Virus record (IMG/VR): IMGVR_UViG_3300045988_020405 | Reading direction: 5' to 3' (one strand) | Origin: a virus | Length of the DNA stretch: 17,746 nt | In this document: one piece after another, positions 1 to 17,746 of the stretch | Numbering within the stretch: the first letter of the stretch is position 1 | Layout: each line of letters begins with the position of its first letter | Notes under the pieces: generated by a model | What the model saw: only the letters and a program-made list of their open reading frames with translations | Database searches by the model: none | What the model was told of the DNA's origin: nothing | Program-made: the position numbers and the translations under genes

Positions 1-99
1 TTTTTTTGCTGTTTTTTTGTGTGTTGGGCGTGTTGTTTTTTTGGTGTGTTATTATATAAGTATCAACCAAGGATATAGAAAGGATGGTGGTTGAGATGA
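1..99. repeat. Left inverted terminal repeat (99 bp)
   Basis: Bases 1-99 are the exact reverse complement of 17648-17746, checked base by base. Identity breaks at 100/17647. The repeat begins with T7, and the unit TTTTTTTG occurs at 1-8, 12-19 and 36-43. Confidence 0.95.
33..60 (+). promoter_or_regulatory. Candidate sigma70-type early promoter inside the left ITR
   Basis: TTGTTT (33-38), 16-nt spacer, TATAAG (55-60). An alternative is an extended -10, TGtTATTAT (47-55). It lies upstream of the first ORF. Motif reading only. Confidence 0.35.
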
Positions 100-311
100 C
101 TGGTATTTCTGTTTGTTTTGAGACTGGTGAGTTGGACGGGAAGGAGGTTCTTATCTTGCGCTATCGTCTAAGGAGGTTTGTGATTGTAAGATTCTTCACT
201 GAAACGTATGACCCTTGTTCTGGTGAGGTTTGTTCGGCTATGGATAATATGGTGGGCTTTGTTTATCGCTTGATGAGGTTTGTTTCTGAGCATCCTGAGT
301 GCTCCTATTGA
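84..311 (+). CDS. Hypothetical early protein (75 aa; the alternative start ATG 96 gives 71 aa)
   Basis: First ORF after the ITR promoter. GAAAGG abuts ATG 84, and GGTGG sits 5 nt before ATG 96. I recognise no homology. The coding strand is very G+T-rich. Confidence 0.45.
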   Translation: MVVEMTGISVCFETGELDGKEVLILRYRLRRFVIVRFFTETYDPCSGEVCSAMDNMVGFVYRLMRFVSEHPECSY

Positions 312-332
312 AAAGAGTGAAGGTGATAGATA

Positions 333-584
333 ATGTGGTGTTTTACTGTTACGCCTGATGATTTTACGGTGTTCGAAGTCACGCCTGAGTATGTGCAGAA
401 GAGGGGCCCATATCCAGCCGGTACGTTCAAGGAGGCGTTGGATGGCGTTCTTGATGTTGTTCGCCATGCGTTTGCCGGGTTTGATGTGTGTGTTGGTTTT
501 GCTCGTTCTTCGTTTGCCCCAGAAACGGGGGTTTTGAATGGTGTCGTTGAGGTGAGCTTGTCGTTTGAGGGGGGTGTCTGGTGA
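333..584 (+). CDS. Hypothetical early protein (83 aa)
   Basis: SD GAAGGTGA lies about 7 nt upstream of the ATG. It is tightly packed with its neighbours, and its stop overlaps the next start (TGATG). Confidence 0.55.
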   Translation: MWCFTVTPDDFTVFEVTPEYVQKRGPYPAGTFKEALDGVLDVVRHAFAGFDVCVGFARSSFAPETGVLNGVVEVSLSFEGGVW

Positions 585-826
585 TGGCGAGAGATGAGGT
601 CGTGTCCGTGGTCCCGTCCAAGTTTGAGTTTGGGGATGTGTGTGTGGTGTATTGTCCTCATAATCGGACGTATGAACTGCGGTATGCGGTGCAGTCTCAG
701 GCTGGCGGCGGGCGTCGTTTGGTTTGGTCGGCTGTGGCGTTTGATGCGTGCGATTATGCGCAAGTGGCTCATATGTTGGTTGATGCGAGGGCGTTGGCTG
801 ATACGTTGTTGGTAGAGAGGTGTTGA
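581..826 (+). CDS. Hypothetical early protein (81 aa; start GTG 581 or ATG 584)
   Basis: Start/stop overlap with the upstream ORF. A GAGGGGGG tract lies upstream. No recognisable domains. Confidence 0.5.
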   Translation: MMARDEVVSVVPSKFEFGDVCVVYCPHNRTYELRYAVQSQAGGGRRLVWSAVAFDACDYAQVAHMLVDARALADTLLVERC

Positions 827-828
827 TT

Positions 829-1338
829 ATGAAGAGCATTGATGACCGTTCGAATTGGTTTGATGATGGTGTTTTGGATGATGACCGTGTGCGCCGTGTC
901 GTTCGTGGCCGTCGGCGTAATCTGCATTTGCGTGAGTACAATAAAGGTGAGGGTGATTGGGAGACGTTTTGCCGTACCGTGGCACTGCTCAAGGGCTTCT
1001 ACAAGCCCCAAGGTGGTCAGGTGGCGTTTGCCGACAGTATCGAACATGCGGCGAACATTTGTCTAAGCATCTCGCCAAGTTCGTCAATGTATGCCGCATT
1101 GGTACGAACGCAGGACATTGAAATGTTGTCCGGGCTTATTTACTGTCCGGCGATGGTGGCGTGGTGCGCTGTCTGTCATGTCAAGGGCGCGTCAAGCTAT
1201 GAGATGTGCCAGACGTGGGAGGGTGATGAGTTCGCTCAGACTATCATCAAAATCGCGTGTCTCTGTTTTGACAATCTGACTGATGAACGGTATACTGATG
1301 AAGATATTGCAAGAATGTCACGACAGCAGCAACAATGA
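829..1338 (+). CDS. Hypothetical early protein (169 aa) with a Cys cluster
   Basis: ATG 829 is preceded by AGAGAGG at 8-nt spacing, which I prefer to GTG 820 from the ORF track. Contains C-x6-C-x2-C-H-x9-C (YCPAMVAWCAVCHVKGASSYEMC). Confidence 0.6.
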   Translation: MKSIDDRSNWFDDGVLDDDRVRRVVRGRRRNLHLREYNKGEGDWETFCRTVALLKGFYKPQGGQVAFADSIEHAANICLSISPSSSMYAALVRTQDIEMLSGLIYCPAMVAWCAVCHVKGASSYEMCQTWEGDEFAQTIIKIACLCFDNLTDERYTDEDIARMSRQQQQ

Positions 1339-1355
1339 AATAAGGTGGTATAATT

Positions 1356-1667
1356 ATGGCATATATTAAGCGAGCCAAGCATTATAGTATTGTGCGCGGT
1401 GTTACGCGCAGTGAAGACGGCGAACTCGTGGACACCGAAGTAGTCGTGGATGGCGCGTGCCGTACGCCTGACATGGCTATGAAAAAAGCCCGCAAGGTTA
1501 ACAAGGACATGCTACCCATGTCCGCCGAGTATCATGCGCAGGCAACGCGCATGGATGAGGCAATCTATTGGGCTAATTGCGAGTTTGGGGATGATATCAT
1601 TATCGACTATCCGGGGTCGGTTAACGGCAACGTGGTTGAAGATGATATCATTTCCGAGGAAAAATAA
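1356..1667 (+). CDS. Hypothetical protein; possible phi29 p6-like dsDNA-binding (histone-like) protein
   Basis: SD AAGGTGG. It is 103 aa (phi29 p6 is 104 aa by memory) with an acidic C-terminal tail (VVEDDIISEEK). It sits directly upstream of the SSB-like gene, as in the phi29 order 6-5-3-2. Sequence similarity by eye is weak. Confidence 0.4.
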   Translation: MAYIKRAKHYSIVRGVTRSEDGELVDTEVVVDGACRTPDMAMKKARKVNKDMLPMSAEYHAQATRMDEAIYWANCEFGDDIIIDYPGSVNGNVVEDDIISEEK

Positions 1668-1697
1668 TTACTAACCCTATAAGGAAAGGCAACACAA

Positions 1698-2135
1698 ATG
1701 GCTGACAACGAACTGACCGTAACGAACGGTAATAACTTTTCTGCGAACGGCGCTAATGCTGTGTCCCATTTCTTCGACACCACTACTATGGACGGTAAAA
1801 TGGCGCTCTATAACGCCATGCAGACCACCGACAAGGTGGACGAACATCTTAATGAACCACTGCATGTGACCAACGTGCTTGCGCAAGTTATCGAGGTCGC
1901 CAATCAGGAAACGGGTGAGATTGACTCTTCTACCCGCGTGGTCATTCACGCGGAAGAGGGCGACTTTGCCGCTGCCTCCCCCACATTGGCGCACGCTTTC
2001 GGTAATCTGTTCGCCATCTTCGGCACGCCGGACACGTGGGACCATCCGCTTGCTCTCAAGGTGGTGGAAAAGAAGAGCCGCCGTGGATTCAAGTTCTTCG
2101 ATCTTGAACTGGTGTCGGAAAAAGACCGTGGATAG
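1698..2135 (+). CDS. Probable phi29 p5-like single-stranded DNA-binding protein
   Basis: SD AAGGAAAGG. Eye alignment to remembered phi29 p5: FFDTTTMDGKMALYNA vs FDTETLEGQIKIFNA, and LALKVVEKKSRRGFKFFDLEL vs FKVKVVQGTSSKGNVFFSLQL. It lies upstream of the terminal protein and polymerase genes. Confidence 0.6.
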   Translation: MADNELTVTNGNNFSANGANAVSHFFDTTTMDGKMALYNAMQTTDKVDEHLNEPLHVTNVLAQVIEVANQETGEIDSSTRVVIHAEEGDFAAASPTLAHAFGNLFAIFGTPDTWDHPLALKVVEKKSRRGFKFFDLELVSEKDRG

Positions 2136-2197
2136 AATATTTGTCTATACCATATGATAGCATGGCAATGTCCCTATAGGGATGTTGCCGCCAAACT

Positions 2198-2238
2198 CAC
2201 CCCTCGCCGTTTTCCATCCTTGCGGCGAGGGGTGTTTT
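2198..2238 (+). terminator. Rho-independent terminator or attenuator
   Basis: Perfect 12-bp stem CACCCCTCGCCG (2198-2209) / CGGCGAGGGGTG (2223-2234) with a 13-nt loop, followed by TTTT (2235-2238). Confidence 0.6.
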
Positions 2239-2260
2239 ACACTCACGAGGAGAGAGGGCT

Positions 2261-3205
2261 GTGGCAAAACGTAAAAACAATCGACGTATTAACAGCCTGA
2301 AACGCAACGCCGCCATCAGGTCGGCACAGGTACGCCGAGAGCAAGCGGTCAGGGATTACAGTACCGGACACCTCCCCAAGCAAATCACCGAAACGTTTTT
2401 AGGAAAACTCAGCGCCCAACAACTCGAACAGGTCGCACGACGCATCGGGCAGGAATTCGGGGAACAACAGCAAGCCTTAAGGGCGCGGGACAGCGAGCCG
2501 TATCAGGTTGTCCCGGATGTGCATGTCACGAAACTTGATAGGGAGTTGGCGGCGCGCCCGTTGATTACCGACGCGGAAATCGCCGCCGCCCCGTCGAAAC
2601 GTCGGAAGACGTTCCGACAGCAGCAGCGCCGCCGCATCGAGGCACGGCAGAAAATCAAACGCGCCCAACAATTCGATGCATTGAGCATGGCCAGCTACAC
2701 AGTAGGCGAAGTACGTGAAATGGAACGCGCCGGAGAGTCCCCGTTCGACGTGTTGGGCACTCACACGGTCGGCGGTTCGGCGCGTGACGAACTCATACGC
2801 AACCGTGCGAACGTGTTCGGCTCGGAGCGCGGCATAAGCCACGCGCGTATGATGATACGAGAAGGGGGTAGAAGGAAGCTTGAACGAGAGTTGCTTGAAT
2901 ACGCCGGGCTTGTAGGTCGAGCGCCGTTGCATGCAGGCACTAGACAGATTTCCGGAGGCGAGGGGGTTTCGGATTTTGATAGGGTCTCGCAACAGCTTGA
3001 GGCATTCGATTACAGCATAGCTCAAAAATTCGCATCCCTGTCGAACCGTCAAAAACGATGGCTGATAAACAACACGAACTTCAGCACCGTTGTGCGGGAA
3101 GCCGCATGGTATAATGATAAAACACATAAATGGGAGACAAAAGCGGATGCAGGCGATGTAGAGACACGACTCGATGAATGGATGACCAGCGCGGCACGAC
3201 ACTAA
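2261..3205 (+). CDS. Probable terminal protein (protein primer)
   Basis: GTG start with SD GGAGAGAGGG. The 314-aa ORF lies immediately upstream of the protein-primed polymerase, as in phi29 gene 3 then gene 2. The N-terminus is strongly basic (MAKRKNNRRINSLKRNAAIRSAQVRREQAVR). The genome has ITRs. The call rests on position and composition, not on sequence homology. Confidence 0.6.
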   Translation: MAKRKNNRRINSLKRNAAIRSAQVRREQAVRDYSTGHLPKQITETFLGKLSAQQLEQVARRIGQEFGEQQQALRARDSEPYQVVPDVHVTKLDRELAARPLITDAEIAAAPSKRRKTFRQQQRRRIEARQKIKRAQQFDALSMASYTVGEVREMERAGESPFDVLGTHTVGGSARDELIRNRANVFGSERGISHARMMIREGGRRKLERELLEYAGLVGRAPLHAGTRQISGGEGVSDFDRVSQQLEAFDYSIAQKFASLSNRQKRWLINNTNFSTVVREAAWYNDKTHKWETKADAGDVETRLDEWMTSAARH

Positions 3206-3218
3206 AAAGGATGGAACC

Positions 3219-4679
3219 ATGAAAGAGCGTCGAACGGCGGCAACAGACGGCGCAACACTCTTGACGGATGACGGCACGGAACCATTGACGGCGAACGCCG
3301 TCATCCGGCTTACCATGCTCGACCATCATACACGCGTATGGTGCGCCCACGGATGGCAGGATATCAAGCCCATAGCCGCCGAACTGTTGAAACGACTCCC
3401 CTTGCAATCGAATCCAGCCAAGGACGGCGTGTGGGGAACGTTCAACATTCGCGGCCACTTCTACAGTTTTCGCGTGCGCATGGGCGGCATCACCGTGGAT
3501 TTTCTGGACGTGCGCAATGTCACGCGAGACGATGGCCTGAATGTTTCACGTGAAACATTCGGAGGAACCACCGACTTGGAAACCACGTGGAACATCGCGC
3601 AGGAATGCGCCGCCCTGAACCTCAAGGGCACGACCATAGCATCAATGGCGGTGACCGACTACATTGATGGCGATTACGCCGGATTCAAACGCCATTTTCC
3701 GCCATTGGACAAAGAGGCTTATCATCGGATGCGCCCCGCCTACTATGGGGCGATAGTGTACAGCAAACCGGGTGAATACCGGGATTGCCGGAGTTGGGAT
3801 GTGAACAGTCTCTACCCAAGTATCATGCGCGATGCCCCCATGCCGGTAGATGCCCCCGTGTGGTATGACGGGAAGTATCGTTATGATGCTGATTATCCGC
3901 TGCATATCGACGTTATCGCGTTTGACGCGCGATTGAAAACGGGGAAAACGGCAACGCTCACCAATATCCTGCCAGTATGGGGGTATGAGGGCGAACGCTT
4001 GGACAGTACGCTCGGCGTCGTCACCATGCCCATCACGGATGTGGATTGGGAAACGCTCACGGAAAACTATGACATCCACGTGTGGGAACATGTCGGCGGC
4101 TGGAAGTTCCGCAAATCACACGGGTTATATTATACGTATGTGGACAAATGGTTTCACGTGAAACAAACCGCGACCGGAGAGCGCAGGCAGATGGCGAAAC
4201 TGTTACTGAACTCACTGGTGGGAAAATTCGGGGCCTCGCTCTACCGGCCCATGTTGCATCCGAAACCGTCAGTGGATGGTGGGGTGGATTTTACCGTGGA
4301 CAAACCCGAGTCGGCCAACAGTCTGGCATGGTTGCCGACCGCCGCATATGTCAACGCCTACGGGCGACAAATATTGTCCCGGGCGATGAATGCGAACGCC
4401 GACCGTGTACTTTACGCCGATACCGACGGCATGATATTGGAAGGGTTGGATGCGCCCTCAGGTATCGAAACAGATGACCGGAAACTAGGGGCGTGGAAAA
4501 ACGACCACACCTACGAGAAGCTCAGTATCCTAGGCAATCGTAAATACTGCGGTGTGGAAGCGGGTGGAGATACGGTAATGCGTTTGAGTGGTGTGCATCG
4601 TGCCGCCCCCATCCCCTATGATGAGTTCCTGCCGGGAGCGCGTCACCTCAATGATGATGGCCATAGTTTCGTGCTATAA
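3219..4679 (+). CDS. Protein-primed family-B DNA polymerase (phi29 gp2-like)
   Basis: SD AAAGGA. Motif A is DVNSLYPS (nt 3798-3821), motif B is KLLLNSLVGKFG, motif C is YADTDG, and the KxY motif is NRKY. There is long collinear similarity to remembered phi29 gp2, for example GKYRYDADYPLHIDVI vs GKYVWDEDYPLHIQHI. Confidence 0.95.
   Translation: MKERRTAATDGATLLTDDGTEPLTANAVIRLTMLDHHTRVWCAHGWQDIKPIAAELLKRLPLQSNPAKDGVWGTFNIRGHFYSFRVRMGGITVDFLDVRNVTRDDGLNVSRETFGGTTDLETTWNIAQECAALNLKGTTIASMAVTDYIDGDYAGFKRHFPPLDKEAYHRMRPAYYGAIVYSKPGEYRDCRSWDVNSLYPSIMRDAPMPVDAPVWYDGKYRYDADYPLHIDVIAFDARLKTGKTATLTNILPVWGYEGERLDSTLGVVTMPITDVDWETLTENYDIHVWEHVGGWKFRKSHGLYYTYVDKWFHVKQTATGERRQMAKLLLNSLVGKFGASLYRPMLHPKPSVDGGVDFTVDKPESANSLAWLPTAAYVNAYGRQILSRAMNANADRVLYADTDGMILEGLDAPSGIETDDRKLGAWKNDHTYEKLSILGNRKYCGVEAGGDTVMRLSGVHRAAPIPYDEFLPGARHLNDDGHSFVL
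3539..3560. repeat. 22-bp perfect palindrome containing GTTTCACGTGAAAC (copy 1, inside the polymerase ORF)
   Basis: GAATGTTTCAC|GTGAAACATTC, read directly. It encodes LNVSRETF. Confidence 0.95.
4151..4164. repeat. 14-bp perfect palindrome GTTTCACGTGAAAC (copy 2, inside the polymerase ORF)
   Basis: Read directly. It encodes WFHVKQ, a different codon phase from copy 1. Confidence 0.95.
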
Positions 4680-4680
4680 T
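4672..4680 (+). promoter_or_regulatory. Perfect extended -10 element TGcTATAAT
   Basis: TGCTATAAT overlaps the polymerase stop codon (TAA 4677-4679). It would start transcription near 4687, at the beginning of the structured intergenic region. Confidence 0.4.
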
Positions 4681-4686
4681 AACTAA

Positions 4687-4850
4687 CAGCGGGGTGTGCG
4701 TCCCAAGTCGATTCGACGGCCCGACCGTAAGGCAAGTCGGTAAGGCGATTCGGTCGGATGTAGACGTGCGTAGCCAGCGCCCAGCGACGGCGAGGGAACC
4801 CGCACAGCCTAGCAAACCGGCATGACGGCGTGATTGCCGTCATGCCACTT
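4687..4850 (+). ncRNA. Candidate structured RNA (pRNA-like packaging RNA, or the 5' leader of the late operon)
   Basis: The 181-nt GC-rich gap has no credible ORF. A long-range helix pairs 4692-4704 with 4794-4810. An internal helix pairs 4721-4727 with 4751-4757. A perfect 11-bp hairpin spans 4819-4846. The extended -10 lies just upstream. There is no sequence homology evidence. Confidence 0.2.
4819..4846 (+). terminator. Strong hairpin (possible terminator or processing site)
   Basis: GGCATGACGGC (4819-4829) / GCCGTCATGCC (4836-4846) with loop GTGATT. It is followed by ACTTACTTT, a poor U tract. Confidence 0.4.
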
Positions 4851-4866
4851 ACTTTAAGAGGTGATT

Positions 4867-5211
4867 ATGGACGACACCGAAAACGATGACAAGCCGGACA
4901 CCACACCCGACACCGAGCCGGACGCCAAGCCAACCGACGATAATACGCCGAACCCGGAGTCTGAAACGCAGGATGACGGCGAACCGGAGGACGCGGGCGA
5001 CGACAAGGACGCCGACATGGCCAACCGTCTCAGCGCTTTGGAAGCGACGGTGGCGGAACTCTCCAAAACCATTGAGGCGATGCGCGATGCCGCCGCAGAC
5101 CACGTACTGAACGATGGCCCGGATGGCGACACGACGCCGGAATCGGCTGAAATGACAGACGATGACTACAACGGCACTTACAGCACGTTCGATGATTTGT
5201 TTGAAGACTAA
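4867..5211 (+). CDS. Probable scaffolding protein (gp7 analogue)
   Basis: ATG 4867 is preceded by AGAGGTG at 5-nt spacing. The 114-aa protein is very acidic with a predicted helical segment (ANRLSALEATVAELSKTIEAMRDAAA). It lies directly upstream of the capsid gene. Positional inference. Confidence 0.55.
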   Translation: MDDTENDDKPDTTPDTEPDAKPTDDNTPNPESETQDDGEPEDAGDDKDADMANRLSALEATVAELSKTIEAMRDAAADHVLNDGPDGDTTPESAEMTDDDYNGTYSTFDDLFED

Positions 5212-5233
5212 TAATTAGGAAGGATTGATTATC

Positions 5234-6967
5234 ATGCCAACCACTCCAGTGGTGACGCCGAAACAGCAGTTGCGACCGCTCACCGAATTCAACAACGCGC
5301 AGATTCTCAATATGATTCGCAACGAGGCATCCCCCGAATATCAGAGGCGTATGCCCTCGGCCACCCAAATGAACATGGACAGGCAGATGGCCACCCTCAT
5401 GTCATCCACCCAGCTAAAGAACGAGTTCTACTCGGCTCTGGTGAACCGTATCGGCGGCACCTACGTGAACACATGGCGGTGGAACAATCCGCTAAGTGTT
5501 TTCCAACGTGCGTCTCAGATGTATGGGGACACGTGGCAGGAAATCGCCGTAGGTATGCCGCTCGCACAGGTGTACGACCCCGACGCGGAATACTTGGGCG
5601 CGGACAACTTCCGTAAGTGGAAAATCGATGTGGATTCGCTCTACCATCGTCTGGACTTTGCTCACTGGTATCCCGCGACTACGGATGACAAGACGCTCCA
5701 GCGCGCTTTCACCTCCGAAACCGGCCTAGCCTCGCTCACCTCGCAGATTCTCACCTCCTGCTATAATGCCGCCGAGGTTGACTTGTTTGAGGCCATGTGC
5801 CACCAGTTCGTCGAGTATGCGAAACTCGGCGGATACTGGCGCGTGCACATGACCAATGATTTGAACAACATGGGCAGTTCGGAAACCGACGCGCGCGACA
5901 TGTTGCGCCAGATTCGCGCATGGGCTGACACGCTGAAGTTCGTGTCCACCCGGTACAATGCGCGTCATATGCCGACGTTTGCCCGCCCGGATGAGCTTGT
6001 GTTGTTCTGTTCGCCTGAAGTCAAGTCGGCGCTTGATGTTCAGGGTCTGGCCACGGTGTTCCAGCGCACGGACGCAGAACCGACCATTGACCGGATTATC
6101 GTCATTCCGCAGGACAGGTTTGGCATGGACGGCGTGCAAGCCATCCTCACCACTGATAAATTCCTCATTGACATCCCCGTCATTAATGAGATGACCCAGC
6201 AGACGAACCCGGTTAACATCAATTCGGTCAACCATTACCTGCACGTCCAGCACATTATCAGCGTGTCCGGCTTCGCCCCCGCCGTCATGTTCTGGACGGG
6301 CGCGGGTTCCACTGCCAACGTGGTGCCGCCTACCGGCACGACAGCCCAGACGCCGACCTTCCAACTTAAACTCGCCATGTACGGCGGCGGCTCGACCACG
6401 CCAACAAATGTGGCGCGTGGCGGCGCTGTGCAGGTCACTGCCGATACGACCATCACTAATGATGATACGGCTACGTTCCGGTCGGATGCTGTCGAGTACG
6501 CCATCGGTGATACCTCCAAGCCGAAGAGTGATTACACGTACATTTCGCCTACCGGCGTGCTGGTGGTCGGCCTTGATGAGCCGAACACCACTATTCCGAT
6601 TACCGCGACCGCGCTGTATACGAACCCGACGACACCGGAAGTGCCGTGCGCCGTGTCCGCCGCCCTGAGCGTGCCGGTGGTCGGTGATGGTGTCATCGGA
6701 TTCAACCCGTCGATTATCGCATCCATTGCCGTGACCATCCCGGCAGTGACCGTGAACCATGCGGCACAGGCGACCGCTACGGCGACCATGATTGACGGCC
6801 GAACCGCCGACGTGACTGCACAGGCCGCATGGACTTCAGGCACCCCAGCCAACGCCACCGTATCCGAGTCGGGTGTTGTTACGGGCGTCAAGGCAGGCAC
6901 ATCCGATATCACCGCCACGCTGTTCGGCGTATCCGGCAAGAAGGGCGTGACCGTGACAGTCCCCTAA
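5234..6967 (+). CDS. Major capsid protein (phi29 gp8-like) with C-terminal Ig-like (Big_2-type) domain
   Basis: ATG 5234 follows AGGAAGGA. SQILTSCYNAAEVDLFEAM aligns with remembered gp8 SSIINAIYNSAEVDEYEYM, and SALVNRIGGTYV aligns with TSLVDRIGLVVI. The C-terminus ATVSESGVVTGVKAGTSDITATLFGVSGKKGVTVTV is Big_2-like. Confidence 0.92.
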   Translation: MPTTPVVTPKQQLRPLTEFNNAQILNMIRNEASPEYQRRMPSATQMNMDRQMATLMSSTQLKNEFYSALVNRIGGTYVNTWRWNNPLSVFQRASQMYGDTWQEIAVGMPLAQVYDPDAEYLGADNFRKWKIDVDSLYHRLDFAHWYPATTDDKTLQRAFTSETGLASLTSQILTSCYNAAEVDLFEAMCHQFVEYAKLGGYWRVHMTNDLNNMGSSETDARDMLRQIRAWADTLKFVSTRYNARHMPTFARPDELVLFCSPEVKSALDVQGLATVFQRTDAEPTIDRIIVIPQDRFGMDGVQAILTTDKFLIDIPVINEMTQQTNPVNINSVNHYLHVQHIISVSGFAPAVMFWTGAGSTANVVPPTGTTAQTPTFQLKLAMYGGGSTTPTNVARGGAVQVTADTTITNDDTATFRSDAVEYAIGDTSKPKSDYTYISPTGVLVVGLDEPNTTIPITATALYTNPTTPEVPCAVSAALSVPVVGDGVIGFNPSIIASIAVTIPAVTVNHAAQATATATMIDGRTADVTAQAAWTSGTPANATVSESGVVTGVKAGTSDITATLFGVSGKKGVTVTVP

Positions 6968-6982
6968 TCTGCGATATAATAA

Positions 6983-7012
6983 AAGGGAGTGTTTCACGTG
7001 AAACACTCCCTT
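6983..7012 (+). terminator. 30-bp perfect palindrome (copy 3 of GTTTCACGTGAAAC); terminator-like hairpin after the capsid gene
   Basis: AAGGGAGTGTTTCAC|GTGAAACACTCCCTT begins 16 nt after the capsid stop and is followed by CTTTAT. Confidence 0.6.
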
Positions 7013-7030
7013 CTTTATGAAAGGGATAGT

Positions 7031-9280
7031 ATGCTGAGAGATATCAACCCTAACGTCGAGGCGACGTTTAACTGGGCTCAATGGACGCCCAACACGTCGC
7101 TGAAACTCTGTAACGTGCCGTGGGATAGCAGTTACCGTGACCTAGCCCGGTTCGAATCACCGCAGAAACAACAGGAATGGTTCGACCGACGGCCCGGCAT
7201 TGACAGGGTGCATGGAGTCATGCACATGTTCGGTCAACCCGTGCGCGTCGAACTGCCATTTAACGAGGCGTCCAACTACAACTATGTCGTGGTGTATAAC
7301 GATTACCCCGACTTGGAGACGCCACGGTATTGGTATTATTTCATCAACCACGTGGATTACATCAATGCGTACACTACTCAGCTCACTGTACAGTTGGACG
7401 TTTGGCAGTCGTTCCAGCATGTGCTTAGGTTTGGTTCATGCTATGTGGTGCGAGGCCATATCGGCATTGCCAACGAAAACCAGATGACCGATTATGGTCG
7501 CAGTTATCTCGCACTACCCGAAGGGCTGGACACCGGTAGCGAAATGGTGACGGTAAACCAACAGTACAAGTCTCTTATCAGCATGGACGGGAAAAATCTG
7601 AATTACGGCGTAATAGTCGTGAGCACGGTAGATTTGTCAGCGGACGCGGGCAGTCAGGAAAAACCGTCTCTCACTACTGCGGGCGGCTCTCTGTTTGAGA
7701 ACATGGCTAACGGTGCTGAAATACTGTACTTTAAGGATATCCAGTCTATCCAAGTGTTTATGGGAGTGGGCTCTACTTTTTCATGGATAACACAGGGTAT
7801 TGTAAACATGTACATGATACCCTCTTTAGATGATGACTTTCTTAAGCAATCCGGCTATGTCGTAGATAAGCTGTTTGGGAAAACACTCCCTTCGGAATTA
7901 AATAATCGTATCTACCGTTTCCCCCAGTCAGCCACAAATGCGCCCAGCAGATATGAAGACATTATTACCATTAATGATTTTCGTGATAATTTTAATATCC
8001 CTAAACGTTACAAAAACCTTAAAAAACTCAAATGCTACCCCTATTCTACTGTTGAATGCACTTGCTTGAATGGCACTAATATCACCTATAAGCCCGAAAA
8101 TATCCAAAGCGATAATCTGGTTATTAGAGAGGTGCATAATTACGCGCCCAATGGCGCGCGCTTGAACTTTTACCCGGTTGGGTACAATAAGGCGGGTGCA
8201 AGCGAGATTGCTCCTCTTGATAAAAACAATGGGTTGCCCATTGATAGCGGGGAAATGTTGGACGCCGCGTTTGGCATCAGCAATTTCCCTCAATTTGTGA
8301 TAGTCAACAATGGCGCTCAGTTGGCAATGGCAAACAGTGCCTACACTCGTTCCTACAGTCAACAGTCCGCTGGCTGGGCGTACCAAAAAGCGCAGATGGG
8401 CATCAGCCAGTCTCTTGCGGCCACGGCCATGCAAAACCAGTACAATACCCAAGCCAACAAACTCGCTATCGGCAACCGCAACGCCAATAACGCGATACAA
8501 GCAACCTCGCTTAACACCAGTCTGGACAACACGACATATATCAACAATCAGCGAGCTGACCTCGCACAGCTGAATAACGTGGTTAACGGCGTGGTCGGGG
8601 TGGCGGGTAACGCCGCTTCGGGCAATATCGGGGGCGCGGTATCGGCATTAGGCGGCGCGGTCATGAATGGCGTCAACACTGAAGCAAACCGCAGTATCAA
8701 CAATACCGCCGCCCAACTTTCCACGGCGAACTCGCTGAGTACCAACGCGGCCACAACAAGTCAGGCCAACACATACGGCTCTCAGACTACAGCGCTTTCA
8801 AACCAGTTGGCCCAAAATATGGCGGATATGAACGCGGATTACGCGCAACGTTCCGCGTTCGGAGACTATCAAAACACCATTGCGGGCATCAATGCACAGG
8901 TACAGCAGATGCAATTAACACCCCCGACCACATCCGGTGCCATCGGCGGAGACGGTTTTAACCTCGCAAACGGTATTGTCGGGGTGTTGGTTCGATTTAA
9001 GACGTGCGCACCCTCAGCTCTGCGGAGCGTCGGAGAGTACATGTTGCGTTACGGGTATTTTATCCAGCGTTTCATCACGCCGCCGCAATCGCTGGAATGT
9101 ATGACAAAATTCACCTACTGGCAGATGCAGGAGTGTTACGTGCGAGGTGATTTGCCCGAGCAGTATCGGCAGACCATTAAAGGCGTGTTCGAGTCTGGGG
9201 CTACTATATGGACTAACCCGGACGATATCGGCGTGACCGATTGGGCGGATAACGACCCATTGCCGGGCATTTCATTCTAG
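7031..9280 (+). CDS. Tail knob protein (phi29 gp9-like)
   Basis: ATG 7031 is preceded by AAGGGA at 5-nt spacing. YWYYFINHVDYINAYTTQLTVQLDVWQSF aligns with remembered gp9 [30 protein letters not shown]. The C-terminus YGYFIQRF...GATIWTNPDDIG aligns with YGYKINRV...GITLWHTDNIG. There is a Gly/Ala-rich hydrophobic loop. Confidence 0.9.
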   Translation: MLRDINPNVEATFNWAQWTPNTSLKLCNVPWDSSYRDLARFESPQKQQEWFDRRPGIDRVHGVMHMFGQPVRVELPFNEASNYNYVVVYNDYPDLETPRYWYYFINHVDYINAYTTQLTVQLDVWQSFQHVLRFGSCYVVRGHIGIANENQMTDYGRSYLALPEGLDTGSEMVTVNQQYKSLISMDGKNLNYGVIVVSTVDLSADAGSQEKPSLTTAGGSLFENMANGAEILYFKDIQSIQVFMGVGSTFSWITQGIVNMYMIPSLDDDFLKQSGYVVDKLFGKTLPSELNNRIYRFPQSATNAPSRYEDIITINDFRDNFNIPKRYKNLKKLKCYPYSTVECTCLNGTNITYKPENIQSDNLVIREVHNYAPNGARLNFYPVGYNKAGASEIAPLDKNNGLPIDSGEMLDAAFGISNFPQFVIVNNGAQLAMANSAYTRSYSQQSAGWAYQKAQMGISQSLAATAMQNQYNTQANKLAIGNRNANNAIQATSLNTSLDNTTYINNQRADLAQLNNVVNGVVGVAGNAASGNIGGAVSALGGAVMNGVNTEANRSINNTAAQLSTANSLSTNAATTSQANTYGSQTTALSNQLAQNMADMNADYAQRSAFGDYQNTIAGINAQVQQMQLTPPTTSGAIGGDGFNLANGIVGVLVRFKTCAPSALRSVGEYMLRYGYFIQRFITPPQSLECMTKFTYWQMQECYVRGDLPEQYRQTIKGVFESGATIWTNPDDIGVTDWADNDPLPGISF

Positions 9281-9289
9281 TGCTATACT
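9281..9289 (+). promoter_or_regulatory. Extended -10 TGcTATACT placed 6 nt before the portal ATG (leaderless geometry)
   Basis: TGCTATACT (9281-9289), then AGAGAC, then ATG 9296. TTGCCG (9260-9265) lies 18 nt upstream of the -10. The portal gene has no good SD. Confidence 0.35.
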
Positions 9290-9295
9290 AGAGAC

Positions 9296-10252
9296 ATGTC
9301 TAGGTCGAGGAAAAATCAGAATCGTAGGGGCGGCGCGTTGCACCCGCGTGGCAATTACGCCAAGGCACGCGCCGCCAGCCTTGACGCAATGTATTATCAC
9401 CTGTTGACTGAACTGGCACTGAACCGGTTCAGTTGGCGGGGGCTACCGCCAACCGTGGATGAACGATGGCTGGAAATGTGTCTCTGCGAATACGGGTGCG
9501 CGCTCTTCTTCGAAGACAAACGCATAGGTCGGTTCCTCGCTACGCAAGCCGGTTATCAAGGCCGATTGAACGTGTATAACAACCCGACGTGCTTCGAGCC
9601 GGTGGGCGTCAACTACCATTACAAGCAACTCAAGGCGGGCCGTGAATGCATCCCGATTTGGGACAATCGTATGCGCATGAGTTTCAAAGATATCTTATGG
9701 CAGTATGCGAGACGCCTCGCCGACATTGACAAGGCATATGACGTGAACTTGGAGAGCCTGAAACTGCCAACCATCATCACCGCCGACCCGCGCACCAAGC
9801 TCACCGTACAGAACATGCTACAACAGCGGCAGGATGGGCAGGATTATATCATCGGATACGATTCACTCGACCCCGGTAGCATGTTCCAACCGTGGCCCAA
9901 CACCACCCCCTATCTGCTGGACAAGTTCATCCAGCAAAAAACGCAGGTGACCAACGAGGTGCTGGGCTATTTGGGCATCCAGTCCAGTGGTACCGAGAAA
10001 AAAGAGCGGCTCATTTCTGATGAGGTGGCGCAAGCCAACGAGAAGGTAGACGTGTTCCGATTGAGTTTTCTCAAGGCGCGACAGACTGCGGCAACCGAGA
10101 TTAACCGATTGTGGCCGCAACTTAACATCTGGGTAGAGTACGCGGACGCGCAAAGCTCCGGTGTGCCGAACGCGCTGGACTCCAGCGCAAGCGGCACGAC
10201 GGATATTGATATGCCCGCCTCGTATGACGCGGGTATCGGAGGTGTATTGTAA
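9296..10252 (+). CDS. Portal / upper collar connector (phi29 gp10-like)
   Basis: FSWRGLPPTVDERWLE aligns with remembered gp10 FEWENLPPTINPSFLE, and LGIQSSGTEKKERLISDEV aligns with LGIKNANLEKKERMVTDEV. It is 318 aa vs 309 aa. The N-terminus is Arg/Lys-rich. Confidence 0.93.
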   Translation: MSRSRKNQNRRGGALHPRGNYAKARAASLDAMYYHLLTELALNRFSWRGLPPTVDERWLEMCLCEYGCALFFEDKRIGRFLATQAGYQGRLNVYNNPTCFEPVGVNYHYKQLKAGRECIPIWDNRMRMSFKDILWQYARRLADIDKAYDVNLESLKLPTIITADPRTKLTVQNMLQQRQDGQDYIIGYDSLDPGSMFQPWPNTTPYLLDKFIQQKTQVTNEVLGYLGIQSSGTEKKERLISDEVAQANEKVDVFRLSFLKARQTAATEINRLWPQLNIWVEYADAQSSGVPNALDSSASGTTDIDMPASYDAGIGGVL

Positions 10253-10485
10253 TGATGACTTGTGACACTATGGTAAGACTTGTGTCTGAAATGTATGAAA
10301 TCGCCAATAAAATCAGTAAGGCGGAAGAAGCTATGGATAGCTATGAAAACGGGGGCTTGTCCATGTCCGACCAATCTGCGGAGCTACTGAGAAAACAAGT
10401 TGTTGCAATGAAAACATATCATGATATCGTCGCCGCACGTATTAGCCACCAAACGGGAGAAGCCACGTATGGTACAGAGTTTTAG
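10252..10485 (+). CDS. Hypothetical small protein (77 aa), predicted helical
   Basis: Its ATG overlaps the portal stop (TAATG), with SD GGAGGTG 7 nt upstream. I know of no phi29 counterpart between genes 10 and 11. Confidence 0.5.
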   Translation: MMTCDTMVRLVSEMYEIANKISKAEEAMDSYENGGLSMSDQSAELLRKQVVAMKTYHDIVAARISHQTGEATYGTEF

Positions 10486-11263
10486 CGCCTATGCGATGAC
10501 AACGCCCGGCGAGTACACCGAAACTCTCGGCAATCTCATTGCATTCGGATACGACACGGACGCCAGACTGCACCTCAGCGCCGACTATTACCCGATTTAC
10601 GATGAGAGCCATCGCACTGAGTTGAACGAGAAAATCATCCGCCATTACGCGCTTAGGGAGATTGGTCAGGAAACCGCCCAACAATTCATCTTCTACTTGG
10701 GTATGACGATGGCGGAAATCATGCCATATTTTAATGAGCGCTACAGGACGCTAGCGTTGAAATATGACCCATTGAACACTATGGAAATGGTCAGTGAAAG
10801 CCTGTCCAATACTGTAGCCCAGTCCAGCGGCAAAACCAGCGCCTCTCAGGATAGTGCGACCCGAAGCTCCTCGGACGGCACCAGTTCGAGTAGCACCAAG
10901 TCCCAGTCCTACGACTCGGAAGTGCCCGCAACCGGCGTGCAAGGTGATTTTGCTCGATACGCGACTCATGCCAATCAGGCGCAAGCGGATACGGACGGCA
11001 GTAGCCATAGCACGCAAGATACCTCCTCTCAGTCCCATAGTACATCCAGCACGGAATGGCAACACGACGCTACAGATGGGAGCACCAAATCCCACACGTC
11101 GGGCCGCTCCCAGTCCGCCATGAGCCTGATACAGGAGTACCGACAGGCCATCATCAACGTGGATATGGAAATCGTGCGGAGCCTCGAACCGTGTTTCATG
11201 CAAGTATGGGGGTCTTATGATACAATTTTCAGCAACTGCCATAACTACGGAGAATGGGAGTAA
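10469..11263 (+). CDS. Lower collar protein (phi29 gp11-like)
   Basis: ATG 10469 is preceded by GGGAGAAG at 7-nt spacing. It follows the portal gene. YPIYDESHRTELNEKIIRHYALREIGQET...EIMPYFNERY matches the lower-collar family pattern as I remember it. It has a Ser/Thr/Gln-rich central region. Confidence 0.65.
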   Translation: MVQSFSAYAMTTPGEYTETLGNLIAFGYDTDARLHLSADYYPIYDESHRTELNEKIIRHYALREIGQETAQQFIFYLGMTMAEIMPYFNERYRTLALKYDPLNTMEMVSESLSNTVAQSSGKTSASQDSATRSSSDGTSSSSTKSQSYDSEVPATGVQGDFARYATHANQAQADTDGSSHSTQDTSSQSHSTSSTEWQHDATDGSTKSHTSGRSQSAMSLIQEYRQAIINVDMEIVRSLEPCFMQVWGSYDTIFSNCHNYGEWE

Positions 11264-11265
11264 TC

Positions 11266-11901
11266 ATGGTTGCCATTAACGCGCCGATTCCACAGCAACG
11301 CCTGTTTGACGGGGTGCCCACGTCCGTTCCGTTCACCTATCGGGATGGGTTGACCACGCTGCAATTGATTGAATGTCTTCGCCACAATCTTGATGCCCTC
11401 CAATGCGATTTGAGCAAGCTGGAAGAGTACACCACCGACTTTAAGGCATCCATAGACAAGACTCTTGCGGATACCGTGGCGCAAGTTAACAAGTCCATGT
11501 CCGATTTACGCGCGGAACTACTGGCCCTGATTGGTGAGATGAAACAGCAGGGCGTAGCAACCTCCCCAGTGTACGGGGTCACGCAGCCGCTCGGGGACGT
11601 GCTTGGCGGCATATATGACAATGCGCGCAATCATGGGTTATTCTGGGGTGATTACGATGACATGCAGTTAACCGCTCAGGAGTATGACGGGCTTATCCTC
11701 AAGGCACGCGAATATGATTTACGCGCCACCGCCGTGGATAATTGCGTCCCCGGCGATTTTCCGGGACGCTCGCAATTCCCCTATGGGAAATCCATGCCCG
11801 AGAATCCACCCGCCGACATGGCATATATCACGCAATCAGAGGCGGACGCGCGCTATGTCGAACGCAATCCGACCGCCGACAATTTCGATAATAAGGAGTA
11901 G
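11266..11901 (+). CDS. Tail appendage/fibre-associated structural protein (function uncertain)
   Basis: ATG 11266 is preceded by GGGAG at 5-nt spacing. It has a coiled-coil-like N-terminal half and a fibre-type motif, TQSEADARY, near the C-terminus. It sits between the lower collar and the fibres. Confidence 0.45.
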   Translation: MVAINAPIPQQRLFDGVPTSVPFTYRDGLTTLQLIECLRHNLDALQCDLSKLEEYTTDFKASIDKTLADTVAQVNKSMSDLRAELLALIGEMKQQGVATSPVYGVTQPLGDVLGGIYDNARNHGLFWGDYDDMQLTAQEYDGLILKAREYDLRATAVDNCVPGDFPGRSQFPYGKSMPENPPADMAYITQSEADARYVERNPTADNFDNKE

Positions 11902-11903
11902 CA

Positions 11904-12320
11904 ATGACCGCAACCAACCATACCGCAAACTATAATCTAAGCCAGTTCGCCGGTGCCGACCGCCCCACGTGGCTCGGTGACTATAACGGCGACATGGCTA
12001 AGATTGATGCCCAACTGAAGAAGAACGCGGACGCCATCGCATCCGGCACAGGCGGGCTTAAGACCGTGGCGCACACCACCGACCTCACCGGTGACGGCAC
12101 GACCGGCTCCCCGCTGGGCGTGGCGGCCACTATCGCCAAGAAAACCGACATCCCGGACGTGCGAGGCTTCGCCACCACCAGCGCCCTCACCTCGGGACTT
12201 GCGGGCAAGGTCGATAAAACCGCTTCACAGCCCACCACGCTCGGATTGACGGCGGCTGAGCTTGACTCCATGTACAAGGACGCAAACGGCATCGTCCGCG
12301 TCGGCACCCCCGCGAAATAG
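11904..12320 (+). CDS. Short tail fibre protein (paralogue A)
   Basis: SD AAGGAG. The N-terminal NYNLSQF..DRPTWLGDYNGDMAKIDAQ motif is shared with the next ORF and is typical of phage fibre N-terminal anchor domains. Confidence 0.6.
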   Translation: MTATNHTANYNLSQFAGADRPTWLGDYNGDMAKIDAQLKKNADAIASGTGGLKTVAHTTDLTGDGTTGSPLGVAATIAKKTDIPDVRGFATTSALTSGLAGKVDKTASQPTTLGLTAAELDSMYKDANGIVRVGTPAK

Positions 12321-12335
12321 AAAGGAAAAACGATA

Positions 12336-13268
12336 ATGTCCACTACACAGCACACCGGACACTATAATCTGCCAACGTTCGGCGACAGTCCGAACGACCG
12401 GCCGTCATGGCGCGGTGATTTTACCGACGCGATGACTAAAATCGATAATCAGATGTACGCCAACGCAACCAACACCACCACGGCAACGGCGGCGGCGAAC
12501 AATGCTAAGGCGGCGGCGGACGCGGCCAAGAAATCGGCCGATAACGCGGCAGGGCTTGCGCAAGCCAACAAGACCGACATTGCAGAGCAGGCATCCTACT
12601 TCAACGCGCTCGGTATCACGTCGGTGCCGACCGCGCGGAACCTTAAAGACACCATCAACGGCAAGGCGGAGAACACCGCACTTCAGGCGCTTCAGGGCAC
12701 CGTGTCAGGCTTGTCCGACAGCCTCAACGGCAAGGCGAACAGTAGTGAAGTGTATTCCAGAGCTCAGGCGGACACGACGTTTACCAAGCAGGGCGGATAC
12801 TCGGGCACCGCACAGCAAATCCACACTGAAGCGACAAACGCGACGGAATCGGCGGCGAACGTACAGAAGGAACTAACCAGCCTGAAAACCTCGGGACAGT
12901 CACCGGTTGCAGTGATTCAGCGAGTTAACGTGTTGACTAGTCATTTTTCTAACGTATCATGGACGGTATATTACTCACCGCTGTCAAAGTTCGTTAACAT
13001 CATGGTTCGTTTCGGTTCGGTAGATGGGCGCACCAACGCTAAATGTACGTCGAACGTGACCTCCGGTTCCCTTACCATCGGGACAATTCCGGCAGAATAT
13101 CGACCGGAAGGCTTTATGAACTCCTATTCATTCACGGTCGGTAACAGCTCCGGCCCATGCAACGTTAGTGTCAACGCTGAAGGGGTTGTATCCTTTTACT
13201 GTCAGGGGTCAATTGCGCCAAACGCTCAAGTGAAAGAGACACCACACCTCTCTTATTTTGTAATCTGA
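12336..13268 (+). CDS. Tail fibre / receptor-binding protein (paralogue B)
   Basis: SD GAAAGGA. It has the same N-terminal motif (HYNLPTF..DRPSWRGDFTDAMTKIDNQ), an Ala-rich coiled shaft, fibre repeats (SEVYSRAQADTTF) and a beta-rich C-terminal head. Confidence 0.65.
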   Translation: MSTTQHTGHYNLPTFGDSPNDRPSWRGDFTDAMTKIDNQMYANATNTTTATAAANNAKAAADAAKKSADNAAGLAQANKTDIAEQASYFNALGITSVPTARNLKDTINGKAENTALQALQGTVSGLSDSLNGKANSSEVYSRAQADTTFTKQGGYSGTAQQIHTEATNATESAANVQKELTSLKTSGQSPVAVIQRVNVLTSHFSNVSWTVYYSPLSKFVNIMVRFGSVDGRTNAKCTSNVTSGSLTIGTIPAEYRPEGFMNSYSFTVGNSSGPCNVSVNAEGVVSFYCQGSIAPNAQVKETPHLSYFVI

Positions 13269-13293
13269 TACCAACCTAACACCCCGCAGCCTC

Positions 13294-13339
13294 ATGTTTC
13301 ACGTGAAACATACCCCGTCCGGTACTCCGGGCGGGGTAT
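13294..13339 (+). terminator. Tandem hairpins after the fibre gene (copy 4 of the palindrome plus a GC-rich stem-loop)
   Basis: An 18-bp palindrome, ATGTTTCAC|GTGAAACAT, spans 13294-13311. It is followed by a stem 13310-13322 / 13327-13339 (13 pairs, one G-U) with loop TACT. Confidence 0.55.
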
Positions 13340-13348
13340 ACTAATACT

Positions 13349-14563
13349 ATGGTAGACGTACAAGCATGGTTGGAACGCACCCAAAACCAATACTGGGATA
13401 TGGACGGGGCTTACGGCGCTCAATGCTGGGACTTGTGGGCGAAATACTGCATGGACAATTACAATCTAAGTCTTGGTGATTGCATCACGCCCACAGGTTA
13501 CGCGGAGGGCAATTACACCATGTTCCCCACCACGGCGGCGGTTGGACGTGTTTTTGAGAAAAAGGACGCCGACTATACGCCCGGCATGGGGGATGTCGTG
13601 TTTTGGAGGTTCGGCAGTCAAAACTACCCCGGCAGTCACGTGGCCATCGTGTGGGGTGGCGTCCGAGGGGATAATATCGACGTGTTGACGCAAAACCCGA
13701 CGCCCGCCGTGCATCAATTGTTGCCGCTCGCGAAAGGTTCACAACTGCTTGGCTATCTGCATCCCACTGCATTGCCGGAACCGCCGGAATCTGGCGATAA
13801 TCCGACAGGCGGTAATAATCCGGGTGTGAACGTGGACGGCGATATCTCCGCGTGGATACAATTACAGGGCGATAACCTCGTATGTCACAGTGGTTCGGGC
13901 ACGACGTCATCGCAATCCGTTTTCTATAAGGCGAGCGCCCAGACTTGGATATATCGTGGCGGCACGGGTCAGCCGGACGCCGACCAAGGTCAGGGGACGC
14001 CAAGCGTAGGCGACGGGAAAAGCTCATACGCGCTCTATGTCATCGGCACTGTCGAGTCATCATTACGCTGGGATGCCGTCGAACCTAACAATCAGGGTAT
14101 CGGCATCGCACAATGGTCGTTTGGTAGACGCTTGCAGGTGTTGAACGCTATGAAAGCGGTTGACGCCGAGGGGTATAAGTCGTTTGCCGCTGCCGCGCCA
14201 AACATCGCCACGCTTATGGAATCAGGCGGCGCGTTCGATAGGGCGATGACCGGTAGCGAGGTCGCCGCATTCCAGACGTGGGCGCGGCGCACGGAATCAC
14301 GACAGGGTCAGCGTAATCAGTTCGCAAAGGATTACGAGGGCTACCCGCAGATGTATGATGATGTGAAAATGCAGATACTGTGGGTGAGCGCCTATCATCA
14401 AAGCCCGGCGGGCGCGTTGAATGTGCCTCATGCTTCATCTCTTACCCAACTGTATAATAATATCCTTAATACGCCTCCGTTCGGGCCATACGGGACGCGC
14501 TACAACACCGTCTACTCGCTGTTGAACGTGTGGGACGGCACCAGTGCGCCGCCGAACTTCTGA
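13349..14563 (+). CDS. Tail-associated peptidoglycan hydrolase: N-terminal CHAP peptidase + C-terminal gp13-type lysozyme-like domain
   Basis: The CHAP signature has its Cys in GAQCWDLW and its His in PGSHVAIVW. The C-terminal part, GTVESSLRWDAVEPNNQGIGIAQWS, resembles the phi29 gp13 N-domain pattern QSES...G.G..QW. It occupies the gene-13 position. Confidence 0.85.
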   Translation: MVDVQAWLERTQNQYWDMDGAYGAQCWDLWAKYCMDNYNLSLGDCITPTGYAEGNYTMFPTTAAVGRVFEKKDADYTPGMGDVVFWRFGSQNYPGSHVAIVWGGVRGDNIDVLTQNPTPAVHQLLPLAKGSQLLGYLHPTALPEPPESGDNPTGGNNPGVNVDGDISAWIQLQGDNLVCHSGSGTTSSQSVFYKASAQTWIYRGGTGQPDADQGQGTPSVGDGKSSYALYVIGTVESSLRWDAVEPNNQGIGIAQWSFGRRLQVLNAMKAVDAEGYKSFAAAAPNIATLMESGGAFDRAMTGSEVAAFQTWARRTESRQGQRNQFAKDYEGYPQMYDDVKMQILWVSAYHQSPAGALNVPHASSLTQLYNNILNTPPFGPYGTRYNTVYSLLNVWDGTSAPPNF

Positions 14564-14564
14564 C

Positions 14565-14604
14565 ACAGTGACAAACCGGTAGATATATACCGGTTTGTCA
14601 CTGT
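14565..14604 (+). terminator. 17-bp perfect hairpin immediately after the hydrolase stop codon
   Basis: ACAGTGACAAACCGGTA (14565-14581), loop GATATA, TACCGGTTTGTCACTGT (14588-14604). All 17 pairs were checked. The U tract is weak. Confidence 0.55.
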
Positions 14605-14615
14605 TGTATGGTAGT

Positions 14616-15722
14616 ATGGATACTATGGAGAGGCTGTTAGCTGAGGGCGATTATTACGATTATGGGAGCGTATTATCCTATCACGCGCCTTGGATGTTCG
14701 TAATCGGCGCACGCGGCCTCGGAAAAACCTACGGAGCCAAAAAACTGGTCATAGGCGACTGGATAAAAAAACGCTGGCAATTCATCTATCTAAGACGTAC
14801 CGCCGAAGAACAGAAAAACAAGGGCACGTGGTTCGCAGACATCGCGGAACAATACCCGAAATTAGAGTTCCGCATATCCGGCAATCAAGCAGAATGTCAC
14901 TGGCTGGATGACAGGGACGCCACCACGGACAAACACGGCAAGACACGCCCAACATGGCACATCATGGGGTACTTCATCGCCCTCAGTCAAGCAGGACAGG
15001 TGAAATCGGTGGCCTATCCCAAGGTGCGAACCATTGTTTTTGATGAGATTTTCCCCGATAATATGCGGTATTTGGGCGGTGAAGTAACCGCGCTTGAGGA
15101 GTTCTATAATACGGTTGACCGTTGGAATGATAGGGTTCGCGTCATCATGTGCAGTAACGCGGTGACGTTGGCCAACCCGTATTTCAGCGCGTTCAACATC
15201 AATCTTAAACCGCAACTGGACAATCGCACGCAATACCAGCGCTATTGCAACGGGTTTATCATGGTGGAACTGGCTGACTACGGAGGGTTCAGCGCCAAGG
15301 TGGCCACCTCGAAATTCGGGCAGTTTTTACGCGAATATGACGAAAATTATGCGAATTATGCAATCAATAATGATTTCAGGGATAACGCCAATACTCTCAT
15401 CAGTGATTTCAATAACGCCGGTTATGCGTTCACATTAAGAACCACCGAATACGGTATTTTCAACGTGTATCAACAATTGAGTGACACCGATGAAGTATTA
15501 TATGTCATCACCAAGAAACAGCCGAAAATCACTAGGGATTTTACGTTTGACTACCGCCTAGTTGACAATGATTGCATCATGCTCAAACGTTCCGATGACA
15601 TGACACAGAAAATACTGAACGCCTATCGCGTCGGACGATTGCGTTTTGAAACACCGCAAATCAAAGCAGAATTCAGTATGATTCTTGGCGGCTTGTTGCA
15701 ACAATCAGGCATAAGAAAGTGA
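14616..15722 (+). CDS. DNA encapsidation ATPase (phi29 gp16-like)
   Basis: Walker A is GARGLGKTY and Walker B is RTIVFDEIF. FVIGARGLGKTY aligns with remembered gp16 FVIGARGIGKSY, and RVIMCSNAVTLANPYF aligns with RCICLSNAVSVVNPYF. The start is uncertain, either ATG 14616 or ATG 14625. The track's TTG 14595 lies inside the hairpin. Confidence 0.92.
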   Translation: MDTMERLLAEGDYYDYGSVLSYHAPWMFVIGARGLGKTYGAKKLVIGDWIKKRWQFIYLRRTAEEQKNKGTWFADIAEQYPKLEFRISGNQAECHWLDDRDATTDKHGKTRPTWHIMGYFIALSQAGQVKSVAYPKVRTIVFDEIFPDNMRYLGGEVTALEEFYNTVDRWNDRVRVIMCSNAVTLANPYFSAFNINLKPQLDNRTQYQRYCNGFIMVELADYGGFSAKVATSKFGQFLREYDENYANYAINNDFRDNANTLISDFNNAGYAFTLRTTEYGIFNVYQQLSDTDEVLYVITKKQPKITRDFTFDYRLVDNDCIMLKRSDDMTQKILNAYRVGRLRFETPQIKAEFSMILGGLLQQSGIRK

Positions 15723-15731
15723 GGAATATTC

Positions 15732-16097
15732 ATGCCAATCCATGAATTAATCGTTATCGGTATCGTATTTTTATTAGTACTGATTGACTATATTACCGGC
15801 GTAGTCAATGCGATCATGCACGGCGAACTGTCCAGCGAGAAAATGAGACAGGGACTCGGGCACAAGTTCGCGTACCTAGCGATTATTTGCGTCGCGTTAA
15901 TCGTTGAATACGGTTCGGACTACATCAATCTGGGGATTGAACTACCGGTGTTCATGCCGGTATGTGTGGGTATTTGTCTGATTGAAATCACGTCAATCAT
16001 GGAGAATTGCGTGAAAATCAACCCCGATTTAAAAGGCTCGAATATTCTCAACATTTTCAACATCGACAGAAAGGAAAACGATGGCAAGGAAGATTAA
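15732..16097 (+). CDS. Holin (phage_holin_4 / TcdE-like family)
   Basis: SD TGAGGAA. It has three hydrophobic segments, the hallmark DYITG motif followed by ..LSSEKMRQGLGHKF, and a charged C-terminus. It lies immediately upstream of, and overlaps, the endolysin gene. Confidence 0.85.
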   Translation: MPIHELIVIGIVFLLVLIDYITGVVNAIMHGELSSEKMRQGLGHKFAYLAIICVALIVEYGSDYINLGIELPVFMPVCVGICLIEITSIMENCVKINPDLKGSNILNIFNIDRKENDGKED

Positions 16098-17148
16098 GGC
16101 AATCGCCTATAGTATAATCGCCGCAATCGCCACACTGCTACTGGTATTCGCTCCAACCGCAAGCGCGGCGGACATGATAGACGTATCCAGTTGGCAAACC
16201 GGAATCAACGTCACCACGTCCGGCGCGCAAATCGTTGTCACCAAAGCCACCGAGGGCGTCGGATACGTCAACCCTGATTGTGACCGCGTAGTACAGGACG
16301 CCTTGAAGGCCGGGCAGGGCGTCGGCGTCTACCACTTCGCGCACACGGAAAACAGCGCCATCAGTGAGGCCAACTACTTTATCGACAACACACGCGGATA
16401 CATCGGCAAAGGCATCGTGCCCATTCTCGACTGGGAGCCAAACGCCCCGTGGGATACCGGTTGGGCGCTCACATGGCTCCAGACCGTGGAAGCCGCATGG
16501 GGCACCAAGCCGATTATCTACACAAATCAGTACACCGAAAATAGTTACGACTGGTCGGCGGTTGTCGCCGGAAATTATGGTCTATGGATTGCCGCGTATA
16601 CGCTAGGCTATACGCCAATATACGGGTTTAATCCGCCCTCAACCCAGCCCACACTCCGCTACTGGCCGTTTGCCGTAGCATGGCAATACACTAGCACCGG
16701 CTATGTCAACGGCTGGGGCGGAGGAGTTGACCTAAGCGTAGTTTACGGCGACCTCAACACGTGGCACGCATACGCGGGCAGCGAGCAGGTCGCACCCCAG
16801 CCCACACCGCAACCCACGCCACAGCCAGCACCACAGCCCAGCACGCCGAACACTCCATGTGACACCAATTGCGTTATCATCCAAAGCGGCCAGTATGTTT
16901 CAATGTTCTGGCCCGACTGGTGGAACGTCAGCGTACCCAGCGGCAACCCGTCAATCGTATACCCCGGCGACAAGGTATGTCACAACAGCGGCGGCAACAC
17001 CGCAACAGTATCGCGCACATACGTGGTACAGGCAGGCGACACACTATCAGGCATCGCCGCATGGCTCGGGGTCAGCATGTACAACATCACCGGGTACAGC
17101 TCAGGTAACATGAACCTCATCTACCCCGGAGAAGTACTCTACTACTAA
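16081..17148 (+). CDS. Endolysin: signal peptide + GH25 muramidase + Pro-rich linker + LysM repeats
   Basis: SD GAAAGGA. The N-terminus MARKIKAIAYSIIAAIATLLLVFAPTASA|AD looks like a Sec signal with an AXA site. GH25 motifs are DVSSWQ, ATEG, YHF and ILDWE. The linker is PQPTPQPTPQPAPQPSTP. The C-terminal LysM is YVVQAGDTLSGIAAWLGVSMYNI...IYPGEVL, preceded by a degenerate copy. Confidence 0.9.
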   Translation: MARKIKAIAYSIIAAIATLLLVFAPTASAADMIDVSSWQTGINVTTSGAQIVVTKATEGVGYVNPDCDRVVQDALKAGQGVGVYHFAHTENSAISEANYFIDNTRGYIGKGIVPILDWEPNAPWDTGWALTWLQTVEAAWGTKPIIYTNQYTENSYDWSAVVAGNYGLWIAAYTLGYTPIYGFNPPSTQPTLRYWPFAVAWQYTSTGYVNGWGGGVDLSVVYGDLNTWHAYAGSEQVAPQPTPQPTPQPAPQPSTPNTPCDTNCVIIQSGQYVSMFWPDWWNVSVPSGNPSIVYPGDKVCHNSGGNTATVSRTYVVQAGDTLSGIAAWLGVSMYNITGYSSGNMNLIYPGEVLYY

Positions 17149-17160
17149 CCTCCCAGCATG

Positions 17161-17190
17161 AATAAGCCCCCGCAGATTGCGGGGCTTATT
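17161..17190. terminator. Bidirectional terminator between convergent genes
   Basis: AATAAGCCCC (17161-17170) pairs with GGGGCTTATT (17181-17190), with three further inner pairs and one bulge. TTTGTT follows on +. It lies between the endolysin stop and the stop of the minus-strand ORF. Confidence 0.65.
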
Positions 17191-17199
17191 TGTTATCAG

Positions 17200-17442
17200 T
17201 CACCATACATCATCAATTGAAACAACATAGCAACCAACGCCATTTTTAACGCCACAACATACGAAATCAAAATCACAATCACCATAATCATGTTCAAGAA
17301 CCCTAGTAAGAGCTGATTTAAACGTGACCACGCCATTATCAATCTCCTTACAAGCAGTAACGATTTTCTCAAAACCGTCAACATCAACCGAATACACATG
17401 ACCCGGTGCAATCTCAGTCACATAGGCATTAACTTTAAACAT
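17200..17442 (-). CDS. Hypothetical right-end early protein (80 aa)
   Basis: The minus-strand ATG at 17442 is preceded by AAGGGAAAGGGAG at 5-nt spacing, which I prefer to the GTG at 17469. Cys-rich (DCDFDFVCCGVKNGVGC). No homology recognised. Confidence 0.5.
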   Translation of the reverse strand: MFKVNAYVTEIAPGHVYSVDVDGFEKIVTACKEIDNGVVTFKSALTRVLEHDYGDCDFDFVCCGVKNGVGCYVVSIDDVW

Positions 17443-17465
17443 CTTAACTCCCTTTCCCTTACTGC

Positions 17466-17663
17466 TCACTCAACTACACGATTCAAAAAAACCACAGGCT
17501 CAAAATAATAACGATAAAACTCGACCCCCTCACGCTCATACATAACAACAAGACAATCAACAATAGCCTCAACATCATAATCCACAACACGCTCACCACT
17601 GTTGCGAATATAATCAACAACCTCATTCTCAATGTCTTGACGATACATCATCTCAACCACCAT
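17466..17663 (-). CDS. Hypothetical right-end early protein (65 aa; alternative start at 17651)
   Basis: Its first five codons (MVVEM) lie inside the ITR and are identical to those of the left-end ORF 84-311. The rest is unrelated. Its stop overlaps the alternative GTG of the next ORF. Confidence 0.45.
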   Translation of the reverse strand: MVVEMMYRQDIENEVVDYIRNSGERVVDYDVEAIVDCLVVMYEREGVEFYRYYFEPVVFLNRVVE

Positions 17664-17746
17664 CCTTTCTATATCCTTGGTTGATACTTATATAATAACA
17701 CACCAAAAAAACAACACGCCCAACACACAAAAAAACAGCAAAAAAA
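17648..17746. repeat. Right inverted terminal repeat (99 bp)
   Basis: Exact reverse complement of 1-99. The window ends in A7, which is T7 at the 5' end of the minus strand. Confidence 0.95.
17687..17714 (-). promoter_or_regulatory. Mirror copy of the ITR promoter, firing leftward into the right-end genes
   Basis: Identical sequence by ITR symmetry, located upstream of the minus-strand ORF 17466-17663. Confidence 0.35.

Follow-up and report, generated by a model that had tools for sequence, protein, structure and literature searches.

Bacterial chromosomes carry 1-20 parS sites per genome, and the complex that ParB forms with parS recruits SMC and folds the DNA. ParABS systems are present in all Actinobacteria, where they are associated with the cell pole, and one Bifidobacterium genome has been reported to carry ParABS together with a consensus parS; most Gram-positive bacteria can do without parB. 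The parS sites of bacteriophage phi29 are a textbook curiosity bound to Bacillus sporulation. According to the summary given in PMC2731898, phi29 has five parS sites, through which host Spo0J brings the phage DNA into the Bacillus spore (Meijer et al. 2005), and Bacillus phage Nf likewise uses its parS sites and the Spo0J of its host to be entrapped in spores. Rescanning of the phi29 genome retrieved four copies of TGTTTCACGTGGAACA and one weak site. Extrachromosomal mycobacteriophage prophages carry their own parABS (PMC7157519). With phi29 as the known precedent, what is new in the locus described here is a host-type centromere present fourfold on a phi29-like phage whose probable host is a non-sporulating actinobacterium.

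A phi29-like genome carrying four copies of a parS-type palindrome

The stretch of DNA analysed (hereafter the window) is a complete 17.7-kb linear phi29-like genome of the protein-primed, terminal-protein type, as shown by its 99-nt inverted terminal repeats. Pfam matches include Phi29 SSB, DNA_pol_B_2, Phi29_MCP, the gp9 knob, the gp10 connector and the Gp16 ATPase, and several of the early ORFs (84-1667) have no family match. Pfam scans of 20 ORFs and PHROG scans of the early ORFs found no ParA or ParB (PF02195-type) domain, and neither resource revealed a DNA-binding domain in the phage. Judging from three lines of homology, the host genus is most likely Bifidobacterium, since the isolates closest in capsid protein are Bifidobacterium phages and the endolysin shares 63% identity with a locus in the B. 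phasiani genome and 57% with unrelated Bifidobacterium siphophages. Bifidobacterium is an actinobacterial gut commensal that forms no spores. Spo0A boxes are not enriched, TGTCGAA being found 3 times in the whole window against 2.77 expected; the left early region and the neighbourhood of the genome ends contain none.

Four exact copies of the 14-mer GTTTCACGTGAAAC had been reported in the original prediction, and the rescan placed them at the same positions (3543-3556, 4151-4164, 6991-7004 and 13296-13309), with no fifth site in the window at up to two mismatches. The non-random nature of the motif was confirmed as well: the expected number of sites is 0.07-0.10 (0.07 for the 14-mer in dinucleotide-preserving shuffles), and none of 200 such shuffles contained four copies. 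Extending the search of the window to the 16-mer TGTTTCACGTGAAACA with up to three mismatches returned nothing beyond these four sites, called here S1 to S4. S1 and S2 lie within the DNA polymerase ORF in two different reading frames, and S3 and S4 begin 24 nt and 28 nt downstream of the stop codons of the capsid and fibre genes, respectively (Table 1). The enclosing perfect palindromes of 22 nt (3539-3560), 14 nt, 30 nt (6983-7012) and 18 nt (13294-13311) were verified in length. The accompanying claim that their flanks co-vary to preserve symmetry stands for S3 and falls for the other copies: the pair at +/-8 does not count as flank co-variation because this T...A pair belongs to the parS consensus, and the extra 3 bp of S1 are discounted because the TTC/TTT codon there varies freely among relatives.

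By its sequence the repeated palindrome is a chromosomal-type parS, that is, the host centromere sequence bound by dimeric ParB/Spo0J, and binding of ParB to the phage copies is predicted from this identity. Three sites match the 16-bp consensus TGTTNCACGTGAAACA at 16 of 16 positions and S2 matches at 15 of 16, the mismatch falling on the outermost base (position 1). The same 14-mer/16-mer has been published as parS in B. subtilis, S. pneumoniae, C. glutamicum, M. smegmatis, Caulobacter and others, and with three loci fitting a universal protein-binding site at 16/16 positions a chance likeness is very unlikely. Two of the roles originally proposed pointed in the right direction, towards dimeric ParB and the host chromosomal centromere: an operator with a CACGTG core that a dimeric host protein would bind, and an element that the phage took over from its host's genome. 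Neither parS nor the phi29 precedent had been recognised at that stage.

Table 1. Positions of the four parS copies and associated features in the window
Feature	Position	Strand	Context or evidence
Inverted terminal repeats, 99 nt, 100% complementary	1-99 (left), 17648-17746 (right)		
Protein-primed family B DNA polymerase gene, holding S1 and S2	3219-4679	+	Pfam DNA_pol_B_2, E = 2e-32; PHROG 1907
parS copy S1, perfect TGTTTCACGTGAAACA	3542-3557	none	Codons N108-T113, frame AAT GTT TCA CGT GAA ACA
parS copy S2, GGTTTCACGTGAAACA, one mismatch at outer position 1	4150-4165	none	Frame TGG TTT CAC GTG AAA CAA
30-nt perfect palindrome, 13-bp stem, ACGU loop, S3 at the tip, followed by CTTCTTTAT	6983-7012	+	Fold
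parS copy S3, perfect 16-mer	6990-7005	none	Capsid/tail-knob intergenic region
parS copy S4, perfect 16-mer	13295-13310	none	Between fibre gene and CHAP tail-lysin gene
G+C-rich hairpin, 13-bp stem, no U-tract, directly 3' of S4	13310-13338	+	Fold

Sequence context of the four sites

Within the polymerase gene, S1 encodes the residues N-V-S-R-E-T and S2, located just 5' of the polymerase motif KLLLNSLVGKF, encodes W-F-H-V-K-Q. S1 is found at the identical codon in 78 relatives. When polymerase genes with 6-18% nucleotide divergence were compared, the S1 14-mer was intact in 67% of 76 genes and S2 in 55%, values that correspond respectively to the 98th and 94th percentiles of the 14-nt windows of the gene. 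Only 1 of 2000 synonymous codon shuffles yielded at least two exact sites in this gene. Constraint at synonymous sites is modest (entropy ratios of 0.74 for S1 and 0.82 for S2, ranks 62 and 91 of 365 windows), and within S2 variation is greatest at the N position of the consensus. S2 encodes the tripeptide FHV where phages of B. dentium/pseudocatenulatum and the sister lineage have S/G-E/D/G-L, and the codons for the neighbouring K and Q have become AAA and CAA. By this comparison S2 arose by replacement of a variable tripeptide together with the two codon switches, and S1 by addition of a left half-site onto a conserved GAA-AC (ET). The RNA fold at S1 has a z-score of -3.2; that at S2 is not significant (z = +0.7).

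About 70 of 80 relatives have S3 with at most two mismatches, and the tail-knob start codon always follows it at a distance of 39-47 nt. A -10-like TATAAT at 6975-6980 belongs to a promoter-like element (GTGACA-16-TATAAT, 6953-6980) ahead of the tail genes, and S3 occupies positions +1 to +20 of this element. The 14-mer by itself provides a stem of 5 bp only, and the complete S3 hairpin folds at -24.7 kcal/mol (z = -5.2) with a T-rich tail, CUUCUUUAU; it came just below the consensus in a terminator scan. Among the four copies, S3 alone is found in what looks like a terminator-type hairpin, which probably terminates or attenuates capsid transcription. The stem varies among relatives, in part by compensatory changes. 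In the Bifidobacterium phages BD811P2 and BadAztec1 the same layout of -10-like box, hairpin, T-run and RBS follows the capsid gene without parS, which suggests that the terminator is the older element and that parS was built into the hairpin later.

S4 closely precedes the lysin/packaging/lysis module. The hairpin immediately 3' of it is context of S4 and no part of parS: it is kept before the CHAP gene in 33 relatives, with or without parS, and S4 is found in 17 of these. Some relatives that share these flanks lack precisely the 10-nt core TTTCACGTGA, and BD811P2 has an analogous hairpin without parS. S4 is also present in MT836241, within a 167-bp patch of 88% identity. Natural S4-plus and S4-minus variants thus already exist. 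The minimum-energy fold of the S4 region leaves the motif's own stem unused.

Distribution and possible functions of the sites

A search for the motif in related phages, as originally advised, showed that the four sites occupy orthologous positions in 80 metagenomic relatives. Eleven of the 80 have no exact copy, one sub-clade holds decayed copies at all positions, and S4 was gained and lost within the lineage. No parS site was found in 80 genomes of a sister lineage (1.28 Mb, with equal GC and gene set) or in the 9 actinobacterial isolates tested, cultured Bifidobacterium phi29-like phages included. Since some relatives, the sister lineage and all cultured Bifidobacterium phi29-like phages do without them, the sites are, on this comparative evidence, dispensable. 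Among 120 IMG/VR contigs with the exact 16-mer, at least 22 belong to distant phi29-like phages, many of which have 2-4 sites. Podophages of C. perfringens carry 7 sites per 18 kb, in tandem pairs, Enterococcus phage Athos carries 2, and host-type parS is also found in some Microviridae and various actinophages.

The explanation that we favour, with somewhat better than even confidence, is that the four sites load host ParB and thereby tether or partition the genome of a virulent-type phage in a non-sporulating host. After injection, host ParB would nucleate at the four sites and spread as CTP-bound clamps across most of the 17.7-kb genome, giving an origin-like partition complex coupled to the ParA/pole-anchoring machinery of the host. 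In this way the phage DNA would be positioned and handed to daughter cells instead of being lost or diluted while lytic growth is delayed, as in a carrier or dormant state, and S3 would additionally keep its older job at the tip of the hairpin ending the capsid transcript. Such a scheme would amount to the Spo0J-based forespore entry of phi29 moved to a spore-less host. Both ParB binding and its benefit to the phage are deduced from the nature of the sites. As no Spo0A-box-like brake on the lytic cycle was found, the dormant state in which partition would pay is hypothetical, and, the DNA being short and linear, ParB clamps might slide off its ends if these were not blocked by the terminal proteins.

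An unlikely alternative use of the same protein would be host takeover, in which the four high-affinity sites, multiplied by phage replication, outnumber the few origin-proximal host sites and titrate ParB, with the SMC that it loads, off the host chromosome, disturbing segregation, division or replication control. This explanation draws on the same sequence evidence as tethering, and is compatible with a site density far above that of host chromosomes and with the tandem pairs of the C. perfringens podophages, which look like high-capacity binding. However, phi29, the one studied case in the accounts consulted, uses its sites to segregate its own genome and not to damage the host; removal of a protein non-essential in most Gram-positive bacteria would give little leverage, and the host dies within one lytic cycle anyway. 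We regard as improbable a role in genome organisation without partition, in which ParB would recruit the SMC condensin or condense the phage DNA into a focus organising protein-primed replication, late transcription or packaging. SMC recruitment and DNA folding are established properties of ParB-parS, and spreading from S3, next to a promoter-like element, or from S4, before the lysin/packaging/lysis module, could modulate late genes; yet parS is missing from close and sister phages whose replication and packaging genes are the same, and nothing ties ParB to phi29-type replication.

Less probable again is that the sites are a non-functional relic, acquired once, perhaps from host DNA or an ancestor that infected Firmicutes, and drifting neutrally. 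Decay and loss in part of the lineage, the variable presence of S4 and the weak synonymous constraint would be expected of a relic, but three perfect 16-mers were kept despite 6-18% nucleotide divergence, S1 and S2 rank among the most conserved 14-mers of their gene, and both were built by recoding, with the codon shuffles against a chance origin, and not inherited as an insert. We give still lower credence to recognition of the palindrome by another dimeric regulator, of phage or host, a role for which the early ORFs without a family might provide candidates and the overlap of S3 with a promoter-like site a location: the phage showed no DNA-binding domain in the domain searches, two sites lie deep in a gene and distant from promoters, and the 16-mer recurs in many unrelated Firmicutes phi29-like lineages whose sole common partner is host ParB. 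Finally, that the motif acts as RNA or single-stranded DNA (the shared terminator core or RNase processing site of the original prediction, or a displaced-strand hairpin) and resembles parS by coincidence is very improbable, as the strong S3 hairpin at a terminator position, the weaker S1 fold and the partial compensation in the S3 stem flanks are outweighed by the harm of termination at two copies within an essential ORF, by the folds at S2 and S4, by the unrelated loops of the BD811P2 and BadAztec1 hairpins, which make the sequence unnecessary for the structure, and by the three perfect parS matches.

Implications and comparison with known systems

Returning to the loading of host ParB, coding copies visibly engineered by codon and residue replacement in a phage of a probable non-sporulating host suggest that ParB hijacking pays outside sporulation, and provide a testable handle on the persistence of small "lytic" gut phages within dividing or dormant hosts. 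A broader and clearly more tentative proposal is that non-integrating virulent phi29-like phages of non-sporulating gut bacteria (Bifidobacterium; Enterococcus phage Athos) mimic the host centromere and ride ParABS into an actively partitioned carrier state resembling that of a plasmid, while encoding neither partition nor lysogeny genes themselves. Were this carrier state real, it could account for the stable gut persistence of "strictly lytic" small phages, and parS in C. perfringens podophages, Microviridae and actinophages would mark a general, largely unrecognised strategy. Host-type parS without par genes would be a cheap sequence marker to screen viromes for lifestyle, and might aid host assignment if parS variants differ by host clade.

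Among known elements, the intrinsic terminator or attenuator hairpins that follow phage capsid genes resemble the S3 hairpin in position and T-rich tail; the 16 loop-proximal bp of S3 are, however, a predicted protein-binding site absent from the homologous capsid hairpins, and the other three copies are unlikely to be terminators. With P1 parABS, N15 sopABC and the mycobacteriophage parABS, the phage shares centromere-like sites for inheritance of an unintegrated genome. Whereas these cassettes encode their own ParA and ParB and have private sites clustered beside the par genes, the phage described here has neither protein and copies the host's own site. The 16-bp consensus is identical to that of the chromosomal ParABS, with its ParB-CTP clamps, ParA segregation and SMC loading, but the phage sites lie off the chromosome, are not clustered at an oriC and are far denser (4 per 17.7 kb), on a lytic-type linear replicon capped by terminal proteins. 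The closest likeness is to phi29, here again a small protein-primed podophage with 4-5 scattered host-type parS sites, some within and some between genes, and no ParAB of its own. The phage differs from phi29 in its host, most likely the non-sporulating Bifidobacterium by homology, in having no enrichment of Spo0A boxes, in carrying the perfect palindrome and not the B. subtilis variant TGTTCCACGTGAAACA, and in its proteins, which are only about 25-30% identical. The positions of the sites are unrelated to those of phi29, so that the sites must have arisen independently, by recoding.

The palindrome and the genome that carries it

The window ends in a perfect 99-nt inverted terminal repeat, its large ORFs are all on the + strand and its genes include a phi29-type set (table below); taken together, the terminal repeats and this gene set identify it as a complete phi29-like podophage genome. 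No ParA or ParB domain was found in the 20 ORFs scanned, and an Rfam scan of the genome detected neither a pRNA nor any other RNA family.

Features of the window and their coordinates
Feature	Position	Strand	Family match
Phi29-type SSB	1698-2132	+	Pfam/PHROGs
Protein-primed family B DNA polymerase	3219-4679	+	Pfam/PHROGs
parS S1, in the polymerase ORF	3542-3557		
parS S2, in the polymerase ORF	4150-4165		
Terminator-like hairpin after the polymerase gene	4819-4846		
Phi29_MCP capsid protein	5225-6964	+	Pfam/PHROGs
parS S3, capsid/tail-knob intergenic	6990-7005		
gp9 tail knob	7031-9277	+	Pfam/PHROGs
gp10 connector	9296-10249	+	Pfam/PHROGs
Direct repeat D5, openings of two fibre-like genes	11903-11938 / 12335-12370		
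parS S4, fibre/CHAP intergenic	13295-13310		
CHAP/lysozyme tail lysin	13349-14560	+	Pfam/PHROGs
Near-perfect loopless palindrome	14565-14604		
Gp16 packaging ATPase	14595-15719	+	Pfam/PHROGs
Holin			Pfam/PHROGs
GH25-LysM endolysin			Pfam/PHROGs
Terminator-like hairpin after the endolysin gene	17168-17184		

The palindrome GTTTCACGTGAAAC occurs in four exact copies (starts at 3543, 4151, 6991 and 13296), and a search allowing up to two mismatches added none. This number is not due to chance: 0.07 copies are expected from dinucleotide-preserving shuffles, and not one shuffle out of 200 contained as many as four. Perfect palindromes of 22, 14, 30 and 18 nt around the copies were confirmed. The 16-mer TGTTTCACGTGAAACA is perfect at three of the sites and carries one mismatch, at the outermost base, at the fourth; no further TGTTTCACGTGAAACA-like site with up to three mismatches is present in the window. 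When the literature was searched in full text with the 14-mer GTTTCACGTGAAAC, nearly all papers among the matches listed dealt with ParB/parS. A review table of parS consensus sequences gives TGTTNCACGTGAAACA for B. subtilis and C. glutamicum, GTTTCACGTGAAAC for M. smegmatis and TGTTTCACGTGAAACA for Hyphomonas. Because this table contains the same sequences, the motif corresponds to the consensus chromosomal centromere parS, the site of ParB dimers, and we regard the identification of the four palindromes as host-type parS as secure, with little room for doubt. The original prediction, which had proposed a terminator core or the operator of a dimeric regulator among other roles, was thus correct in calling the feature real and non-random and only in part correct as to its identity.

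Several other features of the genome were recorded. At 486 aa, the DNA polymerase is short compared with that of phi29 (572 aa, 1719-nt gene), as are those of Bifidobacterium phages (445-483 aa), and its N-terminal exonuclease part may be reduced because the Pfam match begins at profile position 169. The left end (window positions 1-1000) is strongly strand-asymmetric (GC skew +0.40, AT skew -0.35, top strand G+T-rich) and contains repeated GGTTTGATG-like motifs and small ORFs without Pfam or PHROG family match. The two adjacent fibre-like genes open alike (MTATNHTANYNL / MSTTQHTGHYNL, 75% identity), which suggests paralogous N-terminal anchor domains whose distal parts have been swapped. In the stretch from the stop codon of the tail lysin to the start codon of the packaging ATPase lies a 40-nt palindrome (ACAGTGACAAACCGGTAGAT / ATATACCGGTTTGTCACTGT, 95% complementary). 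Hairpins with T-rich tails downstream of the polymerase gene (stem of 12 bp) and of the endolysin gene (stem of 7 bp, resembling a terminator on either strand) probably mark where transcription units end.

Conservation of the sites among relatives

As a whole-genome megablast against INPHARED returned a 167-bp match only, relatives were sought by capsid protein, yielding 80 IMG/VR genomes whose capsid protein is 91-96% identical to that of the window. Exact parS copies number four in 7 of them, three in 25, two in 25, one in 12 and none in 11, and they always lie at the same four places: two in the polymerase gene, at codons 108 and 311, and two upstream of other genes, at a distance of 39-47 nt from the tail-knob start and of 54-64 nt from the CHAP gene. 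The polymerase genes differ from that of the window at 6-18% of nucleotides; even so, the 14-mer is intact in 67% at S1 and in 55% at S2, which puts S1 at the 98th percentile and S2 at the 94th among all 14-nt windows in the gene (median 22%). Variants at S1 and S2 are third-position synonymous transitions, the N position of the consensus being the most variable base at S2. Of 2000 protein-preserving synonymous codon shuffles, 1 contained at least two exact sites. Synonymous-site entropy is only modestly reduced (ratio 0.74 and rank 62 for S1, ratio 0.82 and rank 91 for S2, among 365 windows) and is not the main evidence.

Alignment with other Bifidobacterium-phage polymerases revealed how the coding sequence accommodates the sites. 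At S2, between the conserved W and KQ, FHV stands in place of the S/G-E/D/G-L of the polymerases of BD811P, BP1 and the sister lineage, and K and Q are encoded by AAA and CAA rather than by AAG and CAG. At S1, the right half-site comes from a conserved E-T (GAA AC.) and the left half from V-S-R.

The sister lineage, which served as a negative control and has most core genes in common (52% GC, polymerase 37% identical), contains no site within one mismatch in 80 genomes (1.28 Mb), and none of nine actinobacterial phi29-like isolates carries the site. Together with the comparisons above, this serves as evidence that selection acts on the DNA motif itself. The phages can nevertheless do without parS, which has been lost from some members of the lineage and is absent from neighbouring lineages. 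The number of sites mainly follows sub-clade membership in the replication module. A host shift, reflected in a different lysin or fibre, was considered as a cause of low parS number and rejected, as no clean link to host-range genes was seen.

It should be noted that the 80 relatives are mosaic genomes built on a conserved capsid gene, with tail knobs of two types (about 99% and 56% identical to that of the window), fibres of several types and CHAP lysins of four or more types (about 37, 57, 72 and 90%). The parS-poor relatives all fall in a sub-clade with a divergent knob and early region.

Hairpins at the two intergenic sites

S3 lies at the apex of a perfect palindrome of 30 nt (13-bp stem, -24.7 kcal/mol, z = -5.2), preceded by a -10-like TATAAT and followed by CTTCTTTAT. 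The Bifidobacterium phages BD811P2 and BadAztec1 show the same -10-like box, hairpin, T-run and RBS ahead of their tail-knob genes, with unrelated loops; the hairpin therefore appears to be ancestral and parS to have been built into it. Changes in the S3 stem among relatives are partly compensatory. The hairpin would act on the capsid transcript, as a putative terminator or attenuator.

The capsid-to-tail-knob layout is fixed in Bifidobacterium phi29-like phages (window 6953-7030; comparison genomes L220, 6985-7043, and L211, 10420-10475 on the - strand): a TATAAT or TAGAAT -10-like box 1-3 nt before the hairpin, then T-run, RBS and start codon. The arrangement resembles a terminator and a promoter that overlap, and a transcript begun at the -10 box would be without the 5' arm of the hairpin. 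Three relatives carry another hairpin at the S3 position (window 6983-7012), GGCCCGGAGCG-CAAGCCACGTGAG-CGCTCCGGGCC, with CACGTG in the loop and no full parS.

S4 adjoins a conserved G+C-rich hairpin ahead of the CHAP gene, which occurs without parS in BD811P2; among the 33 relatives that retain this hairpin, 17 have S4. In several relatives with identical flanks exactly the 10-nt core of S4 is missing. L046, L050, L054 and L078 differ from L041 and L066 by exactly 10 nt (the two forms being ccccaTG[TTTCACGTGA]AACAta and ccccatgaacata). The palindrome core has here been cleanly deleted or inserted, which provides natural S4-plus and S4-minus variants, L046 and L050 being S4-minus. MT836241, the only INPHARED nucleotide match, aligns over 167 bp at 88% identity (window 13290-13456, MT836241 10859-11025), a patch that holds S4, the adjoining hairpin and the CHAP gene's first codons. 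MT836241 belongs to a different lineage, and parS was found in none of its 80 retrieved capsid-protein relatives; because of this, the common patch was probably gained by recombination. The alignment indicates that the left edge of S4 is a likely recombination junction. Upstream of S4, the fibre-gene ends show at least five sequence contexts among relatives.

The probable host and comparison with phi29

The isolates nearest in capsid protein are the Bifidobacterium phages BadAztec and BadAargau (42-43%) and BD811P1-3 and BP1 (37-38%). Over its full length, the endolysin shares 63% identity with a Bifidobacterium phasiani genome locus, and it is 57% identical to endolysins of unrelated Bifidobacterium siphophages; its homologues among 5.8 billion proteins were phage relatives only, with no host names. 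Since both the capsid and the endolysin relatives come from Bifidobacterium, this genus is most likely the host. Bifidobacterium forms no endospores. In agreement with a non-sporulating host, the Spo0A box TGTCGAA is not enriched in the window (3 vs 2.8 expected), and a phi29-like lytic brake was dropped for this phage on that ground. ParABS has been reported in all Actinobacteria, associated with the pole through ParA-DivIVA, and one Bifidobacterium genome is reported to have ParABS and consensus parS.

Host ParB very likely binds the predicted sites S1-S4. The benefit to the phage best supported by analogy would be that host ParABS tethers or partitions its genome while lytic growth is delayed or suppressed, in a phi29-like manner. 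Alternatives are titration of ParB, organisation of the DNA through SMC, a role purely as RNA structure, binding of some other regulator, or a relic that drifts neutrally. When these rivals were weighed, the terminator-only and other-regulator readings of the motif were rejected; it does not match the sites of LacI/CcpA cre, Rex, KstR, FabR and SmtB.

Host-type parS is frequent in the genomes of other phages. Among 120 IMG/VR contigs that carry the exact 16-mer, at least 22 come from phi29-like phages only distantly related to this one (protein identity 25-35%, GC 32-49%), many with 2-4 mostly intergenic sites. Among isolates, the C. perfringens podophages CPS2 and phiCPV4 have 7 sites each per 18 kb, several of them paired in tandem at a spacing of 25 nt; there are 6 sites in Bacillus phage Gxv1 and 2 in Enterococcus phage Athos, and a scan of Cp-1 for parS gave none. 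A BLAST-based search found 18-nt-perfect sites in 281 of 50,697 INPHARED records, including phages of Listeria, Gordonia, Microbacterium and Lactobacillus as well as Microviridae, of which the 'bajarodino viruses' have about 5-7 parS sites in 5.9 kb. There is no mention of parS in the paper on the C. perfringens podophages or in a 2024 review devoted to phi29-like phages, and our searches on phage parS returned work of the Salas laboratory only. No earlier report of host-type parS in non-Bacillus phi29-like phages, nor a discussion of its presence in phages outside Bacillus, was found in the literature searched, which is not proof of absence.

A precedent within the same phage family is phi29. 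For this phage, PMC2731898 describes five parS sites, which host Spo0J uses to bring the infecting genome into the forespore, and repression of the lytic programme through Spo0A boxes; our scan of phi29 recovered four copies of TGTTTCACGTGGAACA and one weak site. The parS mimicry proposed here can be tested directly and may be a sign of a broader strategy among phages that is under-reported. The phage of the window belongs to the same family as phi29 and likewise carries several host-type parS sites; unlike in phi29, spore entrapment would be ruled out, the probable host being non-sporulating. It is thus probable that the window represents a phi29-style mimicry of the host centromere, new in a probable non-sporulating actinobacterial host.

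Follow-up and report, generated by a model that had tools for sequence, protein, structure and literature searches.

How can a single DNA word come to lie twice within one polymerase gene, in two different reading frames? We addressed this question in a window of 17,746 nucleotides (the whole stretch of DNA analysed), which corresponds to the complete, linear 17.7-kb genome of a small phi29-like gut phage. The 14-mer GTTTCACGTGAAAC is present in exactly four copies in the window, two inside the DNA polymerase ORF (3543 and 4151) and two in intergenic DNA (6991 and 13296). Dinucleotide-preserving shuffles of the sequence (n=200) gave a mean of 0.07 matches even with two mismatches tolerated, and the four matches observed were reached in 0/200 shuffles. 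An assembly artefact was ruled out, most of 80 independently assembled relatives having the word at the same polymerase positions. A search of the window against Rfam returned no matches to RNA families, pRNA included.

The repeated palindrome is the parS consensus, given in published papers as TGTTTCACGTGAAACA, and is thus a predicted binding site for ParB/Spo0J. In bacteria, parS is the centromere-like site through which ParB (named Spo0J in Bacillus) partitions chromosomes. Three copies match this consensus over 16/16 positions and the fourth over 15/16. Within the polymerase ORF, parS-1 (3542..3557; TGTTTCACGTGAAACA, 16/16) is read in the frame V-S-R-E-T and parS-2 (4150..4165; GGTTTCACGTGAAACA, 15/16) in the frame W-F-H-V-K-Q. 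parS-3 (6990..7005; 16/16) occupies the apex of a perfect palindrome of 30 bp (6983-7012) in the spacer between the capsid and tail-knob genes, and parS-4 (13295..13310; 16/16) sits in an 18-bp palindrome (13294-13311) upstream of the tail-lysin gene; strand is not applicable to any of the four. The half-sites of all copies read GTTTCAC, with the G at position 2 and the A at position 7 that define the parS type.

The ORF that houses parS-1 and parS-2 (3219..4679, + strand) is a protein-primed family-B DNA polymerase gene (Pfam DNA_pol_B_2, E=2.3e-32), and when it was aligned with phi29 and Bifidobacterium phage polymerases, motifs A, B and C were located in it. A sequence-only reading of this DNA had placed two palindrome copies in the ORF in different codon phases, had described the first as a perfect 22-bp palindrome, and had argued that a word encoding unrelated peptides must be conserved at the nucleic-acid level. 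All three claims were borne out. Copy 1 (GAATGTTTCACGTGAAACATTC, perfectly palindromic over 22 bp, 3539-3560) is read through codons 108-114 as AAT GTT TCA CGT GAA ACA TTC (NVSRETF), and copy 2 (GTTTCACGTGAAAC, 4151-4164), just 5′ of polymerase motif B, is read through codons 311-316 as TGG TTT CAC GTG AAA CAA (WFHVKQ). Copy 2 reaches only 15/16, its first base being off, because that base is the last of the invariant Trp codon TGG, which fixes it.

The exact word was retained in 78% of relatives at copy 1 and in 58% at copy 2, compared with a median of 27% for a typical polymerase 14-mer; among the 80 relatives, the counts were 63 for copy 1 and 47 for copy 2. When 1448 windows of the polymerase gene were ranked by nucleotide conservation, copy 1 came 6th and copy 2 82nd. 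Synonymous diversity was 0.134 in the codons of copy 1 and 0.215 in those of copy 2, below the gene mean of 0.327. Alignment with more distant polymerases showed that the peptides are not kept: NVSRETF is lost, and from WFHVKQ the W and K alone are retained, FHV being replaced by SEL, GDL, YGR or TYI. What the sequence-only reading had named as a refutation, conservation of the two peptides in homologous polymerases, was therefore not seen. These two residues, W311 and K315, lie on either side of the copy 2 core and are invariant in polymerases. Since the word occurs in two reading frames and also in non-coding DNA, and is conserved above typical polymerase 14-mers, the constraint acts at the level of the DNA, and the coding sequence has to accommodate it. 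Its identity as parS accounts for one DNA word being forced into the polymerase gene in two frames. The extension of copy 1 to 22 bp was rejected as a selected feature, because its flanks vary freely among relatives, ACA alternating with ACG and TTC with TTT.

The two intergenic copies have distinct surroundings. parS-3 is bounded by the end of the capsid gene (6967) and the ATG of the tail-knob gene (7031), and its palindrome, with TATAAT on the 5′ side (6975-6980) and a T-rich tail on the 3′ side, has a terminator-like arrangement. parS-4 lies in the spacer that separates the ORF at 12336-13268 from the CHAP/lysozyme tail-lysin gene (ATG at 13349), and a conserved GC-rich hairpin follows it immediately on the 3′ side. 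The BP1-like phage MT836241 has this site too, together with its flanks. Across the phage family we found five parS site positions in all. The site at 6991 was present in 37/80 relatives, and another at 7154, inside the tail gene, in 27 loci; the two were never found together. parS-4 was found at 11 loci of the family, where the sequence upstream of it falls into three or more distinct contexts, and decayed or deleted versions were seen elsewhere. These observations (five positions, mutual exclusion of 6991 and 7154, varied contexts of copy 4 with repeated decay) suggest selection for the presence of sites rather than for their place. The sites are not essential, since a few family members (L058, L062 and L075) have lost every exact site.

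What would bind these sites? Searches of the sizeable ORFs against Pfam, PHROGs and PDB sequences detected no phage-encoded ParA, ParB or DNA-binding regulator. Since the phage encodes no detectable ParB, that of the host is the most likely binder. We consider it likely that all four palindromes are parS sites of the chromosomal type, bound by host ParB, so that the phage DNA would be treated like a chromosome origin.

The host is probably a Bifidobacterium, as indicated by the closest relatives of the phage (synteny with Bifidobacterium phages at 34-56% amino-acid identity), by its endolysin, for which a scan of bacterial genomes found a B. phasiani gene at 63% identity, and by recombination with a BP1-like phage. 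Bifidobacterium forms no spores, and the spore-entrapment role of the phi29 sites therefore probably does not transfer to this phage. According to a review, ParABS is present in all Actinobacteria. ParABS homologues together with consensus-type parS sites have also been reported in 12/12 OMM12 genomes, B. longum included. The lifestyle of the phage appears to be extrachromosomal, on the basis that the longest contig listed for any of three polymerase clusters was ∼19 kb, and that a search of 185,579 representative bacterial and archaeal genomes gave no relative of the polymerase.

In the mechanism that we propose, the sites would nucleate ParB dimers, which in the presence of CTP would form sliding clamps that spread over much of the 17.7-kb genome. 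The ParB-coated phage DNA could then undergo ParA-driven segregation and polar anchoring, as the origin region does. In infected cells that are not lysed, phage genomes would be inherited by the daughters, resulting in a carrier or persistent state. The phi29 strategy, in which Spo0J and parS bring the genome into the forespore, would in this way be generalised to a probable Bifidobacterium host that does not sporulate. That ParB-mediated partition or persistence may be the outcome is something we purely infer. We advance with considerable reserve the broader proposal that host-centromere mimicry might be a general, sporulation-independent persistence device of 'virulent' protein-primed podophages, host ParB and ParA partitioning the linear genome to both daughters and rendering an integrase-less lytic phage heritable as a carrier state.

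Binding by host ParB could also benefit the phage in ways other than partition: by titration of ParB off the host origin, which would disturb segregation and division of the host, by ParB positioning or compaction of the genome (possibly with SMC) for replication or packaging, or by silencing of neighbouring phage promoters as ParB spreads. Multiple sites of the high-affinity type on a genome reaching high copy number are consistent with such uses, as are the two sites that adjoin promoter-like elements, and the literature describes both ParB-dependent repression beside parS and the loading of SMC there. The sequence itself does not separate partition from these uses. However, phi29, to our knowledge the only studied precedent for parS use of this kind, points to segregation in what is reported of it, and a core role in replication or packaging is disfavoured by the loss of sites in some lineages. 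A benefit of ParB binding other than partition is thus possible, though we rather doubt it.

The binder could in principle be a phage protein, the palindromes being operators for a dimeric regulator comparable to phi29 p4 at late promoters, in which case their resemblance to parS would be fortuitous. Copy 3 indeed abuts a strong promoter-like site, GTGACA-16-TATAAT (11/12 match), just downstream of which it lies, copy 4 is upstream of a conserved TATACT-ATG arrangement, and several early ORFs have no known function. However, no DNA-binding domain was detected in the early ORFs, and two of the sites are deep within a gene, distant from promoter-like sites. The perfect 16-mer is also carried by at least 26 or so distant phi29-like phages among the 120 viral matches listed; these are only 21-37% identical at the amino-acid level and often have 2-4 sites, in other genes and spacers. 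Related parS sites are found in phi29, where the known binder is the host Spo0J, and three 16/16 matches to a host-type centromere would have to be a coincidence. We consider a phage-encoded regulator improbable.

Alternatively, the palindromes might act as RNA or single-stranded DNA hairpins, serving as terminators, attenuators, pause or processing sites, with the intragenic pair modulating polymerase mRNA. The sequence-only reading had favoured this, suggesting that the intragenic copies are hairpins identical to terminator cores which could attenuate or process that mRNA. The predicted RNA fold of copy 3 resembles a Rho-independent terminator, with a 13-bp stem, a 4-nt loop (-21 kcal/mol, z=-4.2) and a U-rich tail past the capsid gene, and in relatives the stem extension carries compensatory changes and, in some cases, the T-runs are longer, as in TTATTTTTTT. 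For copy 1, too, the fold in this genome is a stable hairpin (z=-4.2), and three relatives carry the doubly compensated palindromic variant GAACGTCTCACGTGAGACGTTC. In contrast, the hairpin is not predicted for copy 2 (z=+0.71), and the minimum-energy fold near copy 4 bypasses the palindrome. Only copies 1 and 3 among the four regions folded form a palindromic hairpin, and a hairpin or attenuator as the shared property was rejected. Unlike Rho-independent terminators, copies 1, 2 and 4 have no U-tract and no stem that is both stable and conserved, the 22-bp extension of copy 1 being unconserved. A terminator scan listed 0/4 copies, omitting even copy 3, which has approximately the stem-loop and U-tract of a terminator. 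In addition, terminator and parS are separable, because where relatives carry the 7154 site, their intergenic hairpins lack parS. The invariant feature is not any stem but a specific word of 14-16 bp, identical to the parS consensus and found in unrelated phages in many contexts. Attenuation or processing of polymerase mRNA is not upheld, copy 2 not being predicted to form the hairpin and neither intragenic copy having a U-tract, and we regard a hairpin function of the palindromes as very unlikely. The extended palindrome of copy 3 is probably also a transcription terminator after the capsid gene. Binding sites, which the same reading had listed as another option, appear to be the right one; what the four copies share is a duplex word.

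Finally, the repeats as products of protein-level constraint (to which the invariant residues flanking copy 2 might be thought to point), of chance, or of passenger DNA from a host chromosome can be considered effectively refuted, since two copies are non-coding and neither peptide is conserved in distant polymerases, four matches stand against about 0.07 expected, the intragenic copies lie in frame in a conserved gene with no foreign flanks, and the conservation ranks and recurrence of the word over 80 assemblies also speak against them.

The reading that we favour, in which host ParB binds chromosomal-type parS sites on the phage genome, has several implications. Use of parS and Spo0J was known from phi29; what is new is the same type of site in a probable Bifidobacterium phage, with a host that does not sporulate. 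The phi29 mechanism would thereby be extended to human-gut phages of a very abundant family: the 90%-identity cluster of the polymerase has 2144 distinct members. If the host is Bifidobacterium, the sites would have a purpose other than spore entrapment, the most plausible being that phage DNA is inherited as cells divide. Such inheritance, if true, bears on the stable coexistence of strictly lytic gut phages with their hosts, and a carrier state could help explain the very high prevalence of these phages in human gut metagenomes. Perfect parS words in small viral contigs may provide a simple marker of the strategy. The system is also amenable to test, as synonymous recoding can abolish both intragenic sites and relatives naturally free of parS are available as controls.

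Comparison with known systems places the phage sites more precisely. Noc-binding sites (TATTTCCCGGGAAATA) are likewise 16-bp palindromes recognised by a ParB-family protein, with similar outer bases, but have A2 and C7 at the specificity positions where the phage sites have G2 and A7. Bacterial chromosomal parS, acting with ParB (Spo0J) and ParA, has the same 16-bp recognition sequence and is likewise found in multiple copies; it is located near oriC, whereas the phage sites are on a virulent phage genome with no linked parA or parB. Plasmid-prophages (P1, N15 and extrachromosomal mycobacteriophage prophages) carry self-encoded ParABS cassettes (PMC7157519). They resemble the present phage in having centromere-like sites on an extrachromosomal phage replicon, but rely on their own ParA and ParB and on private parS sites clustered beside those genes, whereas here the sequence is of host type and no par genes were found.

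Among phi29-like phages, the Clostridium innocuum phage CI130P1 has one site within its polymerase gene. Among the isolates checked, parS is absent from five cultured Bifidobacterium phages, BD811P1, BD811P2, BP1, BadAztec1 and BadAargau2, and it is likewise absent from 80/80 BP1-like metagenomic contigs. We therefore rejected parS as a general trait of Bifidobacterium phi29-like phages and take it to be clade-specific.

For phi29 itself, five parS sites have been reported, through which, together with Spo0J, the genome is segregated into the prespore (Meijer et al., 2005; described in PMC2731898). As a positive control, the same scan on phi29 identified four copies of TGTTTCACGTGGAACA and one degenerate site. 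Three of the four copies are wholly within annotated genes and the fourth spans the gene 16 stop codon; the site at 17243 adjoins terminator TD1. The other half of the phi29 strategy consists of Spo0A boxes (TGTCGAA), for which the present genome shows no enrichment (3 found versus 2.77 expected), and none of the matches is at a promoter-like site. phi29 uses a one-mismatch Bacillus variant, TGTTCCACGTGAAACA, whereas the sites here are perfect consensus (copy 2, 15/16), and, unlike in phi29, all genes here are on one strand except for small ORFs at the right end. The likeness is nonetheless extensive: phi29 is also a protein-primed podovirus that lacks a ParB of its own and carries several dispersed host-type parS sites, some of them intragenic, and its site beside or inside a terminator (17243, TD1) has its counterpart here in the terminator-like copy 3.

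Scanning the window for the palindromic 14-mer identified exactly four copies, at 3543, 4151, 6991 and 13296. In dinucleotide-preserving shuffles, matches averaged 0.07 even when two mismatches were tolerated, and 0/200 shuffles reached four. The coordinates, sequences and reading frames previously given for the two copies inside the DNA polymerase gene were all correct: copy 1 belongs to a 22-bp perfect palindrome (3539-3560, GAATGTTTCACGTGAAACATTC) read as N-V-S-R-E-T-F, and copy 2 (4151-4164, GTTTCACGTGAAAC) is read as W-F-H-V-K-Q. Copy 3 is at the apex of a perfect 30-bp palindrome (6983-7012) in the spacer between the capsid and tail genes, and copy 4 is an intergenic 18-bp palindrome closely upstream of the tail-lysin gene. 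Extended to 16 bp, the word is TGTTTCACGTGAAACA in three copies and GGTTTCACGTGAAACA in copy 2. The 16-mer TGTTTCACGTGAAACA is the published consensus of parS, the centromere-like sequence bound by ParB/Spo0J, as contrasted with the Noc site TATTTCCCGGGAAATA; at the positions distinguishing these two sites, the bases of all four copies are those of parS. Sequence, statistics, comparative data and precedent give good support to their identity as host-type parS sites, predicted to bind ParB.

The sequence-only reading had proposed that the polymerase copies are constrained at the DNA level. The comparison covered 80 related contigs, with polymerase identities of 88-96% in protein and 85% on average in nucleotides. 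Of the 80 loci, 63 keep the exact 14-mer at the position of copy 1 and 47 at that of copy 2. The fraction of distinct sequences carrying the majority word was 0.78 at copy 1 (rank 6/1448 among 14-nt windows of the gene) and 0.58 at copy 2 (rank 82/1448), the median of all polymerase windows being 0.27. Synonymous diversity, with a gene mean of 0.327, was clearly reduced at copy 1 (0.134, rank 13/482 five-codon windows) and moderately at copy 2 (0.215, rank 73/482). In more distant polymerases (those of Bifidobacterium phages and phi29; 27-36% identity), NVSRETF is not conserved, and of WFHVKQ only W and K remain, with FHV replaced by SEL, GDL, YGR or TYI. The second site thus occupies a variable tripeptide flanked by two fixed residues, and the Trp codon TGG forces its one mismatch to the consensus. 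Taken together, a word kept among relatives, lower synonymous diversity and peptides unconserved at a distance confirm constraint on the DNA. Within an ORF the palindrome can be read in only two frames, as VSRET or FHVK, since the third contains TGA on either strand; both open frames occur in the family.

Among roles in RNA, that of a terminator is plausible for copy 3, which may double as one after the capsid gene. This copy has a 13-bp stem with a U-rich tail, compensatory variants occur in the extension of the stem, and some relatives carry long T-runs. Copy 3 also follows a conserved TATAAT, so that a terminator is one candidate for its role in transcription; a terminator scan listed none of the four copies. 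RNA folding predicted a palindromic hairpin at copies 1 and 3 (z about -4.2). Around copy 4 the minimum-energy fold leaves the palindrome unused, and this copy is without a U-tract. Intragenic attenuator hairpins, as previously suggested, were rejected as the identity of the element in favor of a set of host-type parS sites: copy 2 is not predicted to form the hairpin (z=+0.71), U-tracts are absent from copies 1 and 2, and neither was found in the terminator scan. The 22-bp palindrome of copy 1 is indeed present and folds as a hairpin in the window; its extension beyond the core is not conserved and varies freely among relatives. The wobble positions of copy 1 are symmetry partners (3542/3557, 3545/3554 and 3548/3551), and in three relatives two compensated changes leave the palindrome of this region (3539-3560) perfect, as GAACGTCTCACGTGAGACGTTC, probably through one evolutionary event.

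At 13311-13351 lies a GC-rich hairpin, ATACCCC...GGGGTAT, with numerous compensatory changes in its stem among relatives. It is directly followed by TATACT and, 5-6 nt later, by the tail-lysin ATG, without a Shine-Dalgarno. Judging from its sequence, this layout looks like a terminator coupled to a leaderless-mRNA promoter. The gp16 ATPase gene has the same layout upstream (14565-14630), with a 40-bp near-perfect palindrome, TAGTAT/GATACT and ATG.

Within the family, sites occupy five positions (window coordinates 3543, 4151, 6991, 7154 and 13296). The intergenic 6991 site (37 loci) and the 7154 site (27 loci) are mutually exclusive across the 80 genomes. The latter (7147-7173; e.g., contigs L060 and L013) lies within the tail gene as a perfect parS, CGG TTT GTT TCA CGT GAA ACA CAG, read as R-F-V-S-R-E-T-Q; the window carries there a diverged non-parS sequence 3 nt longer. 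Relatives with the 7154 site (e.g., L059 and L077) have a different capsid-tail spacer, with two GC-rich hairpins and no parS. The second of these hairpins carries at its tip CCACGTGA, similar to the parS centre, which may be a relic of parS. In relative L003, the spacer homologous to 6975-7020 has lost precisely the whole 30-bp palindrome (TATAATAA|TATGAAAGGG), a deletion consistent with palindrome instability, showing that the capsid-tail site and its hairpin are dispensable. The upstream context of copy 4 takes three or more distinct forms, and some sister genomes have this copy decayed, altered by indels or deleted. When up to one mismatch to the 16-mer is allowed, 75/80 loci carry at least one site, mostly 2-4; in a few lineages no exact site is left. 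Such turnover is the pattern expected of selection on the presence and number of genomic binding sites, not on a local RNA signal.

Scanning viral contigs for the perfect 16-mer matched at least 120 stretches. About 26 among the 120 matches listed encode distant relatives of the window polymerase, capsid, connector or ATPase (21-37% identity, GC 32-48%), often with 2-4 sites, some as close pairs, in differing genes and spacers. The cultured phi29-like phage CI130P1 of Clostridium innocuum, a spore-former, carries a single perfect parS within the polymerase gene (10355). Its relative CI461P1 has a one-mismatch parS at the homologous position (10264).

The window is a complete linear phage genome of 17,746 bp with perfect 99-bp inverted terminal repeats (right copy, 17648-17746). 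Its phi29-type genes, encoding a protein-primed family-B DNA polymerase (3219-4679; Pfam DNA_pol_B_2, E=2.3e-32), Phi29_MCP capsid protein, tail knob, connector, gp16 packaging ATPase, phi29-type SSB, holin, GH25-LysM endolysin and CHAP/lysozyme tail lysin, all lie on the + strand. A search of the whole genome with Rfam gave no packaging RNA (pRNA). The left kilobase (1-1000) shows a strong G/T bias on the + strand (GC skew 0.40), and three copies of a TGGTGAGGTTTGTT repeat lie at 221-284. In the first ~130 polymerase residues (3219-3620), nothing aligns with the phi29 polymerase motifs ExoI, ExoII and ExoIII, and Pfam matches residues 132-341 only. Since this short N-terminus is common to Bifidobacterium phage polymerases, proofreading may have lost its domain in part or altogether.

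In a search of 50,697 phage records, the top polymerase hits were all to phi29-like phages of Bifidobacterium (BD811P1-3, BP1, BadAztec and BadAargau; 34-36.5% identity), with near-identical gene order and other proteins 35-56% identical. The endolysin shares 63% identity with a Bifidobacterium phasiani chromosomal gene and 57% with B. asteroides phage lysins. Contig MT836241, 81% identical in nucleotides to BP1 over 9.2 kb, is 88% identical in nucleotides to window 13290-13456 across its 10859-11025 (parS, hairpin and 5' end of the lysin gene), whereas its proteins outside this module are only 35-53% identical to the window family. This points to inter-clade recombination, which would indicate a shared host. 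We consider Bifidobacterium likely to be the host of the window phage. Cultured Bifidobacterium phi29-like phages scanned, and 80 BP1-like contigs other than MT836241, lack parS; the trait is thus clade-specific, not general for phages of this host.

According to a review, all Actinobacteria have ParABS, and ParB, ParA and DivIVA interact at the poles; B. longum is among 12 gut genomes reported with ParABS homologues and consensus-type parS sites. Pfam, PHROGs and PDB sequence searches found no ParB, ParA or other DNA-binding domain in the phage ORFs, so that host ParB is the likely protein binding the sites. Host ParB would load at parS and spread along phage DNA, and the bound genome could be partitioned and persist in dividing, non-sporulating cells. 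ParB titration, positioning or silencing are rival downstream roles that sequence data do not separate from partition. An integrated form of the phage was never seen, the longest contig among members listed for three clusters was ~19 kb, and a search of representative bacterial genomes found no polymerase relatives. Bifidobacterium is known as a non-spore-former, and Spo0A boxes are not enriched in the window; the spore entrapment of phi29 is thus probably not applicable.

A passage of PMC2731898 citing Meijer et al. (2005) reports five parS sites in phi29 and involvement of Spo0J in segregation of its DNA into the prespore. As a positive control, our scan of phi29 (NC_011048) recovered TGTTTCACGTGGAACA four times plus one degenerate site. 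Three of the four lie wholly within annotated genes; the fourth spans the gene 16 stop codon and adjoins terminator TD1. Phage-borne parS is thus already known from phi29, with which the window phage likely shares a host ParB-family protein as partner but probably not the end-point; the interesting difference here is the host.

Follow-up and report, generated by a model that had tools for sequence, protein, structure and literature searches.

The protein-primed DNA polymerase studied here retains an exonuclease-type fold in its shortened N-terminal domain, and the canonical set of DxE, Nx3D and Yx3D motifs is absent from it. The exonuclease of this domain is probably dead or nearly so, and the domain would be retained for its structure and for binding the terminal protein. 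Given that the proofreading domain is shrunken and that several catalytic residues are gone, the clade to which this enzyme belongs probably replicates its DNA without proofreading, as judged from the sequences. Polymerases of the phi29 type are the textbook example of a single-subunit replicase in which efficient proofreading is united with protein priming, processivity and strand displacement.

Polymerase, genome and N-terminal fold

The window, that is, the whole stretch of 17,746 nucleotides that was analysed, is a complete, linear genome of 17.7 kb with 99-bp inverted terminal repeats (Table 1), and the phage is a Bifidobacterium phi29-like podophage. The genome search for a host returned, besides a few canonical relatives, only one contig from a Bifidobacterium metagenome-assembled genome, and Rfam and tRNA scans of the genome gave neither pRNA nor tRNA. 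The gene directly upstream of the polymerase matches no family in Pfam or PHROGs, so that its product is named a candidate terminal protein from its placement between the SSB and polymerase genes, as in phi29-like genomes; in Microbacterium phage Evcara, the gene at the equivalent place is annotated 'DNA terminal protein'.

Table 1. Coordinates of the features discussed, numbered from the first nucleotide of the window
Feature	Coordinates	Strand	Evidence
Left inverted terminal repeat, begins TTTTTTT (replication origin)	1..99	.	99-bp perfect reverse-complement match to 17648-17746
phi29-type single-stranded DNA-binding protein (SSB)	1698..2135	+	Pfam PF17427 E=2.7e-15; phrog_6243
Candidate terminal protein, 314 aa	2261..3205	+	Position directly upstream of the polymerase, between SSB and polymerase genes
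phi29-type, protein-primed DNA polymerase of family B, 486 aa	3219..4679	+	Pfam, PHROGs, PDB, AF2, Foldseek
Shrunken exonuclease-fold N-terminal domain, aa 1-135	3219..3623	+	AF2, superposition, hhalign, dN/dS
Exo I remnant D10-G11-A12	3246..3254	+	Asp kept; Glu (phi29 E14) replaced by Ala
Exo II remnant H44-G-W-Q-D48 (phi29 N62-x3-D66)	3348..3362	+	MAFFT: N62 to H44, D66 to D48
Deletion junction and Exo III remnant F114-G-G-T-T-D119	3558..3575	+	About 27 aa missing; D119 = phi29 D169
Motif A DVNSLYP (catalytic D194, steric-gate Y199), intact	3798..3818	+	Invariant in short and canonical enzymes
Motif B KLLLNSLVGK	4197..4226	+	Lys, Asn, Gly kept; conserved Tyr (phi29 Y390) = Val334 (4218-4220)
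TPR2-like beta-hairpin insertion, retained	4248..4304	+	Aligns to phi29 397-420; modelled strands 345-350, 356-361
Motif C YADTD (D401, D403), intact	4413..4427	+	MAFFT alignment
Shortened thumb, about 32 aa less than phi29	4584..4676	+	Alignment
Right inverted terminal repeat	17648..17746	.	Perfect 99-bp reverse complement of 1..99

A first-pass annotation, made by reading the letters without database searches, had assigned the polymerase gene to the phi29-type protein-primed enzymes, and profile searches confirm it: the product matches Pfam PF03175 (E=2.3e-32, 112.9 bits for a cut-off of 25.8), phrog_1907 (E=4.8e-54) and the phi29 polymerase of PDB entry 1xhx (E=1.7e-43). The family profile of the enzyme aligns to phi29 with E=3.4e-71, starting at query residue 117 and phi29 residue 167, and the alignment to phi29 206-500 runs unbroken through TPR1 and TPR2, both of them insertions specific to protein-primed polymerases. 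Residues 1 to about 116 lie outside the PF03175 alignment and are not alignable to phi29 or Pfam by sequence methods. The AF2 model of the 486-aa protein (pLDDT 91) matches the phi29 polymerase 2pyj_B along its entire length in Foldseek (E=9e-39, TMq 0.84), and the best viral structural match in BFVD is the BadAztec1 polymerase, of 469 aa (TM 0.87/0.90).

The whole-length superposition on phi29 (TM 0.84), a value that requires the N-terminal domain to be superposed too, indicates that this domain remains an exonuclease-type fold. The annotation had also noted that the motif A Asp is residue 194, while it is residue 249 in phi29, and the part before motif A is indeed 55 aa shorter (positions 3219-3650 encode aa 1-144 of the polymerase). 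The modelled domain (pLDDT 80-96) consists of strands 4-9, 13-16 and 19-22, helix 25-32, strand 37-42, helix 46-59, strands 70-75, 81-88 and 91-97, and further helices, a strand order (β-β-β-α-β-α-β...) in which the RNase H-like α/β fold is present at the N-terminus. Aligned by hhalign to a profile of canonical N-terminal domains, it gives a probability of 99.4-99.7%. A phmmer search for distant homologues of aa 1-155 among 1.84 billion representatives returned 13 matches, 12 of which belong to the same clade; the thirteenth, P0126, is a repetitive protein and was rejected as spurious.

Exonuclease positions, polymerase motifs and thumb

In the phi29 polymerase, residues D12, E14, D66, D169, Y165 and K143 have catalytic roles in the exonuclease (PMC4974454). 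Their counterparts at Exo I and Exo II can be placed with an uncertainty of one to several residues, as MAFFT, hhalign and the secondary-structure argument disagree on the register. At Exo I, D10 lies directly after β1 in the AF2 model. All 14 clade representatives, which share 34-76% identity with the studied polymerase, have D10-G11, and none has an acidic residue at position 12; among 70 unique genes of close relatives D10 is found in all 70, position 12 being A, V or T. Y82, N100 and R103 are further invariant residues of the domain. MAFFT alone pairs phi29 D12 with D18, a mapping that is considered less likely because D17-D18 is not conserved and lies in the turn of the hairpin formed by strands 13-16 and 19-22; it would set E14 on G19, a position that is acidic in just one of ten members. 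Under either mapping, the aligned sequences leave E14 without a conserved acidic counterpart.

The register of Exo II is uncertain by one residue, hhalign lying one residue off MAFFT. The HGWxD string is restricted to the studied subclade, down to about 46% identity, and in the remaining clade members the D48 column holds S, T, E, A, I or V. At Exo III, both hhalign and MAFFT place a gap between F114 (phi29 F137) and D119 (phi29 D169). This deletion takes out phi29 K143, Y148 and Y165, which are gaps in every short-clade member, and D169 is assigned to D119 by both the HMM profile and hhalign; the residue at 119 varies within the clade (D, E, P, V, A, K or N). A regular-expression match, Y148-I-D-G-D152, was considered as a displaced Exo III and rejected, since it aligns around phi29 F198 and canonical enzymes carry that segment besides their genuine Exo III. 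In the studied polymerase, three of the four carboxylate positions are still filled (D10, D48 and D119), with His at the N62 position and, in the alignments, Ala at the E14 position, so that Asp or Glu at all four catalytic positions was not found.

The canonical motifs, as DFE[TA], [HF]NxxFD and Yx3D, are carried by 18/18 full-length canonical relatives; phage relatives from Microbacterium, Eggerthella and Clostridium keep canonical motifs, and phages Evcara, LE1-1 and CI461P1 have all three. Against these 18, the absence of DxE, Nx3D and Yx3D from the studied enzyme supports, at the level of sequence, the earlier proposal that it has no canonical DEDDy proofreading site. The way in which that proposal had been reached does not hold. 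The annotation had aligned the domain by eye through the anchors RVWCAHGW/RVWAYGY, FN..G.F/HNLKFDGAF and WNIAQ/KNDIQ, reading LDHHT (aa 34-38) as Exo I, FNIRGH (aa 75-80) as Exo II and TTWNIAQ (aa 122-128) as an Exo III that had lost both its Tyr and its Asp. The three strings exist, but MAFFT, hhalign, the HMM profile and the secondary structure of the AF2 model all contradict the anchors, and all three motif assignments are out of register. RVWCAHGWQD falls on the β4/Exo II segment and not on β2, and FNIRGHFY falls on ISRMGQWY of phi29. As for Exo III, its Tyr is deleted, together with K143, whereas its Asp is kept as D119, five residues before WNIAQ, the corrected motif being G115 to D119. 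H37 and H80, which had been suggested as altered metal ligands, neither occupy catalytic positions nor show conservation across the clade. After correction of the register, another His, H44, is found at or adjoining the N62 position.

The polymerase motifs had been described as intact, which is true of the catalytic Asp and Lys and of the steric-gate Tyr, and fails for the motif B Tyr. D194, Y199, K327, N331, G335, K336, D401, D403 and Y443 are all present, and the KxY motif reads RKY, with Arg441 in place of phi29 K498. The motif B Tyr column holds V in nine and T in one of ten short-clade rows, and Y in 7/7 canonical ones; the Tyr is also missing from the isolates BD811P2 and BP1 (NALVGKM) and BadAztec1 (NSFIGKF). 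In the thumb, phi29 K538, K555, K557, Q560, T571, T573 and K575 correspond to gaps in every short-clade member, and the aligned thumb is therefore read as devoid of the residues by which phi29 couples synthesis to editing.

It is proposed that the enzyme is the replicative, terminal-protein-primed, strand-displacing polymerase of the phage, and that its N-terminal domain would be a miniaturised DnaQ/RNase H-fold exonuclease domain without a complete two-metal DEDDy site. The Exo I Glu is replaced by Ala and the Exo II Asn by His, the deletion of about 27 aa has removed the Tyr of Exo III together with the auxiliary Lys of the Kx2h motif, and the remaining carboxylates D48 and D119 are dispensable in sister lineages. 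The loss of editing would have been accompanied by that of the thumb residues shuttling the primer end between the two sites, and the Tyr of the nascent base-pair pocket in motif B is replaced as well. The phi29 exonuclease domain takes part in the template tunnel and contacts the terminal protein via R96 (PMC4974454). The domain may have been kept here to close, with TPR2, palm and fingers, the narrow downstream-template tunnel that serves strand displacement, and to contact the terminal protein.

Selection, distribution and competing explanations

Over the 70 unique genes, dN/dS is 0.087 for the N-terminal domain and 0.074 for the remainder of the enzyme; the domain is under strong purifying selection, as part of a functional gene and not of a decaying one. 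That relatives are cultured lytic phages also speaks for a functional gene. Neighbour-joining on the polymerase domain gives a monophyletic short-polymerase clade, and the degenerate trait has a single origin, defining a group of Bifidobacterium podophages with cultured isolates among them.

The short N-terminus might have been an artefact, whether of the start-codon call, of misassembly or of pseudogene decay. Start calls in the clade can be unreliable, as the annotated start of the BD811P2 polymerase seems too late. In the studied gene, however, no upstream extension is possible because the open reading frame starts at the first start codon past a stop, a Shine-Dalgarno-like AAAGGATGG lies a few bases upstream of the ATG, and about 80 independent contigs, as well as more than 80 protein clusters, show the same length of 486 aa and the same Met1. 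With a dN/dS of 0.09 and an N-terminus that AF2 folds confidently, an artefact can be regarded as refuted already. It has also been considered that proofreading could be provided in trans by another phage protein or a host exonuclease (e.g., DnaQ-like), fidelity being kept while the polymerase's own site was free to decay. Several early open reading frames have no assignable function in Pfam or PHROGs (84-311, 333-584, 581-826, 820-1338, 1356-1667 and 4861-5211), and one of them, that of 172 aa at 820-1338, is conserved in relatives. This is also the only early one big enough for a DnaQ fold, but its AF2 model is all-helical and of low confidence (pLDDT 48), and Pfam and PHROGs scans of every unassigned open reading frame of at least 75 aa gave no match to nuclease families. 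Moreover, phi29-type enzymes enclose the primer end in a ring formed by TPR1, TPR2 and the thumb (PMC4974454), which would make access by a separate exonuclease unlikely, and proofreading in trans is considered very improbable.

A stronger competitor, although still an unlikely one, is that in the studied subclade the domain works as a re-wired exonuclease, for example a one-metal or His-assisted one, built on D10, H44, D48 and D119, so that proofreading would be reduced or altered. These four residues are all invariant in the 70 unique genes of close relatives. Six members of the subclade, reaching down to 48% identity, all have D10 and D48, carry D or E at position 119 and keep H44, a degree of conservation seen at 24% of the N-terminal domain positions and at 5/17 acidic ones. 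The strong purifying selection on the domain fits a working enzyme too, and since D10, D48 and D119 are conserved above the 24% background, some weak or altered activity is possible. This statistic is nevertheless biased, as conservation helped to pick the residue equivalences. The Exo I Glu is missing throughout the clade, the Tyr that orients the general base has been physically deleted along with the auxiliary Lys, and the thumb residues that serve to move the primer to the exonuclease site are gone; in phi29 and Klenow mutagenesis, single substitutions at such residues cut exonuclease activity by orders of magnitude. Besides, D48 and/or D119 are missing in P0094 to P0099, BD811P2, BP1 and BadAztec1, viable isolated phages among them, and their loss in these deeper relatives argues against a conserved alternative active site. 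A dead or nearly dead exonuclease, retained for its fold, is accordingly the preferred reading.

What follows from it is put forward tentatively: this widespread lineage of Bifidobacterium podophages from human and bee guts might have a naturally proofreading-deficient, and possibly low-fidelity, phi29-type polymerase, with a dead exonuclease site, a Tyr-to-Val change and a trimmed thumb. If so, the per-site mutation rate of these tailed phages would be nearer to that of ssDNA and RNA viruses than to that of other dsDNA phages. Elevated mutation rates are predicted for these abundant gut phages, a prediction relevant to arms races between phage and host and to the high diversity of sequence among their contigs. 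The replacement of the motif B Tyr by Val alongside the exonuclease degeneracy suggests that base selection and editing co-evolved, and the clade would be a natural case in which the structural roles of the domain (template tunnel and terminal-protein docking) are separated from its catalytic one. Exonuclease-minus phi29 mutants (D12A/D66A) are standard engineered tools; a natural exonuclease-minus, strand-displacing, protein-primed polymerase could be of biotechnological use as well, its compact 486-aa scaffold being suited to settings where 3'-5' degradation is unwanted, such as work with modified nucleotides, orthogonal error-prone replication or nanopore sequencing.

Comparison with known systems

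Among the closest known systems is the archetype of protein-primed PolBs, the phi29 polymerase (Salasmaviridae gp2; 1XHX, 2PYJ), with which the studied enzyme shares the fold, motifs A, B and C, KxY, TPR1 and TPR2; the two genomes are linear, with inverted terminal repeats, and have the same gene order of SSB, putative terminal protein and polymerase. Overall the studied enzyme is 89 aa shorter, missing about 25 aa around Exo I and β2-β3 and about 27 aa before Exo III, and it differs from phi29 in having no E14, Y165 or K143, in His for N62 and in Val for Tyr390.

BadAztec1 (Badaztecvirus), BD811P1-3 and BP1 are cultured podophages of Bifidobacterium whose polymerases are equally compact (469-483 aa) and belong to the same clade, sharing the degenerate Exo motifs, the invariant N-terminal 'DG' and the replacement of the motif B Tyr. 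These polymerases differ in being only 34-37% identical to the studied protein and in having also lost the equivalents of D48 and D119. Their records are annotated as 'DNA polymerase' or 'hypothetical protein', and no mention of the exonuclease degeneracy of these polymerases was found in the literature searched.

Outside the protein-primed enzymes, the eukaryotic Pol alpha and Pol zeta, which are RNA/DNA-primed PolBs, likewise keep the exonuclease fold structurally after losing the catalytic residues. Pol alpha retains an inactivated exonuclease domain as a structural module. The exonuclease domain of Pol zeta is also inactivated (PMC7544198). Both belong to another PolB assemblage and, unlike the enzyme described here, they are cellular, multi-subunit and not protein-primed.

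Mavirus and polinton-like viruses do have protein-primed PolBs without a functional proofreading domain, and lower fidelity has been suggested for those pPolBs that have no exonuclease domain (PMC11161782). In these viruses the domain has been mostly deleted and a helicase gained (S3H or a fused S1H), whereas here the fold has been kept and the genome encodes no helicase, a combination consistent with the domain being needed for strand displacement that does not depend on a helicase.

Genome context and gene content

A perfect inverted repeat of 99 bp, beginning with TTTTTTT (TTTTTTTGCTGTTTTTTTG), is found at both ends of the window, so that the window represents a complete linear phage genome of 17,746 bp. 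With T reiterated at its ends, the genome would lend itself to initiation by sliding-back, in which the nucleotide on the terminal protein would probably be dTMP or dAMP. The predicted gene content is phi29-like (see table). Two separate endolysin-like genes lie on either side of the packaging ATPase and holin genes, and the first of them may encode a tail-associated lysin. Over the first 1,000 bp at the left end the + strand is strongly enriched in G+T (GC skew +0.40, AT skew -0.35), a bias that the remainder of the genome does not share. Neither a prohead RNA (pRNA) family match nor tRNA genes were found across the whole window, whereas phi29 encodes its pRNA near the left end of its genome.

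Features of the window and their coordinates
Feature	Coordinates	Strand	Remarks
Inverted terminal repeat	1-99 and 17648-17746		
G+T-rich segment	1-1000	+	
Small ORFs	84-311, 333-584, 581-826		no family match
Early orphan ORF	820-1338		172 aa, Cys-rich, poly-Gln tail, conserved; no family match
Polymerase ORF	3219-4679	+	486 aa
Polymerase motif B	4197-4226		Val334 at 4218-4220
Polymerase thumb	4584-4676		aa 456-486
Endolysin-like gene 1	13349-14563		endolysin families matched only across N-terminal ~115 aa
Endolysin-like gene 2	16081-17148		
SSB, phi29-type			Pfam PF17427
Putative terminal protein			314-aa ORF, by position
Major head protein, tail protein, upper and lower collar, encapsidation ATPase, holin			phi29-like

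The polymerase ORF starts at the first start codon following a stop, with a ribosome-binding site (AAAGGATGG) ahead of it. Judged by its family matches (Pfam PF03175, 112.9 bits; phrog_1907; phi29 polymerase 1xhx, E=1.7e-43), its product is clearly a phi29-type polymerase. These matches span only aa ~132-462, and the first ~130 residues are thus invisible to them. The motif A Asp is residue 194, as the first-pass annotation had placed it, versus 249 in phi29.

Fold and catalytic positions of the N-terminal domain

The AlphaFold2 model, built with a 50-sequence alignment, has a pLDDT of 91.1 (80-96 in the N-terminal 130 residues) and a pTM of 0.88. The modelled elements (b4-9, b13-16, b19-22, a25-32, b37-42, a46-59, b70-75, b81-88, b91-97, then helices) are arranged b1-b2-b3-aA-b4-aB-b5, as in RNase H/DnaQ-like domains. 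Foldseek searches of the PDB returned only phi29 polymerase chains as top matches (E=9e-39), with a query-normalised TM of 0.84 over ~570 columns; this value is unreachable unless the N-terminal domain superposes too. The best BFVD match is the BadAztec1 polymerase (469 aa, TM 0.87/0.90, rmsd 2.4 Å), and profile-profile comparison of N-terminal domains from the short clade (Bifidobacterium podophage polymerases of compact architecture) and from canonical relatives gives probabilities of 99.4-99.7% (hhalign). The N-terminal domain thus retains an exonuclease fold.

In the phi29 exonuclease, four carboxylates bind two metals, a Tyr orients the water and a Lys stabilises D169 (PMC4974454). The phi29 sequence used for comparison is identical to the PDB chain except for the engineered D12A/D66A mutations. 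The by-eye anchors from which the first-pass annotation had read the three Exo motifs are unsupported by MAFFT, hhalign or the family profile. Both aligners pair helix 25-32 with the phi29 helix SLDEFMAWVL and strand 37-42 (TRVWC) with the phi29 strand DLYFHN, which sets C42-A-H44-G-W-Q-D48 against F60-H-N62-L-K-F-D66 as the Exo II segment; MAFFT maps N62 to H44 and D66 to D48, and hhalign is offset by one residue. FNIRGHFY, formerly taken as Exo II, aligns instead with phi29 ISRMGQWY, in the strand following helix aB. The family profile begins at residue 117 (phi29 167) and so places D119 on D169, a pairing also given by hhalign and MAFFT. Between F114 (phi29 F137) and D119 there is a gap of ~27 residues, in which K143 (Kx2h motif), Y148 and Y165 are lost in every short-clade member. 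For Exo I, the sole conserved feature is D10-G11, immediately after strand 4-9, which is invariant in 14/14 representatives at identities down to 34%; at position 12 the residues found are A, V, T, R, S and K, none of them acidic. MAFFT alone placed D12 on D18, but D17-D18 lies, unconserved, in the turn of the 13-16/19-22 hairpin, and E14 would then fall on Gly.

Counterparts of the phi29 exonuclease residues
phi29	Window	State
D12	D10	kept, clade-invariant
E14	A12	lost across whole clade
N62	H44	His replacement
D66	D48	present in window, lost in deeper members
K143	none	deleted
Y165	none	deleted
D169	D119	present in window, variable across clade

Clade-wide pattern and correlated changes

Relatives of the polymerase at 86-96% identity are encoded on ~80 IMG/VR contigs 17-19 kb in length, and gut metagenomes supply >80 protein clusters of them, one titled 'DNA polymerase [Bifidobacterium breve]'; among cultured phages its closest relatives (34-37% identity) come from the Bifidobacterium phages BD811P1-3, BP1, BadAztec and BadAargau. 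When aa 1-155 were used as a phmmer query, a set of 1.84 billion cluster representatives yielded no more than 13 proteins, of which 12 are short-clade members and one is a spurious repetitive protein. The motifs DFE[TA], [HF]NxxFD and Yx3D are present in 18/18 full-length longer relatives (548-631 aa) and as a set in no short-clade member. In a neighbour-joining tree built on the polymerase domain, the short clade forms a monophyletic group, and other actinobacterial or gut podophages (Microbacterium Evcara, Eggerthella LE1-1, Clostridium CI461P1) have, unlike it, canonical motifs. D48 is retained only in the 'HGWxD' subclade, other members having S, T, E, A, I or V, while position 119 is D, E, P, V, A, K or N across the clade. 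BD811P2, BP1 and BadAztec1, isolated and viable lytic phages, each do without the equivalents of D48 and D119. The deposited BD811P2 polymerase (NC_073478, CDS 3387-4724, 445 aa) probably begins too late, since the conserved N-terminal 'TDG' segment, which it has in common with BP1 and the metagenomic relatives, precedes the annotated Met in frame (3273-3386).

The degenerate exonuclease motifs co-occur perfectly with replacement of the motif B Tyr, phi29 Y390 (KLMLNSLYGKF); the window has Val334 at this position, which is Tyr in all canonical relatives. This column is V in 9/10 short-clade rows of the polymerase alignment and T in one (P0094); among the isolates, BD811P2 and BP1 have V and BadAztec1 has I. 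From the shared NSxYG motif, RB69 Y567 is presumably the equivalent of Y390. Y567A is a component of RB69 low-selectivity mutants for trapping mismatches (PMC3799440), and in phi29 the pocket for the nascent base pair is built from Y390 and Y254 (PMC4974454). The TPR2 hairpin is kept. The thumb is ~32 aa shorter than that of phi29 and aligns without counterparts of K538, K555, K557, Q560, T571, T573 and K575, residues which PMC1475753 implicates in coordinating synthesis and degradation; they are also implicated in terminal-protein contacts. Motif C reads YANTD or YMNTD rather than YADTD, its first Asp replaced by Asn, in BD811P2, BP1 and two further short-clade relatives (P0094, P0099).

Interpretation and comparison with known systems

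The evidence best supports an ancient inactivation of the proofreading site that defines the clade, after which the miniaturised domain would have been kept for structural functions; we infer loss of exonuclease activity and reduced fidelity. That the short domain is an artefact is excluded, as it recurs on many contigs of independent origin and is under selection: in a Nei-Gojobori analysis of 70 unique genes from IMG/VR loci, dN/dS is 0.087 for aa 1-135 and 0.074 for aa 136-486, so that constraint on the domain equals that on the catalytic core and this is not decay. In the window's own subclade D10, H44, D48 and D/E119 are all conserved above the 24% background, but a re-wired active site there is considered unlikely because Glu, Tyr and Lys are absent and sister lineages lose the remaining catalytic residues. 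Proofreading might also be supplied in trans, but no ORF of the window has a nuclease family match, and the early orphan, whose homologues occur only within the same phage group (BD811P2 gp04 among them), is modelled, with low confidence, as all-helical.

Structural roles of the exonuclease domain are known from phi29, in which it contacts the terminal protein and, with TPR2, palm and fingers, forms a ~10 Å tunnel forcing strand separation (PMC4974454). In the pPolBs of mavirus and polinton-like viruses, exonuclease-domain loss accompanies helicase gain (PMC11161782), whereas family searches assigned no helicase gene in the window, which could explain why the exonuclease fold was kept. No report of exonuclease degeneracy in phi29-like tailed phages was found in the literature searched; a 2024 review covering Badaztecvirus and BD811P1 describes the polymerase merely as phi29-related. 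The predicted arrangement nevertheless has parallels.

Pol alpha carries an inactivated exonuclease domain. So does Pol zeta, another PolB (PMC7544198), whereas in mavirus the exonuclease domain itself has been lost (PMC11161782).

What the first reader, a model, noticed from the sequence alone, without database searches (positions are those of the whole stretch)
4672..4860. Structured 181-nt intergenic region that may be a pRNA-like packaging RNA or late-promoter control region
This is the largest non-coding gap in the genome, and it lies between the polymerase and the structural module. Several features point to a discrete RNA.
(i) A perfect extended -10, TGCTATAAT (4672-4680), overlaps the polymerase stop and predicts a start near 4687.
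(ii) A 13-pair closing helix joins 4692-4704 with 4794-4810. It is interrupted by a 1-nt bulge and a 3-nt (ACC) bulge.
(iii) An inner helix CCGACCG/CGGTCGG pairs 4721-4727 with 4751-4757. An alternative partner, GTCGG, lies at 4736-4740.
(iv) There are short duplicated words: GTAAGGC (4727, 4740), CGATTCG (4709, 4746) and CGACGGC (4714, 4785).
(v) A perfect 11-bp hairpin spans 4819-4846.
The implied RNA is about 160-170 nt, and phi29 pRNA is 174 nt. This phage has a gp16-like ATPase and a portal with an Arg/Lys-rich N-terminus (MSRSRKNQNRRGG...). In phi29 these are the two partners of pRNA. pRNAs are known only from the Bacillus phi29 group, and there they are encoded at the left end. Alternatively, this region is the late promoter with its regulator-binding repeats and leader.
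Basis: partly seen in the sequence, partly recalled or inferred. Interest (0 to 1): 0.65.

Follow-up and report, generated by a model that had tools for sequence, protein, structure and literature searches.

The report
pRNA-like structured RNA in Bifidobacterium phage
Between the polymerase and head genes of this small phi29-like Bifidobacterium phage lies a conserved gene for a ~165-nt folded RNA whose shape closely copies the phi29 packaging RNA, a molecule so far known only from Bacillus phages; no experiment has yet tested what it does.

Summary
The window is a complete 17.7-kb phi29-like genome with 99-nt terminal repeats, and its nearest isolates infect Bifidobacterium. The 4680-4866 gap is more conserved than the flanking genes in 80 relatives.

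All 12 pol-defined lineages examined (pol identity down to 34%) share one layout:
- an extended -10 promoter (GTGnTATAAT/TATGAT) overlapping the polymerase stop;
- a 120-140-nt core closed by pairing of its 5' and 3' ends;
- a short linker and a strong terminal hairpin.

The hairpin loop is GUGAUU in most lineages. In 69 sequences, 25 different stems carry GUGAUU (67) or GCGAUU (2).

Covariation supports a three-way junction. Helix order, bulge side and loop sizes match phi29 pRNA domain I plus domain II. The arm-1 bulge and arm-2 loop stay complementary while their sequences change between lineages (permutation p about 0.001 to 0.02).

One clade adds a U-tract terminator and a second promoter, which makes the RNA a separate gene there. 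Full-length gp16-type ATPase, gp10-type connector and phi29-type capsid genes are present.

Against membership: Rfam's pRNA model does not match, the gene is not at the left end, and in this phage the RNA is also the leader of the late operon.

Best reading: a packaging-RNA analogue (about 0.5). Rivals are a cis-acting leader or another trans-acting RNA.

The parts
4672..4680 (+). Extended -10 promoter TGCTATAAT overlapping the polymerase stop codon (TAA 4677-4679)
   Evidence: GTG[C/A/T]TAT[A/G]AT sits at the identical offset from the pol stop in all 12 lineages examined, pol identity down to 34%. The amino acids encoded there differ (VL*, VI*) while the -10 is kept. No good -35 is present.
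4688..4853 (+). Predicted RNA of about 165 nt, from an inferred start at 4686-4689 to the U-rich tail after the terminal hairpin
   Evidence: Conservation begins abruptly at 4688, after the variable stretch 4681-4687. P1 begins 5-10 nt after the -10 in most lineages. Both ends are inferred, not mapped.
4689..4704 (+). P1 5' strand (counterpart of the pRNA A helix)
   Evidence: Pairs with 4794-4813. Alifold consensus on 69 sequences; 100% of cells paired; U4695:A4806 becomes C:G in L168.
4707..4719 (+). P1b 5' strand, the inner extension of the closing helix that closes the three-way junction
   Evidence: 4707-4710 pairs with 4788-4791, and 4713-4719 with 4781-4787. Pair 4715:4785 is G-C in 50 sequences, A-U in 8 and G-U in 8. 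The window itself has A4716/G4784 unpaired and a C4717/A4783 mismatch (67 of 69 sequences have U-A at that pair).
4721..4757 (+). Arm P2. Helix 4721-4727:4751-4757; 5' bulge 4728-4735 (UAAGGCAA); inner helix 4736-4739:4746-4749; apical loop 4740-4745 (GUAAGG). Counterpart of pRNA C helix, CE bulge, E helix and E loop.
   Evidence: The same helix / 6-9-nt 5' bulge / 3-5-bp helix / 5-7-nt loop layout is seen in most other lineages (L174 has a 24-nt bulge; L260 is unresolved). GGC at 4731-4733 is invariant in 69 sequences.
4758..4767 (+). Single-stranded junction J2/3 (AUGUAGACGU)
   Evidence: Unpaired in the consensus and nearly invariant in clade 1.
4768..4780 (+). Arm P3: hairpin 4768-4771:4777-4780 with loop AGCCA (4772-4776). 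Counterpart of the pRNA D helix and D loop. It abuts the P1b 3' strand with no spacer.
   Evidence: Pair 4771:4777 is U-A in 39 sequences, U-G in 17 and C-G in 13. GCC at 4773-4775 is invariant and complementary to bulge GGC 4731-4733.
4781..4813 (+). 3' strands of P1b (4781-4791) and P1 (4794-4813), including the ACC bulge at 4798-4800
4814..4818 (+). Single-stranded linker (AAACC) between the core and the terminal hairpin
   Evidence: phi29 pRNA has a 13-nt linker at the same place.
4819..4846 (+). Terminal hairpin with an 11-bp stem and loop GUGAUU (4830-4835). Counterpart of pRNA domain II; a possible partial terminator or 3'-end protecting hairpin.
   Evidence: Compensatory changes within clade 1. 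25 distinct stems carry GUGAUU (67) or GCGAUU (2) in 69 sequences. Scored terminator-like with tail ACTTACTTTA. Clade 2 has a full U-tract.
4855..4869 (+). RBS AAGAGG and ATG 4867 of the acidic 114-aa ORF (putative scaffold protein), the first late gene. This is context, not part of the RNA core.
   Evidence: No second promoter was seen by reading the sequence between the hairpin and this RBS, unlike clade 2.
9296..10252 (+). gp10-type connector (portal) with a basic N-terminus; inferred RNA-binding partner
   Evidence: PF05352 at 6.8e-44; PHROG upper collar connector. The partnership is inferred by analogy with phi29.
14595..15722 (+). gp16-type packaging ATPase, full length including the C-terminal domain; inferred partner
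   Evidence: PF05894 at 3.1e-42 covering profile positions 6-319 of 331. Matches phi29 gp16 chain 7jqq_A over residues 6-318 of 332, E = 7.7e-31.

Best explanation
The gap encodes a structured RNA of about 165 nt.

Shown:
- The RNA lies downstream of a conserved extended -10 motif that overlaps the polymerase stop codon. Transcription from this motif is inferred, not measured.
- It folds into a long helix formed by its 5' and 3' ends (P1/P1b).
- That helix closes a three-way junction with two arms. Arm P2 is helix, 7-8-nt 5' bulge, 4-bp helix, 6-nt loop. Arm P3 is a short hairpin with a 5-nt loop.
- A 5-nt linker and a stable terminal hairpin follow.

Inferred:
- This RNA is the counterpart of the phi29 prohead/packaging RNA in phi29-like phages of Bifidobacterium.
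- Copies would join head to tail, with the P2 bulge (GGC) pairing to the P3 loop (GCC) of a neighbour.
- The resulting ring would sit on the basic N-termini of the gp10-type connector of the prohead, and its protruding P1 helices would dock the gp16-type ATPase for packaging of the protein-primed genome.
- The terminal hairpin would end or protect the RNA, as domain II does in phi29.
- In this phage the same transcript reads on into the scaffold and capsid genes, so the RNA would have to be released by partial termination or by processing after the hairpin.
For: Real, conserved RNA element:
- The core is more conserved than the flanking genes in 80 relatives.
- Covariation supports the fold in clade 1: 99.6% of cells paired, 4 pairs with double changes.
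- Covariation is stronger in clade 2: 95.1% paired, 16 pairs with double changes, 0 of 500 shuffles reach the observed value, and slid controls give 32-47% paired.
- G-U pairs and the higher stability of the plus strand indicate plus-strand RNA.

A gene in its own right:
- The promoter sits at the same offset in all 12 lineages.
- In clade 2 a U-tract terminator follows the RNA, and then a second promoter: TGATATAAT in 74 and TGGTATAAT in 5 of 81 sequences.

pRNA-like anatomy:
- Rfam's pRNA structure runs A helix, 1 nt, C helix, 9-nt 5' bulge, 4-bp E helix, 6-nt loop UUGAGU, direct return, 3-nt junction, 6-bp D helix, 5-nt loop, then 0 nt to the A helix 3' strand.
- The window's RNA has the same order, the same bulge side, a 0-nt P3/P1 junction and similar element sizes.
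- Full-length phi29 pRNA is also core, linker, terminal hairpin.
- Tree-edit distance to the pRNA structure is 38 for the window and 42-44 for clade 2. Folds of shuffled sequences give about 100 +/- 18, and none of 300-400 comes as close.
- P2 apical loops in five lineages (six sequences) fit UUGNNU or UUANNU, like the phi29 E loop UUGAGU.

- The residues at the 3' end of the P2 bulge are complementary to the P3 loop in each lineage, with different sequences: GGC:GCC, UGGC:GCCA, (G/A)CCA:UGG(C/U), GACUA:UAGUC, GUCG:UGAC, ACC:GGU.
- Cognate pairs beat non-cognate pairs: p = 0.001 to 0.0002 with annotated loops, and p about 0.02 with the whole downstream region.
- Within clade 2, an A in the bulge occurs only together with a U in the loop.
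- Known pRNAs pair through GG/CC plus 0-2 A/U pairs (PMC12670572).

Partners are present:
- Full-length gp16-type ATPase, gp10-type connector and phi29-type capsid protein.
Against: - No match to Rfam RF00044 at E <= 10, even when only 261 nt were searched.
- The gene lies between the polymerase and scaffold genes, not at the left end under an early promoter as in phi29.
- In this phage and most lineages the hairpin has only a weak U-tract and no second promoter follows (read from the sequences). The RNA is therefore also the 5' leader of the late mRNA, and its release is hypothetical.
- In the window's own clade the bulge/loop complementarity is only three invariant G-C pairs, which gives no covariation information.
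- In 9 of 75 distinct clade-2 sequences the fourth pair is mismatched.
- Bulge-loop pairing could equally be an intramolecular tertiary contact.
- Structures of the single-sequence lineages were annotated by hand from minimum-energy folds, and L260 could not be resolved.
- The core alone is not unusually stable (z = -1.4).
- The tree-distance null would be beaten by any RNA with a closing helix and two hairpins.
- There are no expression or binding data.
Confidence: 0.5

Rival explanations
1. Cis-acting 5' leader of the late operon. The promoter at 4672 is the late promoter, and the structured RNA stays attached to the scaffold/capsid mRNA. It would act in cis in one of three ways: protecting the 5' end from nucleases, acting as a put-like RNA that makes RNA polymerase read through downstream terminators, or setting how much transcription passes the hairpin.
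For: - In the window and in all lineages outside clade 2, the hairpin is followed within 15-35 nt by the RBS of the first late gene, with no second promoter.
- The position directly upstream of the scaffold and capsid genes is invariant.
- Strong hairpins that could need read-through lie further downstream at 13269-13348 and 14565-14604.
- A promoter / RNA / terminator order is also what HK022 put sites show (own knowledge).
Against: - In clade 2 the RNA ends at a canonical U-tract terminator and the late genes have their own extended -10 promoter. Even so, the RNA keeps its fold with 16 covarying pairs and its invariant hairpin loop. That argues for a job independent of the downstream mRNA.
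- The hairpin does not sequester the RBS; it ends 8 nt upstream of it.
- A leader model gives no obvious reason for bulge and loop to co-evolve, or for the topology to match pRNA.
Confidence: 0.25
2. A trans-acting small RNA unrelated to packaging. Examples are a decoy or sponge for a host protein (nuclease, defence sensor or RNA chaperone), or a regulator of host or phage mRNAs. On this reading the three-way junction and the internal bulge-loop contact are simply its tertiary fold.
For: - It is an independent transcription unit in clade 2.
- The hairpin loop GUGAUU is nearly invariant on 25 different stems, which suggests sequence-specific recognition of an unknown partner.
- Sequence turns over rapidly between lineages while the fold is kept, as expected for an RNA that co-evolves with a protein partner.
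- The bulge-loop pairing may be intramolecular.
Against: - No target or partner can be named, and nothing in Rfam matches.
- The element-by-element agreement with pRNA, in a phage that carries the pRNA-dependent type of motor, would then be coincidence.
Confidence: 0.17
3. A DNA-level control region: a late promoter whose repeated words (GTAAGGC, CGATTCG, CGACGGC) are binding sites for a phage regulator. Alternatively, a small protein gene on the minus strand (ORF 4643-4843).
For: - The repeated 7-mers exist.
- A 66-codon minus-strand ORF spans the region.
Against: - The repeats map onto helix strands and loops.
- Substitutions preserve RNA pairing, including G-U pairs that would be A-C mismatches on the other strand.
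- The words are not conserved in other lineages, although the fold is.
- About 30 of 69 close relatives carry a 1-nt deletion at 4735, and others carry 2-3-nt insertions at 4770/4771. These would frameshift any ORF.
- Nearly uniform conservation with no visible codon periodicity (judged by eye).
Confidence: 0.03

Closest known systems
phi29 prohead/packaging RNA (pRNA; Rfam RF00044 'Phage_pRNA'), known from Bacillus phages of the phi29, GA1 and DLc1 groups
   Same: - The host virus is of the same type, with a protein-primed polymerase, gp10 connector, gp16 ATPase and phi29-type capsid protein.
- A 120-140-nt core is closed by pairing of the 5' and 3' ends.
- The three-way junction has the same 5'-to-3' order: A helix, then C helix / 5' bulge / short E helix / 6-7-nt loop, then D hairpin.
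- There is no spacer between the D hairpin and the A helix 3' strand (0-1 nt in the lineages with clean folds).
- The bulge residues next to the E helix are complementary to the D loop through a G/C-rich core, and this complementarity changes together between lineages.
- Several lineages have an E-loop-like UUGRRU.
- A linker and a terminal hairpin follow, like domain II.
- Primary sequence diverges fast while the fold is kept.
   Different: - Rfam's covariance model gives no detectable match.
- The gene is internal (pol/scaffold junction), not at the left end.
- It is on the same strand as the late genes and, in most lineages, co-transcribed with them.
- J2/3 is longer here (10 nt against 3) and the D-type hairpin shorter (4 bp against 6).
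- The 3-nt bulge of the closing helix is on the 3' strand (ACC), whereas the CCA bulge of phi29 is on the 5' strand.
- The host phylum is Actinomycetota, not Bacillota.
- Prohead binding and a role in packaging are untested.
HK022 put RNAs (cis-acting, polymerase-modifying antiterminator RNAs)
   Same: A structured RNA encoded immediately downstream of a phage promoter and upstream of terminators and late or delayed genes, with no protein product (own knowledge).
   Different: - put RNAs are about 70 nt and form two stem-loops, not a three-way junction closed by a helix of about 20 bp or more.
- No sequence or model match.
- Clade 2 gives the late genes their own promoter after the RNA's terminator, which a cis-only antiterminator would not need.
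Three-way-junction riboswitch aptamers with loop-loop contacts (for example the purine riboswitch) followed by a terminator
   Same: A closing helix P1, two arms that touch through complementary loops, then a hairpin upstream of the regulated gene (own knowledge).
   Different: - Riboswitch cores keep their ligand-contacting nucleotides over large distances. Here junction and loop sequences change almost completely between lineages.
- No alternative antiterminator pairing was seen by eye.
- The hairpin lacks a U-tract in most lineages, and in clade 2 it is uncoupled from the downstream genes.

Membership tests
phi29-type pRNA (Rfam RF00044) | Encoded by a phi29-like phage that has a gp10-type connector and a gp16-type packaging ATPase | tested here: met
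   PF05352 at 6.8e-44 and PF05894 at 3.1e-42. The ATPase aligns with phi29 gp16 chain 7jqq_A over residues 6-318 of 332. PHROG hits to polymerase, capsid, connector and ATPase. 99-nt terminal repeats.
phi29-type pRNA (Rfam RF00044) | A domain I of about 117-120 nt closed by a long, bulged helix made from the 5' and 3' ends (A helix) | tested here: met
   P1/P1b 4689-4719 with 4781-4813; 21 of 24 pairs in the alifold consensus, 99-100% of cells paired. All 12 lineages examined show a closing helix, starting 5-10 nt after the -10 in most.
phi29-type pRNA (Rfam RF00044) | Three-way junction with the order A helix / C helix - 5' bulge - E helix - E loop / D helix - D loop | tested here: met
   Element-by-element comparison of the covariation-supported consensus with Rfam's structure line. 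Tree-edit distance 38-44 against about 100 +/- 18 for shuffles.
phi29-type pRNA (Rfam RF00044) | Complementary right-hand (CE bulge) and left-hand (D loop) sequences that covary | tested here: met
   Across lineages, cognate bulge/loop pairs are more complementary than non-cognate ones: p = 0.001 to 0.0002 and p about 0.02 in the conservative version. Clade 2 shows G-C, G-U and A-U but never A-C at the variable pair. Caveats: in the window's own clade the three G-C pairs never vary, some loops were annotated by hand, and inter- versus intramolecular pairing cannot be told apart.
phi29-type pRNA (Rfam RF00044) | Scores with the family's covariance model | tested here: not met
   No RF00044 match at E <= 10 in the whole window or in 4640-4900 alone. 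The same model scores 145 bits on phi29.
phi29-type pRNA (Rfam RF00044) | 3' domain II: a single-stranded linker followed by a terminal stem-loop | tested here: met
   Linker 4814-4818 and hairpin 4819-4846. phi29 has a 13-nt linker, a hairpin and UUUU. The stem covaries while the loop stays fixed.
phi29-type pRNA (Rfam RF00044) | Gene at the left genome end, transcribed from the early promoter A1 | tested here: not met
   Here the gene lies at 4.7 kb, between the polymerase and the scaffold gene and on the late-gene strand. phi29 pRNA is at 147-320 on the minus strand next to promoter A1.
phi29-type pRNA (Rfam RF00044) | Binds the prohead connector as a multimeric ring, is required for DNA packaging, and is absent from mature virions | not testable with these tools
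   Needs RNA extraction from proheads, cryo-EM and in vitro packaging.
Riboswitch or ligand-sensing leader | Junction and core nucleotides conserved across distant lineages | tested here: not met
   A covariance model of clade 2 does not find the window or the other lineages tested. Junction sequences differ between lineages.
Intrinsic (rho-independent) terminator | G+C-rich hairpin followed directly by a U-tract | tested here: inconclusive
   The window hairpin is followed by ACUUACUUUA, which just passes the scan's threshold of 5 T in 8 bases. Clade 2 has UUUUAUUU. Other lineages lack a U-run.

The most novel reading that the evidence does not exclude
pRNA is not a peculiarity of Bacillus phages. 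It would be an ancestral, fast-evolving part of the phi29-type packaging motor, and this element would be the first pRNA found outside Bacillus, in phi29-like phages of Bifidobacterium (Actinomycetota). It differs from the Bacillus form in being encoded at the polymerase/scaffold junction. In most lineages it would be made as the 5' part of the late transcript and released at a hairpin with a conserved GUGAUU loop.
Probability: 0.45. Interest if true: 0.88.

Novelty: new variant of a known kind. Interest (0 to 1): 0.74.

Why it matters
A 2024 review of phi29-like phages calls the pRNA-dependent motor, on current knowledge, a feature unique to phi29 and related Bacillus phages (PMC11476376). 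A 2025 structure-based search seeded with phi29, GA1 and DLc1 pRNAs reported 12 new pRNAs related to those seeds (PMC12670572).

How gp16-type ATPases dock on the portal in the many other phi29-like phages is therefore open, as is whether pRNA is ancient or a late invention. This element makes both questions testable, because cultured phage-host pairs exist (BD811P1-3 on B. dentium, BP1 on B. pseudocatenulatum).

If confirmed, it would:
- extend pRNA to another bacterial phylum;
- give a recipe for finding pRNAs in the remaining phi29-like groups (promoter at the polymerase stop, three-way junction, co-varying bulge and loop);
- add new self-assembling three-way-junction scaffolds for RNA nanotechnology.

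Even if it is not a packaging RNA, it is an undescribed, strongly constrained phage RNA family that is common in human gut viromes.

Tried and rejected
1. Rfam search of the whole window and of the gap alone at E <= 10 found no relevant family.
2. A covariance model built from 76 clade-2 RNAs (R1) did not find the window's RNA or the other lineages, with default filters or with filters off. The model is too sequence-specific (effective sequence number 1.09). Homology between lineages therefore rests on position, promoter, fold and the hairpin loop, not on a model score.
3. I tried to build a cross-lineage, structure-driven model to test on phi29 by giving MAFFT N-padded, pre-aligned sequences. 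MAFFT shifted the clades against each other in two padding schemes, so I abandoned it.
4. Searches for more members of the intermediate lineages in IMG/VR returned almost nothing new.
5. Thermodynamic significance: the core alone is not exceptional (z = -1.4), so I rely on comparative evidence. A script of my own for dinucleotide shuffles timed out.
6. The single-sequence minimum-energy fold of the window misfolds 4707-4720 and 4758-4791. The alignment-based consensus replaces it.
7. A coding reading (minus-strand ORF 4643-4843; tiny plus-strand ORFs) was rejected because of frameshifting indels in relatives.
8. I looked by eye for a partner for the GUGAUU loop inside the RNA. AUCAC occurs in J2/3-P3 of many clade-2 members but not in BD811P2 or the window, so the idea was dropped.
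9. More distant phi29-like phages: Eggerthella LE1-1 has no gap after its polymerase. Microbacterium Evcara has a shorter hairpin-containing gap before its scaffold-like gene that is not clearly related. I did not pursue these.


Full report
**Context.** The window is a complete linear genome of 17,746 bp with perfect 99-nt inverted terminal repeats. It encodes a phi29-type gene set:
- an SSB, a putative terminal protein and a family-B polymerase (3219-4679);
- an acidic 114-aa ORF, which is probably the scaffold protein, and a phi29-type capsid protein;
- a tail protein, a gp10-type connector and a lower collar protein;
- a gp16-type ATPase, a holin and lysins.

The ATPase aligns with phi29 gp16 over almost its whole length, including the C-terminal domain (7jqq_A, E = 7.7e-31). 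No close relative exists among deposited phages. The nearest isolates, at 34-36% polymerase identity, are Bifidobacterium phages BD811P1-3, BP1 and BadAztec/BadAargau. One close homologue of the polymerase is labelled as coming from a B. breve MAG.

**Checking the observation.**
- TGCTATAAT at 4672-4680 overlaps the TAA stop at 4677-4679.
- The closing helix carries a 1-nt interruption and the ACC bulge.
- The CCGACCG/CGGTCGG helix is present.
- The three duplicated 7-mers are present.
- The 11-bp hairpin at 4819-4846 is present.

The gap folds at -77.2 kcal/mol with z = -3.88. The core without the hairpin has z = -1.4, so stability alone does not prove the core. The likely start of the next gene is ATG 4867, behind AAGAGG.

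**Conservation.** IMG/VR holds at least 114 contigs with a polymerase related to the query, and the 80 loci kept are 88-96% identical. In them the gap is 85-98% identical to the window. Positions 4711-4830 are more conserved (0.90-0.98) than the flanking coding sequence, which gives about 0.76-0.93 per 30-nt bin. Conservation starts sharply at 4688, just where a transcript from the -10 would begin, after the variable stretch 4681-4687. About 30 of 69 relatives carry a 1-nt deletion at 4735, and some carry 2-3-nt insertions at 4770/4771. This rules out a protein-coding reading.

**The same unit in every related lineage.** I sampled progressively more distant polymerases:
- 76% (L168);
- 54-55% (L170, L258, L259);
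- 47% (L260);
- 40-44% (L172, L261, L262);
- 38% (L174, L256, L257);
- 36% (BD811P2, BP1 and 80 IMG/VR contigs);
- 34% (BadAargau2).

Every one has a gap of 170-230 nt between the polymerase and a small acidic ORF that precedes the capsid gene. In all of them GTG[C/A/T]TAT[A/G]AT sits at the same offset over the polymerase stop. The encoded residues differ (VL*, VI*; TAA or TGA stop) while the -10 is kept, so the constraint is on the promoter.

In all of them the RNA forms a long closing helix, starting 5-10 nt after the -10 in most lineages, with a region about 120-140 nt downstream. A short linker and a strong hairpin follow. The hairpin loop is GUGAUU in most lineages. Among 69 sequences, 25 different stems carry GUGAUU (67) or GCGAUU (2).

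Only the BD811P2/BP1 clade adds a U-tract such as UUUUAUUU. About a dozen nucleotides later it has a second extended -10: TGATATAAT in 74 and TGGTATAAT in 5 of 81 sequences. In that clade the RNA is a stand-alone gene.

**Structure.**

Clade 1 is the window's clade (69 distinct sequences, alignment A3). The alifold consensus is:
- P1: 4689-4704 with 4794-4813;
- P1b: 4707-4710 with 4788-4791, and 4713-4719 with 4781-4787;
- P2: 4721-4727 with 4751-4757, a 5' bulge at 4728-4735, an inner helix 4736-4739 with 4746-4749, and loop GUAAGG;
- a 10-nt junction;
- P3: 4768-4771 with 4777-4780, loop AGCCA, abutting P1b directly.

Here 99.6% of cells are paired and four pairs carry compensatory changes, among them 4715:4785 and 4771:4777. 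Slid controls give 23-41% paired.

Clade 2 (76 sequences, 75 distinct; alignment A2) has the same architecture with quite different sequence. It shows 95.1% pairing and 16 pairs with double changes. None of 500 shuffles reaches the observed values, and slid controls give 32-47%.

**Comparison with pRNA.** Rfam's RF00044 alignment of phi29 gives this order: A helix with a 3-nt bulge, 1 nt, C helix, 9-nt 5' bulge GAUUAAACC, 4-bp E helix, loop UUGAGU, direct return, UUU, 6-bp D helix, loop UGGUU, then 0 nt to the A helix 3' strand. The full 174-nt RNA adds a 13-nt linker and a terminal hairpin with UUUU.

The Bifidobacterium-phage RNAs have the same order, the same side for the bulge, a short inner helix of 3-5 bp, a 5-7-nt apical loop, at most 2 nt of 3' bulge, a 0-1-nt P3/P1 junction in the cleanly folding lineages, and the same linker-plus-hairpin tail.

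Tree-edit distance to the pRNA structure is 38 for the window consensus and 42-44 for clade 2. The plain minimum-energy fold of BD811P2 scores 28. Folds of shuffled sequences give about 100 +/- 18, and none of 300-400 comes as close as the consensus structures. This null is lenient towards any RNA that has a closing helix and two hairpins.

P2 apical loops are UUGAAU, UUGGGU, UUAGGU, UUGACU and UUAAGU in five lineages (six sequences), close to the conserved phi29 E loop UUGAGU. The window's clade has GUAAGG and clade 2 has UGAGAAU.

**Bulge-loop complementarity.** In phi29 the last residues of the CE bulge (AACC) pair with the D loop (GGUU) of a neighbouring molecule. Here the 3' end of the P2 bulge is complementary to the P3 loop in each lineage, but with different sequences:

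| Lineage | Bulge : loop |
|---|---|
| window, L168, L172 | GGC:GCC |
| L259 | UGGC:GCCA |
| clade 2 | (G/A)CCA:UGG(C/U) |
| L170 | GACUA:UAGUC |
| L258 | GACUG:UGGUC |
| L262 | GUCG:UGAC |
| L174, BadAargau2 | ACC:GGU |
| L261 | weak |

- Assigning loops to the wrong lineages gives a lower total score: p = 0.001 for contiguous pairing and p = 0.0002 for duplex energy over 10 lineages.
- A version that avoids my loop annotation uses the whole region between P2 and P1 as target. It gives p about 0.02.
- Within clade 2 the variable pair is G-C in 63, G-U in 8 and A-U in 4 sequences, and never A-C. The fourth pair is mismatched in 9 of 75 distinct sequences.
- In the window's clade the three G-C pairs never vary.
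- Known pRNAs pair through GG/CC plus 0-2 A/U pairs (PMC12670572).
- Whether the pairing is between molecules or within one molecule cannot be decided by computation.

**What argues against filing it as a pRNA.**
- RF00044 does not match.
- My clade-2 model does not even connect the lineages to one another.
- The gene is internal rather than at the left end.
- In the window there is no promoter between the hairpin and the late genes, and the U-tract is weak (ACUUACUUUA). The RNA must therefore also be the leader of the late mRNA, and its release is an inference.

I therefore describe it as working like a pRNA and rate membership as plausible but unproven.

**Rivals.**
- A cis-acting leader (mRNA protection or put-like antitermination) fits the invariant position upstream of the late genes. 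It fits poorly with clade 2, where the RNA is uncoupled from those genes yet equally constrained.
- A different trans-acting RNA cannot be excluded. The conserved GUGAUU loop points to an unknown sequence-specific partner.
- DNA-level operator repeats and a minus-strand ORF are contradicted by RNA-specific covariation and by indels.

**Literature.** The held library has no description of this element. Papers that mention these phages do not report an RNA gene. Current reviews state that pRNA is confined to Bacillus phages.

**Verdict.** This is a real, strongly constrained and previously undescribed phage RNA family. It is most likely the packaging-RNA counterpart of Bifidobacterium phi29-like phages (about 0.5). 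Cultured phage-host pairs make the idea directly testable.

Noticed in passing
window 3539-3560, 6985-7008, 13295-13315: A palindrome with core TGTTTCACGTGAAACA occurs three times: once inside the polymerase gene, once over the start of the tail gene (GTG 6989), and once in the 80-nt gap upstream of gene 13349 (pairs I4 and I6). It could be an operator for a phage regulator or a recurring RNA hairpin.
   Followed up: no
window 14565-14604: A 20+20-nt palindrome, 95% complementary with no spacer, lies between the gene ending at 14563 and the ATPase gene start at 14595 and overlaps that start (pair I7). It also produced spurious miRNA-like Rfam hits.
   Followed up: no
window 4830-4835 and the equivalent loops in L081-L174: The terminal hairpin loop GUGAUU (rarely GCGAUU, GUUAUU or AUUAUU) stays fixed while 25 different stems covary. 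From my own knowledge of the 16S rRNA 3' end, GUGAU(U) is complementary to the GAUCAC just upstream of the anti-Shine-Dalgarno sequence. This link is speculative. The loop's partner is unknown.
   Followed up: partly
window 13290-13456: This is the only stretch with a megablast match to any deposited phage: 88% identity to MT836241, a clade-2-type human faecal phage. It covers the palindrome, a terminator-like hairpin and the start of gene 13349, which suggests recent exchange of this module between otherwise diverged lineages.
   Followed up: no
window 2136-2260: The second-largest internal gap holds two very strong hairpins (z = -5.15). The second is followed by UUUUA, a canonical terminator after the SSB gene. 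The phage therefore does use U-tract terminators, which makes the weak tail after the 4819-4846 hairpin more notable.
   Followed up: partly
window 1346, 3107, 4672, 5759 (+) and 9843 (-): TGNTATAAT occurs five times against 0.49 expected. Two sites lie inside genes (3107 in the putative terminal-protein gene, upstream of pol; 5759 in the capsid gene). They may be internal promoters.
   Followed up: no
window 1-1000 and 17000-17746: Strong mirrored strand composition reaches well beyond the 99-nt terminal repeat: GC skew +0.4 and AT skew -0.35 at the left, GC skew -0.32 at the right. The right end has only minus-strand ORFs (17196-17663), which suggests inward-pointing early genes at both ends.
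   Followed up: no
L167 (Microbacterium phage Evcara) 3879-4052; L166 (Eggerthella phage LE1-1) 232-420: More distant phi29-like phages have other non-coding gaps with promoter-like and hairpin elements. Evcara has one just upstream of its scaffold-like gene, and LE1-1 has one near the left end and none after its polymerase. Whether these hold analogous RNAs was not examined.
   Followed up: no
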